Shown: positions 1 through 64,000 of the stretch, piece after piece | Numbering within the stretch: position 1 is the first letter of the stretch | Layout of the letters: each line of letters starts with the position of its first letter | NCBI RefSeq assembly: GCF_037042905.1 | Contig: NC_087250.1 | Span: forward strand, 8,682,001 to 8,746,000 | Direction: 5' to 3' | DNA from: Lytechinus pictus | Lineage: Eukaryota | DNA length: 64,000 nt | Program-made: the position numbers and the translations under genes | Notes under the pieces: model-generated | Databases searched by the model: none | Seen by the model: the letters and a program-made list of their open reading frames with translations, nothing else | What the model was told of the DNA's origin: nothing

Positions 1-487
1 AAAATTATCACAAAATTCACCAAAAGTGTGCATGAAAGCCTTCACATTTCACTTTTAAAACTCCAAAAAGTGCCCAAATGACAAGCTTGGTCGCTTCGCT
101 GTGTCGCTTTCAACTTGAGAACGAGTTTACACGCATACTCCCCCCCCCCCGAAAGAAATTCTGTGTACGGCCATGCTCAAAAGAGCCTGTCACATTGATT
201 TATATATACTTTTCATTTTCATTATTTTTATATTTTTTTTCTCATTATCACCATGGCCTCACGCATAATTTTTTCAGGGGGGGGGGGGGAGCATGACGCG
301 CGTAAACTTTCTATAAAAAAAACCTTGAAAGCGAGACAACCACGCGACCAAGCCAAAATGACAAGCTTGGTCGCTTCGCTGTCTCGCTTTCAACTTGAGA
401 GCGTTTACGCGCGTCTGCCCCCATCTCCCGAAAGAAATTCTGTGAACGGCCATGCTGAAAAAGAGCATATGGCACCATTGATTTATA
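1..487. repeat. Left part of a palindromic (foldback-type) host repeat, interrupted by the Academ-like element
   Basis: Positions 1-~380 are the reverse complement of ~14210-14587. Internal subunits repeat (181-260 resembles 462-487 joined to 14086-14130). The element continues beyond the window start. Confidence 0.8.
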
Positions 488-1545
488 TAGTGGAGCGGTT
501 ATGTGACAAAAAATGGCCAAGATGCTCGGATCTGGCAGAAAGTGTGAAATTTGGGATACATGGGTATTTTTGGGCGCTGATTTCAAAAATTGCCGGCCCC
601 AAGCGATTGGACCATCGGGTCGGCCGCCATTTTGAAATCCAAGATGGCCGCCATGAAATATCAATAAATGTCAATTTCTGGAGTTTTACATGGCATGTGA
701 CACTGAAATTTGGCATATAGGGGTATTTTGAGGCACTGATTTCAAATATTGCCGCCCATCAGCATTTTGACCATTTGGTCGGCGGCAAAATGGCCGCCAT
801 CTTGAAATCCAAGATGGCCGCCATGATTTGATTTGATTTGATTTTATTTCAGCATTTTTCCAACAGAAATAATTAACAAACATAATGTACAACATAAAGA
901 AAAAAATAGTGATACATTTCTTTTTACAAAAAAAAAAATACAAATAATCATTCATTTGCTAAAATGTATATAGATAGTATTAGTTTGCAATATTATAAGT
1001 TGTACTTTGTTGAGTAGACAAAAAAAAAATGCTGGAGACCGCTACCATAAGCAGTGCTTGACTAGGGTAGCGGCCTCAAAACGTATTAGCGAAATAGACA
1101 AAAAAGAACGAAGTACAAATCAAGCATTGACTTAAATTAATTATAAACAGATATTATTAATACGATATTTACATGCAAGAACCTTGTATGCCTGATATTA
1201 TGTGCACATTTGACGTATTTGCATGTGTTTGTGCATGTGCAAACGTGTGCGCGTGTGCAAATGTATATTAAAAATTGTATGTGTATGTTAAGTGTGTGTG
1301 TGTGTTGAGAGTGGGTGTGCGTGTATGTGTGTCGGTATATGAGGGTGTGGGGGTAGTATTAATTAGGAATTATTGAATGGTTCCAGGATACAGCTTGAAA
1401 TGATAGAAAAGTTTGATACTATGACTTAACTTTTTTCATTTTCTGATGTAACAGTTTATGAGATCAGATAGAAATTAAAAATTTACCAAGAAAATTGAAA
1501 ATTGACCAAGACCCGTAGAACTCTTTTTATATATATATGCATAAA

Positions 1546-4500
1546 TTATTCAGAATTGTATTTGCGTGTCATAAATTTTTTAAAGGATGATTTGAATGAG
1601 TTAAGAGAGGGACATTGTTTTAAGTATTGTGGTAAGGAATTCCAGGTATCTGGTCCATGATGGCGAACTGATTTTTGAGCAAGAATAAGTTTGGGGTTGT
1701 GTAGATGATAATCAGAAGAGTGGCGAGTTGGATATGCATGTATATTTGAATTTAAATTGAATAGATTTTGGAATAATGATGGAAGATTATTGTAAGTGTA
1801 TCTAAACATAAATATACCTGTTTGTAGAGTGTGAATATCCTGTATTTTAAGTGCATTTAAACGCTGAAATAGAGGTTCTGTGTGGGAAATATAATGCGAA
1901 TGAGTAACGTTACGAATTGCTCGTTTTTGGAGAAGTAGAAGAGAGTTTATTTTCGTTATACTACAGTTACCCCATACAATATTGCAATACATCATATGTG
2001 AAAGTACTAGGGAGTTGTATAGAACCAATAATGATTTTTCAGAAAGAAAGTCTTTTAATTTGTAAATTATTCCTATGTTTCTTGATATAGATGTATGTAC
2101 ATTGTGTATGTGGTCATTCCACGTTAGATTGGAGTCAATTGTTACTCCCAAGAATTTGGTAGAGTGCTTTTCAGTAAGAGGTAAACCGTCAATTGATAAA
2201 TTGGGAGCTGGTAAGTGTGGATTAGCTTCTCGAAAGTGTATAAAATTGGTTTTGCTTATGTTAAGTGAAAGTTTGTTTGTTTTAAACCATTGGGATATTT
2301 TAGAGAGTTCTGAATTAAGAATATGAGTTAGAGTATCTAAATTAGCATGGGAATAGAAAATACTGGTATCGTCGGCAAAAATTATGAAATTTAGAATTGG
2401 GGATGAATTTATGATATCATTAATATAGATAATAAAAAGTAGGGGTCCCAGAATTGATCCCTGTGGTACGCCGCACTTGATATTTTGTTTTTGTGAGTTT
2501 TGAGATTGGAAATGTACGTATTGTTGTCGATTATGTAAATAGTCTTCAAACCAGGATAGTGCTTGTCCCCTTATTCCATATGACTTTAATTTATGAATTA
2601 ATATTTTGTGGTCGATTGTATCGAAAGCTTTCGAAAGATCCATGTAAATTCCAATCGCATGTTCCTTTCTGGTGAAAGCTTCAATAATTTTGTCGTACAT
2701 ATATAATAAGGCATAATCTGTTGAGTGTCCTTCTCTAAAACCGAACTGATTAGGAATAAGAATATCATTGTTTTTCAGAAAAGTAAAGAGTCGTTTATAA
2801 ATAATTTTTTCAATAATTTTAGATATTGATGGTAGTAAAGATATGGGCCTGTAATTGCTGATTAAGGAGGAATCTTCTTTTTTATAAATTGGTATTACTT
2901 TTGCGAGTTTCAGGGAATCCGGGCATTTGCCTGTTGAAAGAGATAGATTAAATATATTGGATAGTGGATGAGCAATGTAATGAATAATTTGTTTAAGCAA
3001 ATAAACACTAATTCCGTCATGCCCACAAGACTTGCTAGATTTCAGTTGTTGAACAATATTAATTATTTCAAGTTCATTAGTTGGTCTTAAAAAGAGTGAG
3101 TTTTCACATGCTGGAGATAGGAATTTAGTGAAATGTGAATCATTTACATGAATGTTTGAGGCCAGATTGGGACCTACATTAGTGAAATAATCATTGAATG
3201 CATTTGAAATTGTTTCTGGGTTAGTAATTTCTTGACCATCAACATTAAAACTATTTGCAATATCATGTTTTTTCTTACCTAAGAGATCGTTGACAGTTTT
3301 CCATAAAAAAGTAACATTATTTGCGTTTTCCTCTATATTTTTTGAATAGTACAGTTTTCGAGATAGACGAATAATGGATGTCAATTTATTTCTATATTTT
3401 TTGTATTTGTCAAATTTTACCTTACATTGAGTTTTTAGAGCTTGCTTATAGAGTTTATTCCGTGTTGATATTGATCGTTTAATGCCCTTTGTGATCCATG
3501 GTTGTTTATTCTTTTTAAGGACCTTATCTTTTACAAGAGGTATGTTTTTGTTGTAATAATGTAAGAGTTTTTGAATAAATATTTCATAAGCAACATCGGC
3601 GTTAGTTTCGTTCAATACTTCATTCCAATCTTCTTCAGCTAAATCAGTTTTTAGTGCATCGATGTTGCGTTGGGTTTCTTTTCTGTGCATTTCTTTTTTG
3701 TTTTTATTTGTATGTTGTTGAATTTTAGCTTGATTAGAAATAACAAATATAGGTAAATGGTCCGAAATGTCAGAATAAATTATGCCATTTATGAAGTTTT
3801 TGTTAGTTACATTTGAAATGATATTGTCAATGAGGGTTTTAGACGTACTTGATATTCGTGTCGGATTACTAATATGCGGGTGGAAAGAGTATGAAAGCAA
3901 TGAGCTAATAAATTTTAGAGTGTAATTATTGTCAGTATTAATAAGATTAATGTTATAATCTCCCATTATGTAAATGTCTTTATTTTCCCGAGAAATAAAA
4001 CTAAGACATTGATCGAGCTTATCTAAAAACAAATCAATGTCACCATTTGGGGGTCTGTACACATTACCTACGATTATGTTTTTATTTTTACTGTTTAAAA
4101 TTTCAATGAAAATATCCTCCGTGCCTTGGATATGTATATCTGCCCTTACTTTAAAATGTATATCATTGCGCGTGTACAAGGCAACGCCACCCCCTTTACC
4201 ATGCTCACGGTCAGAACGAATCATTTGATAATTATCAATGTTAAATAGAGGTGGTGAGTTTTTGTGCAGCCAAGTTTCTGATATACCGATAATAGAGAAG
4301 GGGTAATTGTTAATATTGGAAAGGAGTAATTCAATCGAATCAAATGATTTATTTAAACTTCTAGCGTTGATGTGCAAAAAACCTAAAGAATGACTAGACA
4401 AAATATGATTTTGGTCACTAGCAATGCTGTTAAAAGATGTGTTGGTTTCGGTTGTAGTAACATAATCATTCGGTGAAAAGTTGAATTTATTATTAAAATC

Positions 4501-4572
4501 TTCTATTGTGAAATATTTACTTTCTGAGTCTATCATGTCTTGGTCATGCATGCTTTCGTCACGAGGTATCAT
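1546..4572 (-). CDS. LINE ORF2: apurinic endonuclease + reverse transcriptase (1008 aa, intact)
   Basis: APE motifs INARSL, GISETWL, VYRPP, GDYN and SDHLP. RT motifs YRPISLL, QFGFR, DLSKAFD, GVPQGSILGP, FADDT and KFLGV. Confidence 0.95.
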   Translation of the reverse strand: MIPRDESMHDQDMIDSESKYFTIEDFNNKFNFSPNDYVTTTETNTSFNSIASDQNHILSSHSLGFLHINARSLNKSFDSIELLLSNINNYPFSIIGISETWLHKNSPPLFNIDNYQMIRSDREHGKGGGVALYTRNDIHFKVRADIHIQGTEDIFIEILNSKNKNIIVGNVYRPPNGDIDLFLDKLDQCLSFISRENKDIYIMGDYNINLINTDNNYTLKFISSLLSYSFHPHISNPTRISSTSKTLIDNIISNVTNKNFINGIIYSDISDHLPIFVISNQAKIQQHTNKNKKEMHRKETQRNIDALKTDLAEEDWNEVLNETNADVAYEIFIQKLLHYYNKNIPLVKDKVLKKNKQPWITKGIKRSISTRNKLYKQALKTQCKVKFDKYKKYRNKLTSIIRLSRKLYYSKNIEENANNVTFLWKTVNDLLGKKKHDIANSFNVDGQEITNPETISNAFNDYFTNVGPNLASNIHVNDSHFTKFLSPACENSLFLRPTNELEIINIVQQLKSSKSCGHDGISVYLLKQIIHYIAHPLSNIFNLSLSTGKCPDSLKLAKVIPIYKKEDSSLISNYRPISLLPSISKIIEKIIYKRLFTFLKNNDILIPNQFGFREGHSTDYALLYMYDKIIEAFTRKEHAIGIYMDLSKAFDTIDHKILIHKLKSYGIRGQALSWFEDYLHNRQQYVHFQSQNSQKQNIKCGVPQGSILGPLLFIIYINDIINSSPILNFIIFADDTSIFYSHANLDTLTHILNSELSKISQWFKTNKLSLNISKTNFIHFREANPHLPAPNLSIDGLPLTEKHSTKFLGVTIDSNLTWNDHIHNVHTSISRNIGIIYKLKDFLSEKSLLVLYNSLVLSHMMYCNIVWGNCSITKINSLLLLQKRAIRNVTHSHYISHTEPLFQRLNALKIQDIHTLQTGIFMFRYTYNNLPSLFQNLFNLNSNIHAYPTRHSSDYHLHNPKLILAQKSVRHHGPDTWNSLPQYLKQCPSLNSFKSSFKKFMTRKYNSE

Positions 4573-4950
4573 TTAGACTTTTTGAATGAAACCGTATTGT
4601 GGATGAAGAACTGTGTTGTGAACTGAGGGTAGGTGTGTGTGAGTGTGTGTGTTTGTGCGCGCGCGCGCGCGCACGCGTGTATGTGTATATGTTGTGGTTG
4701 GTAGATTGTGACGGGTTGTGCGAGTGCGGGAGTGAATGTGTGTGCGCACGGGTAATAACAGGGGAACATACTTGCATGGAGTGATATGATGCATGACATG
4801 AAAAACAAGCGGCTTGGGCACGATAGAATACCATGTCCAACTGAGATGCTCCTTAAGTGGATTTTTGTAACTTGCAATAGGAAAAAAAACAAAAAACTCT
4901 ACTTGGCTTAGAAATACAAATTGTTAAGGACGGTTGTAAGCACCGAGTGA

Positions 4951-5064
4951 CAGTGGCGGACCGCGACCCGGAGGAGACAAAGCACCGGAGGGGCACAGCA
5001 TTGTTCACAAACAATACAGTGCCCCTCCAATGCCCCGCCTCCTCCGGGTCAGAGTCCGCCACTG
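4951..5064. mobile_element. 114-bp hAT-like palindromic MITE inside the LINE inter-ORF spacer
   Basis: TIR CAGTGGCGGAC/GTCCGCCACTG with an 8-bp direct repeat CCGAGTGA on both sides (4943-4950, 5065-5072). The whole element folds into one hairpin. Confidence 0.75.
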
Positions 5065-6578
5065 CCGAGTGAATTAATTCAAATAAGTATGATAAAATTT
5101 ATGTTTACGACAGTCTATCCTCTCCGCCAATGTGTATCGTGTTTTGTTGGAATATGGAAAAAAAAAAGTAAAAAAAAAAAAAAAAAAAGTTACCAGGCAT
5201 TTTTATTTTTGTATAGGTTTGGTTTCAGAATCTATACATATTAAGCATATACCATGGTCAAAGAGGATTTGGTGGAGAAGTTAGAATTGATAAAACTCTG
5301 AAATTGTTTCCTTTGGCTAGTATTCGTTTAGAGACTCATGTAACAATACGAGAACACGCTCGAAACGCTTAAGAACATGAAACATTTGATGTGGTTATGC
5401 CTCTTAAAACGAAAAATGATCGTTACTGTAAATACAAAGAACAGTCTTGGTAGGGTTTGTATTATAATACATCTCCACATGGATGGAATACCGGAGCCTG
5501 CATAAAGCACTGAACGCTAAATTACTAAATTAAGTGTCTCCACTCTGATAAGCAGAAAGAATGGAAAGCGTTTCACACCTCATGGCAATCTTGCTGATTT
5601 GTGAAAGGGTATACAGAGCATGTCTTTATCAAATGGCTAGTACTGATCTGGCTAAGTTTGTTTAACAAGGTATTATCCCTATTTTGAATAAAGTAAATAT
5701 CCCAATTGTTGATTACTTTTATACTTGTAGTTATGCGACACTAGTTAACAAATGCAAGTAATTGTGAGATTAATAGGGTTTCTTATAGCCATCGTTCTGT
5801 ATTTAGTATTAGCATGTCACATATCTTCTTTTTTTTTTTGGGGGGGGGGTGCTCCATAAATAGAAGTATCAGCTTCTTCTCTCCTGTAAGCGGATAGACA
5901 CTTAAAAAAGTACATTATGTTATGAAATATGGCTTTATGATATAACATATATAGAATTTGGTTATAGGTTTGTTTTATACCGGTGTATAACCGGTATCAG
6001 GTATAAAGGAAAATCATTTCAGGTAAGTGTACATGATGCATAAATCCATTCACAAATCCGTGATTCATAAATTCATTTTTGCACATGTAGATGAATGTGT
6101 TACTGAAAAAAAAAAAAAAAACGTATTTTGTAGCTCAATGAATTTAAATAAAACAATCCATACATCACTTGTAATGATATTTAAGATATTTATGTGAATT
6201 TATGGCAGTGATTAATCTTCTTTTTTTTTTTGCCAGTTAATATTACGAACCAAAGATTACCAATGTTCTTCCAGTACATAAGAATCTGACAATGACATGT
6301 TTAAAAGGACATGTTGAATGAAGTTAGGGATTGAATTGTGTGCAATCGGTTGCTGTTTAACATGGGGCCAGACAAGCGATTGTTTACAACTCGGTTTCTC
6401 TGCTAATATCGATTAAATGAGATTATAAAACACGTGGAGTATAAGGCGATAGGCCTACTGAGTAGAAACTGAGAAGACATTAGTAATCTTTTGTTTACAT
6501 TTCCTGTACAGTTGGGTAAGCAAATGATTGAATAAGCATCACAGGATTTCCGTTTCTCTTATTGAACGAATATAAGGC

Positions 6579-6798
6579 AAAACAGAATTGCCTATCAGAC
6601 AATGGAAATCAGCATTGAAACGCTATAAAGCATAGTATTGTTGTACAACAATTTGGAGTGGAATTCACGTTCATTTAGTTGGTTGCCTGATTTAATTGGT
6701 CCAGTATAGAAAACAGAATTGCATATCACAACAATGTAAAACATCGAAACGCTATAAAGCACAGTATTGTTGTACAATAATTTGGAGCGGAATTCACG
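6579..6798. repeat. Diverged tandem duplication (~90-bp core, ~131-bp period) in the LINE spacer
   Basis: AAAACAGAATTGC...GAAACGCTATAAAGCA...GGAATTCACG occurs at 6579-6669 and 6710-6798. Confidence 0.8.
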
Positions 6799-8331
6799 GT
6801 GGTTGCATTATTAATGTTAGATTGAAGTTACGGACTAGTACATCTGTCCGTATATCTAATCGTTAGTCATGCTGGGAAGAAGGGAGAAAATGCCATGTTT
6901 TAGCGTATACTTTCCAGTGCATAATCACATACAATACCGGGCGTTTCAATCACATTTGAATGCAATATATAGTTTGTCATGATCCAACCACAATGAGAAA
7001 ACAAATGGTATAGCATACACAATCTGGAGTAGATATGAAGTAAATACAAAGTGTTCATGAATAAGTACAGCGGTGGGTATTCAATCATTTTCAAGTTCAA
7101 TGCGCAAAATGTTTATTTTTTGGACTCATTTCCATTCAAACTGAGATTGATGACGCGTATCATTGGCAGGTTGGAATTCACTGATTTCTCATTGTGGCTT
7201 TTTCATAGATTGTTGGTATAGGCTTTACGTGCATGAGCGTCCACAAATGAAATTCCACAATATTAGCAATTCATTAGTGATTCAAATACTCTACTGGATA
7301 GTATACTAGATAGTATTAAATAGGAACAATACAAGCATTAGGACACGACTTATTTAAAGGTATGCTGCAGTTCAAAATAAGCAAGGTAGCCCTACCATGA
7401 CACAATCTGATATAGACCTTAATACTCTGATATTTCCTCATTAAGTTGAACTTTTAGCAGAGCCCTTGCCTAATTATTCATAAATTAAGAAAAGTTCATG
7501 ATTTTATTTTAACCAGAATATGAATGTGAATAGGTTGCATAAAGAATTTTTTATAATGGTGCCTACATGTAATTTCCAGCAAAATAGAGAAACCAAATTC
7601 AGATTGTGCCTGGGACGACAAGTAGTACAGCAAGAGTAGGAAATTTTATTTAAAAAATAAATAAATAAATAAATTTTAAATTTGTTTAGGAATCATATGA
7701 TATTTAGCAATGAAATTCCATTGTGACCAGTTAACCATGTAGTCAGTGATCTGTCGATCACATTACACAAGTAGAATTGAAGTTGTTTAAATAAAGAATA
7801 AATAAATATAGAATTATAATTTGTGAACATTTCAGCTCAAGTGTACATTAATTTACTACATGAAAGAGAAAAATCTCATAGTTTTTTTTTTTTATAAATT
7901 ATATTGCCTGTAAAGTGAAAAGTATTATTTCTTGTATTCAAGCAGATTGTGTTTGCATATATACATGAATTTTGCTGTATGAAAAAAATATAAAATAAAA
8001 GAAAATTACCTTAGTATGTTTTGCAATTAAATAAGCTGAATACAAAGAAATATTCCTTTCTGGTGTTCAAACTGATTTTGTTATGGTACTATTATGAAAA
8101 AGCTTGTTTCATAAATAGAGGGAGGATATGTCATTTTTCTTATTAGTTTACCAATTATTATAAATATATTTAATTCTAATCATTTTCTTTTTATTTTATT
8201 GGGGGGTGGGGGGTAAACATAAAGGGCCAATATGTACCGAATGGTACACATCCAAATTAATAAGTTAATACAATATGACTATGTTGTATAAACAAAATCA
8301 AATACATTACATGGGTGCTCTTGGATGAAGA

Positions 8332-9366
8332 TTACTCGGACCAATTAGCCCAACGATCTGGCGTGCCTCCATTCTTTACAGGTTTGCGTGTTTGTAGCAA
8401 AATATTGGTTCCAGTGACTTTGATCCGGGTTGCCAGGTTATTGTTCTTACGAATGTTGTATGCAATTGCTGCCAATCTTCCTCTTTCTCTTTTCATGCTG
8501 GGAGGCAAATCCGTACGGATGGAAACCCGACTGAAAGGCGAAGGAGGGTCCGATGCACTGCTGCCAGGGGGGTTCGGCTGCCGGCGCGGTCGTCGTTCGT
8601 AGGCCTGAAGAAGCCGGTCTCTGTCCATCATGCGGCCGAATCTGATGATAATCGCGGGGGGTTGGCGGTTAGAATTACGATCTCCTCGGGGGGTTGAGGG
8701 CAGACGGTGGGCATTTACAAGAGGTATCTGCATAGCTTCCTGCTTTGAAATGTTCATGAAGAAGCAAATTGTTTGATGAACTGTGTCATATATGTTTTCG
8801 TCGGTTTGGGGGGCCATTCCATACACCAACAAATTAAGTTTCCGATCATGAATTTCACCAAGGGTTAGTTTCTCATTAAGCTCATCAATCTTCATGTCTA
8901 TGTAATTACGTAGCTGGGGCAGGTCATCTTTTTCAATGGCGAGTAGACGACCTGATGTACTTGTTAGGCTAGTTTCTATGTCAGAAATGACCTTTTTTGT
9001 TGCTTCCATTTCAGTTTTCAAATTCGTTAACTCATTAACAACCGTATCAAGTTTGGTATTTACCTGAGAGGTGAAGCTGGTAAACATATCTCTAATATCG
9101 CTCATGAATGCCGTTAATTCCGTAGGTACCGTGTTGGGGGTCGGCGGTCCATTCACATCGTGTACCGTACTGGTGCTGGACTTGCGGGAGGTATCGGCGA
9201 AATTGGCGCCAACCGTGGCACCCTGAGGAAACATGGCGTCATGCGTATCGTGGCTTGCGGTTCCAAAGTTTTTCTGACCAGTTTCCCTCCTTTTAGATCC
9301 AGTATTGTTGGCTTTTTTACCTGGAACTTGCCCCCGTAGATTGTACTCTTTCTGTCTAACGTCCAT
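8332..9366 (-). CDS. LINE ORF1: coiled-coil + RRM-type (L1-ORF1-like) protein, 344 aa
   Basis: Heptad-rich segment followed by NLLVYGM...AHRLP...PPAIIIRF...SIRTDLPP...RERGRL, typical of L1/CR1-group ORF1p. It lies inside the TSD-bounded LINE on the same strand as ORF2. Confidence 0.8.
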   Translation of the reverse strand: MDVRQKEYNLRGQVPGKKANNTGSKRRETGQKNFGTASHDTHDAMFPQGATVGANFADTSRKSSTSTVHDVNGPPTPNTVPTELTAFMSDIRDMFTSFTSQVNTKLDTVVNELTNLKTEMEATKKVISDIETSLTSTSGRLLAIEKDDLPQLRNYIDMKIDELNEKLTLGEIHDRKLNLLVYGMAPQTDENIYDTVHQTICFFMNISKQEAMQIPLVNAHRLPSTPRGDRNSNRQPPAIIIRFGRMMDRDRLLQAYERRPRRQPNPPGSSASDPPSPFSRVSIRTDLPPSMKRERGRLAAIAYNIRKNNNLATRIKVTGTNILLQTRKPVKNGGTPDRWANWSE

Positions 9367-10247
9367 TTTGGCAATATTTGATCCAAGTAGGCATGTAATT
9401 TTCCACCAAAATATAGTATGTTTTCAGGAGCTCACTAAAGAGTGCTACCGCTCTGTCGACATTCCCGAGGTGAATGATATATTATTGCAATCATTTTCTC
9501 GAGTTTTATATGAACTGCGGTATTGAAATTTGGCATATGGGCTTGATTTGGGGTGCTGATTTCAAATATTGCCGGCCCCAAGTGATTTTACCATCGGGTC
9601 AGCCGCCATTTTGAAATCCAAGATGGCCGCCATTTTGAAATCATTAATGTCATTTTCTTGAGTTTTACATGACGTGTGACACTGAAATTTGGTATGTTGG
9701 GGTATATTTAGGCACTAATTTCAAATATTGCCGGCCCCCAGCAATTTGACCACTTGGTCAGCGGCTAAATGGCCGCCATTTTGAAATCCAAGATGGCCGC
9801 CATGAAAAATTATTAAATGTCATTTTCTTGAGTTTTACACGATATGTGACACTGAAATTTGGCATAAAGGCTTAATTCGGGATGCTGATTTCAAATATAG
9901 CCGGCCTCAAGCGATTTGACCATCGGGTCAGCCGCCATTTGAAATTAAAATGGCCGCCATGAAAAATCATTGAACTCATTTTCTTGAATAATATGTGCCC
10001 CTGAAATTTGTAGCATATCGGTATCTTGGTGAGTTCATTAAAAAAATTGCTGGCTCCAAGCAATCTGACAATTGGTCGGCGGAAAAATGGCCCACATCTT
10101 GAATTCGAAGCTGGCTGCCTTAGAAATATTGCAATTATTTCGTTGAGTTTTATATGATCTGCGGTATTGCACTTTGACAAATAGAAGTAGTGTGGGGAGC
10201 TTATTTTAGATATTGCTGGCCCTCAGCGATCTGATCCCCCGAGTCAG

Positions 10248-10696
10248 GGTTATACGGGCCAAAGATATTCATTCGAGCCAACCCATTTAATTCTCAGTTT
10301 TTATTTTTTGATATTGCCGATTGACAAAAATGAATGAATATGATTGATAATCTAACACTGATTCTAGGGAGGGTAACTTTACTGAACTTCCTTTTTTTTA
10401 ATTGGGAAGATATATCACCACTTTGGAACTATCTTTATACTGGCGGGAGAAGTATTGCCATTTTACTGTATCAAGTGATGAATTTGATCCTGTCAGGTGT
10501 AGTCTTCATAAATGCCAATTTATTTTTAAAATGAGCTGGTCGAGGTACCCTTTTCTGGTCAGATATGGAATGCCAGACATATATCCTATCCACTGGACAG
10601 GTAGTAAACATTCAATTCTCGAATTTCATCCTTATTTTTTTTAGAGCGCCTCTTTAACACACGAGTCTATGGGAAATGTTTTAGGCCCGTGATACC
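10248..10696. mobile_element. MITE inserted in the left Academ arm (Harbinger-like)
   Basis: Absent from the mirror arm (~12590-12615). Imperfect TIR GGTTATACGGGCC/GGCCCGTGATACC, with (T)CAG duplicated at the flanks. Confidence 0.55.
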
Positions 10697-11469
10697 TCAG
10701 CTGCAAAATGGCAGCCATCTTGAAATCCAAGATGGCTGCCATAAAAAAAATCATTAAAAAAAATCAAGTATCATAATTATAACGTAGGTATTATTTTGAA
10801 ATTTGGCATCTTGGGGTATTGAAATTTCCCCCCGGTAATCTGTCCAATAGATATGCTGCAAAATGGCCACCATCTTGAAATCTAGAGAGGATCGACTGTC
10901 ATGAAAATTCATTAAAATAATTTTCTTGAGTTTTAAATAATTTGAGGCACTGCATTTTAGACATACGGGCAGGTTTTGGCCTGCTGGTTTTAGAATATTG
11001 CTGCCCCAGTGATTGATCCACCGGGTCAGCTGAAAATGACCGCCACTTTGAAATCTAAGGTGGGTAATACGAAATATCTTTCAAAAATGTTTTCCTGAAT
11101 TCTACATTACCTGTGACACTGTAGATTGGTATGAAGCAAAAACTTGTATTGTATGTTAATTTCAAATATGGATAGATAATGAACATATAACACATAACAC
11201 ACTTTATCTGCCATTATAAATTCCCATATGACCCATCATGACACAAAGGACATGATTACCTAGCTTAGTTCTAAATATTGATTATTGTGGGGGAAAATAA
11301 GTACAATATGATAGCACGAATCAAAATTCATGTATGGTTTAACTGATGGTAATCCATTTATTATTGATATCAATCATTTATATGCTAGGCGGTTGAAAGT
11401 GAATCTTACAGATCTCCAGGAATTACTTTTGAACGATTCAATTGAAAACCATCGCGTGTTTGACAATCT

Positions 11470-12167
11470 GACAATGGGAGCATGTTCGCCTCACAATCGG
11501 GAGATCAAGCTCCGAAATCATCAGACCAAACGATGTTAAAAGAGGGGAGTTGCTTCTACCCTGTTTGGCGGTCAACGAATTAAAGGGGAAGGTCACCCTG
11601 GCAAAAAGTTTATTGAAACAATAACATAATAAATAATGAAAAAAATATTGAAGGTTTGAGGAAATTAATTCCATCAAATATTTAAAAAGCTATTGGAATT
11701 TTATTTAGTGTATTTGTGACGTGAGATGCAAGCAGTTCCCCCATGTTTCTTATAGTACAAAAATCAATGAAATGTAGCCTCCTAAAAAAATGAAAGTGTT
11801 TTTCATTGAACCCTCAGTATATCACCAAACAAATGATTTCACACCCGCTCCAGAAAGAAAAAAATTACCCATGATGAACCATTTATGCATTTTATATCAC
11901 ACAACATAATGGGGCAGCTGCTCGTACAGTATATGACGTTACAAATCAAAAACTTAAAATTCTGATATCTTAAATGGATTTTTTATATCATATTTTCTTG
12001 TGTTTTTACAACAAACTTTTATCCGGGGTGAACTTCCCTTTTTAAGGAATAGAGCAATGTCCGATGTGGCACTGCTAAGTTGCTGCCGGGCTCACGATCT
12101 ACAAGGTATGGGCAAAATAAATTTTCGGAGCATTTCTGTTACTGAATTCTATTTTGAACAATAAAAT
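11470..12167 (+). mobile_element. Degraded tRNA-derived SINE interrupted by a Kolobok-like MITE (11584-12041)
   Basis: The flanks align to the SINE at 37202-37465 (CAGACCAAA...CTACCCTGTTTGGCG...GAACAATAAAAT). The insert has TIR AGGGGAAGGTCACCC/GGGTGAACTTCCCTT and a TTAA TSD. Confidence 0.7.
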
Positions 12168-12615
12168 ATGTATTATTATCATCCATCATTAACATTAATT
12201 TCATCATCATCATCATACCACTATATAACCATCAGTACTTCAAGTCTGGAGCAGTTTTCTTCATGTCGATTTGTAATAAAATATCACAATTATTGGAGCA
12301 ATATTCTGAAACCAGCAGGCCAAAAACCTGCCTGTATGTCTAAAATGCAGTGCCTCAAATTATTTAAAACCAAGAAAATGATTTTAATGAATTTTCATGA
12401 CAGTCGATCCTCTCTAGATTTCAAGATGGTGGCCATTTTGCAGTATATCTATTGGACAGATTACTGGGGGCAATTTCAATATCCCTAGATTCCAAATTTT
12501 AAAATAATACATTACGTGATACTAGATAAAGTGATTTTTTTCAATGATCTTTTTTAATGGCAGCCATCTTAGATTTCAAGATGGCTGACATTTTGCTTCT
12601 GACTCAGGGGATCAG

Positions 12616-12772
12616 GGGAGCGTTTCATGAAAGGACTTGTCAGACATTTTATCCGACAAGTCCCATTTTATCCGACAGTTACCATAGTAACATTGATTAT
12701 CAGCCAATCAAAATCAAGGAAAGATGTCAGATCTGACAACACATTGGACAAAAATGTTGATGAAACGCTCCC
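12616..12772. mobile_element. Harbinger-like MITE (GGGAGCGTTTCAT family); other copies at ~34436-34580 and ~56663-56821
   Basis: TIR GGGAGCGTTTCAT/ATGAAACGCTCCC with a CAG TSD. Absent from the mirror arm at ~10225-10240. Confidence 0.8.
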
Positions 12773-12930
12773 CAGATCGCTGAGGGCCAGCAATATTTGA
12801 AATAAGCACCCCGCACTCCGTCAATATGTCAAAGTGCAATACTGCAGATCATATAAAACTCAAAGAAATAATTTACAGCCTCTCAACAGAAAATGATTGT
12901 TCCGGATGGTTATTATTCAACCAAAGCCAC

Positions 12931-13070
12931 TTCAAATGTGTAACTGCAGAAGAAGCTAGCTGGTTTGTGTATTCATGGTGCTTCATACTTACGTAACATC
13001 TATATCAGCAATTAAGGGTGCCAAAGTATTATAATCCTTGCATCGGACAAAGATGTGGTTGTGTTGGATT
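12931..13070 (+). pseudogene. Frameshifted Academ-type transposase fragment
   Basis: Reads FKCVTAEEA / GLCIHGA...*GCQSIIILASDKDVVVL. This resembles the EEAD-x-R-xx-H...SxDTDV motif of Academ transposases (recognised from memory, not searched). Confidence 0.5.
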
Positions 13071-14082
13071 TGTTTTCAGTGCCAATACAATGGGTTTTAC
13101 TCACCATTATAATGTTGTACATCATTCAAACTTGGTAACCATATTGGAATTCAAAATGGCATCTATTTATTATGTTTTTTTTCATGATCAAAGATGCAAA
13201 GATCAAGTGTTTCTCCAAATTCAAAGTGTTAAAGGCCATACGTAAGACTTGAGCAAATTATCTTTCATGGCGGCCATCTTGAATTTTAAAATGGCGGCCG
13301 ACGAGATGGTCAAATCACTTGGAGCCGGCAATATTTGAAATCAGCACCCCAAATTAAGCCTATATGCCAAATTTCAGTGTCACATATCATGTAAAACTCA
13401 TGAAAATGACATTTAATGATTTTTCATGGCGGCCATCTTGGATTTCAAAATGGCGGCCATTTAGCCGCTGACCAAGTGGTCAAATTGCTGGGGGCCGGCA
13501 ATATTTGAAATCAGTGCCTAAATATACCCCAACATACCAAATTTCAGTGTCACACGTCATGTAAAACTCAAGAAAATGACATTAATGATTTCAAAATGGC
13601 GGCCATCTTGGATTTCAAAATGGCGGCCAACCCGATGGTCAAATCACTTGGGGCCGGCAATATTTGAAATCAGCACCCCAAATTAAGCCCATATGCCAAA
13701 TTTCAATACCGCAGTTCATATAAAACTCGAGAAAATGATTGCAATAATATATCATGGCGGCCATCTTGGATTTCAAGATGGCGGTCATTTTGCCGCCGAC
13801 CAAATGGTCAAATTGCTGGGGGCCGGCAATATTTGAAATCGGTGCCTCAAAATACCCCTATATATGCCAAATTTCAGTGTCACATGTCATGTAAAACTCA
13901 AGAAATTGACATTTAATTATTTATCATGGCGGCCATCTTGGATTTCAAAATGGCGGCCGACCCGATGGTCAAATCGCTTGGGGCCGGCAATTTTTGAAAT
14001 CAGCGCCCAAAAATACCCCTGTATGCCAACTTTCACACTTTCTGCCAGATTCGAGCATCTTTTTCACATATCTACTGGACTA

Positions 14083-14878
14083 ATATATACTTTTCATTTT
14101 CATTATTTTTATCACATTATCATCATGGCCTTATGCAAAAAAAATTTCCGGGGGGGGGGGAGGGGAGCAGGACGCGCGTAAACTTTCTAAAAAAATCTTG
14201 GATGCGAGACAGCGACACGACCAAGCTCAAATGACAAGCTTGGTCGTTTCGCTTTTTCAAGGTTTTTTTTTTAGAAAGTTTACGCGCGTCATGCTCCCCC
14301 CCCCCCCTGAAAAAATTCTGCGTGAGGCCATGGTGATAACGAGAAAAAAAATATAAAAATAATGAAAATGAAAAGTATATATAAATCAATGTGCCAGGCT
14401 CTTTTGAGCATGGCCGTACACAGAATTTCTTTCGGGGGGGGGGGGGGAGCATGCGTGTAAACTCGTTCTCAAGTTGAAAGCGACACAGCGAAGCGACCAA
14501 GCTTGTCATTTGGGCACTTTTTGGAGTTTTAAAAGTGAAATATGAAGGCTTTCGTGCACACTTTTGGTGAATTTTGTGATAATTTTCAATAGAAAAATAA
14601 GTTTTCAAAAATTTAGGGGTCATCATGCCCCCGTATTGTCGTTGCGAGCATTTTTGGGAAAAATTAACTTAACAAAAACAAAAAAACAAAAAATTATAGA
14701 AAGTAGAAGGGCCTGATTCACTTACACTCACTCTCTCAGCTCATATGCACTTGATCCGGATTTCGGGCTAAATTCCGCCCGACAGTTCCGGGGACCAACC
14801 AACGTAATATTTCGATGAAGAGCATTTCGTCGATTCACCGGTCAGTGGATTTCTAACAAGTGGGTCTCGCGTGCTGGG
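14083..14878. repeat. Right part of the palindromic host repeat
   Basis: Continues the unit broken at 487, has a local symmetry centre near 14220-14245 and mirrors positions 1-380. The right boundary (...GTGCTGGG, 14878) is tentative. Confidence 0.6.
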
Positions 14879-15244
14879 ATCTCACTTCTGGTGTCCACAA
14901 CACGCAACTTCTATGGCTTAATTTTTCTGTGCGCGACAACATGTAATGAACCCTTGGGTTGTTCCTACGATCAGAGAGAAAAGGTGTAATACACGCGCGC
15001 CTACGGGGATTGTGAACTGTAGGAAAAATCGTATAAAATTACACTTTTTGATATTTCTACGAAGACGAAGTTATATAGAAAATGAAGAATATTACAATCA
15101 GACCATATCCCTAGAAAATTGCTTCAAGAAATGCCATTATGAAGAGGAAACGGACAAAAATTTGTGAAAAAAAATCACGAAAAAGGAAATCGCATCATGA
15201 ATATTCATATCATGGGCGGTCCCACATTTGCATGTTATAGCGAG

Positions 15245-16082
15245 TTTTCCATTATTTAATAAATAATGGCATTATTTAATAAATAATGGTTATTTGTATA
15301 TAAATAATGATTATTTGTATATAATGGCAAACTGTAAAAATTGTTTATAAATAATGATTATATATAAATAATGGGATATTGAAACTAAATTATTATTTAT
15401 AAATAATGAAGTAGATATTTCATTATTTAACAAATAATCTTTATTTATAAATAATGGAAAACTCGAACATTAAATAATGATAATTTATAAATAATGAAAA
15501 TATTGGCGCACTCGAAAAAATTATTTATAAATAATGAAGTAGACGTTTTCATTATTTAACAAATAATCATTATTTATAAATAATGGGAAACTCAACAAAT
15601 TATTTATAAATAAAGAAATGTGCACTGGCATTGTAAATAAATAATTATCATTTATAAATAATAGAAAACTTATTTATAAATAATGGAAAAACGAATTGCA
15701 ATTATTTATAAATAATGAAGTATGTAGTATCATTATTTATAAATAATGAAAAACGAAATCATTATTTATAAATAATAAAAGACAAATAATCATTATTTAT
15801 AAATAATGAAAAACAAATAATCATTATTTATGAATAATGAAAATCAAATAATCATTATTTATAAATAATGAAAAACAAATAATCATTATTTATAAATAAT
15901 GGAATGTCGAACTATTATTATTTACAAATAATGAAGTATTACTTGGAATTATATATAAATAATTAGAAATGTTATTTTGTATAATAGTAATTATTTACAA
16001 ATAAAATGTAAATTATATATAAATAATAGTTATTATTTAATAAATAATGATTATATAACAAATAATTGTTCTATATAATATT
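15245..16082. repeat. AT-rich minisatellite of self-complementary TTATTTATAAATAA units
   Basis: More than 20 degenerate copies of (CA)TTATTTATAAATAATG with short spacers. Confidence 0.85.
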
Positions 16083-16563
16083 GGTACAATCGGCGCCTCA
16101 TAGTTTTCAAGATCGCTTTGCCTCGTTAAACTGGTTTAAGCGTAAGTGAGGACACAACCGTTCTTCGGGAAGTGATCTTCGCACATTTTGAGCGCGCTAC
16201 TCCACACGACAGGTGTATATGAATGCCCATGCTGCGGTTTCGAAATTCGCGCGAAACGTGTCACCCCACTGAGAGCGTTTCCATAGCAACAAGAGCGCTT
16301 TACGTGAAGTGATTTTGAAAACCACTTTCGTGTGATCAATTGGGAACGCTAGCAAAGCGATCTTCCAAAGTGGTTTCCTGAATCGGTTTCCAGTAAACTA
16401 ATGATAATGGCCTCTAAGTTTATATTTAAATATCAGTATGGAACCCGTAACGCAAAGGTTAGCGATGAATTGCTAAATGAAATGGCCTTTCAAGACTACC
16501 ATTGCATGCGCAACTCGCTCAGTAGACTGATTAGGAACCAATCAGAATTGTTCTTTCAAAATG

Positions 16564-16806
16564 TCCGGTGTTGATTTAACACCAGCCCGGAATCTATATA
16601 TGTCCACACCAGAGAAGTATTGAAACAACACCAGTTAGGAATCAAACTGATGCTGTTTTAGCATGTTTAATACTAATTGGTGTAGTGTAATAAAACACAT
16701 ATCTGGTGTTAGACCAAAGCGAAACTGGTGTTGTTTAACACTTCTCTGGTGTGGACATTTATAGATTCCGGGCTGGTGTTAAATCAACACCAGAGTTTTT
16801 GCAGTG
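16564..16806. mobile_element. CACTG (CACTA/EnSpm-like) palindromic MITE, left end missing, nested in a Harbinger-like MITE (~16441-16837)
   Basis: Same internal sequence as the copies at 23913 and 27664. The host has TIR ACCCGTAACGCAAAGGTTAGCGA/TCGCTAACCTTTGTGTTACGGGC. Confidence 0.75.
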
Positions 16807-17039
16807 CGGGTATTCGCTAACCTTTGTGTTACGGGCCTCTGGCCCTGTTTGTTTGTCTTTTTATAGTTTTATTTGGGGTGGGGGTTGGCTCATCTGCCCC
16901 TCCCCATGTCCAGACAGAATTCAGATATTGAAGTTCACAAGACTTCTGGTTAAATACGTATTAGATTAACGGAACAAACAAACTGTGAAATACACTTGAC
17001 TTTGTTAAAAAAGTGGTTCAAATGGTGTAATTCAGTTAA

Positions 17040-18047
17040 AGGACAAGTCCACCACAACAAATCATTTATTTGAATAAAAATCTAACAAGCACAACACTGA
17101 AAATTTCATCAAAATCGGATGTAAAATAAAGTTATGACATTTTAAAGTTGTACTTGATTTCACAAAACAGTTATATGCACATCTTATTCGGTATGTAAAT
17201 GAGGAGACTTGATGACGTCATCCACTTACTATTTCTTTGGTATTTTATTATATGAAATATGGCATATTCTAATTTTTTCCTCATTGTCAAGTGAAACAAC
17301 AGTTAATTACTCCCTGAACATGTGGAATTAACATTGTTTAATACTATATGGTTCAGTCAAGTTAGTCCTTATTGTCAATCTATCAAAAAATGAAATATTG
17401 TATAATTCAAACAATACAAAACAAAAGAAATGAGTGAAGAACATCATCGACTGGCTAATTTACATGTCACTGAATAAGCCTGTTCACGGTTGTAAACTGC
17501 GCACGAGCAGAAAAAGGTCATTGGAGACAACCATGAAGGTGGCTTTCAAATTCACTGACATAGGCATTTGTGATTTGATGATTATTCATGTATTCCTTTC
17601 AAAATATTTATCACATCCAAGCTGAAGAGTAATAAATAGAGCCTTCATAATCACTGGTATTTGACAGTAGCCTAAACAATAGTCAAATGTGCCAAAGGTA
17701 GACAATAAAACAGATTTCCAAACTTTATCCCTGATGTACTATTCTAGTCATCTGGTCTATACAATGCCTTTTGTTCTTAGAATTTGAATACTCTACCGGT
17801 AAAGCTTACGCAACATCTACATTTGAAATTGATAGTGCTTATCCTAATGAAAAATCACAAAGGTCATTGGAGAAAAGTTGATCATGAGCTAACCGTGAAC
17901 TGGCTTATTGTGCATACACTGTTTTGTGAAAAATAAGCGATAACTTTTTTATTTTACATCCGATTTTGATGAAATTTTCAGCGTTATGCTAGTTTGATTT
18001 TTCTCAATTTATTAAAATCAACCTTTTTTCTGGGGTGGACTTGACCT
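17040..18047. mobile_element. Kolobok-like MITE (AGGACAAGTCCAC family) with a nested MITE at ~17475-17906
   Basis: TTAA TSD and TIR AGGACAAGTCCACC/GGTGGACTTGACCT. A second copy at 57048 lacks the insert, which has its own TIR AAGCCTGTTCACGGTT/AACCGTGAACTGGCTT. Confidence 0.8.
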
Positions 18048-18553
18048 TTAAATTGGCTGACCCTGCCAGCCCGCCTGCCAATCCAGTGCGTGCTCAATCC
18101 ACATGTATACTCTGTTACGTTTATTATGTATTGTATTACATAGTACACTGCAAAAACACCAGTGTTGATTTAACACCAGCCTGATATCTTAATGGGAAAA
18201 CACTCGAGAGGTGTTTTTTGCGGTTTTGGCGTAATGGTTACAGCAGATAGGCATTAAAGTAATAATAAATTTGACATAATTTCAGTTCAATCCATACACT
18301 GATAAAGATTTAAAAAACACGTCAGTCTGCTCTGTTTCCGATAGCAATGTTTATTGGTCGATGTTTAATTGTAACAGATTGTCTATTTTTACAGTTTTAT
18401 TCGTGTTATAATAACAGAGATGGTGATTCTTTCGTGAAGTCACACTTTCGTTCGTGCGAAGGGGTAGCACCCCCGGCCCCCATCTATTTCTCAGCAGAAT
18501 CCAGATGTTCAATGAATCTGAATGTAGTTGTAGTAGTAGAAGTAAAAGTAGCA

Positions 18554-18797
18554 CACTGCAAAAACTCTGGTTTTGATTTAACACCAGCCCGGAATCTATT
18601 TTTATGTCAACAACAGAGAAATATTGAAACAACACCAGTTTGGAATCAAACCGATGCTGTTTTAATACTAATTGGTGTTGTATAAACACCTATCTGGTAT
18701 TAGGCCAAAACGACACTGGTGTTGTTTAACACTTCTCTGGTGTGGACATATATAGATTCCGGGGTGGTGTTAAATCAACACCAGAGTTTTTGCAGTA
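18554..18797. mobile_element. CACTG palindromic MITE inserted at the edge of a (GTA)n tract
   Basis: CACTGCAAAAACTC...GAGTTTTTGCAGTA, with CA on both flanks. Confidence 0.85.
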
Positions 18798-18991
18798 CAG
18801 TAGTAGTAGAAGTAATAGTAATAGTAGTAGTAGCAGCAGCAGTAGTAGTAGTAGTGGTAGTAGTAGTAATAGTAGTAGTACTAGTAGCAGTCGTCGTCGT
18901 AATAGTATTAGTAGTAGTAATAGAGGTAATATTAGTAGAAGTAGTAGTAGTAGTATAAGTAGTAGTAGTAGAAGAAACAGTAATAATAGTA

Positions 18992-19036
<45 letters not shown>

Positions 19037-19042
19037 ATAGTA
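18798..19042. repeat. Imperfect (GTA)n microsatellite
   Basis: Direct read. It explains the poly-S/V/L/T ORFs in the track. Confidence 0.95.
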
Positions 19043-19144
19043 CACTGCAAAACCTTTCACGGACCATTTTCTTAGAGTTTTCTCTCTTCACACAAGCTAA
19101 CCATTTTCACCGGCTTTATTCTCACCAAACACCTATTAAAACTA

Positions 19145-19364
19145 CACTGCAAAAACTCCGGTGTTGATTTAACACCAGACCGGAATCTATATATGTTCAC
19201 ACCAGAGAAATATCAAACCAATGCTGTTTTAATACCAATTGGTGTTGTATAAACACCTATCTGGTGTTAGACCAAAACCAAACTGGTGTTGTTTAACACT
19301 TCTCTGGTGTGGACATAAATAGATTCCAGACTGGTGTTAAATCAACAACGGAGTTTTTGCAGTA
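19145..19364. mobile_element. CACTG palindromic MITE
   Basis: Same family, with a small internal deletion. Confidence 0.85.
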
Positions 19365-20139
19365 TGGTATTATGTGTTAACAGTAATACTTTACATTCAA
19401 TCTACAACAGATTTGAAATTGAATATTTGCTGCGCAGAGAAGTATATGGTGCCCCTAAGAGGACTTTAAAAAAATTATAACTATCATTATCTCATAGGGA
19501 CCCCGAGATAATCCGAGATTTATAAAAGGCGGGGGCGCTCCATTTTATGCACTCTTAGGGGCTCTCAAGACATGATAGAGAATAGAATTATATTTCACCG
19601 TGATATCAGAAAGTGTGTGTAAATACATTATAGTCGATCACCTAAATTGATGAATTTGCTTTCTTCTTTTTTTTGCTTGGATTGGATAATCCGGTTTTAC
19701 AGTGGCGTAATGGCCAGGGGCTCAACATGGCGTATCGCGTAAAATTAATAAAAAGTTGCAAGCGAGTAGAAATTTCGACGCTTTTATGAAAAAAAATCAA
19801 AGTTTTGTGATAGACCTTGACATAATATTTAAAAAATAATATATTTCACCCTTAACTCTTTCCTTTTCTTTGCTTTTCCCCTTTTTCTTGCTTGTAAAAA
19901 ATATGCGGGGCAAGAGCCCCACCCCCTAATATTTACGCCAGTGCTGTTCAGGACCAAACACATGCTTAAAAAATGAATACGCGGTGTACCGTCCAGTCTC
20001 CACACTGATTTCTTAACGAAGATATATTTGAACCTACAGCATACCATCCTGTTTATAGGCTACCCTGTATATTGATACGAGAGAACGGGGCGAGTGAGAA
20101 AAACAACAAAAATCCGAAAAATAGCGTTTTTTGTTTGTG

Positions 20140-20660
20140 TAATAATAATTGATAATAATTACTTCTTATTAAGCGCTTTTTCAAAAGTTACAAAGCGCTG
20201 TACAAAATGACAAAACAAATACAATCGGTGAAAACTCAAAACAAAACTACACAAAATGAAACACTACTTGCAATATATTAAACATGTTGAAACAAATGAG
20301 ATTTAAGCATCTTCTTAAACACATCAATAGAAGAACATTGTCTAAGTTTATGGGGTAATCTATTCCAATATTTGGGGGCAAACACAGAAAATGACCTATC
20401 ACCTACTAATTTAATGTTCGGGGGATGTGAAGAGGGATATGTGATGATGACCGAGTGTTGTACATTGATTGGCGAACTGTTAGGAGGTCTGACAGGTATG
20501 ATGGAGCTTGATCATTGAGACATTAGAATGTGATAGTCAGAGACTTATGCTCAATTCGATTTTTTACTTTCAGCCAGTGAATTACTTGAACACGCTAATG
20601 ATGCGCGGGTACCACATTCAGACGAAAATTGAGATTCATTTATTGGTGCATGTTAAAAAC
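20140..20660 (-). pseudogene. 3' fragment of an L2-type LINE
   Basis: The minus strand reads HWLKVKNRIEHK...APSYLSDLL...GDRSFSVFAPKYWNRLP...FKKMLKSHLF, followed by an L2-type AGCGCT stem-loop and a TAT-rich tail. Confidence 0.8.
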
Positions 20661-20663
20661 ATA

Positions 20664-20811
20664 CACTGCAAAAACTCCGGTGTTGATTTAATACCAGCCC
20701 GGAATCTATATATGTCCTCACCAGAGAAGTGTTAAACAACACCAGTTTCTCTGGTGTGGACAAATATAGATTCTGGATTGGTGTTAAATCAACACCGGAG
20801 TTTTCGCAGTG
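20664..20811. mobile_element. CACTG MITE, internally deleted (148 bp)
   Basis: CACTG...CAGTG termini with a TA TSD. Confidence 0.85.
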
Positions 20812-21841
20812 TAGAAATTTGTCCTCCACTGGCAGTGCATACACAACATTATAAAGTATTATATAAACACCAAAAAAGAATAATTAGAAAATGTTTAAAC
20901 ATTGAAGGATATATGAATAAACATGTATTACTATACAACATGAAAACGAATTGGCAAATTGTACCAATAAGGGCAAAGAATGAACAAAATGAAAAACGCG
21001 TGAAATGAAATACGGCTGAAAGTTAACCCGTTGACTTCGGTATTGTGTGATTCCCATAGACTTAGTAAAGGGATCACCTGGTTCTATTAGGCAATGGGTT
21101 AACTGAAGAGAAAGGATGGAAGAAACCATGTATACATGGCATAGGAGCGAAAAAATTGGGTATTAGACGACATTGGTTTAGCACAACTGGAAATCGGGTG
21201 AAGTTACTTGTTCACTGCAATCACCCTGAGTATGGGGAATCTACAGAAAGTTCTATGCAGTACACAACACACACTTAAAAATCTTTAAAATGTCACTTTT
21301 GTAATGGAAAATATTTATTTCCCTATAGTTGTGATTTATTTTTCATTTGTAAGTTGGGGATATTTTTTTTAAATTCACCAGAATGCTCAAAAACTTAAGT
21401 TTTGAGCATTGTTTATGTAGGCCCTCTAATGGCATGATTGGTGGAAAGTTAAGTTGCTTCTGAAATGTCAAGGAACAATCTCTCTTTTTGATTAGAAAAA
21501 AAAATAATTAAAAGAAGTCAAGTTATCTCAGAGCCAAGTTCATGAAGTTATACGATGAATGGGAGTAATGGAAACTGACAGTGTCAAAAAAATCAAGCAT
21601 TTTGTCCCCAAGAACAAGAGAACATAAAGACAAACATTGCCGAACTCATTTCACCTCAATCCTAACAGACAGCAAGCCCCAAGGTTATTTCATAACCGTG
21701 TTCTTTGAGTGAGTAGGTGAAGTATTGCATTGCCTAACATTCATAGAGAAGCTAGAAAGTCGTGTACATTGGGAAATTTTAATTAGACTGCTTGGATAAG
21801 AACAAGTGAAGAAATTAAGTTATAGATCTTGCTCTTCAATT

Positions 21842-22225
21842 GGTAAATTCTCAATTCGTCTACTGCCAACTCGTCCATTCACCAAATGGCCTAATATCAT
21901 GTAGTCTAATGCCATTCCGTCCATCAACATTGGTCCAATGGCCATTTGGACCGATCATTACTTCGTCTAATCACGGCCATTTCGTCTATGAACATTTCGT
22001 CTCATATAAACAGCTGGTCTATTTTTTTTTTCATTTTCATTCATTTCACACGATTGACACTTAGTCCAATTAGACCAAAATGGCTATCGGACCAACTGGT
22101 TATTAGACGAAATGGTGATTGGACGAAATGGTAATCAGACCATGTGGATTTTTGACGAACTGATGGTAGACCAAATGTTAGTAGACGAGTTGGCTATTGG
22201 ACGAATTGGCATAAGACGAAACGGA
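21842..22225. repeat. Palindromic MITE family (GGTAAATTGCCAATT type); relatives at ~40890-41125, ~58760-59313 and ~61365-61690
   Basis: Shared short subrepeats (CATTTCGTCTA / TAGACGAAATG) in inverted halves. Confidence 0.65.
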
Positions 22226-22236
22226 AAAAAAACTCT

Positions 22237-22511
22237 TCAAATTTGGGTCGAATCTTTATTGGGTCGAATCTTCATCTCGCTCATCTTGAAAGAGTACCTT
22301 TTTTCCCCAGAGCTCCACACGACACCGTTACCGAAAGCATGGTAATAAGTGTCTCGGTTCTGACCATGTACATACTTCCCGTTGAGATTAGATATAATGC
22401 AGTTTTTGAACCACCACCCTGACCTGTATAAGCGTCCACAATGATACCCAAGGTTATTCTTGCAGTCTGGTGTGCTAAACGCGTTGCCGTTGTGATAACT
22501 AAGGCCGTTTC
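22237..22511 (-). CDS. Fibrinogen-related domain protein (ficolin/MFAP4/tenascin-like), last exon
   Basis: Acceptor TTCAG, phase 1. Reads GNGLSYHNGNAFSTPDCKNNLGYHCGRLYRSGWWFKNCIISNLNGKY...GVVW...SFKMSEMKIRPNKDSTQI*. Confidence 0.9.
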
Positions 22512-23912
22512 CTGAAGAAAAAAAAAGCAGAACAGAATTAGAATAAAAATGTTGTGTTCATAACTGTGGATGACAAACCTTTATAACTCATCTTTCCTTG
22601 ACTTGCAATATTAAATCCTCATATTTTTATATTTGCAAGTTTACTCAAGTCGTATCTCTTTACATGTCTACTTGTACTTTATTATTGTTTAGTTACATTT
22701 TCGTGCTATGGTCATAAAGGTATGCCTATTGCATTTTGAGGAGTGCGTTGCATGCATGAGTGATTCCATTGTTCAGTTCAGCTTATGGTCAAGAGTTTTA
22801 ACATTATTATCTCAGGAGTGATTCCCTTTTTTTTAAATAAATAAAACAATTAAATATAGACTCTCTGAAAAAAATGGCACTCGCTGATTACAGTGAATGG
22901 CACATTAAGAGTTGATATATAGGCCTACATGGATATTTTTATCAACCATTGGAATTGAGCCAGGAGGCTTTGTGTCACATTTTCTTTTTCTTTTGCCACT
23001 GACGTTCCAATGGTTGATATATTTTGTCTTGTATTGTTTATACTGGAATGTGTTGTTCCTTATAATTTCTTCGCCGAAAACATTTTTTTCATATTTATGT
23101 ATTCTTTGCCGAAAACATGAAATAAAGATGATAGCAATAGCAGAATAAATGAAACCATTCCTTTTCTTCCATGTATTTTTGGAATATTTTGTAATATTGG
23201 GGTTTTCCCACTTTATTTTAAGTTTAAATACCTGTAGCTGTAAATGCCAGCCGACACGCCTTCTTTTTGGTCAGGAATAAGTATGCTGAAGACTAAAGCC
23301 CATTTAACAGATGCAAGAATGCAACGCGGATCAGCACGAATCCTAGTCTAGATCTGGACGCTAGTAGTTATTTGTTCGAAATACCCTACACTCACTCATC
23401 GCACACAGCTACACACACACCCACATACTCACCCCCCCTCCCACACACCGTCTTTTCACTTGCTTATAGCGACTAAAGCTGCCAGATTATTTATGAACTA
23501 AGTTGAAAAAATGATAATTTCCATGAAAAATCAGGTGTTTCCTGAACGATGCTAAATATACATTGCGTACAGGGAGACAGGGAATATGTAACGTAGGACC
23601 TATTGACAAGAAAAATAATAAATTCAAGCACGAGAACGAGGCGAGAAAGCTTAATTTCAGAGAGTCTTTTTTTCCTTTTTGTATTTTGAGATAAACATTA
23701 TAAAGGATTACGTGGGTGTACGTTTGGACCATGAATACTAATGAAATATTCATGGGCGGAGAGCGTAATTTCAAACCAATTGCAGTTAAGATAACTCAAT
23801 AAAACTTTTTTGATTTTGAGACAATCAGGCAATTAAGACTTTGAAAAATAAAACACGTCCAATATTGGTAGTTTAATTCAAAGCCTCCAAAACAGAGTTA
23901 GCCCTTATCATA

Positions 23913-24148
23913 CACTGCAAAAACTCCGGTGTTGATTTAACACAAGCCCGGAATCTATATATGTCCACACCAGAGAAGTATTGAAACAACATCAGTTTGA
24001 AATCAAACCGATGCTGTTTTAATACTAATTGGTGCTGTATAAACACCTATCTGGTGTTGGACCAAAACGAAACTGGTGTTGTTTAACACTTCTCTGGTGT
24101 GGACATATATAGATATGATTTTAAATCAACACCGGAGTTTTTGCAGTG
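23913..24148. mobile_element. CACTG palindromic MITE in a FReD intron
   Basis: CACTG...CAGTG termini with a TA TSD. Confidence 0.9.
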
Positions 24149-24217
24149 TAGTTGGGGGAAAAATAAGCGTCCGGGGGCTCCCCTCCTGATCCGGTTGAGT
24201 ACGAATTTCCTTTAATT

Positions 24218-24482
24218 AGAGAGTTTTCGCAAGCACGACGCGGATGCCCTCTACATCAACGCACCGAATGCAAGTCAAAGTTGCACCGGACGAAAAATTC
24301 CAATATGTCGTTGTCCAGAGTCGGGAGACGATGACGCTGCTGTCCCGGTCCACCAACTTTCGACAAATGCATCTTTAGCTCTTCATTGTGATTCGAGTCA
24401 AATCATTTGACGTGCATTTTTAAAGAATTTGGCCGGTGCGTTGTATCATAGAGCGACCGCGCAGTGATTGCGAAAACGCTCT
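24218..24482. mobile_element. MITE directly adjoining the FReD exon donor site
   Basis: TIR AGAGAGTTTTCGCAA/TTGCGAAAACGCTCT. It ends about 7 nt from the GT donor at 24489. Confidence 0.6.
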
Positions 24483-24489
24483 GTAATAC

Positions 24490-24751
24490 CTGCGGTACCG
24501 GAATAACCGCTGGCGGTCAGGCTGAAGTGTAATGTTTCATTGCCAATGTGAAAGAAGCCGTAATTTGCGTATCGAGTATTCCCTTCGAAGCCTGCCAGAT
24601 CAACCCGCAGTTCGTAATTCCTCTGACTCGACAGTCGATGAATCATATCGTTGCCAAGCCAGTGCTCGGACGCGACACTTCCAAAACCGATCTTGTAGTC
24701 AGACCAGTTTCGGTTGAAATCCTCAGAACCATCTCTTCTACGTTGGAAAAC
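24490..24751 (-). CDS. Fibrinogen-related domain protein, middle exon
   Basis: CAG acceptor and GTATT donor. Reads VFQRRRDGSEDFNRNWSDYKIGFG...EHWLGND...LRVDL...GYSGTAG. Phases match the neighbouring exons. Confidence 0.92.
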
Positions 24752-26323
24752 CTGTTTTGTTTCGGAATGAAAGACAGTCATCAAAATTTACAAATGTACA
24801 TCAAAATAATGACGGCCCTATAGAAGATAGTTTCCGATGTTTCGTATAGGCCTATCGCAGTTCCATCAAATAATAGTTTTCCGTTTTCTCACTGTTTCGG
24901 AGGAAAATTTAGGGTATGACCTACATTCGGAATTGGAGACAGAGTTATAAATAAATAATTGACCTTGAAATTTATATTGTAAGGTTTGAACATCATGAGA
25001 ATGACACTGTCAGACGTTGAAGTAACGTCGTCATGATGCAGGTGCAAATTTTTCTAAGACTTTGATGAAACGTTATGAGAATAGCTGCAGCTAGCCTAGA
25101 CCACGTTCAACGTTGAAAGATGTAAATAATTGTTGACTTGATGATGCATGCGCGTGCACTTCTATTGATGATTCAAAGTTGTACCAACGATTTATTTATT
25201 ATCTCCGTATGGTAGAAAACTAGTGAAAATTTTGAAGGAGAAATAATTACGCTATATAGCTAAAAATGACCTACGTTTCTTGAAAATGACTGAAAATAAC
25301 CATAGTCCCATGCACGCACAATCAACAAGCACCCTCAAAGAGAAGTGAACGTGTAGAATAACGGAAAGTACGTTCAATGGATAGTACTCATTGAAAATAA
25401 ACCGAGTATTATACGGCAAATGAGTGGTTCTATGACATCTGCTCCGGCGACAATATTGCTCCGATGGAAAATCAATCTGCACGTTATTAAGCCAAACATA
25501 TAGGCTAAGCTAACCTCTAAAACAAAACAAACCCTAATCCTTATTATTTACATAGTTCTGAACCAAAATGTATATATCTGTCGTGTTGGGATCGGCAATT
25601 ATAATTTAGAAGGGAAGCGTAATGAAGAAACTTCGGAGAAAGTGATACAGTTCAAAATCACAGGGTATTTAATCATCAGTATTCAGCCACAGTTCGAAGT
25701 ACATGAAGGTTCAGATAAAACAGGAGACGGTGAATATAATTATTTCAAAGTATAAGATTAAATTCTGAAGTTAGACTAATATTGGATGGACGTCTAAGTC
25801 TTGAAGTCGGTCAATCTATATGGATGAGTGTGGGTCTAGTATTATACTTTATATCTTTTCTGATAATCAAGAAGTCTTATTTATATCATTAGTTTTGGGG
25901 TGTAACAATTTAAGGTGGGAGTGATCTCTAAACTTGATCTGATTGGTCTACAGGTAACTGTCTATCAAACTTTATATGGTAGAAGGGATGTGGTGATGCT
26001 CTGTGCAAGTGACTGGGGCTGGAAGTGTGGGTCATACGTCTTAGAACTTTTGCTCCTTGAAGTTAGCTGACGTCACTGAGGGTTGGTCTTTTACGCTCAA
26101 AGTTTAGGAGTTAAATGGTAATGGGGGTTTAGGAGTTCTTAGATGACATTGGGGGAGTTTGTAAACAAGTGAAGGTGAATGACTGAAAGGATAACAGGAA
26201 GTTAAATCTATACTACATAACATAACAATCCTAAATCCGACCCAATATGCCCTCTTAGATATTAAAACCGGAGCAAATGACGCTGAAGAAAATGTCGTGT
26301 CACCGGTAAGGTTTTCCACTTAC

Positions 26324-26472
26324 GGTCCAACCGCCCCCATCTGTCTCCATGTCACAATACACATTGGTATACTTCCCAGGGTATATGGCATATACACCAC
26401 TGACGTTCGCCCCACGACCCTGGATGTCCGCGCAGTCAACTGGTTTGCCAGGTGATGGACTTGTTTTCTCAT
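26324..26472 (-). CDS. Fibrinogen-related domain protein, first FReD exon
   Basis: Reads PVDCADIQGRGANVSGVYAIYP...VYCDMETDGGGWT followed by a GTAAGT donor (phase 0). The acceptor position is uncertain. Confidence 0.88.
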
Positions 26473-27663
26473 CTTGAAAAAGGTAAGTTAAAAGATATCC
26501 AAACACAGCTGCTCAAAATAGTGCTTTTAAAATCATACAAAATCGAATGAAATCGCAATCATTGACCATATAATACTGAATAAGACACGAACTGACAATC
26601 ATTTCATTCGTCTCCGCGATTTATGTTCTTTTTCCCAAGGGGGCAACATAATATAAATTTTCAATCAGCGTTGCCAGGTCCAAACTGAAGAAAATCCCAG
26701 AAGACACTCGAAAAATCCCCAAATTGGACCATCAATCCCCAAATTTTTCAAATCACAATCATTTCTGAAAAAGTGAGGATATTTATCATGGTTATTGCCC
26801 AAAACAAGTTAATATTTCTTTGTTTGTTCACATCATATACATAGCAGATTTTTTTAAATATTATTTTTACTTCTTAGGTTTCGATTTCGATGCAAAGTAC
26901 ATTGGCAACACGCACTACCATTGTATCGTACAACCATCTAAGTTCATACAGTGCCGGCCGCAGGAAACGTCACGCCCGAGCACGCAAACACCCTAGGGGG
27001 CTTTTGCGTCTAACCGAGGGTATTCAAGGGGAGCCCCCTAGGGTGTTTAGCCGCGCCCGCAGTTTCCTGCGTGCTATATAATATTGGCCGTGCCCGCACT
27101 TATCCTCGGGTACCCTAGGGTACGTACATTGCATTATGTATACATGTGCATGTACATCGGTTGAATTGCGCTGGTGTACATTCTATGATCTACAGTAGAT
27201 CGTACCCCTGTTTAATGAAAAATAACGAATCTTAGTGCTTTTCATCAACACCTTCAAAAATCCCCAAAATGCATGAAAAATCCCCAAATTTATTTGAATC
27301 ACCAAATAATTTTTTCCATTCCCAAAGGCTTCTCAAAATCCCCAAATGGCAACACTTTTTTTTAATGAGGATCAGGGAGATCGCAAGGGCTCCCTCCCTT
27401 CTCACTTTGAAGTTAAGGCGGTTTATCCACTTTTAATTCCGTGGGTTTGTCTAGATTTTATGCATGTGATCTTTAATAATTTGCTGACATAAGACATCAT
27501 GGACATAAATGTGAGTAGGTGGAGACTTGACATGACGCTATTCAGACTGCTGGTTCGTCGCCGTTTTAAATAATAAAACTGCTGCTTCAATTCTCTCCCG
27601 TGCTGGCAAGGGGAGAATTCTATATTTCAGGTATGTGTTGCTTTTACATATTAAGATTTTCTA

Positions 27664-27907
27664 CACTGCAAAAACTCCGGTGTTGATTTAACACCAGCCC
27701 GGAATCTATATATGTCCACACCAGAGAAGTGTTAAACAACACCAGTTACGTTTTGGTCTAACACCAGAAAAGGTGTTTTATACAACACCAATTCGTATTA
27801 AAACAGCATCGGTTTGATTCCAAACTGGTGTTGTTTCAATACTTCTCTGGTGTGGACATATATAGATTCCGGGCTGGTGTTACACCAAAACCGGAGTTTT
27901 TGCAGTG
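27664..27907. mobile_element. CACTG palindromic MITE
   Basis: CACTG...CAGTG termini with a TA TSD. Confidence 0.9.
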
Positions 27908-29094
27908 TATGAAGACAGCAATGGGCCCGGTAGGAGATAAAAGCATCCCTAGTAGTAGCACCCTTTTGGGTGTAATCTTGCACCCTAAAGTGAAATAAGG
28001 ATGTGGAAACGCACCTGCTTGTTAATGTAGTTTGCACCCCAATGGTGCAACAGTGCACCTTCTAGGCTGAATAATATGTACTATGTCAAAGGGGGTTCCA
28101 ATTTTGTATCTTCTTTAAAGGGTTAATTATAATTACATGTATTCAGACCCGTTTTGTGCTGGGATTATGCCAACTCCTACACTCTCATAACAAATCAGTC
28201 AGGATGAATAGTTAATATGGTCAGTTTGGTGCAACAGGTATTCTAGTCACATTTGACTAATTTTTTTGTCGTATTTTACTCAAACAGAGTTACTTCTGAC
28301 TAAAATATACGTCAGAAAGCGACGAGACATATGAGCTGCACCCAGCTGACTACTGATCTAGTCAGTTTGACTGATTTGATTTGAGAATGCAATGTTTTCC
28401 CCCAATGTGTTTACCTCCTTGGCTAAAAAGGGGAATGAATGCCACCTGAGTTGATTTAGGAATCACGCAAGAAGTAGTTCCCTTTACTTCGAGAGGCTTT
28501 TACAGGAGTTATTGTCAATAAAATTGGGTTGTAATCGTGACTTTCTCGGCAATTATTGTGCAGGTGAAAAGGGGCGAATAAAATATTCTTTTCCCCAGTA
28601 GTCACGCAAATTTCCTTCAAACAACCGTTCGTACTCCGAAGATTGATATATTAACCACGCTAATTTTCAATTAGTGTTTTTATCACTCTTCAAATACATG
28701 CTTTGGGTACTTGACATTTCTGGAGGTAAAGTTAAAGAAAATGAGAATAGATTTTATCTTCACAACACTCTTAAAAAAAGGTCTGCGCAATATTGGGTAA
28801 AATGGGAACATGCATGCTGGTTTGGTAAAAAAAGATATTTTGCAATATTTTGTAAATTTTACGCAATGTTGCGTTCAAGTAGCCCAATCAATATGGGGTA
28901 AAAAATACCCAGCAAACATGCATGTTCCCTTTCTTCCTAATATTAGGTAAAATTTTACTCAGTGTTTTCAGAGTGAATCTAAAGAAATGTATTGAAATGT
29001 TGATAAAGAATACAACATTACCTTTTTTGAAAAAAAGACCATGAACAACGCCAGCAAAAAACAGCAGGCCATAATGATACTAAAATTGACATGC

Positions 29095-29130
<36 letters not shown>

Positions 29131-29297
29131 GGAGAATGAAACCCTTGAAACCAGCTGAATCCATATGAAAGAGAAAAATCAAAGAAACATATTGTTGAAA
29201 GTTTGAGGAAGATTGAATTAATAATAAGAAAGTTATGAGCATTTGAATATTGAGATCACTAGTGCCATGTAGATCCTCCCATCGGCAATGCGACCAA

Positions 29298-31185
29298 GTA
29301 TAACCTTTCTCCCTCTGAAAGACAAGCTCTCCGTGAACTTAAAGAAAACAAGAATGTTATTATCAAACGAGCTGACAAAGGGTCAGCAGTGGTATTTCAA
29401 TCTAAACAGAACTATCTTTCTGAAGGCCATAGACAATTGAACACGGAGACATATAGGAAAACTGAGAGTGATCCTAACAAAGAGCATTTGAATCAAGTGA
29501 AAAAAGTAGTAAATGACATAAAGGTCCCAAAAGACATCAAGCAATTACTGATCCCTATCAAATCGGAATGCCCACAAATGTATTTTTTGCCCAAAATACA
29601 TAAATTGGGCAATCCAGGAAGACCGATTGTTTCCGGATGTTCTTGCCCTACTGTTCAAATATCTCGCTTTCTCGACACAGTATTGCGTCCATTGGTACAA
29701 CATACTAAGTCTTTCATACAAGACACAACACACTTTCTGAAACATATCTCCAAAATAAACTCAGAGGGCCCAATTCCTAATGGGATATTCTTGGTCTCAG
29801 CCGACGTCAAATCCCTGTATACCAACATTCCCCATGCAGATGGTATCCAAGCCTGTAAGAAAGCTCTTGAAAAACGGAGATCGAAAGATCCCCCTACTTG
29901 TGATATGGTTCGATTACTTGAACTAATTCTGAAGTTGAACAACTTTCAGTTTGCAGGGGAATTCTACATTCAGAACCAAGGAACGGCCATGGGCACTCCA
30001 GTTGCACCCTCTTATGCCAATATCTTTATGGCAGACTTAGAAGAGAAACTCCTCTCCTCAGTCTCACAACAGCCTTACAGATCATCCTGGTGTAGATACA
30101 TTGACGATATTAATTTTCTCTGGTCTGGAAACAGGGAGTCTCTTGACCAATTTATCCAAGCTGCCAATTCATTCCATCCAACAATCAAATTCACGTTTGA
30201 AACATCTAACTCTCAAGTTTCCTTCCTTGATGTTCTACTTTACATGAAAGAGAACGTTCTACAAACTTCTCTCTACTCCAAACCGACGGACACCCATGCT
30301 TATCTTCTTCCCGATTCATCTCACCCACACCATGTTTTCAATAGCATTCCTTATAGCCAGTCAATCCGAATAAGGCGCATTTGTTCCGAAGAAGCCAACT
30401 TTGAATCTAGTATCGCAGATCTGCAAGAACATCTCCAGAAACGTAATTACAATCCCCATTCAGTGAGCAAAGCCATCAACAAGGCTAAAGAAATCCCTCG
30501 GGATAACCTCTTACATTATAAGAAGAAAGACAAAACAATGAAGAGAACACCTCTTGTGCTCACCTATCACCCCAACCTGCGTAAAGTTGCCCAAATTGCT
30601 CGCAAACACATGGACATTCTTCATCAATCTGAAGTGACAAAGGAAATATTTCCAGAACCGCCCCTTATCGCATTTAGACGATGCCGCTCTCTTCAAGACT
30701 TATTAGTATCGTCCCGTGTTTCAGTCAACTCTGAAAACAATCAGAGTGAACACATGGGCTCATCCAAATGCGAAGCTAAGAAATGTTGTATCTGTCCATT
30801 CATGTTGAACACTAAATATTTCGTAAGCACAGTAACAGGAGAGAAATTCCCAATTACTCAGCAAATCAATTGCAAATCTTCATGGGTATTATATCTCATT
30901 ACTTGCAAACGCTGCAACAAACAGTATGTCGGGAAGACTACTAATACACTGTACACAAGAATGTGCAACACACGATCAGACATAAAGAAATATCACACGA
31001 GTAGACGCAAGGAAATCCCAATTGCTGCCCACTTCAGTTCTGATAATCATTCCACAGATGATATTCAAATTGTAGGAATAGAACTTATCAGAAAACAGCA
31101 TGAATCAATCATACTCAAACGAGAGTCATATTGGATTCTGAAACTTAAGACACTTGTACCAAACGGCATCAATGTAGAAGAATAG
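29298..31185 (+). CDS. Penelope-like retroelement ORF (5'-truncated): RT + Cys-rich linker + GIY-YIG endonuclease
   Basis: The frame is open from 29298 (YNLSPSERQALRELK...IIKRADKGSAVV). RT motifs LPKIHK, GRPIVS, DVKSLYTNIP, GTAMG and RYIDD. Linker C-x4-C-x2-C...C. GIY-YIG region VLYLITCKRCNKQYVGKT...R...E..WI..L.T..PNGIN. Confidence 0.93.
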
Positions 31186-31210
31186 ATATTTCTAATTAAC
31201 CTCAATCGTG

Positions 31211-32334
31211 GGTCACATTTGTTACATCAGTGTCACTAATTAAATGATTAAATTATTTTTAATACTTATTGTTATGTATTTGTTAGGTGATTTCTAGATG
31301 ACCCAAGCTTGAGAAGTGAGACTTTTGGTCATTACGCGAATTATCAACAATTTTATTTATAATCTTTACTCAATTTGATTTCAAAATTTATATCGTTTCA
31401 TAGAGATTTAATTTATATGCTTGTAAGAAACAATGTTTTCGTCATCATCCTCCAGCTTACGATATCTAATATCATGAATATTCATACTCATTGTGACATA
31501 AATTATATGCGCATTACCAATGCGCTTTGCGCTTTCATCACCTAGCAACCAATGTTTTCTTTTGCAATTTTTGCCACTTTCCTAAAGAACGAGATAGGAT
31601 ACGGTCATACTTAACTATCACAATAGTCTGTAATTACAGGTATGTCTTTTTGATTTATATCATTATTATTTTAATTGAATTAATTATTTATTATTCATTA
31701 ATTTATTTATCTGTTCATTCATTAATTTGTCATTATGGAATATATTCAACTTGGTGATAATTCATTGATGTGCATGGTCACATTTGTTACATCAGTGTCA
31801 CTAATTAAATGATTTTTTTAATACTTATTGTTATGTATTTGTTAGGTGCTTTCTAGATGACCCAAGCTTGAGAAGTGAGACTTTTGGTCATTACGCGAAT
31901 TATCAACAATTTTATTTATAATGTTTACTCGATTTGATTTCAAAAATTTATATCGTTTCATAGAGATTTGATTACTATGCTTGTAAGAAACAATGTTTTC
32001 GTCATCATCCTCCAGCTTACGATATCTAATATCATGAATATTCATACTCATTGTGACATAAATTTTATGCGCATTACCAATGCGCTTTGCGCTTTCACCA
32101 CCTAGCAACCAATGTTTTCTTTTTGCAATTTTTGCCACTTTCCTAAAGAACGAGATAGGATACGGTCATACTTAACTATCACAATAGTCTGTAATTACAG
32201 GTATGTCTTTTTCATTTATATCATTATTATTTTAATTGAATTAATTATTTATTATTCATTACTTTATTTATCTGTTCATTCATTAATTTGTCATTATGGA
32301 ATATATTCAACTTGGTGATAATTCATTGATGTGC
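31211..32334 (+). repeat. Two near-identical tandem 565-bp repeats in the PLE 3' region
   Basis: Units start GGTCACATTTGTTACATCAG at 31211 and 31776. Confidence 0.92.
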
Positions 32335-32375
32335 AAAACAAACTTGGATGTTGTATCTCCTTATATTTTTCAGAC

Positions 32376-32415
32376 GCTTCTGACGAAGTCTCAATTAAAA
32401 GACGAAAGCTAAAGC
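32376..32415 (+). ncRNA. Minimal type I hammerhead ribozyme in the PLE 3' terminal region
   Basis: GCUU-CUGACGA-A-GUCU(caauuaaa)AGAC-GAAA-GC-UA-AAGC: catalytic core, stem II, palindromic AGCU stem III and stem I GCUU/AAGC. Confidence 0.75.
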
Positions 32416-32518
32416 AAATAATGGTGTCCTGCGTCATCTGTTGAGTTGGCCTCGCCTCATCTCATTATGTTTAATATTCACAACTCAACAGCGATTGGTA
32501 GAAGTAAACTTATCATCA

Positions 32519-32554
<36 letters not shown>

Positions 32555-32596
32555 GAGATCAAGTGTATGGAGAGGGCCGTAGCAATACCCGTCTTC

Positions 32597-32630
32597 ATCA
32601 AGCTTTCGGGCAGATGCCCTTCATCAGGAT
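32597..32630 (-). ncRNA. Minimal type I hammerhead ribozyme (inverted copy)
   Basis: The minus strand reads AUC-CUGAUGA-A-GGGCA-UC-UGCCC-GAAA-GC-UU-GAU. Confidence 0.65.
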
Positions 32631-32665
32631 CTAAACCAATATATAAATTTTATATATTGGTTTAG

Positions 32666-32699
32666 ATCCTGATGAAGGGCATGTGCCCGAAAGCTTGAT
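32666..32699 (+). ncRNA. Minimal type I hammerhead ribozyme
   Basis: AUC-CUGAUGA-A-GGGCA-UG-UGCCC-GAAA-GC-UU-GAU, with a palindromic AAGCUU stem III. Confidence 0.65.
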
Positions 32700-33041
32700 G
32701 AAGACAGGTATTGACCTTGCTACGGCCCTCTCCATACACTTGATCTCGAATATAATTATGAAGGAGACCCGTACACGTACATCGCCAAGATTGATCACAC
32801 TTATATATACAAATGTGTAAAGTTATACATGTACAACAGCTTTGGCAACTCTTTTTATTTAAATATTGTAAAGAAATGGATGAAGAGAACAATGGTAGGC
32901 GTAGCTTAAATCAAGGTTCCCAGAGCTATCTACCCTTTGGAAAAATTGGTGATGCCGAAAAAATGTCTTTGCCGGGAATCGAACCCGGGCCCCCAGCTAT
33001 CTGACGGTCAATCGGATCGGGGTCGCCTTAGCCACTAACCC

Positions 33042-33113
33042 GTCTCTGTGGTCTAGTGGTTAAGGCACCGGCGTTCAAAGCTGGGGGCCCGGGTTCGATT
33101 CCCGGCAGAGACA
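33042..33113 (+). tRNA. tRNA-like gene, anticodon TCA (opal-suppressor type, short variable arm)
   Basis: Acceptor GTCTCTG/CAGAGAC, D stem GTCT/AGGC, anticodon stem CCGGC/GCTGG with loop GT-TCA-AA, variable GGGC, T arm CCGGG-TTCGATT-CCCGG. A and B boxes are intact and a T9 run follows immediately. Confidence 0.7.
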
Positions 33114-33436
33114 TTTTTTTTTCGGCATCACCAATTTTTCCAAAGGGTAGATAGCTCTGGGAACCTTGATTTAAGCTACGCCTACCATTGTTCTCTTCAT
33201 CCATTTCTTTACAATATTTAAATAAAAAGAGTTGCCAAAGCTGTTGTACATGTATAACTTTACACATTTGTATACGTTCCCCCTACGTGTACTGTATCAA
33301 AGCAATAGCTTTGATCCAGCTGAAGCATGGCGGCTTGTCATTGTTCGAAACCCACCTTCACCCGACAAAGGAAATTATAATTGGTATAGTGTCGAAAATT
33401 TGTCTATCGGATCGGGGTTGCCCTAGTCACTAACCC

Positions 33437-33508
33437 GTCTCTGTGGTCTAGTGGTTAAGGCACCGGCGTTCAAAGCTGGGGGCCCGGGTTCGATTCCCGG
33501 CAGAGACA
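33437..33508 (+). tRNA. Second identical tRNA-like gene, anticodon TCA
   Basis: Identical 72-nt sequence 395 bp downstream, followed by T6. Confidence 0.7.
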
Positions 33509-33604
33509 TTTTTTCGGCATCACCAATTTTTCCAAAGGGTAGATAGCTCTGGGAACCTTGATTTAAGCTACGCCTACCATTGTTCTCTTCATCCATTTCT
33601 TTAC

Positions 33605-33645
<41 letters not shown>

Positions 33646-36464
33646 AAGGGTGTGTGTGAGTGAGTGTATTTTTCTCCAATATAACACCCTAAGTCTGGGA
33701 CATCTTCTGCAAAGTAACTCATGTACTGATCGGGATTTTTCGCAATTGCAGATTCTGCAACGTTGTAAATCTATTGAACATGCAAGTCAATACACGTGAC
33801 ACCTGAGAGGTTTTTGTCAAAAGATTGTGAACTGGGACAGCAGATCGTCCTAAGATTGCGACCTGGCGAAAAATTGTAAAGAGTCCAGGACGGCACTGTT
33901 GTTTTGATTCACCTGTTTTCGATAAATGAACTGGCCAATAAAGATCAATGTTACACGCGTATTTTGTTTAATATACTGACCAGGAAGAGTGGTTCTTTCA
34001 TATTTGCAATTCATCGCAATTAAAACATTTGTGTTACGGAGCCCAGTTTTCGACTAAGCCTGCTTTTGACAATGGATTCTCTGCGTTTCAGAAGGCGTCT
34101 GCGTAGTGCTTGCGAAAACTCCATATTAACAGCAATTTCCTTACCGGTTTCACAAAATTTTCGTTGAACAGGTATAGACTTATTTCCAGGCTTTCCAAAA
34201 GACCGTGTGCCATCGACATGGTATTTGACCCTCTGATGTATTATCTTTTCACCCTGAACGACTGGTTGACAACTATCTTGACTTCCTCGTCCAGCAGATG
34301 TCCAACCTACAGATAATCCGATAGTAGTATGGTAAAGGGGTACGTTGCAAACAAAACTTGCAATCAATTGTTAGCCAAGTCGAAAATTGACGAGCCATTA
34401 TAGCATTAATATAGCGCTTATCACATCTTTATCAGCGGAGCGTTTCATAAAAGAACTTGTAGGACGTTTTATCCGACACGTCCGTTTTATCCGACAGTTA
34501 CCATAGTAACAGTGACATTTAGCTGATAAGTTGTCAGATATTGAAACTTTCTGGACAAAAAATTTGATGAAACGCTTCTCAGAAGTCTTTAAGCGCTCTG
34601 GAATGGCATATATTTAGTAAAACAAATATAATGAACAGTAAAATAAAAAAAAATAGGTGAGTATAAGATCTTTTTAATATTCTGATGATAAATAATTTAG
34701 ACCTTGGTGTTACTCTGTGCTAAAATCATGGGAAGCCAACGTTTCAAAATTTTGTTTACAGTGAATGCTTCTCATGTCTACCTCTTTACTAATTATTTAA
34801 TGGTGAAGACAATTGTCATATATCCTTCCCAGGCGGGTTAATAATGTTTTGGGAGTCAAATGAGCTAATACATTGAACCTCTACTGTTAGAGATATATGT
34901 AACAACTGGCTTTCCATAGTTTAACCACAGCTTAAAACCAGAGTTTAAATTAAACCCGACTCCAGATTACGCGCCTATGTGTTTATCACACCTGGAGTTC
35001 ACAATGTCTGGTCAATAAGATACATAATCCATTTTAAGAAGATTAAATGGCGCTAGTTGTTTTCAAGTCAGCATACAACAAATATATATATTTTTCATCG
35101 CGCTTCGTGGCTTTATTATTTTATCTACTGTCATACGCATTTTTTTCATAATTGCCTAAAGTGATTTGCACCTTTCAAAGTCTGAACATTAAAACAAAAT
35201 GTTCAGTCAGTGCTTCGCGTTCTCATTAGTGGATTGATGGAATATGAAAGCTTTTCATGAATTACTATTAACAGTCATCGAAATTTTTCTGTTGTGGTCT
35301 GCATATGAAATTATTTCAGCTCGCTTCTCGCGCTAGCATTATTGGATTAATCAAATATGTGCGTGTACGAACTTCATAAATTCCTTCAAACAGTCCTTAA
35401 AATAACATCTTTTCAGGCCTAAATATGACGAAATTTCAGCTCGCGCTTCGCGCACGCAAAATTTAATAAATGGGATACGTATCATGTTTGTTTTTACAAA
35501 AAGTTCTTAAATTTCCTGTATTTATGTTTATATTTAGATTTAAAAAATAGCCCGCACTTCCCGCTCGAATTATTTGAATGTGAGATATCGTTGCTCTTCA
35601 TAAATTCCTAAAAAGAGTCCTTAAAATGTAGATTTGTAGACATATATATGTAGACTTTTGAGATATATATCATTTTGAGATATATGTATTATTATACATT
35701 TTGGGATAGATGTATTATACAGCACACATAACACAATATGTCTACATACTTTCAAAAAATAGTTTGTAATAAAAATCTGCGTAAACTTAATTGATTTTAA
35801 TACATGTAGCTATTGGATAATCCTAATTAAACATTACCGATGTAAAACATTTTCTTTAAAGATATACCTATATTTAGTAAATTAATCCAAATATATGCAT
35901 GGTAATTGTAAAGCCATTATGTCTTTTACAACTAAACAACTAAATGGCCGAAAGCTTGCACTAATAAAAGTTAAAGAAATCCAGGCTACGTCTCTAGCTT
36001 CAATGCTTTTTGAGCTTCTTCGCCAATATATTACTCACTGAAGCACCCACGCAATGTTTAGGTCCTTGCTCATCACAATTATATATATATATATAACCTT
36101 TTTCCAAAGCATGAAAAAATGCCGAAACTTTCAGGATACATTCATTATTTAAACCATTCGGATATCTAATCGCAATGTTTATAGGACAAATGCTCAATGA
36201 CTCTTATAAAAAAAAAAATCGCCGAGAAAGTGCGCTAAGATATTTAAAATTTGAATAATTCAAATTTTCACAGGGAAGTGACGGTTGGAAAAAAGATATA
36301 ACGGTCTTTACACTTTTGTAGCATTTGTATTTTACTCGATTATACAGTTCACGTTATTGGAAAAAAAATATTGACCATTTCCCAAAACTAAAAACAGGGT
36401 TAAAAGTTGTGAGGAAAATATAACATGTCAGAATATTGACCACTTTAAACACTATGATTATATA

Positions 36465-36811
36465 ATAATTATAAATAGTATAATAATTACATTTATATAA
36501 CGCTTATTACAATGTGTCTCTAAGCGCTTTACATGTACATATCATTACCCCGGTCATCGGATCACGGCATGCCCGCATACAATGTATGCACTTTTCCACT
36601 CCCGGGGGAGCATTCTAACAAGAGTTCCAAGACTCAATTTCTAGGCATACTACATAGGCTTTCGCATCCTACCGGGTACCCATTGGCACCAGGGTGGAGA
36701 TTGGCAAAGTATGGATTGACGCCTTGCCAAGGACCTAAGTCGCGGTTGGATTCGAACACACGAGCCTCTGATTTCAAGGCGAGAGTCAGAACCGCTACAC
36801 CACGACGCTTC
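36465..36811 (-). mobile_element. tRNA-derived SINE with an L2-type tail
   Basis: The head has A/B boxes (TGGTGTAGCGG, GTTCGAATCC) and the core is GTCCTTGGCAAGGC...AATGGGTACCCG. The tail is AAAGCGCTTAGAGAC...AAGCGTTATATAAAT(TAT)n. A related fragment lies at ~41126-41268. Confidence 0.8.
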
Positions 36812-37201
36812 CACATGTGATGGTAAAATTGTCTAACTAGAAGATTAACAAGATCAGAAGATAGACCATTTTACCATCTTTGATGTATAGTATGAGTGTA
36901 TACAATCATGCGCTGTGGTTAAACAGCCTATCTGCACAAAAATAATCCCTCAAATAAGCACAACATTCTTCAGTTATTAGTGTTTCATATCCTTCTTCTT
37001 GCCCTATTGCTAGAGCGACATTGTAGGCCCCCTACCCGTCTCCTAGAAAAGCTCAAACCCCTAAACTACTCGTTTGTCTCAGAAGAGCGATTTTTGAGAC
37101 CGTTTCGAGGCCGTTTTACGGCCGACGGCTTACAGATGGTAAATCGGTCTAATTCAAAGATAGACCATTTTACCATCTCAGAGCAATGATTAATGATAAC
37201 C

Positions 37202-37465
37202 GCTGCGTTGGCTCAGTTGGTAGAGCGTCCGTCTCATAACCGGGAGGTCGGGGGTTCAAACCCCGGCCGCGCCAGACCAAAAGACGTTAAAAGATGGGAG
37301 TTTGTGCTACCCTGTTTGGCGTTCAACGATTAAAGGAATAGAGCCTCGTCGATCTGGCGCTGCACAGCGGCTGCCGGCCCCACGATCAATTGGGCAAAGC
37401 AAATTTTCGGAGTATTTCATTTCAAGTCTTTTTCGAACAATAAAATATTAATTTTCATTTTTTTA
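37202..37465 (+). mobile_element. tRNA-derived SINE (CAT-anticodon-like head)
   Basis: A box TGGCTCAGTTGG and B box GGTTCAAACC. The ~190-bp body is shared with the degraded copy at 11470-12167, and no terminator follows the tRNA part. Confidence 0.8.
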
Positions 37466-38499
37466 TTACAAAATCTCAATTTAGAAGGTTAAAAGCTTTA
37501 TGTAAAAAATACCTCCAAACGATAATTTCGACAATGGGATAACTCAAAGATAGAACGTTTTGTCATCAAATCTGAAGGAAAATACAATAAAAATACGAAG
37601 ATGGCGGAAATGATCATTATGGTTAGATTTTCTAGAAAAGAGTTTTTTTTTCTTGGAAAGAGTGCCATCACATTACCAGGAAAGTGCATCTACCTCAAAA
37701 AGGTCAATTTTCCGAGTAAGACCATTTTTATTTACATACTCTCTTTGTTCTGAAGCTGCTCCTTCCTATGTCATTCCAAAATCCAGAAAACAGACCGGTT
37801 TCAAGTCTTTTCAATCTCTTGCTCCCCCCCCCCCCCCCGTCTTTGGAACAAACTGCTCCATCTCTCCGAAATCTCTCTTCTCTTGACCTCTTCAAAAAAA
37901 CATCCCAAAGCACACTTATATACCATAAACCTTAACCATGTAACCATAAACCTCTTATGCCATCAACAGCGCTTTGTATCCTCTGGAAAAGGCGCTATAT
38001 AAATCCAATTATTATAAGTATTGATGATAATATGCGACGGTTAAAAGAAGGAATTCAGGGAACATACATGAAATGTCATAACTCACCCTTGTTAAAATAA
38101 ATGACTATCAGTACAAATCCGAAAATTCGCCTCAATCTATGACCAGCCATTGCATAAGAGCATAAGAGGTGTTAGGGTCGGCGTGTCGGAGCGTCAGATG
38201 ATGGAGAAAAACTTTTCACTGGAAGAACCATCTCGCCTAAATGTATATTTCATTACTTTTAACTGATGCGCACGTGCGTCGATCTACATGTAGTTGGCCT
38301 AAACGCATCGTTTATTGCTGACGTTTCCCATTTTCAAAACAGTAACTTGTTTTATTGCCTTGTTTTTTTCCTCATTAATTTTCAAGAAAGCGGGGGAAAC
38401 GATAAAGCTATGGGAGAGGGTGAAAGCGCGTGACTTCAGTGTTGATACTAGGTTTGTGTATGATACTGTGTATGTGTGTGTGTGCGTGCACGTATTCTT

Positions 38500-39177
38500 C
38501 CGTGTATTCCGTGAGAGTAAAAAAAAAAAATTAATTACTCCTCACAATTCCCAAATTTTAGGAAAAAATACGTTATGAATGCATAATCATTAGGCTATAT
38601 ATGACCGGAAAGAGAATTTCTCCCAAATAATTTGATACCATTTTTATGTGGTATGTTTTCATGCTTGGATAATCAGTAGGTATTCTTTGCCTTGATGTAT
38701 ATTTTAATTTGTGCCAAAGTAATGCGTGGCTGCAATAAATGAATCCAGAAGCAAAATATGTCAATAAACCTAAATGAGTTAGTAAACAATGTTTTGTGAA
38801 TCCATTTTCAATGAAATTAATTTGAAAATTGATACTAAAAATTGTGAATTAAACAATAAAAATGTTAATTCTTGAAAATATGTTTTGAAATACATGTAGA
38901 TTTCAATACAACCCTTTTATGATTATGACATCATTGACATCTGGATTCATTCATTGCAGTCATGCATTACTTTCAAATTAATTCAAATTTACATCACTGC
39001 AAAGAATACCTCACGGTCATCCAAGCGTTAACACATACCACATGAATATGGGATCAAATTATTAGGGAGAACATACTCGTTCGGGCCATGTATAATAATT
39101 ATGTGTCCATGACATATTTTTAATTAGATTGAGGATTTGTGAGGTGTCAAATTTTGTGTTTTACTCACACGGTGTAT
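38500..39177. mobile_element. Degenerate long-TIR foldback MITE (Tc1/mariner-like)
   Basis: ~38598-38767 is the diverged reverse complement of ~38922-39092. Outer ends CCGTGAGAGTAAA versus TTTACTCACACGG. Confidence 0.55.
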
Positions 39178-40124
39178 TTCTGAACCAGGAGGAATAAAGA
39201 TCTTTTACATGAGCGTGTAGGTAAACTACCTTCTGAGTGAATGTTACAAATATATTTCATGTCATGCTCCAGGAAGCAACGATAAAAGGTAAATTGTCAC
39301 TTTCTGTAAATCACAAGCCTAATATCGTGACTTTGACTCCATTTCACCGTAAGGAATTCCACATATGATTCTCATCATAAAAATGTTCAGAAGGCAAGTA
39401 AGAGGTACTTTCTTAAAGACAATACAATTTTTTGACTAAATTTCACAGATGAAAAAAAGGTCAAAGTTTGCTAAATTTTGATGTTTTACACATTTTTATC
39501 AATACAAAAATGATCAAATATGATAACATTTATTTTTGGCAAGAGTATTTTCAACAATATTCATCATTTCACGGTTCAATGAACAGTTAATGAAAAAAAT
39601 ATGTAATTTTCGAATACCATAGGCAAGTATTGTTTTATTTTGGGAACTGAAATTATCTTATAAACTTTTTTCCCCCTTATGTTCACGACCAATTAACATT
39701 TATATGGATGCACAAATGCAATTGCTTACTATGGATATCTGTCACAGACCGAGGGTCACAGATTTTCTTGGATATAGTTAATTTGATTTGATTTTTCATG
39801 AAAATTCCGATGTCTAATGCTTTGGTGAGCACACAAAATTCGAAAATTATGCAAATGAGAAGAAAGTTCAAGGCCTTGTCCCCACTCTGTGCCGTATTGA
39901 ATGATTATTATGGTGCACACGCCTCTTGAATTGGGGCATTGTGCCCCTCTGAAGCCACGTGCGAAGTTTATGATATGATAACAACATTAAACTGTAGCAC
40001 CCACACACCCACAGACAATCATATATGATTTTATACATGCGCACACGTTGGTATTTGTTTTAATAGCAAGTAAAATGCCTTTCTCGGGAACCGTGCTATC
40101 TGCAAACCATTAACTCGACTCAAA

Positions 40125-40445
40125 GGCCCGTATTCTGAACTCGGGATTAAATTAAACCCTGCCTGGTTTAAAGTTGTGGTTTAGCTATATGGAGAGTCAA
40201 TTTGGGCACAAATCCCTATTACAACACATTCAATTCATTATCTCACACGACACCCACATTGTTCATAGTTGTCTGTGAATTATATCTGAAGTATTTTTAT
40301 TCATTATGAAAGCAAAAGGGAACAAAATGATAAACATAAGAGATAATACAATATAAACATTTATTTTTTTATTTTTTGGCTTCCCATAATTTTAGCACAG
40401 AGTTAGACCGTGGTCTAAATTAAAGCTGACTTCAGAATACGGGCC
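40125..40445. mobile_element. Harbinger-like MITE (GGCCCGTATTCTGAA family); other copies at 47726-48626, ~54447-54704, 56644-57689, 59607-60529 and ~34700-34975
   Basis: TIR GGCCCGTATTCTGAA/TTCAGAATACGGGCC and a shared internal sequence. Confidence 0.85.
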
Positions 40446-41453
40446 AATTTGTTTTACAGGTGTACGTTGGTATTGGAATTGGTGATTATTTTCCATATCA
40501 CAACATAAAAAATCAATACAAGGTAAATGTATATGTACAAAATAAAAATGAAAGGTATAGTGAAATGGCTGGATAAGCCCACTCAGCTTTGTTGATATAA
40601 CAACGCTGTTCTTCCCTGGGGTCCAGAGCATGCATAATAAATTGTATTGCATTACCTATGCATAATATTACATTAAATTCCTATTAACTCAGCTCCCTGT
40701 ATGGGTCAATTTTCCCTTGAATTAATCGATATCCCTTATTATATTCATTCATCCCTTTCTCCTCTCATCAATCAATCTCCCTTTTTTTCCACATATCGTT
40801 ATTTTTTTCTCTCTTTCTTGACGTCTTCATTTATTTTCACCTCTCATTCTCCCCTCTCATTTACCGATTCCCATAGTCAGAAGGTAGACTGTCGATTATC
40901 TGTTGCCAACCCGTCCACTCATTATGGTCCCGCATATGGTCTACCTTCATTTAGTCTAATGCCATCCCGTCTATCAACATTTCGTCGAGCACCGGCCCAT
41001 TTGGTCCAATAACCAATTTGTCCAGTAATCACTTTGTCTATATGACCATTCCCTCTCATCATAACAATAGGTCTAATACCCAATAGGCCTATGGACTACG
41101 TAGCCAATGGACCAACTGGTTATATAAATGGACCCGGTAGGAAGCTGTGTGCGCTATGAACGCCTAGCTTAGCCGGGTAATATAGGAGCACCTTGAGCAC
41201 CTAACAAGGTGGATATGTGCGCAATATAAATACCCTATATTAGTATTATTATTATTATTATTATTATAGGAAATGGTGGGTGGTCGGAATGGTTTCAACA
41301 TCGTGTTTTTGTGTGGGACCCACATGGGCCCCATATGGGTTCCCATATGGGATCTATGTACCGTTTGCACCCGGGTTCCCAAATGGGTTATGCGTGGGTT
41401 GGAGGTCTCGTTTTAATATGGATGCCACATGGGCCCAATCAAAAGCATGTGGG

Positions 41454-41672
41454 TTTGATTTGATTTTATTTATTTCTGCATTCACATCAGTATTAGAATT
41501 ACAAAAAACATATCTTCAAAGTTAATACATATAACAAAATAATAATAGTCGTACAGTATAAATATTGTAAATAAATATCAACAAGATGTGTTATATTTTT
41601 TCAAAACAAGATAAAACGAATGCAGCTAGGAGACCACCATCGTGAGCGATTAGGCTTGATGATGGAGGCCTC
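41454..41672 (-). mobile_element. 3' tail fragment of a Crack-like LINE
   Basis: TTTGATTTGATTTTATTT tail plus a GGAGACC...GCTTGA...GGCCTC stem-loop resembling 828-1077. Confidence 0.6.
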
Positions 41673-42643
41673 AGGGTTCATTTTAAGAAAAAAATAATTA
41701 GGCCTAGTGTCATAAAGGTGATTGAAGCACATTCTTACAACTCTATAGGGCCTACTCTAAGCCATTTTATCTTATCCTATCGTAAATCCTACATTCTAAT
41801 CCTGAATCCTAGTTCTATAATTATCCTACATCTATATCCACCGAGACCTGTCAGGCCTACTTGACAAATTATGGTTAACAATTTTCCATATTTAACCCTA
41901 AAACATTCTTCTAAAATTAAATGTCATGACAATGAATTAAACCCTTATCATTGGCACGCCAGACATATATTCTTGAATGATGGAGGATTTTTTTTCTCAC
42001 ATAGTATATATTATATTGATACTAGGATATACATTTGGTTTTGCAACAAATTGGTGTTTTGGGTTGTTTTATTTTCTCATTATTTTGTTTTCTTCGCCCG
42101 GAGCTGCATTCCCTTTCATTCTCACTTTCCATTTCCCCCCTTTTCTTTAATTTTTTCTTCTTTTCTTTTATTTCCTTATCCAACTTATTTGGATCCTCCA
42201 CGATTTGTTAAAGCCTGCAGTTACACTAAAGGCACGAAACTCGCGTGAGAATTCCGTGGTCAAAGGCCTCGATGCCTCATTGGTCAAAAGTTCCATGTTT
42301 TACAAATAGCTTTCCATACATACAGCCGCGAAACCACGCAGGTGGAGTGAACAGGTCAGGAGGTGAGATTTTCAAGTTTACAATTTATTTTTTCCCGGGG
42401 ATTTTTCACTTCAATTTTACGAGAGTTTTATTGTTAATGCGAAGCGTAAATGTCACTGTTCTCTTCTTTTGACTCATAGATACCCGTCTTCTGACTTAAC
42501 TTAGCCTTAGTAACTTGTAGACGATCCCAATTCGCACTCGGTCAATTCACGACTTTTCCACGTGTCCCCACATGTTAAAAAATATGTTGGAACTTGGATG
42601 AGCAATTGAAGACGTGATTGTAACTGCGCGGGCCGGAGCTCCC

Positions 42644-44610
42644 CACTCTAGGCGACACCCCAATACTTACCCGTGCTAATAAACTGGGACTCCACTCACG
42701 CGCATTTGGGCCGCCCTAGCTTAGAACTAAGCTTTGTTTTACTGAAAAATAAATCTTGTAATGATTCAATAAATGTTACTGTTAGGCCTACTTAATAAAT
42801 TAGTACTGTTAAATCGGTACTCACCGGTTCTTTTCTTGAATTTTCTGGCAATTTCCCACGCTTCTGGCTTCAATTCTGCGGCTGTTCCTGTCGCGGTAGA
42901 CAGCTACATATGCAACTTTATTTATAAATAGAGCGCCCCTTACGATAGTTGTTAAGAACGCGGCCAAATTGTTAGGTTTTTTGCACTGTGTCCAAGGCGT
43001 TTTTATTTTGTTTGATTTTTATTTTTTAATAAATATTTTGTTAAATAGCGATTTTTACGTCAAATATTAAATTCATATCACAAAATATTTTTAATTGTAG
43101 AAATATATATAATATCATGCAATTATTTATTCTATATATATTTTATAATAAAATTTATAATTGTTGCGGTCTTTAAAAAAGGATAGTCGATCGATCAGGT
43201 GATGACTACTCGTATCACGTGATCTGAAAATCAGCTTCGTACCGCTTTGATCGCACTCGACGGGACCGGACTGACTGCCAAGAAAAGATCGAAAAAGGAC
43301 TCAAATGTAAGTTTCCCTTTATTTTATAACTTTTAAAATATGAGTAGGGTTATAGTTAATGGGTAATTTTTTAATAAATGCTAAACAAATGAGGACAAAG
43401 CTTGCATTTTTCGAGTAATAATCACTAATATCATAAAAATACTTGGGTGCAGGACTTCTAACCTGTTTTTAACGCATTGTCGCCTATGAGGTCCATACAT
43501 GTTAATGTTTGGACCTCATTGGTACTAGGAGTGGAGCTCCCTGGGTTAGTAACAGGTAAGTGTTTAAACTAAGGGAAGAATGTGCAGATTTTTTTTACAG
43601 CAAAAGTAGATTTTCATAACTTACACAAAATGCAATGAATGGGGCTGTGTAATACCTTTTTAAGTGCATTGCGCTGCTATGTGCGGCAAGGCATGCCCTT
43701 TAATTATACATCATTTTATCCATGAAACCACTCCTAGTACCAATGAGGTCCAACATTACATGTATGGACCTCATAGGCGACATCAGTAGTATTTTTGGTT
43801 AGAAATCTCTGAGAACAGGATATTTAGCCTATATATTATATCACAAGTACAAGCTATATTCCTTTCTCTTATTTAAATTATAATTTTATAGTGTAAATGC
43901 ATCGTTAGCAACAACAAAAAATGAAAGAAATGAAGGGGAACTTACATTTTCACGGCTTTTTCCTGATTTTCTGGGCAGCTGCTCTTCTCTTCTGACTCGC
44001 GATCGAAGCTGATATGAAGATCACGTGATTCGCGTTCTCGTCAGCTGATCGGTTGGTTATTCTTTTCGTCAGACGTTAATAATATATATTTTATAATGCT
44101 AGCATTCATCGCTAATTTAGGTGAAAGAGATTGAAGTTAAACAGCGCCAGGTCGGAATCATAATTATTTTGGAAGAGTGTATTTATACACTCGATCTCAT
44201 ACCTGACGTAGACGGCGCTATTCAACAAATGCACAATCTTCAATATAAAAAATAAAACAGAAAGAACGCCTTGAACACAGGCCAAAATGCCTAACGATTT
44301 CTCCGCGGCATTAACAACTATCGTAAAGGGCGCTCCATTTATCAATAAAGATGGATGCTAAGCTGTCTATGGCGACAAAATTTGCCGCAAATATTTACGA
44401 AGAATTGTGAGAAATGGTCTGAAAATGCAACAAAAGAACCGGTGAGTACCGATTAAACATTATTAAAGTTGTAAATAGATTATACATACCTTGTAGATTT
44501 AGTTTTTAAGGTGATATTAGTGCTTAGTTCTAAGCTAGGGAGGCCCAAACGCGCGTGAGTGGAGTCCCAGTTTATTAGCACGGGTAAGTATTGGGGTGTC
44601 GCCTAGAGTG
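42644..44610. mobile_element. 1967-bp foldback element with ~88-bp near-perfect TIRs starting CACTCTAGGCGACA
   Basis: 42644-42731 versus 44522-44610 are inverted. Further mirrored islands occur at 42815/44452, 42930/44335, 43214/44029, 43300/43950 and 43478-43536/43728-43781. No TSD is visible. Confidence 0.75.
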
Positions 44611-44906
44611 CATGAAACTTCGAAGTTTCTCATGGTATAGGTTTCTATAGGGTTTTTCCTCCTTTAATTGCTTCATACTTGTTTTATACATTACATGTAC
44701 ATTGTACATATTGTGAGCGTACAGACAGATACATTACAAATTCTGGAAGTGGCATTTCACCGAACTCCCTAATGTCAATGATTGACTTTGCATTTGGCAA
44801 GTCCAACTTGAACTAAGTCAGTTTGTAATGGTATAATCCTGATTTTTTTTTTATCCAGGTTTGATTTGAGTACATACTGTATATAAAGGACTACAATTGA
44901 ACAACC

Positions 44907-44947
44907 ATGTTTGCCAGGGCTGGATCCAGGATTCTCCTATTACGAAA
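44907..44947 (+). CDS. DIABLO: DIABLO/Smac-like, first coding exon (mitochondrial presequence)
   Basis: Acceptor poly-T-ATCCAG at 44858 and ACC-ATG start. Reads MFARAGSRILLLR(K). The GTGAG donor is phase 2, matching the next exon. Confidence 0.75.
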
Positions 44948-47471
44948 GTGAGCATTTTTTTTCATTAACAATGTTAACAACGAGTCGTACAACGTGCGGC
45001 TATGTTAATAACATAGCCACGCGTTGTACGACTCGTAGGTAGGACCAGGGCCCTCTGCACTGTGCAACACAGGCAGTACGTGCTAACACCAAGCATTCTG
45101 GGATTTGGCAGACAGAGCACCACCTTCGTTTGCAGTCCATGAAAAATGCACCTTTATTCTAGTAAAAAATTCTCTGGAATCAAAATTGCCAAGATAAGAA
45201 TATATTTCTACTACAGGTTTTTCTTGAGAATTTAGCAAGAAATAGGCAAAATATGGTGAGATTGGACCATCTTTCAGCTTACGTAGTTGTACAATAATCC
45301 TAGACAGTTGGCAGCCGTCTGTTTCGAGGAGTTTTTAAACATTAAAAAAAAAATTCACCTCGTACACAGACGGCTCGCGATCGTGCAGCCGCCATTATGG
45401 GTTAACAATGCAAAATCCCCTGATTTTTGTCTTTTTTTCATGAAATTAAATAAAAAGAACTGTACCAAAATAAAGATTATTCTGTTTTGGCCTGAAATGC
45501 ACCAAAACGAAAGAAATAAACTTAAAAGAAAAAAAACCAGAGACCTCGGCTGTCGCACAACTCCCATTTCCCTGGTTTATCTGAACTTAATACATAAACA
45601 TATGGCCATTGGGTCTCTGTACAGATCGAGTTTGAACTTCGGTCTCTGTAATTGGTAAGTGGAGCCAACGGAGTTTAGCGGAACAACCAATATAACAGAG
45701 ACCGAAGCTTTTGGTCTACAATATTCCTAGTTAATTAACGAAATGAGAAATTGTTAGTAATTTTTTAATGATGCACCATTCTTTACCTTTGTTTCTCAGC
45801 ATTTTTATTTTGAATGAGATAAAAATATGGTCTATTTTAGACTTTTGCACCACTGGTAATATTTAAATCTCAGAGAGCCCTGGGTAGGACAACAAATTTA
45901 GAAAGGCAAAGCTCTTAAAATTGTCATGAAAATACATAAAAATAATCCTCAAGATGAGTAAGGTCCTGAAACATAAAAATTTCTTAAAAGTTACAGAAGT
46001 TCCGTAGAGTAAAGTGCTTAAGCATAATTGCACCAAACAAAATTACAATCATTGAATCTGATAAAAATCATGTGCATTTCTGTAGAACAAATGTTGAATA
46101 TTAATATAAAAAAATAAAATTGAAAAAAATATAGTATTAAAAAAACAGAAATTATTTACTTTCTACCAGAAGCTTGTTTTTTGCCAAATATCGGATGCAG
46201 TTTCCAAATATCAGTCACATAATGTTTGGCGCCGCGATCGATTTCAGCGATTTTAATCACGCTCTAAACCATAAAATAATTGCTTGATTTTTGAGAAAAT
46301 AACTTGTATCAGCTGCGCAAATGCCTATTATATTTATAATTATTTCTCTCAATGATTTTGATATAAAAATAGGTAAATAATAATTATTTACTTACCAAAC
46401 GGACCTCATTAGGCTTTAAACGTTGGACGTCTTCGCTCAGCTGAGGGCGACTTCGTTCTGTAAACGAGCGGGTGTGCATCAACAGCACGCATTTCCAATT
46501 CAATCGGCCGATTTGTCTGATGTTTGGGAGAGTGCCATATTTGGAAGGGTGTTGTATTTCCCGCCATGGGGAACCCCCGCCGCGGCAATTGCAGATTTTC
46601 TTGTGATAAATCAAACATGTGCGATCTCGGTGGCGATATCACTTCCCCCTTATGAGATTTTTTGGTCATTGATCTTTTGGAGCTCCAAATTAGCGAGGGT
46701 CATAAGAATCTTTGGAAGTCTAATTCATGGATTTAACCCCTTCTCTTCTCTTCTTGGGTTTTGGTTTCCTTTAAGTGACTCTCAACATGGTTTTCAAACC
46801 AAGAGATCCTGTGAAACCCACTCCTTCAATGAACAAATTTATGATATACATGTACATGTAACCTTGTTCTCTGTTAGGACTCCCTGTGTGGGGAAAAAAC
46901 ATTGGCAAAGTTTGTCTTATTTACTCTTGTTCTTGGGGACAAACACTTGATTTTTTTAACATTGAGTTTCCAGTACAACTATTCATCATATAACTCGGCT
47001 CTGTAGTAAATTAAATTATTTAAATTATTTTTTTTTATAAATTAAATATAGAGATTGTTGAATGACAATTTTCTTGCAATTTTACTTTCCACCAATAAAG
47101 GTTCTACACAAACAAATCTTTAAAAATACATTTTTTTAGCACTCTTGTGAATAAAAAAAAAAGATACCCAAGTTACTAATGAAAAATAAATCACAACTAT
47201 ATAATGAAAATAAGTATTTTTGGTTACAAAAGTGATATTTTAAAGAATTTTATTTAATGTGTGTTGTGTACTATGTACAAGGAGATCAAAATTCATGTTA
47301 AATGTGAATGCCAGAAGAACAAAACTGTTTATTTTGAAATTAACTTTATAAATGAATATTTTCTTCTTATAATTACAGGAAAATAACATTCTGTGTATAT
47401 CAGAATGCATGCAACCGATGGAGGCATGGACTCGCATCTACACAAAATACTTCACTCCTGTTTATTCACAG

Positions 47472-47562
47472 AGTGTTCAGACGAGCAGGACTAGTAGGAT
47501 TGGGAGGATTATGTGCTCTTCCTGTTCACAATGTAAAGGAGGCTGGTGTGAAAGGATTGCCT
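47472..47562 (+). CDS. DIABLO: DIABLO/Smac-like, exon with the processing site and IAP-binding motif
   Basis: CAG acceptor and GTGAGT donor. Reads VFRRAGLVGLGGLC-ALPVHN..., which parallels human TLC-AVPIAQK. Confidence 0.85.
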
Positions 47563-47976
47563 GTGAGTATGGCAAAAATCTGCATCCTTCAGTGATTCAT
47601 TCACACAAGATTTGATAATGAATATTTGTTTCTTTTTCTTGCCGTTATTTTTTAAGTAAGTGCTGCGTAGTATTATCGATTTGTCAAGATAGGGAGATAA
47701 TTCATCTTGCCAAGTAAAAGTTATTGGCCCGTATTCTGAAGTCAGGTTTAACTTAGACCACGGTCTAAGGTCTAACTCTACTAAAATTATGGGAAGCCTG
47801 CAATTCAAAAATTATGTTTATATTGTATATTTCTTATGTTCACTATTTTGTTTCCTTTTGCTTTCATATTGAAGAAAAATATAATTCCCAGAGAGTTATG
47901 AACAATTCGGGTGTCATATGAGTATATGAATGTGCACTGTTAGGGATTTGTGCTCAAATCGGCTCTCCGTAGTTAA

Positions 47977-48570
47977 AGGGGAATCCAACCCAAATAAAAA
48001 CTTGTTTTAGAAGAAAAAGAAAAATCAGACAAGTTGATAGGTGAAAGTTTGAACAATATTGGACAAACAACCAGAAAGTTATGAATTTTTAAAAATTGTA
48101 AATATTGGTAATCACTATACTCATGGAGACTTCAAATTGGCCGCATATGGGATGTCATAGTGATGTAAGGCAAGGACTACTCTTCCATGCACTCCAATAC
48201 ATATTATGGCTAAAATGTCATTTTTCCCAAAAATTTTATTTCAAATTATATTTTTCATTCATGAGGACATTAAACAGTATACTATCTGGGTTATATTTTG
48301 ATTACTGCCCCAGGGGAATGGGTACTTAGGAGAAAACCACAAATCCCTGATAATAAAGTACATGGCCTATGGGAAAGTTGTCCTTGCCCCTTGTCATAAT
48401 TTACTTACCCAGTTGCCAATTTGAAATCTACATACTATTAGTGATCTTAATTTTAAAGCAGCTATAACTTTCTTATTGCTTTTCCGATTTCTTTAAAACT
48501 TTCACCATTCTGTTTAATTTATTTTTATCCTTCCCAACACAACATTTTATGGCCAAGGCTGGATTCCCCT
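47977..48570. mobile_element. Kolobok-like MITE (AGGGGAATCC family); copies at 51283-51877 and 59766-60368 in the opposite orientation
   Basis: TIR AGGGGAATCCA/TGGATTCCCCT at TTAA-like sites. The three copies of ~595 bp are highly similar. Confidence 0.85.
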
Positions 48571-49309
48571 TCAAAGCACAACTTTAAACCAGGGTTTAAT
48601 TGAAACCCGTGTTCAGAATACATGCCATTATGTCAACAAAGCAAGATGCGCTATCTCGCCAAGTTCACATAATTTATTATATGAAAAGTTGTATGTCAAC
48701 ATGGCCAGATACGTTTTCTCGCCACAGTGACATAAAATGGTAAATGGCAAAATTAATTTTGTATCCACACGCGCACATGTATTTTTCTGTGTTGTCAACC
48801 ACGCTGCGGTTTGGATTCATTTCTCACTGGCGCACTTAATCACAAGTCACAACAATATCAGGAACGTTGTCAACTGAAAATTTCTGAGGAATTTAATATT
48901 GATAATAATGATTATAACATAAAGACGCTTGATACAGACATTTCTAAGCGCTCGATTTTTCTGATTATTAATTACCGGGATTGTAAAGTGTAATCAATAA
49001 AACCAAATAAATGAAAAAAATTACCAAATCTCAGGATAAAAAGAAACAAACAATATGAAATAAACATGTGCACCTCCATATCTAGACCAACCCAAGGCCA
49101 CAACTGATATACAGAAATATCTAGATATCTAGCACTTAATGAAACTCATGTTTGATCTCGAGTTAGAATTTCAGGTGCACAGACATCAGTCCTTCACCTT
49201 TATAATTTTGTGGAGCTCAATAAATCGCTCTCATTTATTTTTTCAGATTCACTCAACTACAGGAGCTCAATTTAATAAACATGTATGCTAAATTGTAAAT
49301 TTTTCTTAA

Positions 49310-50843
49310 AGGAGAAATATATTGAAAATCGTAAAAATGGAGAATCATATATCAAATCAAAGGAGAAAATAAGGAGAACACGATGGTGTACATCATATAT
49401 CATGGAGACCGATGGAACTCAGTTAATTGATAGTTTAAAGTTCTCTCTCTGAATGCTTCAAACACGCAGAATTACGTCCGCGAAATTGGGGATTTTTTAT
49501 GACGTCACTTTCTGTACGAGAGGCGTGATTGGCTCTCCCACGTGAAGCTCCACTTGCATGCAAAACCTGTTGCGAGGCTACGTTTTCTCCACACTGTCAC
49601 TGAATACTTCGATTACGAAATGAAAGAAAACCCAGAATTTTATCTAGATTTGGATTTTCTAATTGATGATTTTGAAGATGAAGAGAATGATGATGAAATG
49701 AACAACAAAGTGACGTAGTTGGAGGTAAATTGGGGGAATTACGCCGATGATGATGAGTCGGACAATTCAACTTGCAACACGATCACATGCCGATTCGCTA
49801 CCTAACTCATGCAGCTGCTAAGTGCTAGCTACACCGCGCGGGCCAAATTGAATTCATGAAAATGAATTACCACACTGTCCAGACAGAGTCTCTTACCTCT
49901 GTGACTATGAAGAAGGAAAATAATGATAAAACTGTACAAATAAGTGAATGTAATCCGAACCTGAAGGCAAATCAACTCAACGAATAGCAGCAGACGATAT
50001 GCACCGATGATAAACTTCATGTGGCTGGGATAGATTGTCACTGGTTCTGTTAGATGTAATTTTTATCTCATTAATTTGACAAAATTACGAAACTCAGGGA
50101 ATTATTTATCTATATAAAAATATAGTAACATCTCGTATAATTTTTAAATTACGATAAAACGTTTTTTGAAGGAAAACGTTGAGGTAAATTAAAATTAGAT
50201 GTAAAAGATGCCCAACATGTGTAGCTTGATTGAGAGCTGTGCAACACGTGCATAGATCTACCCTCTCAGCCAAGGTGATCAAGCAATACGGCATGTTTGT
50301 GATTTTGATTACGATCACATATACAAGCTTTTAAAAGGTTGCATGAGTTAGGTAGCGAATCGGCATGTGATCGTGTTGCAAGTTGAATTGTCCGACTCAT
50401 CATCATCGGCGTAATTCCCCCAATTTACCTCCAACTACGTCACTTTGTTGTTCATTTCATCATCATTCTCTTCATCTTCAAAATCATCAATTAGAAAATC
50501 CAAATCTAGATAAAATTCTGGGTTTTCTTTCATTTCGTGATCGAAGTATTCAGTGACAGTGTGGAGAAAACGTACCCTCGCAACAGGTTTTGCATGCAAG
50601 TGGAGCTTCACGTGGGAGAGCCAATCACGCATCTCGTACAGAAAGTGACGTCATCAAATTCAAGTCAATTCAGAGACCGATGCGAGGCATATTTCGGAGA
50701 GGCATTTTGAGCGTTTTTTAATCGGCGATTTTCACCTTATGTATTATTTTCGTTATTTTTTAATAACCCACTGATAATCCCCACATCATTACCTTTCCAT
50801 TGACATATAATGAGACCACATTCATAATCAATATAGTTCTCAT
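49310..50843. mobile_element. Kolobok-like element with an internal 315-bp inverted duplication
   Basis: TTAA on both sides and imperfect TIR AGGAGAAATATATTGA/TCAATATAGTTCTCAT. Region 49499-49813 mirrors 50340-50654. Confidence 0.65.
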
Positions 50844-50867
50844 TTAAAATTGTAAATGCAATAGCTG

Positions 50868-52916
50868 CAAGCCTTGAAATAAGTGGGCGCTGAGCGCAAA
50901 TTCGCGCTCATAAAGCCAATGTAATTTAAATATCTGTAAAGCCAAAATCAAGTAACTTTCAATTTACAATAAACACAGTTTAAAATTGCCAAGTGCGTCT
51001 TGTTTTCTGTACCATAAACAGTGAGCTACGTCCGTCTTTTTTTTTCTGTAATACATGTGCGCGCGTGCTTCCGGTAGCGGTTTTTCCATACTTCACCATG
51101 TGCAATTTCTAATGCATACATTTCCAGTTAGGATATCACAATTCTGCGATATAGTAATTCGAATTGCACAGGAGATAAATCCCTATTCACAGCACATACG
51201 ATGTGCGAGTCTTTTATCCTCATAGTCGCCGACTTTGCTTGTCAAAACGGAGCCTTAATAATCCAAAATCACTTAGCTTTAAAGGGGAATACAACCTTGG
51301 TCACAAAATCTTGTGTTTGAAAGGAGAAAAATAAATAAAATAGAATTGTGAAAGTTTGAAAGCAATCGGACAAGCAATAAGAAAGTTATGGCTGTTTTAA
51401 AGTTGAGATCCCGAAGACTATGTAGATTTCAAATTGGCAACTGGGTAAGAAAATTATGACAAGGGGCAAGGACAACTTTCCCATAGGCCATGTACTTTAT
51501 TATCAGTGATTTGTGGTTTTCTCCTAAGTACCCATTCCCCTGGGGCAGTAATCTAAATATAGCCCAGGTGGTATATTGTTTAATGTCCTCATGAAAGAAA
51601 AATGTAATTTGAAATAAAACTTTTCGGAAAAATGACATTTTAGCCATAATATGTAGTGGAGTACATGGAAGAGTAGTCCTTGCCTTACATCACTATGACA
51701 TCCCATATGTGGCCAATTTGAAGTCTCCATGGTTATAGTGATTACCAATATTCACAGCTTTTGAAAATTCATAACTTTCTCATTGTTTGTCCGATATTGT
51801 TCAAACTTTCACCCATCAACTTGTCTGATTTTCCTTTTTCCTCTTAAAACAAGTTTTCGTTTGGGTTGGATTCCCCTTTAATATAGTTGTGAATTGTAGC
51901 TTTTTAATTTCTTTCCTGGAGAGGGGTAAATATCACACAATAAATCATCAAACAAGGCTCCATCTAAAAAAAAGTAGGACGCCATGCACTTGAGTGTGGT
52001 GTTAGCTAGCCAGTATGAGCTCATGTTCTCTGCCAGAGCTCTGGGTGAGAATTTTAAGTAATGGCCTAAGTGATGGTGATTTTCCGTTTCAGATAGAGTT
52101 TAGATTTCATGTTAATTTTTGAAAACTGTCAAAAAACTTTATGATTTCTTCATTATGATGAATATTTAAGTTATTAATGAATACATTTTCACCGAATTTA
52201 GACTCTCCCAGAATGAGAGGCATTTTCTGTGGAGATCTGCGTTTTCAAATAACTTGTGAAAAACTTAAGGTACGTGAACCTACAATACATGTACATAGCC
52301 TGTGGCTATGTGCTGAAATTTGAATAGACTGAGTTAGATATTGATTTCATTTCTTTATTTCTTTAACATAATTTTTATGCAATCCAAGTGCACCTCACAG
52401 TCACAATCACACACAAACACTCACCCACACCCATGATTCTAACCATGAAAAAAAAACTTAAAAATTATTAATTTTTTTATAAATTTATTATTATTTGATC
52501 TGAATTCTCTCTTTCTCCATCTCTCTCTCTTTTTTTATATTTTTATTTCATTCATTTATTTAGATTTTTTTTTTTTGGGGGGGGGTTCATTGTTCGTGGT
52601 TCATTAAAGATGAAAAATAAATGAGCCCATGTGTGTGTGGTTGTAAAGGGGATGTGCAGTGAGGGTGTCAAAACACACTTAAACATTTAAATCTGATTTC
52701 TTAAATGTTTGAAGAAGCCTAATACTTAGCATACATGCTATTCATGTACTAATTAAAAAATTGCAGGAGCTGCGCTTACTATAAACAAATTTGTGGTGTG
52801 GTTCACCGTTATGTATATTTTTAAAATTGCCCCCGGTTCCTGTAAAAAGCCTGTGAGCCGGGGGCAATTTTTTTAAAAAATTGCCCCCGGCTCACAGGTG
52901 CTTATTTCAAGGCTTG
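50868..52916. mobile_element. Non-autonomous hAT element with a nested Kolobok-like MITE
   Basis: TIR CAAGCCTTGAAATAAG/CTTATTTCAAGGCTTG with a perfect 8-bp TSD AATAGCTG (50860-50867, 52917-52924). Confidence 0.9.
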
Positions 52917-52928
52917 AATAGCTGTGTA

Positions 52929-53966
52929 CCGTAAGTAACGGACTATAAACCGCACCCGTGGATTAACCGCACCCCCAACTTTGGAATTAAAAAAAAAAAA
53001 AAAAAAAAAAAATCCTCACATTATATTTGAGGTACGAAGAAACAAAAACTAAGTTAAAGATTTCAAAGTATCCAAAGAGATTACCGGTATGCGGAAATCT
53101 GCTGTTTTTGATCAATTCATCTACAAATGTTTGCAAGAAAGAAAGGTCCCGACAATATTGGCCACTTACACACTCACTCACCTCACAGTCACAGTGTACA
53201 CACACACAGCACTGCCGTTCTTGTACATTGCAAACTACGATACGGTACCAGTACATCTTATCAAATAATGATCTGTGTCTTTCCCGCCGTAGGAGAAAGA
53301 AAAATTCACATTTCTTGCATCACAAACTCACAATCACTTTCAGAATTTGTCTAGCATTCGATGTCTTAGCATGAATTTTGGATACGGGATTACAGGAAGG
53401 TTCAAGAAACAAAGAAATTGGCATTTTTTACAGTTGTTTTGACGGCTTCGTGCCGTCTCTCTCATTGCGTGGTGTACATGGTATCTTATGAAAAGCAAAC
53501 GGGAAAGAAAAACATAAGCTGGCGCGAAACGGGACTTTGGAGGGGATCGAGGGTTAAAATGAATAGGGCCAGCTTAAGTCGCACTATAACCACAATATAT
53601 ACAACGCAAGCTAGCTCAGCTAACTCAACTCTCGCGCTCGCTCAGCTGTGGCAAAATATTACCGAGTATGATTGGCCTCTCTTTGAACTTAGCCAGGGAA
53701 CTTCGCTGCTTTGAACCGAGAATAAAGTCGAAATTAGTGTCATGAAGGTGGTTGCGTTTGTTACAATCGCTTCTCATTACCCGCAGCTCATACCCCTCTA
53801 AACGACATTGCCCTGGGCGGCTACGCCCGGCCACTCGATGTGTTGTGAACTGGCAGAGGGGTTACGACGGGCTGGCTCAGACCCGTCACCGTGGCTAAAC
53901 CGCACCCCGACTTTTGCTTACTATCCCACCGAGAAAAAGGTGCGGTTAATAGACCGTTACTTACGG
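52929..53966. mobile_element. Non-autonomous Tc1/pogo (Tigger-like) element
   Basis: TA TSD and TIR CCGTAAGTAACGG...AACCGCACC, with subterminal AACCGCACCC repeats. Confidence 0.85.
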
Positions 53967-54112
53967 TAGCTATTAATCTGTGGTGAAACTAGGCCTGGGT
54001 CATTACGTTCGATATTGCGCTCCTTAAAAAGAAAAAAGAAAAAAAACTTTGCAAAAAAATTGCTAAAATTCACATTTTACATCTTTAATCCATGAAATGG
54101 CCATCTATTTTC

Positions 54113-54448
54113 CATAATTCCTTGAAATTATTTTTGTTTAGTAGAAAACTGTCAGGAAAATGAAGAATATTCAGCTCTTTTTTTTTTTTACTCTTGATTG
54201 TTGTTACAATCGGTAAGTATTGTACATGTAGTTCCACATGTAGACTTCCATGGTGTTGCAACACAAACTGAAAACGATCGTTGATCGTTATTGATCGTAT
54301 TATACTTGGTCAACACCATGAAAATCTACATATGGGACTACACTATTTACCACGTTTACCGTCATAAATCAGAGTCAAGAAAGAAGTGAATATTCTTCAT
54401 TTTTTCAGTAGTTTCCAACTAAATCAAAATAATTTCAAGGAATTATGA
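54113..54448. repeat. Degenerate foldback MITE
   Basis: CATAATTCCTTGAAATTATTT...CATGGTGTTG is mirrored by CAACACCATG...AAATAATTTCAAGGAATTATG. Confidence 0.7.
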
Positions 54449-54737
54449 AGTCAGGTTTAACTTAGACCGTGGTCTATCTCTGTGCTAAAATTATGGGGAG
54501 CCAAAATAGTCAAAATTGTTATTAAGTTGTATGTTTCTTCATTTATTTAATATACTTCCAAGACAATTATGAATGATTTGAGATCCAAATGAGCTGAAAA
54601 ATGATATCTCTACTGTTAGTGATTTATGTAACAATTGGCTATCCATACTAAAACCACAACTTTAAAACTGAGTTTAAGTTAAACCCGACTTCAGAATACG
54701 GGCCAATGTGTTCATATTTTCATATTACTTCTTCTAG

Positions 54738-54869
54738 AAAGTTGATCCAGATGCTTTGACCAGTACTACACTAATCAAGAATGCTGCGGCCATGACGGTT
54801 GATGCTGCTTCTGCACTTCTCACCCAAACGTTTGTAGCTGTCATCGACAAGTACAAGGAACTTGCAAAG
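54738..54869 (+). CDS. DIABLO: DIABLO/Smac-like, 132-nt exon
   Basis: KVDPDALTSTTLIKNAAAMTVDAASALLTQTFVAVIDKYKELAK aligns with human [46 protein letters not shown]/GT boundaries, phase 0. Confidence 0.88.
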
Positions 54870-54899
54870 GTACACAAAATTCATTAGCTCGTCTTCATT

Positions 54900-55384
54900 T
54901 GTATGAAAGAATGTCTGTCTCAAAAGTGCAGGCATGCCCATTTTCACTCAAATCACCAAACTTGGTGTTTCCTAGCGGGAAAATTGTTCTTCCGATTGCG
55001 CTGAAAGAAAATTATGTGAGCATGGGCTGCATCAAATTCTCATAATTGAACGGATTCCAAGACGGTGTGATCTAATTTCAATTTAATTTTGGGGAGATTT
55101 GTCACAGATTGACCTACAGCTAAAAAGCAATCTATCAATGCAATACGCCTCCACCTTGACATACCATTTGCAGTCACAAATATTTGTATTGAAATTATGG
55201 AATTCTCTTATTGACATAACTTTTTATAATATTGCTTAGTGTAGATGAATCTATTTCTCCTATTTGTCAATTAATTGTTTAAAATAAAAGAAATTTAGAA
55301 ACATTGCAACATAAAACACCAAGTTTGGTGATTTGAGTGAAAATGGGCATGCCTGCACTTTTGAGACAGACATTCTTTCATACA
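54900..55384. mobile_element. MITE with perfect ~71-bp TIRs, 30 nt downstream of a DIABLO donor
   Basis: 54900-54970 is the exact reverse complement of 55314-55384. Confidence 0.85.
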
Positions 55385-55959
55385 TAGATTACAAATAATT
55401 TCTTGCAACATCCCTTTAGATATTGAAATCCTCTTTGATTTTTTTCTATTCACTCAATGTAGGACATTGAACGTTTGATGGATAATGACTATGAAATTCT
55501 ATTTACAGCTCATTTAATTTTATTGCACAGTGTAAAGGAATATGTTGTTCTGCCTCATGGCTGCGAAAGGTGTCCCATTTGTTTATAAAATCGTTTCAAA
55601 TCAAATAAATGACAATGAATTATAACAGGGACCTGCCTTTATACAAATTGTTGCAATCGATCCAATCGACCACAACTACGGAAAGCCAGCAATGCCAACA
55701 TCTAAAATGCGCATCAATTGGTCAAAAAAAAAAGTCTGGATATGAATATACTCGTCCATTCATTGTTCTCTTGACACTTCATTGTGCTTCTCCTTTGCTT
55801 ACAAAGGACATTGTGCAAATCTCCCGTAGGAAAAATAATGACAATTATGGATTTCCATCTAGTTGAGGTTGCTTTGATCAATCACAAATCTATGTAAGAT
55901 GGGATACAGAAATTTGCCGTTGATTGCAAGCATTTCCTTGTAAGATATTGAAATCATTT

Positions 55960-56476
55960 GTTTGTTTCTGTTACCTGACTTTTCTTCCTTTAAAAAAAAT
56001 TTACTTATGTTATTATGTTGTCTTGTACTGTCCTGTCTCTTGTTGTGTCTTGTCTTCTATGTCCTGTCATTCCCTCTCTCTTTTTGCATTTTCTTCTGTC
56101 TTGCGCAACATATCCTTCACAACGAAGACCTCTTTGTGTGAATAGCTTTGCATTTGTTCAGTAATTATGTTTACATCAATATGATTTTGACCCTTTTGCT
56201 CTTTCTCTTTTTTCTTTCCTGTATAAATACGCATATATGAATAAGTCGACTATATTTTCTTCATTTCCAAGGGGGATCCACACTTTACAAGCTTTGCTCT
56301 TTAGTGGACCCCCCCCCTCATTTCCATTTATGCTCAATATTATACTGTTTTTGTTTGTTTTACGAAGTAAGAATGCTCGTCTGTAAAATTGTACTTGATT
56401 TGTATTACTTTATATTACTTTGTATTGTGTTTTGAATGGAAATGGAATAAAGAATTGAATTATATTGAATTGAATT
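55960..56476 (+). mobile_element. 3' UTR/tail fragment of a Crack/Daphne-like LINE
   Basis: GGGGGATCCAC...ACAAGC...GTGGACCCCC stem-loop, AATAAA and a (TTGAA)n tail. The 5' boundary is uncertain. Confidence 0.55.
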
Positions 56477-56480
56477 ATAG

Positions 56481-56612
56481 GATACTGAGCTTCTCATGGA
56501 TAGAGTTCAGAAGCATCGGCAAGTAGAGAATCTTGGCTACCATTCTGAAGAACTGTGGGAAGAGGTCATCAGGGCAAGGGTCAACATTGATGATCGCAGA
56601 CATGAGCTACAG
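56481..56612 (+). CDS. DIABLO: DIABLO/Smac-like, 132-nt exon
   Basis: ...HSEELWEEVIRARVNIDDRRHELQ aligns with human [25 protein letters not shown]/GT boundaries, phase 0. Confidence 0.85.
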
Positions 56613-57047
56613 GTATTTTTTTACACCTCTTCCTACCAAAGGTGGCCCCTATTCTGAAGTCTGGGGAGTGTTTCATTAACATTTTCATCCGACAAGTTGT
56701 CAGATCTGACATCTTTCTCTGATGTTGATTGGCTGAGAGGTACTGTCACTATGGTAACTGTCGGATAAAATGGGACTTGTCGGATAAAACGTCCGACAAG
56801 TCCTTTCATGAAACGCCCCCCAGGTCTAACTCTGTGCTAAAATTATGGAAAGCGAAAAATGTCAAAGGTTTCCTCACATTGCATATTTCTTGTGTTTACT
56901 GTGCTCTTTCCTAAGTTGTGAATGGTGAAGAAAGCTATATTGTTTATCCTTCTAAAACAGTTGAGAATGATTTGAGAGAAAAATTAGCAAATGTCATTGA
57001 AATTTTACTGTTAGAGATGTATGCCACTCTGGACTGTCCATAGTTAA

Positions 57048-57636
57048 AGGACAAGTCCACCCCAACATAAAGTTGATTTGAATAAAAAGAGAAAAATCCA
57101 ACAAGCATGACACTGAAAATTTCATCAAAATCGGATGTAAAATAAGAAAGTTATGACATTTTAAAGGTTTGCTTAATTTCACCAAACAGTTATATGCACA
57201 TCCTGGTCAGTATGCAAATGAGGAGACTGATGACGTCATCCACTCACTATTTCTTTTGTATTTTATTATTTGAAATATGAAATATTCTAATTTACTCCTC
57301 ATTGTCAAGTGAAACAATGATTAATTCCTCCTGAACATGTGGAATTAGCATTGTTTAATACTATATAGTTCAGTCAAGTTGGTCCTTATTGTCAAATCTG
57401 TAAAAAATGAAATATTGTATAATTCAAACAATAAAAAACAAAAGAAATAGTGAGTGAGTGACATCATCGACTCTCTCATTTGCATGTCACTGAGTTGTGC
57501 ATATCACTGTTTTGTGAAAAATAAGCGAAACTTAAAAATGCCATAACTTTCTTATTTTACATCCGATTTTTATGAAATTTTCAGCATTTTGCTAGTTTGA
57601 TTTTTCTCTATTTATTAAAATCAACATTTCTCTGGG
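57048..57636. mobile_element. Kolobok-like MITE (AGGACAAGTCCAC family), right TIR lost
   Basis: Colinear with 17040-18047 minus its nested insert. Confidence 0.8.
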
Positions 57637-57837
57637 CTGTCCATAGTTAAACCACAGTTTGAATGAACCCTGACTTTAGAATATGGGTCATTGGGGCTAC
57701 CGCATACCTAAAGACAGGTCTACGACACATTTCTGAAAGAAATAGTCTAGGACATTTTCTAATAAGATAAACATAGAATGATCTTGTTTGAGGTTCAATT
57801 TACTAATATCAAATTTTTGTGTAATTACAAGTCTTAA

Positions 57838-58621
57838 CCCTCAATCTCCCGGGGTATTCTGATTCTTGTCATTCCCGGGGGGGGGGGGGGGGGGGGGTGG
57901 GCATTATGGCCCCCCCTTAAGATCTCAGCCGTGGATTGCACGATCACAACGAAAATTTGCATGATGGTAGAGAATGACGTAATCTACGCAGTTGCATTGG
58001 TAAATTTCACTGAATTCATATATTTTTATTTTATATGAATTAATTATGCTAATTTATTCATGAAATCATACTTTTTGCTCTGATTCACTAAATAAAGCTC
58101 CTAGAATGCTTTTTTTTGGTGAAAATATTCTTTATAGCATTCCTAACAATTGTGAATGAAAAAAATTCTGGTACCAAGACCAATTTCTTATGTATTTTAT
58201 TGTTTTTTTAATTTCTTATGTATTTCTTTGTTTTTTTACTTTTTGTTTTTTATTGTTTTTTCAATGGAAATTGTTCCAGACTTAATTCTAATCATAAACA
58301 AGGCAAAATTAATTAAGTTTGATCATTAAAAGTAGAAATAATGATACATTTATGAATTTTGGCCAAATACACAATTTGCATTGGATTTGTACATGAAATC
58401 ACGTTTATGAGCAATTTTGGGTCTGACATGCACTTACATAATGTTGCGTAATGTCGAAACCGCGTACCCGGGCGTCACAAATTTGGTCTCAAAATTTGCG
58501 CGAGACTTAAAAGTAAAAAGTCAGTGAGCGGCGAGGTCAAAAAATTTTGCGCAGCAGATATATCGCAAAAATTGTCGAGGGGGGGGGGCCATAATGGCCC
58601 CCCCCCCCGGGAGAATTAGGG
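57838..58621. mobile_element. piggyBac-like MITE
   Basis: TTAA TSD and CCCT...AGGG termini (CCCTCAATCTCCCGGGG / CCCCGGGAGAATTAGGG). Confidence 0.85.
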
Positions 58622-60739
58622 TTAAAGAGTTTGCAATAGCGTTCAAATTGGTCACAATCATAGCTAGTCACATAATTGCTATGACATCATTATGATTCTG
58701 GAATGAATTTGTTTTTATACTTATGAAGTATTCATATATGGCTTGTTATGAATTGATCTAATGCCAATTCGTCCAATTACCAACTCATCTACCATCAGCT
58801 CGTCTTCTATCTTCATGGTCTAATTGCCATTTCGTCCACTCACCATTTTGTCAAACAACCTGTTGGTCCACATACCCCGGGGAAGAACAGGTTGGTTATT
58901 AATAGCCAATCTGAAATGGGTCTATCCCTGCAATACATAATTTTGTATTACATGCATTGTTAAGTTTGATTATTGTTACATTGTTATATTGTATATAATT
59001 ATTTGATCGTGTAATGTTTATTTTGTTTATATTTATGTATTTTTTAAATCGTGAATAAAACCAAACCAAACCATACTATGTGGCTCAATTGGACTTGGTG
59101 TTAATTAGGTGAAATGACTGAAAAGAAAATGGGTTATGAGATGAAATGGTCATAGACTAACTGGTGATTAGACAGAGTGATGATTGGACCAATTGGTTAT
59201 TGGACCAAACGGTTGTTAGTCAAAATATAAATGGACGGAATGGCATAAGACTAGATGAAGGTAGACCATGTGCAGAGTGGACGTATTGGTAATAGATGAA
59301 TTGGCAATTTACCCAAGTCATATAACAATTCAGAACAGGGAGTCGTTTGTTCCATGATCAAATCATCTCATCAAAGACTTATTCCAGTTTTGGGTTGTAG
59401 GCCAATTAAAAGTTGGCCTTTATGCTTTGGGCTTTCATTCTGTCTGTCCCATTTTAGTTCTCTCGATAATGAAATGATGAATCATCTTCAAACATAGTCA
59501 AAGCATGCATGTCTGAGTGATGATGATCTAGTAGTTTTGGGGGTATCGAGGTTCAAGTCCAAAAGGTTGCGGGGGTCATTTATCTACCCGAAAAAAGGGA
59601 AACTTTGGCCCGTATTCTGAACTCGGGTTTAAATTAAACCCTGGCTTGAAGTTGTGGTTTAACAATAGAAAGCCAATTCGGGTACAAATTCCTAACAACT
59701 AACACTTTCAGTTTATTACCTCATATGACATCCAAATTGGTGATTGTCTGGGAATGATAACTTAAAGGGGAATCCAGCCTTGGCCATAAAATGTTGTGTT
59801 GGGAAGGAGAAAAATAAATTAAACAGAATGGTGAAAGTTTGAAAGAAATCGGACAAGCAATAAGAAAGTTATACATGTAGCTGCTTTAAAATTGAGATCA
59901 CTAATACTATGTAGATTTCAAATTGGCAACTGAGTAAGTAAATTATGACAAGGGGCAAGGACAACTTTCCCATAGGCCATGTACTTTATTATCAGGGATT
60001 TGTGGTTTTCTCCTAGTAAGTACCCATTCCCTGGGGCAGTAATCTAAATATAACCCAGGTAGTATATTGTTTTATGTCCTCATGAAAGAAAAATATAATG
60101 TGGAATAAAACTTTTGGAAAAAATGACATTTTAGCCATAATATGTATTGGAGTACATGGAAGAGTAGTCCTTGCCTTACATCACTATGACATCCCATATG
60201 CGGCCAATTTGAAGTCTCCATGGGTATAGTGATTACCAATATTTACAACATTTAAAAATTCATAACTTTCTTGTTGTTTGTGCAATATTGTTCAAACTTT
60301 CACCTATCAACTTGTCTGATTTTTCTCTTCCTTATAAAAACAAGTTTTTATTTGGGTTGGATTCCCCTTGAAGTATTTTTCTTCATTATGAATCAAAGCA
60401 AAAGGAAACAAAACAAAGTAAGCATAAGAAATATACAATATAAACAGAATTTTGAAGTGTTGGCTCTCCATAATCTTAGCACAGAGTAAGACTGTGGTCT
60501 TAGTTAAACCTGACTTCAGAATACGGGCCTCAGAGAATCTGATTTTCATTGATTTGATAATGATTTAGAAGAAAAAATATTTTGGCAATAACATGTATTG
60601 TTGCACTGCTCCATTTAATGACAGATCGAGTTGTCCTAATAGGCTTATCAAACATTGAGATTTAGGAAGACTACCACTAACTATTGCTGACTTAAAATCT
60701 TCAGGAATGTCAATTCTCTTGTGTTTCCCGCCTCTTCAG

Positions 60740-60985
60740 GACCTTGAAGCTATTTTAAACAGCGCCCTCTTAACCCTGGAGGCAGCATCCGAAGCAGCCT
60801 TCCAGGCCGGCAACGAGGAACTAGCCATGATGGGGCGAGACAGATGCCAGTACGTCAACACGCAGATCGCCCTGACTCGAGCCGTCATCCAGAAAGCGGA
60901 GACTGCTCTGGTGAAACTGCAAGCGGAGACTATCAAGGAGACCAAAACAGAGATGGAGGATGCAGATGCAGGCTCCTGTAAATAG
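60740..60985 (+). CDS. DIABLO: DIABLO/Smac-like, last coding exon
   Basis: EAASEAAFQAGNE...QKAETALVKLQAE aligns with human EMAAEAAYQTGAD...RKAETKLAEAQIE. Polypyrimidine CAG acceptor and TAG stop. Confidence 0.9.
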   Translation, partial: DLEAILNSALLTLEAASEAAFQAGNEELAMMGRDRCQYVNTQIALTRAVIQKAETALVKLQAETIKETKTEMEDADAGSCK

Positions 60986-62219
60986 TCCGCAGAGGTATGT
61001 TTCATTTTAAGATACTGGAAGTGTCTGGTGAAGCTGCAAGTAGAGACCAAACCCTCAAAGAAACAGACTGAGGGAGATGTTGATTCAGGAACAGGCTCCA
61101 GTAAATAGGACAGAGAAGAGGATTGTTACGGGCCCACATCTCCATATGCAAGATGTGCAATCAATCATAGAACATTATTCTATGATTGATTGTATTGACT
61201 TCACTGTACAATTAAATTATTGCGATTAATCGCCAGCCGTTGTGTTATGGGGCCTAACGTTAGGTCTCCATATGCAAGTTTTGCAATCGATCACTAAGTG
61301 GCAATAGACAACCAAGATCTAGTTGTTGCATGCACTCACCAGAGGATTATTTTCAATGTGCCTAATACCAATTAATCCATTTACCAACTGTTCTATCATT
61401 TAGTTTACCATCAGTTCAGCCACATGGTCTAATTGTCTTTTCGTCTAATAACCAGTTGGTCAAATAGCCATATAGTCCAAATACTATTTGGTGTAATTGG
61501 ACTCATTGTTAATTGGGCAAAATGAATGAAAATAAAATGGATATTAGACCAACTGGTTATGAGACAAAAGGGTCATAGACGAACTGGTGATTAGACAAAA
61601 TGCTGATGGACGAAATGGCATTTAGACTAAATGAAGGTAGACCATTTGATGAGTGGACGAGTTGGCAATAGACAAATTGGCAATTTACTCACCAGGAACC
61701 GGTCAGATTTGTTCTTTTCGTGTTTGCAATCCATCCCCCTCCATTTGCAAATGGCTCCTATCGCACCTTTGAATGTTTTAACAGAAATATAGCGCAATGT
61801 AAACGATGTAGATCATCATCATCATCGTCATCCCAAACAATAATTGAACAACGATCATATGGGCAGGGAAAAATATTAATTGTGTCTGATTATTTTTTCT
61901 ATGTAAATTCGTCCCAATTTTTTGTGAATGAAAAATCTCTCTAAGTATACATATGATCGATATTGATTTTTTTTTTTTGGGGGGGGCTTTCTGAGATGAC
62001 CACAGCAGAACTCACAAATCATCTTTTTCTCAAAATTCTTACAGTAGGCCTACACATAATTCTGTTGTAATCATGGCAGCTTCTAAATATCCTAATGTAT
62101 TAGCATCAAATTCAGCTACCGATAGGCAGTTGAAGTAAAGCTATTAGGAAATCAATTGCAGCTTTGATCATCCTGTGTTTATTAGCGCAGGGGGGGGGGG
62201 GGCGTCTTCCTTGTCAATT

Positions 62220-62280
62220 TAGGAAGTCCATCGCGTCGAAGCCGGCTCCCTGTGGAAGTCACACAATAAGATTTCACAAT
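62220..62280 (-). pseudogene. Possible MULE-type transposase exon remnant
   Basis: A strong minus-strand acceptor (T-tract-CCTGCAG) is followed by CEILLCDFHREPASTRW, which resembles the CxFH (LCDFHREQAW) motif of invertebrate MULE transposases. Confidence 0.45.
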
Positions 62281-62352
62281 CTGCAGGAAAGAAAAAAAAT
62301 AAGGATAACATAGTTTAGTAGGTTTCACGGTACACCATGTATCTTTCTTGGG

Positions 62353-63845
62353 CTAGTGTTGGTCCTGAAAAGGACCACCCAATCTCGACGTTTCGGCAAG
62401 TGTGTTCTTGTCGCTTGAGGAGAATGTCGTCCTGAAGACGTCTTCAGGAGAATTGTCATCCTTGGATTGCTGTTTATCATCAACAAATCTATTTCTTATC
62501 CACTGACGATATGAATAGTGCTGATCTTGCACTTCCCTTTGCGCCATCTCCAAAATGACGCGCACTGCAGCGATGCACTGGCTCATTTACACTATTAGCA
62601 CTACCTTTCTTTATCGTTAACGGCATCACATCCATCAAGCTCCATGAAATCGGATCAGGCTACATGTTGTTTCCTACAGTGCTTACATCCATTACAAGGA
62701 AGAGAACTCAGCGTATCTCTTCCATCATAGCACTCACACATTTCTGGGCGGCTCGGTACATGAGATAAAGCATCAGCATTTGCATGACTTAAAGTTGAAT
62801 TGTGATTAGATCTCTAACCATCTAGCCATTTGATTGGATCGCTCTCGAAAGGACATTATCCACCTAAGAGCACTATGATCAGTTCTCACCACAAATTCAC
62901 GTCCAAGTAGATAGTGCCGAAATTGATGAACGAAAGCCACTCTCGATTGCCTGTGGTCATGATAACAAAAAAGGGCACGAAGTTCAACTACAGTCAAGTA
63001 ATTTGAAGAGTTAAAAAAAGTTTCATGGCATCATTCATAACCCTTTTTTTTAATGTGTTAGATCAAAGTCTATAGTATATTGTTAAATTATATGTAAGGC
63101 CTAGACATCTTCAAGCTCAATAGATAAATCTATTTCTAATCTATCGCAGTGTTGAGAGTCACAGAAATTTTAATCACTCCTTCATCCACTTCACTTATGA
63201 TGACCTTAAACTAGGCCCTATCAATTATCAAATAGATGAAATTCTCTGTAATTACCTCATTTCGTAGCTGATACAAGGCTAAGGACCCTCTCCGTATCGT
63301 CCTAGAGGCCGTGGACAAATGTATGCCGTGTATTACGCTTGTGTTACTGGGCATCGAGGTTTCAAAATACCGTAGTGTTATGAACACTTGCAAGCTTGCA
63401 GGCAGGCACAATTCCGTCTTGTTTGATGTTCGATATGGGGAGCGAGTCTGTTGATGATATGAACGCATCCCTGTCTGGAAAGCTAGATGATTTGGTGTGT
63501 TTGTGTAGGCAAAAATGCTTCCTTCATCAGTGCCACCCGGGCCGGGTCATACCCTGGCTTCTATCCATTACGTTCTGATTTATTCGCTCTTCAGTCGTGA
63601 AGAAGTGACCCCTCACCACCCTCCAATTGTCCTTTGCTCGCAATTAAGGCTGCTTGCAAAGAAGTGGGGATTATTGTGTTGACTGGTGGGAGAGATGGAA
63701 CAGGTTGCAAAGGAGGTGTAGAGGCACATTGAGCCTGGTGAGGGTGGGGCACTGACTGGGACTGCTTGGTTAATTCACCATTCATTTTCATTGTCGCCTC
63801 CCTTATTTTATTCATCGACCAATTGATTTCAACATAATTATGCAT
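62353..63845 (-). pseudogene. Decayed Ty3/Gypsy gag-pol fragments
   Basis: RNase H segment FRHYLLGREFVVRTDHSALRWI...QMARWLE (62806-62960), a protease-like CLMFDMGS (~63400-63450) and a Pro/Gln-rich upstream segment. Confidence 0.7.
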
Positions 63846-64000
63846 ATCTCTTCATTTTACATTATTTTTTTTTTTTATTGTGATCCTTATTTTCTTCTTC
63901 TTGGACATGATTCTCTTTTCTATCATGACCCCCTTCTTCATCACGATCAATGAGGGGTTCTGCAAAATTGTGTATTGTTGGAACCATTGAGTGCACAGTA

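Follow-up and report, generated by a model that had tools for sequence, protein, structure and literature searches.

A tRNA-like gene with a UCA anticodon inside an abundant tandem sea-urchin repeat that may insert in the manner of Penelope-like elements

In the window, i.e., the 64,000-nucleotide stretch of Lytechinus pictus DNA that was analysed, a complete tRNA-like gene with the anticodon UCA is part of a head-to-tail repeat of about 404 bp, which according to public reads represents a very abundant sea-urchin family. We consider it rather probable that the unit is a dispersed, tandem, non-autonomous repeat with a tRNA-derived polymerase III (Pol III) module and with an insertion in (TA)n sequence in the style of Penelope-like elements (PLEs). 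Each monomer comprises the tRNA-derived module and ~290 AT-rich bases after it; in the module, the decayed remnant of an antisense tRNA precedes an intact UCA cloverleaf in sense orientation, which contains A and B boxes and is followed by an oligo-T run. A PLE-type reverse transcriptase plus endonuclease would copy the unit in trans, the nicked (TA)n target priming at UAUA-like sites on a multimeric transcript, and this priming would give rise to the partial tandems with an inverted 5'-truncated copy that are the hallmark of PLEs. The tRNA module would be retained as a Pol III/TFIIIC-binding module and not for decoding, and UCA as its anticodon was most likely inherited by chance from a class-I tRNA ancestor.

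Two tRNAs with the anticodon tca were called by ARAGORN on the plus strand at 33042 to 33113 and 33437 to 33508; they are identical to each other in the alignment, and the "SeC" label that both received is derived from the anticodon only. For each gene, the general tRNA model RF00005 of Rfam scored 60.9 bits (gathering score, 29; E value, 9.8e-11), and its alignment spans 1-71/71 in both with 0 non-standard pairs flagged. The alignment describes a full cloverleaf with an acceptor stem of 7 bp, a D stem of 4 bp, an anticodon stem of 5 bp (one G-U), a T stem of 5 bp, a 4-nt variable loop, and the anticodon loop G-U-UCA-A-A. The conserved positions U8, A14, G18-G19, and U33 and the T-loop UUCGA are all present, and the A and B boxes can be read off the alignment with their well-known consensus. 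Directly 3' of the discriminator A lies an oligo-T run, T9 at 33114 to 33122 (plus strand; Pol III terminator-like) and T6 at 33509 to 33514. The two identical 72-nt UCA cloverleaves with oligo-T reported in the preliminary description are confirmed. A 23-base piece of the tRNA is present twice in the window, compared to 0 expected from 100 shuffles. The Rfam alignment also confirms the G at position 32 that had been singled out as atypical; a pyrimidine is expected at this position, and G32 is very rare among working tRNAs. The context A36-A37-A38 is typical for tRNAs reading UNN codons, and we know of no standard animal isoacceptor with a matching acceptor stem. The anticodon registers UUC and CAA were rejected because the 5-bp anticodon stem breaks (checked by eye).

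The array begins with an inverted, 5'-truncated copy, continues with one direct copy (copy 2), and closes with roughly one half of another copy in head-to-tail order (copy 3), which gives ~1.5 direct copies. Repeat search and alignment revealed spacings of 395 and 392 bp between the direct copies and identities of 96 to 97%. Of the 395-bp unit in direct and inverted copies that had been proposed, the arrangement is retained, but the usual period of the family is ~404 bp; the window spacing is explained by the loss of 12 nt from the copy 3 leader, combined with three additional T in copy 2. The inverted arm (32806 to 32998, minus strand), which was detected by the repeat search and by blastn of unit positions 81 to 276 against 32998 to 32806 (98%), is the reverse complement of 33079 to 33274, with 158 nt at 100% and 41 nt at 98% identity. 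It begins within the anticodon loop and contains the 3' half of the tRNA (32958 to 32998), an A6 run that reads T6 on the strand of the copy, and ~155 nt from further downstream, and its outer end abuts TA-rich sequence.

Copy 2 opens with a 43-nt leader (32999 to 33041, plus strand), the most variable block of the family, which is a decayed antisense copy of the tRNA without its 19-nt anticodon arm. The local alignment of the leader with the tRNA reverse complement scored 31, compared to a shuffle mean of 16.3, a score reached by 1 of 1,000 shuffles. Downstream of the tRNA and its T9 run, the rest of the monomer (33123 to 33401, plus strand) is AT-rich (GC content, 37.5% over 33114 to 33401), lacks a hammerhead core on either strand, and includes sites, AT-rich or of the ACACA type, at which other copies give way to microsatellites. 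Its ends pair in a predicted rod-like fold, for which the plus strand of the unit reaches -134.3 kcal/mol (z, -6.21). A possible compensatory pair in this predicted rod (33181 C>T and 33330 G>A) was not used as evidence, because the two changes are not linked by the reads. The leader of copy 3 (33402 to 33436, plus strand) is 12 nt below the family norm, and a loose end at 33399 as well as joints are located near it in family contigs. In the alignment of the two window copies, there are four differences in the leader versus 0/72 in the tRNA. The T6 run and downstream part of copy 3 (33509 to 33603, plus strand) end at the equivalent of 33211, where (TA)n starts, and a microsatellite of (TA)13 followed by (TG)n (33605 to 33650; TRF and sequence) marks the outer 3' end of the array.

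The repeat family is easily recognized in sequencing runs. In DNA run X1, which may stem from the same sample as the window assembly, 8,327 contigs lie on 32999 to 33401 (2,652 with at least 99% identity, 3,042 with 95 to 99%, 2,101 with 90 to 95%, and 532 with less than 90%), and the notion of a private cassette at one locus is therefore abandoned. The summed word depth over the unit ranges from 0.09 to 1.3 million, contig depths not being equivalent to copy numbers. Joints that go back about 400 nt are represented in X1 by four listed rows (10 + 3 + 4 + 2 contigs) and in the RNA reads of run X21 by 42 + 55 and 59 + 53 reads; they also occur in X7, where one contig of 434 nt is a circular permutation implying a period of 404 nt. 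X7 and X14 are runs labelled with two other organisms, which are possibly close relatives. A further 865 contigs of X1 are only partly located on the unit, and the loose ends found in 44 contigs at 33210 and in 32 contigs at 33266 continue as TA-rich and (CA)n(TA)n stretches. The family is hence present in two forms, arrays in head-to-tail order and scattered pieces bounded by microsatellites; joints between tandem copies and a high depth are evident, the contigs are too short to show array length, and many of them run into other sequence. Microsatellite-bounded tandem arrays can also be the product of DNA-level recombination. Exact-pattern scans with pieces of the unit in metagenome, genome, and viral contig collections gave 0 matches. 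A mollusc origin, considered at first, was dropped, since 12 of the 13 named relatives of a fibrinogen-domain exon came from sea urchins (highest identity, 86%) and one from an oyster (54%).

Judged from the variants, the tRNA is better conserved than any other block of the family. Among 40 listed variant rows (36 further rows exist), one is located in the 72 nt of the tRNA (at 33109), 12 in the 43 nt of the leader, and 27 in the remaining 288 nt, which corresponds to a binomial P(<=1) of 0.0037 for the tRNA among the listed rows. The sole X7 contig and the longest X14 contig across the tRNA leave it unchanged, including UCA, and a second X14 contig of low depth has five other letters over part of it. 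The conservation of TCA among copies, which the preliminary description had proposed to examine, is thus supported by the least variable block of the unit and by the contigs of X7 and X14 that span it, and the distribution of variants also fits the earlier suggestion that a Pol III gene was kept as a promoter or signal. The following T run is more variable: T6 instead of T9 (33114 minus 3) was found in 45% of the X1 depth, in 405 of 629 X21 reads (64%), and in all X7 and X14 contigs over the place of 33114 to 33122.

Next to the array, a 5'-truncated PLE occupies 29127 to 32521 on the plus strand (Pfam, translations, repeat search, TRF, and motif scan). Its open reading frame (ORF; 29263 to 31185) has a DKG motif, a reverse transcriptase (RT), and, at the C terminus, a GIY-YIG domain; in the protein of 598 residues, whose best relative is 62% identical, Pfam located RT at 78 to 268 and GIY-YIG at 499 to 588. 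The 3' region of the PLE is tandemly duplicated with a spacing of ~561 bp, and (TA)n is present on both flanks. TRF detected (TA)n tracts at 29098 to 29126, 32522 to 32552, and 33605 to 33631, and a custom motif scan identified hammerhead cores at 32380 to 32407 (plus, within the PLE), 32604 to 32627 (minus), and 32669 to 32692 (plus), none of which was reported by Rfam in the window at an E value of <=1, even though the cores of the PLE are evident. The second and third cores belong to a separate inverted dimer with the shape of a long hairpin (32553 to 32759; repeat search and motif scan), which directly follows (TA)15 at 32522 to 32552 and carries one minimal core on each strand. Excerpts of PMC4209133 describe the minimal hammerheads of PLEs as having an unpaired base 5' of helix II and as occurring in opposite-strand pairs, and the two cores fit this description. 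The presence of a PLE, hammerheads, and (TA)n next to the unit, as noted beforehand, is accordingly supported by the Pfam ORF, the motif scan, and TRF.

According to excerpts of Craig (2021), PLE insertions form partial tandems with an inverted 5'-truncated copy and are biased towards (TA)n. In the array, a partial tandem is abutted on its 5' side by an inverted 5'-truncated copy. The outer 3' ends both point towards (TA)n, which is represented by (TA)13 on the right side and by TA-rich sequence on the left. Repeat search, TRF, and alignment, compared with these excerpts, thus sustain the claim of a tRNA gene internal to a repeated unit with a PLE-typical tandem-plus-inverted architecture in (TA)n. 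That the PLE, the inverted dimer with minimal hammerheads, and the unit all lie in one series of (TA)n tracts is a further argument for a PLE-type origin, and we infer from this setting that the unit depends on PLEs. The unit and the 3' end of the neighboring PLE share no sequence in blastn (word size, 9; E value, 1e-3), and CTGANGA is absent from both strands of 32999 to 33620 in the motif scan; the unit therefore lacks both of the traits by which known non-autonomous elements are connected with PLEs. The oligo-T after the tRNA would also halt Pol III ahead of the remaining unit, so that a simple SINE-like head promoter cannot explain the co-amplification of the monomer. A candidate hammerhead at 33320 to 33350 (CGAAAC in the window) was rejected because CTGANGA is lacking and because 33324 and 33347 differ from the window in nearly all of the family depth, the latter by a G>A change that makes the CGAAAC of the window atypical of the family. 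The 3' end of the tRNA was also discarded as a priming site of reverse transcription, since neither the array ends nor the 14 listed loose ends (455 more exist) are located at 33113; the two ends of the array correspond to 33211 and 33274, away from the tRNA borders.

An alternative that we regard as unlikely is that of a plain satellite, or of a tandem carried by a Helitron, Helentron, or MITE, in which the tRNA is a passive passenger, arrays expand through unequal exchange or rolling-circle replication, and copies spread by microhomology at AT-rich or ACACA sites. The ~404-bp head-to-tail period and the very high summed depth would be expected of such a repeat, the break-offs at 33210 and 33266 resemble internal microsatellite seeds, a hammerhead and a shared PLE 3' end are lacking, and the identical 158-nt inverted arms could stem from a hairpin event at the DNA level; bivalve Helentrons and MITEs with tandem repeats are mentioned in excerpts of the literature. 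However, the combination of an inverted 5'-truncated copy and a partial tandem with outward 3' ends in (TA)n is specific for PLEs, three independent PLE-type items are located in common microsatellite tracts, and the selective conservation of the tRNA block would be unexpected for a passive passenger.

We attach little credence to a PLE-dependent retrozyme-like element in which the complete tRNA module replaces the hammerhead and tRNA-processing enzymes or Pol III/TFIIIC define the unit RNA, and still less to the specific version in which RNase P and RNase Z cut multimers into monomer templates for a PLE RT. Metazoan non-LTR retrozymes, as portrayed in excerpts of Cervera and de la Pena (2020; PMC7229834) and of bioRxiv 10.64898/2026.07.22.740005, are likewise AT-rich head-to-tail repeats of a few hundred bases with strongly self-paired RNA, are found alongside PLEs, and are proposed to depend on them; in excerpts of PMC7229834, they have monomers of 170 to 400 nt. 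The type-I hammerhead that defines them is missing on either strand of the unit, where a tRNA-like gene takes its place. This lack of a hammerhead, the matching monomer size and tandem order, the strongly self-paired plus strand, the constraint on the tRNA block, and the RNA reads across the monomer junction would all suit a tRNA-processed element. The reads stem from X21, the only run with raw reads and a cDNA library of a type that misses tRNAs. With 2,022 reads on it, the unit is transcribed or present in RNA libraries; mate orientations are about equal and 42% of the reads continue into unlike sequence, and they could partly represent genomic DNA or host read-through. Processing at the tRNA is disfavored by the smooth read depth over both of its borders, where no pile-up of molecule ends was reported, by the identical junction in the DNA, and by array ends that do not coincide with the tRNA borders. 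Moreover, folding predictions for long transcripts join the leader and the tRNA in a hairpin of -61.5 kcal/mol in copy 2 and -43.4 kcal/mol in copy 3 compared to -29.4 kcal/mol for the cloverleaf of either copy, which would lock the tRNA in leader-containing transcripts.

The UCA anticodon is shared with tRNA-Sec and with engineered or natural opal suppressors. Eukaryotic tRNA-Sec is characterized by a 9/4 acceptor/T helix, a long variable arm, and a 6-bp D stem. The gene of the array has the anticodon, but it lacks the extended helix, the long variable arm, and the 6-bp D stem; its 7/5 fold with a 4-bp D stem, a 4-nt variable loop, and discriminator A sets it apart, and from overlapping matches of the tRNA clan, Rfam retained RF00005. 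The previous exclusion of a canonical tRNA-Sec is thus substantiated. The frame at 29263 to 31185 has unchanged bounds irrespective of whether TGA is read as stop or as sense and contains 0 in-frame TGA, which confirms the earlier statement on the adjacent PLE ORF, and reading TGA as sense extends neither of the retroelement ORFs in the window (PLE and LINE). With RT first, GIY-YIG last, and a DKG motif, the neighboring PLE is not a Naiad with N-terminal endonuclease. According to excerpts of Craig (2021), the selenoproteins of Naiad depend on SECIS elements and the Sec-specific tRNA. The cassette supplying an opal-decoding tRNA to a Naiad-type selenoprotein element, as envisaged in the preliminary description, finds no support in view of the type of the PLE, the lack of TGA, and the tRNA fold, and a link to selenocysteine or Naiad is likewise not supported by these sequence comparisons. 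Decoding by the UCA tRNA in general is unlikely in view of G32, the very many copies, and the lack of a TGA-interrupted ORF nearby. That at least some copies serve the element or the host as functional opal-suppressor genes, with an amino acid placed at UGA codons, is accordingly a highly improbable reading: the perfect cloverleaf, the A and B boxes with an immediate terminator, the A36-A37-A38 context, and the preservation of UCA and the whole tRNA among copies, including the spanning contigs of X7 and X14, are what such genes would display, but thousands of expressed suppressors should harm the host, neither the PLE nor the LINE ORF offers a codon to be suppressed, and G32 and the acceptor stem are unlike those of working animal tRNAs familiar to us.

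The PLE-style, non-autonomous repeat that we favor has partial counterparts among known elements. Like tRNA-derived SINEs, it has a tRNA module with A and B boxes, a high copy number, a dispersed distribution, and probably an RT encoded elsewhere, but its tRNA is a complete cloverleaf internal to a tandem monomer, T6 to T9 bars Pol III from the body, a LINE-like tail or poly(A) is missing, and the insertions have the shape of those of PLEs. The Sm-alpha repeat of Schistosoma is similar in that it is SINE-like, is arranged in tandem, has a promoter of the Pol III type, and resides in a PLE-rich genome; it differs by an active hammerhead and the lack of a full tRNA with its own terminator. The TRIMp3 elements Cassandra, Helenus, and Ajax (PMC10886601) are also non-autonomous retroelements with captured small-RNA gene sequences, in which conservation is centered on the Pol III promoter boxes and a tRNA function is doubted by the author. 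They belong, however, to the LTR elements, have a primer-binding site as well as a polypurine tract, and show target-site duplications, whereas the unit has no LTRs, inserts in the tandem/inverted manner of PLEs, and keeps the whole cloverleaf intact and not the boxes alone. Satellites derived from SINEs, e.g., PcH-Sat from Nin-SINE (PMC11121367), are tandem repeats with part of a tRNA-related mobile element, but PcH-Sat lacks boxes A and B, and the tRNA of the unit is complete and its most conserved part. A literature search, with Repbase and Dfam outside its scope, returned no earlier account of any tandem element that bears a tRNA and has insertions of the PLE type.

Known modules from small-RNA genes are found in LINE-dependent SINEs and LTR-dependent TRIMs, and the unit, if correctly interpreted, would add the third big class of retroelements and represent a hammerhead-free counterpart of animal retrozymes. 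Should the retrozyme-like reading be true, a telomerase-related RT would copy the RNA of the unit into (TA)n sites, and a sea-urchin genome would harbor thousands of intact UCA tRNA genes, some of them perhaps expressed. If even some copies were transcribed and charged, they would impose a standing load of UGA suppression on the host, which would be surprising. For genome annotation, families of this kind give many high-scoring "selenocysteine" or "suppressor" tRNA calls, which should not be taken for evidence of recoding.

The repeat monomer of about 404 bp (32999-33401) is abundant, and an intact tRNA gene with the anticodon UCA is its most conserved part, a conclusion that is well supported. 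ARAGORN called two genes with the anticodon TCA (33042-33113 and 33437-33508) that show zero sequence differences, and both match the general tRNA model of Rfam in full length at 60.9 bits (E 9.8e-11; gathering score 29) with 0 non-standard pairs. The Rfam alignment gives an acceptor stem of 7 bp, a D stem of 4 bp, anticodon and T stems of 5 bp each, a variable loop of 4 nt, the anticodon loop G-U-UCA-A-A and the discriminator A, and runs of nine (gene 1) and six (gene 2) T follow directly 3' of the tRNA. For the tRNA alone, the cloverleaf (-29.6 kcal/mol) and the best fold computed (-30.4 kcal/mol; z -2.0) are about equal. The preliminary description of two identical UCA cloverleaves with adjoining oligo-T, embedded in direct and inverted unit copies, is thus borne out by these tools as well as by repeat search, blastn and alignment. 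A third call (37201-37273, plus strand; Met, anticodon CAT) scores only 35 bits in Rfam, its acceptor and anticodon stems hold several non-standard pairs, and it is probably a pseudogene or SINE head.

The size of the family was surveyed in four public sequencing runs compared with 32999-33401. The DNA run X1 holds 8,327 contigs on the unit (2,652, 3,042, 2,101 and 532 in successive likeness classes), with a summed word depth of 0.09 to 1.3 million that is not a copy number. Tandem joints that step back by 399-403 bases, about 6 letters intervening, occur in X1 (at least 19 contigs, four rows listed), in the RNA run X21 and in X7, where a 434-nt contig is a circular permutation of the unit and gives a period of 404 nt. 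The unit also occurs in X7 (1 contig) and X14 (29 contigs), whose labels name two other organisms. The single X7 contig and the longest of X14 have 1 other letter across leader and tRNA, the tRNA including UCA being unchanged, and a second X14 contig (33034-33096) of low depth (2.3) has 5 other letters; the labelled organisms may be close relatives.

Among the 40 best-supported of 76 variant rows (the 36 further, less-supported rows being outside the count), 12 fall in the leader (43 nt), 27 in the remaining 288 nt and 1 in the tRNA (72 nt), where an even spread would give 7.1 (binomial P(<=1) = 0.0037). This sole tRNA variant among the best 40, A>G at 33109, would keep a U-G pair, and the direct copies in the window have 4 differences in the leader and 0 in the tRNA. 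The anticodon and the rest of the tRNA alike are not free to vary, and the signal is that of the whole module. Conservation of TCA across copies, which the preliminary description proposed to test, was found, but it is not specific to the anticodon. We infer a role of the tRNA block from its conservation only.

The direct copies are spaced 395 and 392 bp apart at 96-97% identity, and an inverted third copy (32806-32998) starts inside the anticodon loop, its arms matching the direct copy over 158 nt at 100% and 41 nt at 98%; blastn found no other copies of the unit within the 64-kb window beyond this array. The spacing of 395 bp versus the period of 404 nt has two sources: the leader of copy 3, the head-to-tail partial copy, has lost 12 nt, and copy 2, which carries gene 1, has three additional T. 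The 43-nt stretch 5' of each tRNA is a decayed antisense tRNA without the anticodon arm (local alignment score 31; shuffle mean 16.3; reached by 1 of 1,000 shuffles), so that two tRNAs were already paired head to head in the monomer long ago, and the inverted copy in the window records a recent event of this type. The monomer is predicted to fold strongly on the plus strand (-134.3 kcal/mol, z -6.21; minus strand z -3.31), and its part behind the tRNA is predicted to be self-closing and rod-like. Two common variants, 33181 C>T and 33330 G>A, affect both partners of a single predicted base pair in the rod and would together change it from C-G to U-A. The predicted hairpin of leader and tRNA outweighs the cloverleaf in copy 2 (-61.5 versus -29.4 kcal/mol) and copy 3 (-43.4 versus -29.4 kcal/mol); because the leader is predicted to pair with the tRNA, the cloverleaf is expected only if transcription starts just 5' of the tRNA, as it would with Pol III.

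A mobile cassette that supplies an opal-decoding tRNA, as previously proposed with a link to Naiads and selenocysteine, is not supported. The frame of the neighboring Penelope-like element (PLE) contains no in-frame TGA, as the preliminary description had itself cautioned, and reading TGA as sense leaves the bounds of both the PLE and the LINE frames unchanged. The structural marks of tRNA-Sec, as generally known, are absent from the Rfam alignment of the tRNA, and given the size of the family the unit cannot be a cassette for one neighboring element. According to Craig et al. 2021, Naiads are PLEs with an N-terminal endonuclease that decode in-frame UGA as selenocysteine via a SECIS element and a Sec-specific tRNA; the domain order of the PLE in the window (Pfam) is the opposite, RT preceding a C-terminal GIY-YIG domain in the frame 29263-31185.

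The presence of the PLE, hammerheads and (TA)n tracts beside the unit was confirmed by motif scan, TRF and Pfam, in the order (TA)14, PLE, (TA)15, inverted hammerhead dimer, 46 nt, tRNA-unit array and (TA)13(TG)n. The PLE (29127-32521) is 5' truncated, has its 3' region in tandem duplicate at a spacing of about 561 bp and is flanked by (TA)n on either side. A scan of the 64 kb for CTGANGA, helix and GAAA found only three hammerhead cores, one in the PLE tail (32380-32407) and two (32604-32627 and 32669-32692) on opposite strands of a 200-nt hairpin, and none in the tRNA unit; no Rfam hammerhead matches were listed at E<=1. In these cores an unpaired base precedes helix II on its 5' side, and an opposite-strand pair is formed by two of the three; both traits fit the minimal PLE hammerheads characterized in PMC4209133. 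Located between (TA)15 and a TA-rich stretch, the hairpin (32553-32759) consists of two inverted minimal-hammerhead units and resembles a PLE-type insertion in its own right, that of a tiny non-autonomous element; in Rfam it has only weak matches to plant microRNA precursor models, far under the gathering scores.

PLE insertions are typically partial tandems, often with an inverted 5'-truncated copy at the 5' end, and insertion into microsatellites such as (TA)n applies to almost all families of the Hydra clade, commonly to Naiads and hypothetically to Neptune (Craig et al. 2021). The shape of the tRNA-unit array exactly matches the insertion pattern given there. The array terminates beside TA repeats, at positions equivalent to 33211 and 33274, and each of its outward-facing 3' ends falls on a UAUA-like site of the monomer. 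Loose ends of the same kinds are present in X1, where 865 contigs are only partly on the unit and the ends listed include 33210 (44 contigs) and 33266 (32 contigs), beyond which TA-rich or (CA)n(TA)n stretches follow. Array shape and 3' ends at UAUA-like sites beside TA repeats favor copying in trans, in which a PLE enzyme would have copied a multimeric transcript of the unit. Against this count the absence of a hammerhead from the unit and of any sequence common to the unit and the 3' end of the neighboring PLE (blastn), and for both reasons an origin of the array at the DNA level stays a serious rival to copying in trans.

Sm-alpha of schistosomes is counted among the nearest known kinds of element. 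The terminator immediately 3' of the tRNA block contradicts a simple role of the block as a SINE head, and the unit departs from tRNA-derived SINEs in both terminator and tail. Animal non-LTR retrozymes are alike in size, tandem form and PLE company, but their defining hammerhead is absent from the unit (PMC7229834; bioRxiv 10.64898/2026.07.22.740005). TRIMp3 elements (PMC10886601) correspond in the idea that a captured small-RNA gene is retained on account of its Pol III signals, but are members of another retroelement class. A tRNA-bearing tandem element with PLE-type insertions was not found in the literature searched, and Repbase or Dfam may already catalogue the family.

In about a quarter of X21, a cDNA RNA-seq run, 2,022 reads lie on the unit with about equal mate orientations; most are 90-95% like the window copy, and 42% continue into unlike sequence. 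Depth is smooth across both tRNA borders and the T run, and no sites with many molecule starts or ends were reported on the unit. The signal resembles transcripts reading through dispersed, diverged copies on either strand, or a share of genomic DNA, and is unlike a Pol III product, although a cDNA RNA-seq library cannot show RNA of tRNA size. The variant 33109 A>G reaches about 48% in X21 versus 0.4% in X1, and those at 33109, 33129, 33265 and 33020 together span 38-60% of RNA reads versus 0.4-8% in DNA contigs; a particular subfamily could be transcribed or individuals could differ, and no inference is drawn.

Directly 5' of the truncated PLE lies a repeat of about 110 nt (29167-29274) with nine further matches in the window (blastn, 71-77% identity). 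Apart from 17940-18005, these matches (8 of 9) are arranged as four inverted pairs with a spacing of about 520 bp (48013-48098/48426-48533, 51318-51427/51769-51840, 57086-57164/57536-57609 and 59803-59916/60246-60335), an arrangement like that of terminal inverted repeats in MITEs or foldback elements. On the minus strand, a seemingly intact LINE frame of 1,008 amino acids (1546-4572) has Exo_endo_phos and RT domains (Pfam), and two exons (22240-22557 and 24449-24787) belong to a gene with a fibrinogen C domain, ficolin/techylectin-like (Pfam). The latter exon has 21 relatives at E<=1e-20, the best named being from Lytechinus (86% identity); the 13 named ones are from Lytechinus (7), Strongylocentrotus (4), Diadema (1) and oyster (1, 54%). 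With 12 of these 13 coming from sea urchins, the window is taken as echinoid. An exon-sized frame on the plus strand (60659-60982) matches the Smac/DIABLO domain (E 2.4e-08).

Follow-up and report, generated by a model that had tools for sequence, protein, structure and literature searches.

Organization of the insertion

The block at 32806-33604 of the window (the window being the whole 64,000-nt stretch of Lytechinus pictus DNA that was analysed) probably represents one insertion by a non-autonomous retroposon family that is young and present in many copies. The repeat unit of this family carries a tRNA-like gene with a UCA anticodon, and the balance of the evidence favours a unit moved in trans by Penelope-like elements (PLEs) that target (TA)n. 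The tRNA-like gene is very unlikely to be a host decoding tRNA, and any meaning of its UCA triplet would be hypothetical. The region 29098-33631 is one TA microsatellite into which a PLE, two fragments of PLE tails and the tRNA-bearing repeat were inserted independently of one another; its features from left to right are (unit numbering starts at tRNA base 1):

29098..29126, no strand: (TA)n tract on the 5' side of the PLE insertion (sequence read)
29127..32521, + strand: PLE, family A; its 3' end ...ATCACAC abuts (TA)n
29263-31185, + strand: open reading frame (ORF) of the family A PLE, with reverse transcriptase (RT; RVT_1) and C-terminal GIY-YIG
31555-31774 / 32116-32335, + strand: tandem duplication of about 561 bp in the 3' region of the family A PLE (repeat search)
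32380..32409, + strand: hammerhead-core-like motif CUGACGA...GAAA in the PLE 3' tail (by eye; no Rfam report at E<=1)
32522..32552, no strand: (TA)n that separates the PLE from the insertion following it (sequence read)
32553..32750, no strand: palindrome in which two 3' tails from a second PLE family, both strongly 5'-truncated, stand head-to-head (inverted repeats)
32669-32694, + strand with a mirror on the - strand: CUGAUGA...GAAA core inside the palindrome (by eye)
32760..32800, + strand: small piece of the 3' tail of another PLE variant, with TA repeats at its end (the same 38-40 nt precede (TA)n downstream of the PLE in locus L052)
32806..32998, - strand: inverted, 5'-truncated copy of the tRNA-bearing unit, unit 38-231 (repeat search, BLAST)
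32997..33604, + strand: direct copy about 1.5 units long, composed of unit 362-406, one complete unit and unit 1 to about 169, ending ...CATTTCTTTAC into (TA)n
33042..33113, + strand: tRNA-like gene copy 1, anticodon TCA, followed by T9 at 33114-33122 (ARAGORN, Rfam)
33437..33508, + strand: tRNA-like gene copy 2, same sequence as copy 1, followed by T6 at 33509-33514 (ARAGORN, Rfam)
33605..33631, no strand: (TA)n tract that follows the repeat on its 3' side and passes into (TG)n (sequence read)

The initial annotation described a 395-bp unit in direct and inverted copies. Both arrangements are present in the window, where the direct repeats are spaced 395/392 bp apart and the arms at 32806-32963 and 33117-33274 are 158 nt long and 100% complementary, far beyond chance; the usual genomic period of the unit, however, is 403-408 bp (about 406), the window copy being shortened to 395 bp. 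The inverted copy includes the 3' half of the tRNA only, and its 3' end faces left into TATATA.

Neighbouring Penelope-like elements

The adjacent PLE was correctly recognized in the initial annotation, as was the lack of in-frame TGA in its ORF, which has no in-frame stop at all and encodes RT followed by GIY-YIG at residues 541-630 of 640. Naiad PLEs are described in PMC8557442 as carrying the GIY-YIG endonuclease (EN) at the N-terminus; because GIY-YIG follows RT in the window PLE, this is a canonical PLE with C-terminal EN and not a Naiad. The link that had been drawn to selenoprotein-encoding Naiads was not borne out by the position of this domain, nor by the stop codons of 72 PLE matches in the genome, obtained with non-Naiad queries, of which 57 contain no stop and the other 15 together hold 7 TGA, 11 TAG and 19 TAA, so that TGA is the rarest stop and not in excess.

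PLE insertions are characterized in PMC8557442 as complex tandem and inverted arrangements with a bias towards microsatellites, (TA)n in the case of Naiads. Similar anatomy was found for the PLEs of this genome. Other copies of family A, 98.9-99.8% identical, have the same 3' end in (TA)n; relatives also carry a tandem duplication (about 565 bp) in the 3' region; and at L032/L033, L034 and L036 the copies are paired head-to-head or are partial, and their 3' ends are directed outward in (TA)n. The second PLE family, with about 51% protein identity to the window PLE, likewise has copies that end in (TA)n, and the arm of the palindrome ends in ...TTGACCTTGCTACGGCCCTCTCCATACACTTGATCTCGAA, as do the PLEs at L045 and L050 on their 3' side, where (TA)n follows.

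Hammerheads, which the initial annotation placed beside the repeat, did not survive an Rfam search of 26000-40000 at E<=1, from which only tRNAs and sub-threshold matches of miRNA models to long hairpins were obtained; the two CUGANGA...GAAA cores seen by eye (32380-32409 and 32669-32694) both lie within PLE 3' tails. By BLAST, the tRNA-bearing unit has no sequence in common with the window PLE, and no common sequence, pLTR or 3' tail was found between the unit and 30 PLE loci of three families, so the proposal that an autonomous PLE might share the unit found no example among these loci. Pieces of the unit lie near five of the 30 PLE loci, each as a separate insertion in the adjoining (TA)n. 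Thus, the association between unit and PLEs is one of target and mechanism, not of descent.

The tRNA-like gene

Two identical 72-nt cloverleaves with anticodon TCA had been noticed at 33042-33113 and 33437-33508, and independent tools agree: ARAGORN calls both as tRNAs with anticodon tca on the + strand, and each matches Rfam RF00005 with 60.9 bits (gathering score 29; E 9.8e-11) over model positions 1-71 of 71. The gene thereby falls within the RF00005 class over the full model, with four paired stems. Inspection gives an acceptor stem of 7 bp, a D stem of 4 bp, an anticodon stem of 5 bp with one G-U pair and a T stem of 5 bp, together with the 7-nt anticodon loop GTTCAAA, a variable loop of 4 nt, discriminator A and intact A and B boxes; oligo-T follows the discriminator directly, as originally reported (T9 in copy 1, T6 in copy 2), and is joined by a second T5. 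G at tRNA position 32 is atypical. The predicted shape is that of an ordinary class I tRNA. When the whole unit was folded in one minimum free energy (MFE) prediction, the 35 nt upstream of the tRNA paired with it and no cloverleaf formed; no argument is drawn from this single prediction.

Although tRNA-Sec and opal suppressor tRNAs, engineered or natural, also have UCA anticodons, the present gene lacks the Sec shape by its 72-nt length, 7/5 acceptor/T arrangement and 4-nt variable loop, and it has G32. tRNA-Sec has a long variable arm, an extended acceptor/T helix (9/4 or 8/5) and about 90 nt; the length, the 7-bp acceptor stem, the 5-bp T stem and the variable loop rule out this identity, in agreement with the initial annotation, and ARAGORN applies the label 'SeC' because of the anticodon only.

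Three host tRNAs, picked for a common T arm, were compared with the gene by hand count. Identity is at most 68% (Gly-TCC 49/72, Glu-CTC 44/72, with Pro-TGG the third), and no recent parent was found among these three. Shared bases cluster in the D loop and T arm, where the A and B boxes lie. The acceptor and anticodon stems differ from those of the compared tRNAs, with all pairs still kept. Derivation of TCA from TCG by CpG decay, or from the TCC of Gly tRNA in one step, was considered and set aside, as the direction of change is not readable and the family members with TCG (L072) and TCC (L068) are diverged copies.

Copy number, arrays and distribution

A search pattern in which 27 tRNA bases are fixed and the 7-nt loop is left free has 1,771 matches in the 811.7-Mb assembly (1099 on the + strand, 672 on the - strand), compared with 0 for the reversed control. 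Copies occur on many contigs with 96-100% identity by BLAST, and an array of at least 38 units with a period of 406 lies at C2:8866144-8881199. Retrieval with a 181-nt query gave 30 loci with 104 distinct tRNA copies, 64 of which are the same as the window's, in a sample biased by the query. The unit is present in sequence runs of four organisms (A-D); a 434-nt contig of organism B covers the unit, with zero differences over 33042-33323.

Identity between units is 97.5-99.5% within arrays and 95.2-97.4% between arrays. These values fit retroposition and unequal crossing-over alike, and arrays could grow by the latter.

Copy ends

The ends of the copies were determined in two samples. From the first, one duplicate locus was dropped, along with ten blocks interrupted by the border of a locus; the second consisted of 36 dispersed copies picked solely by the exact 27-nt pattern, six of which continue into a further unit. 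Across both samples, 59 of 65 terminal blocks have their 3' ends at one of two fixed sites: 31/35 in the first sample, at BLAST coordinate 181 (12 blocks) or 223-231 (19 blocks), the remaining four ending at 112, 166, 171 and 184; and 28/30 in the second, again at 181 or 223-231, the other two ending at 132 and 166. Reading of the sequences places the true 3' ends at ...CATTTCTTTAC (unit 169) and ...CTTTACACATTTG (about 226). Both lie at a CTTTAC motif and are followed by TA-rich unit sequence that merges into (TA)n, and (TA)n flanks most terminal blocks after the fixed 3' ends.

The 5' ends, by contrast with these fixed 3' ends, are scattered, from unit 38 to 373 in the first sample. Extreme truncations, to copies of 25-28 bp, are seen at L042 and L052. 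Copy ends do not match the tRNA borders. Five of 22 copy 5' ends cluster at unit 281-285. Some solitary copies are longer than one unit (L006, running from 167 to 406 and on to 231; L003, about 4.7 units; L012, about 5 units), and all close inverted pairs that were observed are ordered (-,+), that is, head-to-head with 3' ends outward. The insertions accordingly display the anatomy expected of PLEs: 3'-anchored and 5'-truncated copies, partial tandems, head-to-head pairs and a microsatellite target. Target-primed reverse transcription (TPRT) that starts on both sides of a break yields this combination of fixed 3' ends, ragged 5' ends and pairs facing outward, which is not predicted by transposons with terminal repeats, LTR elements or plain satellite growth.

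The most serious alternative is that the family is a tRNA-derived SINE with a Pol III head, a body from 73 to about 169 or about 226 and a (TA)n tail, copied by a LINE. The order of tRNA, body of about 100-150 nt and simple-repeat tail would agree with this, as would the intact A and B boxes and the combination of fixed 3' and truncated 5' ends. However, 5' ends within 10 nt of tRNA +1, where those of a SINE would be expected, number 0/34 in the first sample and 2/22 in the second; copies extend upstream through 175 nt and through entire further units; the tRNA is followed by T6 (T9 in window copy 1) and a second T5; and head-to-head pairs and arrays of at least 38 units are not features of SINEs. 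A SINE is therefore an unlikely identity for the family, and the earlier judgement that the tRNA is not a SINE head, which had been based on its internal position and the terminator directly after it, is upheld by the 5' ends.

Spread at the DNA level by unequal exchange, segmental duplication or circles, with no reverse transcription, would make the family a satellite or an amplified cluster of tRNA pseudogenes. Long homogeneous arrays with units more alike within than between arrays are in keeping with such a process, and L006 and L008 resemble one insertion duplicated together with its flanks. DNA-level amplification does not, however, predict dozens of dispersed copies with two sharp 3' ends, scattered 5' ends, TA-repeat flanks and outward inverted pairs, and we consider it a very unlikely origin for the family as a whole.

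A third alternative, that the unit is a terminal-repeat retrotransposon in miniature (TRIM) of the Helenus type, has the attraction that Helenus combines tRNA-like LTRs, tandem arrays and predicted suppressor 'tRNA genes' borne on a transposable element (TE), and is described in PMC10886601 from pteriomorph bivalves also. Yet the 5' end of the present unit is not fixed and its flanks are (TA)n; no TG...CA ends, primer-binding site (PBS) or polypurine tract (PPT) were seen by eye; target duplications of 4-5 bp are absent; and the terminal redundancy of the longest solitary copies amounts to only about 65 bp, without the tRNA. The chance that the family belongs to this group is accordingly slight in the extreme. 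Retroposition of PLE type remains the reading that we prefer.

Divergence of the tRNA and its anticodon loop

In the 36 dispersed copies, mismatches to the reference unit amount to 29/1590 (1.8%) in the tRNA, at positions not fixed by the search pattern, 142/3860 (3.7%) in the tail and 219/3966 (5.5%) upstream, as measured against one reference unit and in copies that are related to each other. Copy by copy, divergence of the tRNA is below that of the tail in 24, above it in 10 and equal to it in 1 (Wilcoxon p 1.8e-4). The query-biased 104 copies give mean minor-allele frequencies of 0.007 in the tRNA, 0.011 downstream and 0.035 upstream, and variants at a frequency of at least 10% in RNA reads number 1 in the 72-nt tRNA, 5 in 33114-33230 and 32 in 33252-33427. 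The tRNA is thus about half as diverged as its flanks and is probably of importance to the element.

Within the tRNA, the anticodon loop does not stand out. Its mismatches (3/252, or 1.2%, counted within the 29/1590 free tRNA positions) show it to be kept no better than the rest of the tRNA. The loop reads GTTCAAA in 92 of the first 100 pattern matches listed, the remaining 8 being GTTCATA, GTTCTTA, GTTCTAA, GTTCAAT and GATCAAA (four copies at one locus), and there are family members with TCC (L068), TCG (L072) or TCT instead of TCA.

Fifteen of the 36 dispersed tRNA copies are the same as the window's. Changes confined to single copies are mostly stem-breaking; of two recurrent changes, A68G (4 copies) keeps a U4-G68 pair and G69T (4/36 copies) breaks its pair. 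No compensatory double changes were seen in the tRNA stems of the 36 dispersed copies, but covariation of stems is uninformative because the family is too young, as 64/104 and 15/36 tRNA copies have the window's sequence. In our reading, copies decay freely one by one, and propagating lineages have kept the tRNA nearly unchanged while the flanks drifted.

These observations bear on the possibility, favoured in the initial annotation, that the unit is a mobile cassette supplying a working opal (UGA)-decoding tRNA, whether for a UGA-bearing PLE or for general read-through. The perfect cloverleaf with its high Rfam score, intact boxes and terminator would suit such a function, as would the prevalence of UCA among the first 100 matches listed, the lower divergence of the tRNA relative to the flanks and the retention of UCA in contigs of three further organisms, in which no variant falls within the tRNA. 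Nevertheless, G32 is atypical, the anticodon loop is not better kept than the other tRNA positions, the triplet varies within the family, the would-be suppressor would be encoded at least 1,771 times, the three host tRNAs compared match it at no more than 68% and the shape excludes tRNA-Sec; moreover, the neighbouring PLE ORF contains no TGA, and TGA is the rarest stop in the 72 PLE matches. On sequence grounds a decoding cassette has next to no probability, and the lower divergence of the tRNA points to a role in the element rather than in decoding.

Proposed mechanism of retroposition

In the mechanism that we propose, the family would spread through RNA in which the tRNA, in sense, is accompanied by its flanks. 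Nicked (TA)n DNA would prime reverse transcription at either of two TA-rich sites just past CTTTAC, 97 and about 154 nt 3' of the tRNA. Synthesis would continue for a variable length, often beyond one unit, which implies that the template is multimeric or circular. Head-to-head pairs would result where priming takes place on both sides of the break. The most likely source of the enzyme, acting in trans, would be PLEs that target (TA)n and have copies of the same anatomy. Because no sampled PLE has sequence in common with the unit, insertion anatomy is the only line of evidence by which dependence on PLEs is suggested. The PLE-associated mobile unit envisaged in the initial annotation is thus retained as regards tandem and inverted arrangement, (TA)n target and 5' truncation, but not as regards any sequence shared with PLEs.

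The tRNA-like gene would be a module of the element, kept intact in propagating lineages. As a Pol III-type gene it may serve as a promoter or processing signal of the element, but Pol III transcription from the tRNA promoter cannot make the template for retroposition, because T6 to T9 follow the tRNA directly. A tentative extension, which we regard as possible but doubtful, is that a Penelope-dependent parasite makes use of the gene as a functional component. The parasite would then be a 'tRNA retrozyme', with the tRNA fold in place of the hammerhead as the RNA handle. Such a handle could be a processing site for RNase P/Z, a tag for export or stability, or a structure that the telomerase-related reverse transcriptase of PLEs recognises, and a role of this kind, if true, would explain why the tRNA stays intact while the flanks drift. 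The extreme form of this extension, that the RNA is also matured, charged and UGA-reading, is scarcely credible.

Reads of the unit occur in one cDNA RNA-seq run of organism A, in which 1,946 of 12,895,792 records match the unit, equally in both orientations. Coverage is low and extends over the whole unit, with no pile-up of read starts or ends and none at the tRNA borders, in a cDNA library of a kind that would miss tRNAs. Joints at which one unit goes back into another, and inverted joints, occur in the RNA reads; the former are also present in DNA contigs of tandem arrays, and both kinds are expected from the arrangement of the DNA. These reads are compatible with background or intronic transcription, or with carry-over of DNA.

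Comparison with known elements

The closest parallel is with the non-LTR retrozymes of animals, described as tandem repeats with type I hammerheads and proposed to be non-autonomous derivatives of PLEs (PMC7229834; 10.64898/2026.07.22.740005); in mussels the repeats are about 350-390 bp long (PMC7229834). Like these, the present family has a short non-coding unit of similar size, both tandem and dispersed, in a genome that also contains autonomous PLEs, and its multi-unit insertions suggest a multimeric or circular template. Unlike them, the unit contains no CUGANGA...GAAA on either strand and no Rfam hammerhead at E<=1, and has instead a complete tRNA-type gene with its own terminator. Non-autonomous partners of PLEs have so far been described as hammerhead-bearing retrozymes. 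The accessible text of the two retrozyme sources contains no tRNA-like gene in the repeats: the word 'tRNA' is absent from that of the preprint (10.64898/2026.07.22.740005), and in PMC7229834 it refers to tRNA ligase or tRNA processing at the 12 accessible occurrences out of 19.

PLE insertions themselves, with their pseudo-LTRs and tandem or inverted copies as described in PMC8557442, resemble those of the unit in anatomy and in the (TA)n target, both of which were verified for family A; the unit differs in having neither an ORF nor sequence in common with the sampled PLEs. The family resembles tRNA-derived SINEs in that its copies are 5'-truncated, contain A and B boxes in a tRNA-like module and have a short body with a tail of simple repeats, but here the tRNA is internal, a terminator lies directly after it, 5' ends are off tRNA +1, units are tandem and inverted, and no LINE-like tail was noted.

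The TRIMp3 group (Cassandra, Helenus, Ajax), for which 'suppressor tRNA' predictions borne on TEs have already been noted (PMC10886601), offers another precedent for a small-RNA gene module in a non-SINE, non-autonomous retroelement with tandem arrays, the modules of which are called as tRNA genes, 'suppressor' ones included, by gene finders. TRIMp3 are LTR elements with PBS, PPT and target-site duplications, whereas the present ends are TPRT-like and lie in (TA)n; and the tRNA-like parts of Helenus, according to PMC10886601, mostly do not fold as tRNAs, in contrast to the perfect fold here. The bivalve element biv-TRIM (PMC6934838) is a different element.

In a literature search, no description of a tRNA-gene-bearing repeat of PLE type was found, and 'Penelope-like' together with 'tRNA-like' or 'polymerase III' gave no match; Repbase or Dfam may hold a consensus of the family. 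Capture of Pol III genes, which is known in LINE-dependent SINEs and LTR-dependent TRIMp3, would extend to PLEs if the proposed mechanism is true, and the family would then be a tractable case for studying the template requirements of PLE reverse transcriptase. Independently of mechanism, the family affects genome annotation: high-scoring tRNA calls of 'suppressor' or 'SeC' type, at least 1,771 of them, come from this one family, and its copies are better masked as repeats.

Sequences joined to the ends of the tRNA-bearing unit

Read mapping places 95 RNA reads across a junction in which the first 3' site of the tRNA-bearing repeat unit (the earlier of its two fixed 3' ends; window position 33213) is followed by a few TA and then by a sequence starting CAGTGCG...; the reverse form of this unit/CAGTGCG... 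junction is present in organism C, one of the coded sources of sequencing runs. The CAGTGCG... sequence looks like another repeat that frequently shares its TA tracts with the unit, and may resemble Tc1-type terminal repeats.

The unit is numbered here from the first base of the tRNA:

Unit positions 281-285 (window ~33323-33327 in the shortened copy): 5'-end cluster of dispersed unit copies

Of 22 5' ends of dispersed copies from the sample chosen by an exact 27-nt tRNA pattern, 5 fall at these positions, and the first sample of unit copies has 5' ends at 285, 291 and 297. The sequences joined at the 281-285 ends vary between copies; the cluster may mark the start of a transcript, a stop in reverse transcription or a site of microhomology.

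Predicted fold upstream of the tRNA

Window 33007-33041: 35 nt 5' of tRNA copy 1

When the complete unit is folded for minimum free energy (MFE), these 35 nt pair with the tRNA's D and T regions, so the structure predicted in context differs from the cloverleaf. They may be what remains of an inverted copy of part of the tRNA.

Penelope-like element families

Window 31555-31774 and 32116-32335: tandem duplication in the 3' region of the window Penelope-like element (PLE)

This duplication, of ~561-566 bp, is conserved in every copy of the window PLE family compared (loci L032-L036 and L039). The commonest family among the PLE matches, which shares ~42% identity with the window PLE (loci L055-L060), has stop-free ORFs of up to 909 aa and an internal (TA)n ~175 bp past the ORF match, after which all six loci continue with the same sequence.

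Other tRNA-like and hairpin sequences

G000:C12:26783068-26828507 (loci L063 and L114): densely clustered tRNA-Pro(TGG)-type genes
Window 37201-37273 (+): third tRNA-like call, Met (cat), by ARAGORN
Window 27667-27905: long hairpin with a sub-threshold hit to a plant miRNA-precursor model

Scattered among the Pro-type genes of the cluster (about 30 Pro-type T arms) are six variant genes with the loop TTTCGTT, a variant assigned to Arg (tcg) by ARAGORN. The Met call scores 35 bits with the Rfam tRNA model, barely over the gathering score of 29, and this sequence, too, may be carried by a repeat. The hairpin, at 81.8 bits against a gathering score of 200, falls far under threshold and is probably a foldback repeat.

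What the first reader, a model, noticed from the sequence alone, without database searches (positions are those of the whole stretch)
42644..44610. Foldback whose conserved islands are mirrored promoter and splice-donor modules, positioned to supply DIABLO exon 1
Seen: between near-perfect outer TIRs and near-perfect inner arms the two halves are strongly diverged, yet they keep mirrored islands. These include outward-facing donors (CCG|GTGAGTA at 44442 and minus 42824; CGG|GTAAGTA at 44584 and minus 42670), inward-facing donors (AAT|GTAAGT at 43307 and minus 43945), ATCACGTGAT E-boxes (43214, 44020) and four TAGGCGACA motifs. The first coding exon of DIABLO has an acceptor only 248 bp downstream, so it needs an upstream non-coding exon. 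Inference: each arm is a bidirectional promoter cassette, and the element could drive DIABLO on one side and a divergent transcript on the other. Inversion between the TIRs would swap which arm faces the gene.
Basis: partly seen in the sequence, partly recalled or inferred. Interest (0 to 1): 0.7.

Follow-up and report, generated by a model that had tools for sequence, protein, structure and literature searches.

The report
Twin transposons, one supplies DIABLO exon
The apparent hairpin element is really two separate small jumping genes that landed back to back in front of a sea-urchin cell-death gene (DIABLO/Smac), and in one RNA data set the gene's message starts with an exon taken from the left one, a new example of a known way in which transposons lend promoters to host genes.

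Summary
42644-43533 (A) and 43729-44610 (B, reversed) each have their own perfect 8-bp target-site duplication; the whole span has none. They are two independent insertions of a ~0.89-kb non-coding DNA transposon family, 68% identical, 195 bp apart, so the mirroring comes from opposite orientation. The gene is DIABLO (PF09057). In one RNA-type assembly (X1) the DIABLO mRNA contig begins with 28 letters of A, spliced GT..AG from 43306 to 44859. This is A's inward donor, not B's outward donors. Two raw RNA runs showed 0 reads for that joint at low depth, and the 28-letter side is under the tool's bridging limit. Sense reads of the family drop across this donor (pooled p=0.0013 and 0.035). No divergent transcript or inversion was seen. 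Best reading: a young MITE-like element (ends most like P-type BuT5; superfamily unproven) carrying a promoter plus donor that supplies a DIABLO first exon in some animals. The scan's index held no look-alike of either copy.

The parts
42636..42643 (+). Left copy of the 8-bp target-site duplication of element A (GAGCTCCC)
   Evidence: Identical to 43534-43541; only 2 occurrences in the window. One X1 contig runs from 42643 straight into the 8 letters of 43542-43549, the pre-insertion junction (table 5c)
42644..43533 (+). Element A: 890-bp non-coding DNA transposon, 5-bp terminal inverted repeat CACTC, 9-bp subterminal repeat at offsets 6 and 48
   Evidence: longest ATG frame 52 aa; matched by contigs with 0-4 other letters in X1 and X7 (table 8)
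42644..42732 (+). Left end of A (98% identical to the left end of B); holds an outward minus-strand donor-like site at 42670
   Evidence: no stable fold (z 0.30); no joint from it shown
42810..43060 (.). Conserved interior island 1 (77% and 68% A vs B) with minus donor-like site 42824 and a CRE-like motif at 43056; use not shown
   Evidence: the motif name is recalled
43171..43306 (+). Inferred promoter and first exon of A: CpG-rich (8.1 per 100 vs 2.6 in the window), E-box at 43214; start site not mapped
   Evidence: X1 contig 43162-43306 ends exactly at the donor (table 8)
43279..43306 (+). The 28 letters that open the X1 DIABLO mRNA contig; unique to A in the window
   Evidence: side 28; record 8 has exon 3 at 118-301, so 117 = 28 + 89 letters precede it; next best window match 19/28, B 18/28
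43307..43312 (+). Splice donor GTAAGT of A, start of the 1552-nt intron to 44858
   Evidence: Joint 43306 to 44859, GT..AG, 1 contig, depth 12.4, X1 only
43478..43533 (+). Right end of A with a subterminal hairpin (96% identical to B over 56 columns)
   Evidence: fold z -5.5, 0 of 200 shuffles as stable
43534..43541 (+). Right copy of A's duplication
43534..43728 (+). 195-bp spacer of target DNA with a 9/9 consensus donor at 43556 (possible older exon-1 donor; use not seen); its right part resembles another expressed repeat
   Evidence: reads with other letters at 43669-43701 and no joint from 43555 shown
43721..43728 (+). Left copy of the 8-bp duplication of element B (CATGAAAC)
   Evidence: Identical to 44611-44618
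43729..44610 (-). Element B: 882-bp second-subfamily copy in reverse orientation, inside the intron; its own E-box (44020) and donor (minus 43945) point away from DIABLO; outward donor-like sites 44442 and 44584 not seen used
   Evidence: X7 contig of 542 letters with 0 differences, X1 contig of 475 with 1
44611..44618 (+). Right copy of B's duplication
44859..44947 (+). DIABLO first coding exon (ATG at 44907)
   Evidence: joint 44947 to 47379 in 6 reads of X21, 1 read of X23 and 1 contig of X1
47379..47562 (+). DIABLO coding exon 2
54738..54869 (+). DIABLO coding exon 3
   Evidence: PF09057 E 6.4e-05, 22.9 bits, under the 25-bit cut-off alone; frame
56481..56612 (+). DIABLO coding exon 4
   Evidence: Frame and splice sites only; no Pfam hit alone
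60740..60985 (+). DIABLO last coding exon
   Evidence: PF09057 E 2.6e-08, 34 bits; Smac structure 1few E 3.6e-05

Best explanation
Two members of one non-autonomous cut-and-paste DNA transposon family, from two diverged subfamilies, inserted independently 195 bp apart and in opposite orientation at the 5' end of DIABLO (shown by sequence). Each moves through a transposase made elsewhere that reads an unlike left and right end and makes an 8-bp staggered cut (inferred). Each carries about 530-660 bp in from its left end a CpG-rich promoter, a short non-coding exon and a splice donor, most likely inherited from the 5' end of the parent's transposase gene (inferred). With no transposase exon left downstream, the donor splices to the next good host acceptor. 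For A, which points towards the gene, that is the acceptor at 44858, so A gives DIABLO a first exon and skips the rest of A, the spacer and B as a 1552-nt intron (shown in one assembly; that the RNA starts inside A is inferred). The protein is unchanged, because the host ATG lies in the next exon. B points away and is intronic cargo. My odds: two insertions 0.97; joint real in X1 0.8; start inside A given the joint 0.75; A is the main promoter in all animals 0.3.
For: Two different perfect 8-bp duplications and none around the whole. Pre-insertion junction of A in an X1 contig. A-type and B-type contigs with 0-4 other letters in two studies (table 8). Joint 43306 to 44859 with GT..AG at a predicted donor and the exon's acceptor; same depth (12.4) as the contig carrying the next exon joint, and 28 + 89 = 117 letters fit that record. 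The 28 letters match only A. An X1 contig ends exactly at 43306. Sense-strand reads fall across the donor while antisense reads fall much less: X21 15 to 1 (p=0.0098), pooled p=0.0013 at 43349 and 0.035 at 43331. The mirrored bin in B is richest in B-sense reads (23.2 and 23.9 vs 2.75-13.2 in the neighbouring bins). No plus-strand acceptor-like site in A upstream of the donor under my filter, which favours a first exon. No RNA depth above 0.9 over 41666-42553.
Against: The joint rests on 1 contig in 1 of 4 runs. Its short side (28, or 30 with 2 shared letters) is below the 31 letters the tool asks for, the tool marks 'between: not known', and I laid at likeness 88. X21 and X23 show 0 reads for it, with an exon depth of only about 4.5 and 1.7. 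X23 alone shows no significant drop (p=0.088 and 0.54). The strand counts come mostly from other family copies (13 of 15 and 15 of 32 sense reads carry another letter at 43239), and reads may overlap both places. X1 is only guessed to be RNA. The empty-site contig leaves this locus after 8 letters, so it may be a paralogue. No start site was mapped, no transposase was found, and copy number was not measured (no genome).
Confidence: 0.7

Rival explanations
1. DIABLO keeps an older host first exon (for example 42500-42643 plus 43542-43555, using the perfect donor at 43556, or an exon further upstream). A landed in or near it, and the A-derived exon is a minor or haplotype-specific alternative.
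For: 9/9 donor at 43556 in target DNA, 14 bp after A's right duplication. 0 A-joint reads in X21 and X23. One or two sense reads in 42332-42553 in X21 (depth 0.88). An A-less junction exists in X1, so A may be polymorphic. This rival is compatible with the joint being real.
Against: No joint from 43555 among the 15 of 24 shown. The X1 mRNA contig runs unbroken from A into the coding exons. The A-less contig does not continue into the 43556 donor.
Confidence: 0.45
2. The two insertions are real but inert here. The X1 joint is a rare cryptic splice or an assembly product, and the conserved islands are only remnants of the parent transposon.
For: One contig, short side, absent from 3 of 4 runs. 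A note on another young element of this genome found no use of a similar promoter-donor (e1-7881321, unchecked).
Against: The joint lands exactly on a consensus donor and on the exon's acceptor and opens the mRNA contig itself. 28 + 2 shared letters equal the overlap expected at a branch of a 31-letter-word graph, so words across the joint must be in the reads (inference). There is a strand-specific drop at the donor in X21.
Confidence: 0.15
3. One foldback element with diverged arms and a bidirectional cassette in each, invertible between its outer repeats.
For: Outer 89 bp at 98%, mirrored islands, weak outward-strand excess. Inverted copies can in principle recombine, as BuT5 pairs did in Drosophila (PMC3698922, passages).
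Against: Separate duplications for each half and none for the whole. Each half is near-identical to its own family of contigs, so the 32% difference predates insertion. Both outer ends are left ends. No strand-changing joint shown and no leftward transcript.
Confidence: 0.02

Closest known systems
BuT5, a MITE mobilised by a divergent P element in the Drosophila repleta group (PMC3698922; abstract and passages read)
   Same: About 1 kb, non-coding, 3-bp terminal repeats with 16-17-bp subterminal repeats, 8- or 9-bp duplications; two species' consensuses 67% identical overall but about 91% at the ends. Here: 0.89 kb, 5-bp terminal and 9-bp subterminal repeats, 8-bp duplications, 68% overall and 96-98% at the ends.
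   Different: BuT5's subterminal repeats lie at near-equal distance from each end (32 and 30 bp); here they are at 6 and 46-48, and one end has a hairpin. I did not compare sequences. No parent transposase is known here. The passages I read report no promoter or donor in BuT5.
Drosophila P element and its deleted derivatives (review PMC7776569; passages read)
   Same: 8-bp duplications, unlike left and right ends, non-autonomous forms of 0.5-2.8 kb, and insertions concentrated around promoters, which would explain two hits in 195 bp at a gene start.
   Different: P has 31-bp (zebrafish 13-bp) terminal repeats; here 5 bp. My THAP-site-like pattern (recalled) was not found at the ends.
Maize Mutator outward-reading promoter (bioRxiv 10.1101/2023.06.05.543741; abstract read)
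   Same: Works like it: a DNA transposon inserts at gene 5' regions and supplies a promoter that keeps the gene expressed (20 of 33 alleles there).
   Different: Mu transcripts do not depend on orientation, and Mu has ~215-bp terminal repeats and 9-bp duplications (PMC2774946, search listing). Here the promoter is internal, depends on orientation and leaves by splicing.
KDZ transposons: Zisupton, Dileera, Kyakuja (PMC12730594 and bioRxiv 10.1101/2025.05.19.654958; passages)
   Same: Zisupton and Dileera make 8-bp duplications; Kyakuja has CA..TG ends without terminal repeats; Zisupton-like proteins occur in sea star (PMC9297572, passages).
   Different: Kyakuja makes 7-bp duplications; fungal KDZ1-3 have 139-241-bp terminal repeats. 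The original Zisupton paper was not held, so its end structure was not checked.
TE-derived alternative promoters and chimeric transcripts (PMC10620055; passages)
   Same: A transposon adds a start site and splice site to a host gene; at least 1300 such promoters are cited there for Drosophila.
   Different: This case is a sea urchin, an unclassified DNA element and a two-subfamily pair; it lacks start-site mapping.

Membership tests
Single foldback transposon | One target-site duplication around the whole unit | tested here: not met
   No 2-10-bp match between the outer flanks
Single foldback transposon | Arms continuous to a central loop, without internal insertion boundaries | tested here: not met
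   Each half ends in its own terminus plus duplication
Non-autonomous cut-and-paste DNA transposon (MITE-like) | Terminal inverted repeat and target-site duplication | tested here: met
   5-bp repeat and 8-bp duplications on both copies
Non-autonomous cut-and-paste DNA transposon (MITE-like) | No coding capacity | tested here: met
   Longest ATG frames 52 and 33 aa
Non-autonomous cut-and-paste DNA transposon (MITE-like) | Many homogeneous copies | tested here: inconclusive
   Near-identical contigs at depth 8-38 in X7, where most flanking DNA is not seen, and variant reads in RNA; the tool says depth is no copy number; no genome
P superfamily (P, BuT5-type) | 7-9-bp duplication with short terminal plus subterminal repeats | tested here: met
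   against PMC3698922 and PMC7776569; not specific to P
P superfamily (P, BuT5-type) | Ends shared with an element encoding a THAP/P transposase | not testable with these tools
   No genome; no true relatives in viral or metagenome scans
P superfamily (P, BuT5-type) | THAP binding sites near both ends | tested here: inconclusive
   A recalled Drosophila-type pattern hit only 43570 and 43970; other THAP domains may read other sites
hAT | 8-bp duplication | tested here: met
hAT | 12-16-bp terminal repeats starting CAG/CAR | tested here: not met
   Here 5 bp starting CAC, against the table rows seen in PMC3014272 and PMC12637253; a small sample of hAT families
KDZ / Zisupton | 8-bp duplication | tested here: met
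   PMC12730594
KDZ / Zisupton | KDZ transposase (PF18758) in a parent with the same ends | not testable with these tools
   No genome; original description not held
CACTA/EnSpm, Chapaev, Transib (CMCT) | CAC ends with a 2-5-bp duplication | tested here: not met
   CAC ends present but the duplication is 8 bp (PMC12730594)
Transposon-derived first exon | Spliced joint from the element into a host exon | tested here: met
   1 contig in 1 of 4 runs, short side 28; provisional
Transposon-derived first exon | Capped start site inside the element | not testable with these tools
   No start pile-up listed (table 6); needs CAGE or 5' RACE

The most novel reading that the evidence does not exclude
The family is a promoter-replacing element. 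It favours gene starts (two subfamilies hit within 195 bp) and has kept a portable promoter, non-coding exon and donor under selection in its non-autonomous lineage while the DNA between decayed to near background. An insertion in the sense orientation would then leave the host protein intact and take over its 5' end, a 5' counterpart of transposons that splice themselves out as introns. It would swap promoters on many sea-urchin genes, and DIABLO would be polymorphic for its promoter. The X1 contig that ends at the donor with far more depth (99.8) than either known continuation (17.9 and 12.4) hints at further splice partners.
Probability: 0.15. Interest if true: 0.72.

Novelty: new member of a known kind. 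Interest (0 to 1): 0.42.

Why it matters
It corrects a tempting misreading: a mirrored structure with conserved islands can be two reversed insertions. If the splice holds up, a young and probably polymorphic DNA transposon supplies the first exon of a core apoptosis regulator without changing its protein, which allows a direct carrier versus non-carrier test of promoter replacement. Transposon-lent promoters are well known, so the case is instructive rather than unprecedented. The open point of wider interest is why two subfamilies, diverged almost to background between islands, both kept the promoter and donor.

Tried and rejected
Whole-genome copy search: no genome held. End motifs in viral contigs: 0 matches in two scans. 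Metagenome contigs: 0 for the left end; 19 for an 18-mer of the right end, and all 19 matched for at most 25 letters in DNA of 44-66% GC, so were rejected as chance. No further copy of A or B in the window. Rfam on 41500-45500: 4 matches, all far below gathering score, none inside the promoter island; a small-RNA gene or a Dada-like snRNA target is not supported. No RNA holder was listed as such for 42000-48000; X1-X4 are guesses. Spacer donor 43556 as exon 1 was my first guess: no joint seen, so it is kept only as a rival. The joints 41920 to 41382 and 47366 to 43140 were set aside as probable repeat matches. Helitron was considered for the 3' hairpin and rejected because of the 8-bp duplications (that Helitrons lack them is recalled). 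Paper searches listed no description of this family or of a transposon at echinoderm DIABLO; one search was swamped by unrelated hits, only top listings were seen, and Repbase and Dfam could not be searched, so the family may already be catalogued. PMC3706591, PMC9977147, PMC11071193 (passages) and PMC13678858 (abstract) added nothing to the assignment. No supplements were read; end sequences in the figures or supplements of PMC3698922 and PMC12730594 could bear on the superfamily.

Full report
Observation. The outer arms are 89 nt at 98% and the inner arms 25 and 26 nt at 100%. The mirrored islands are real. Aligning the halves gives 77%, 68%, 71% and 81% identity in four segments and 51-55% between them, against 48% (maximum 50%) for 20 shuffles. 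Donor-like sites of 7/9 or better occur 85 times in the window (0.66 per kb per strand), so single sites mean little; their conservation in both halves is what counts.

Structure. The unit is not one foldback. No duplication of 2-10 bp surrounds 42644-44610. GAGCTCCC lies at 42636-42643 and 43534-43541, and CATGAAAC at 43721-43728 and 44611-44618, each directly against a CAC...GTG end; both matches by chance is about 7e-10 at fixed ends. So there are two elements: A (42644-43533, 890 bp) and B (43729-44610, 882 bp, reversed), 68% identical over 934 columns, with 195 bp of target DNA between them. Each has a 5-bp terminal repeat, a 9-bp subterminal repeat at offset 6 from the left end and 46-48 from the right, and no frame over 52 aa from an ATG. 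The right end folds into a hairpin (z -5.5 and -4.9, 0 of 200 shuffles each) and the left does not.

Public data agree. I laid 4 of the 23 listed runs on 41000-47650 at likeness 88. One X1 contig passes from 42643 directly into the 8 letters that follow A's right duplication, which is the pre-insertion junction. It then leaves this locus, so it may be another haplotype or a paralogue. Among the 16 of 502 pieces shown, A-type and B-type contigs have 0-4 other letters (542 letters of B with none in X7); two pieces with 19 other letters at 44421-44582 look like A-type sequence laid on B (inference). In X7 the elements are covered at depth 8-38 while much flanking DNA and both exons show none. I read this as two young multicopy subfamilies, but the tool warns that depth is no copy number, and X7 carries a different organism label.

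The gene. Five exons (44859-44947, 47379-47562, 54738-54869, 56481-56612, 60740-60985) with AG/GT borders give a 244-aa frame from the ATG at 44907. Of 4 exons scanned, the last hits PF09057 Smac_DIABLO (E 2.6e-08), one hits it below cut-off, one has only an unrelated weak hit and one has none; the last also matches solved Smac chains. The joint 44947 to 47379 is in 6 reads of X21, 1 of X23 and 1 contig of X1, with first mates on minus, which fixes the RNA on the plus strand. That the host is a sea urchin comes from other notes of this scan and was not tested.

Which donor feeds it. One joint into 44859 is listed: from 43306, skipping 1552 letters, GT..AG, in one X1 contig of depth 12.4. The 965-letter contig of the same depth has the second coding exon at letters 118-301, leaving 117 = 28 + 89 letters before it. 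The 28 letters match A alone (next best 19/28; B 18/28). Among the 15 of 24 joints shown, none starts at B's outward sites (44441, 44583), at the spacer donor (43555) or at A's outward sites. Against it: the short side is under the tool's 31-letter limit, and X21, X23 and X7 show nothing for this joint. Exon depth in the raw runs was only about 4.5 and 1.7, about 6% of each run was read, and only 24 of 501 loose ends were shown, so another upstream exon in those animals is neither seen nor excluded.

Family-level support. Sense reads fall across the donor while antisense reads fall much less: X21 15:10 at 43239 against 1:9 at 43349 (p=0.0098); X23 32:13 against 5:7 (p=0.088) or 10:6 at 43331 (p=0.54); pooled p=0.0013 and 0.035. 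Many of these reads come from variant copies and are not fully independent. An X1 contig of depth 99.8 ends exactly at 43306, where X7's contigs end at 43293. The mirrored bin of B has the highest B-sense depth (23.2 and 23.9; neighbouring bins 2.75-13.2). The stretch 43171-43306 has 8.1 CpG per 100 letters against 2.6 in the window, and no acceptor-like site precedes it in A under my filter. Minus-strand RNA depth over 41666-42553 is 0 in both raw runs, so no divergent transcript is seen. The leader would hold two short upstream frames (6 and 9 codons), one made by the splice itself; both stop before the main ATG.

Mechanism. Shown: two insertions, their boundaries, the gene, and one spliced joint. 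Inferred: a transposase from elsewhere moves the elements; the promoter, exon and donor derive from the parent's transposase gene; with the coding exons gone the donor takes the next host acceptor; in A this gives DIABLO a new first exon and an unchanged protein, while B lies reversed inside the intron. I put this at 0.7. That an older host exon is still the main one in many animals is a compatible rival (0.45); an inert pair 0.15; one foldback 0.02.

Comparison. The architecture is closest to BuT5, a P-dependent MITE (PMC3698922, abstract and passages), and P elements favour promoters (PMC7776569, passages). KDZ/Zisupton also makes 8-bp duplications. The hAT ends I could compare are longer and start differently, and CACTA-type groups make 2-5-bp duplications. 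With no transposase in hand the superfamily is unassigned; my estimate is P 0.45, KDZ 0.25, hAT 0.2, other 0.1. In function it works like the Mutator promoter that keeps maize genes expressed (abstract), but through an internal, oriented promoter and a splice.

Verdict. The foldback and inversion reading is wrong; the idea that an element donor supplies DIABLO exon 1 is provisionally right, by a different donor. It is a new member of a known kind; interest 0.42. The boldest reading not excluded is a promoter-replacing element family (0.15; interest 0.72). Nine paper searches listed no description of it, but Repbase and Dfam could not be checked. The scan's index had no look-alike sequence.

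Noticed in passing
window 47510-47530 (DIABLO coding exon 2): The frame reads ...GLC-ALPV..., resembling the cleavage site and IAP-binding start of mature human Smac (recalled), so the urchin protein may keep an IAP-binding motif.
   Followed up: no
run X7 laid on window 42644-44610: X7 has another organism label yet holds B with 0 differences over 542 letters and lacks both DIABLO exons: low coverage, filtering, a mislabel, or elements shared between species.
   Followed up: partly
window 43787-44025: An X7 contig skips 237 letters of B, removing its E-box-to-donor exon region: possibly a shorter family member without the promoter module.
   Followed up: no
window 42777 and 43825: Common family variants lack 12 letters at 42777 (A) and 5 at 43825 (B) in X1, X7 and raw reads.
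   Followed up: no
window 40125-40457 and 47714-47971 (also 54435-54710): Inverted copies of another repeat family flank the DIABLO 5' region at 7.3-7.7 kb and recur in later introns; they look like separate copies, not one large element.
   Followed up: partly
window 49495-50658, inside 47970-48577 / 51276-51883: 319-nt arms at 99% around a 526-nt loop, nested between 608-nt inverted copies at 89%, in a DIABLO intron.
   Followed up: no
window 44975-45041: A 67-bp palindrome just after the first coding exon; the weak miRNA-family match (30 bits vs cut-off 100) reflects the hairpin only.
   Followed up: partly
window 41142-41270: The end of a highly expressed repeat with a TAT-repeat tail: about 1500-1800 reads per raw run join here from outside sequence.
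   Followed up: no
window 1546-4572 (-), 8332-9423 (-), 29263-31185 (+), 22058-26512 (-): Long frames that look by eye like a LINE ORF2, a LINE ORF1, a Penelope-type RT with GIY-YIG end, and fibrinogen-domain exons; names recalled, not scanned.
   Followed up: no
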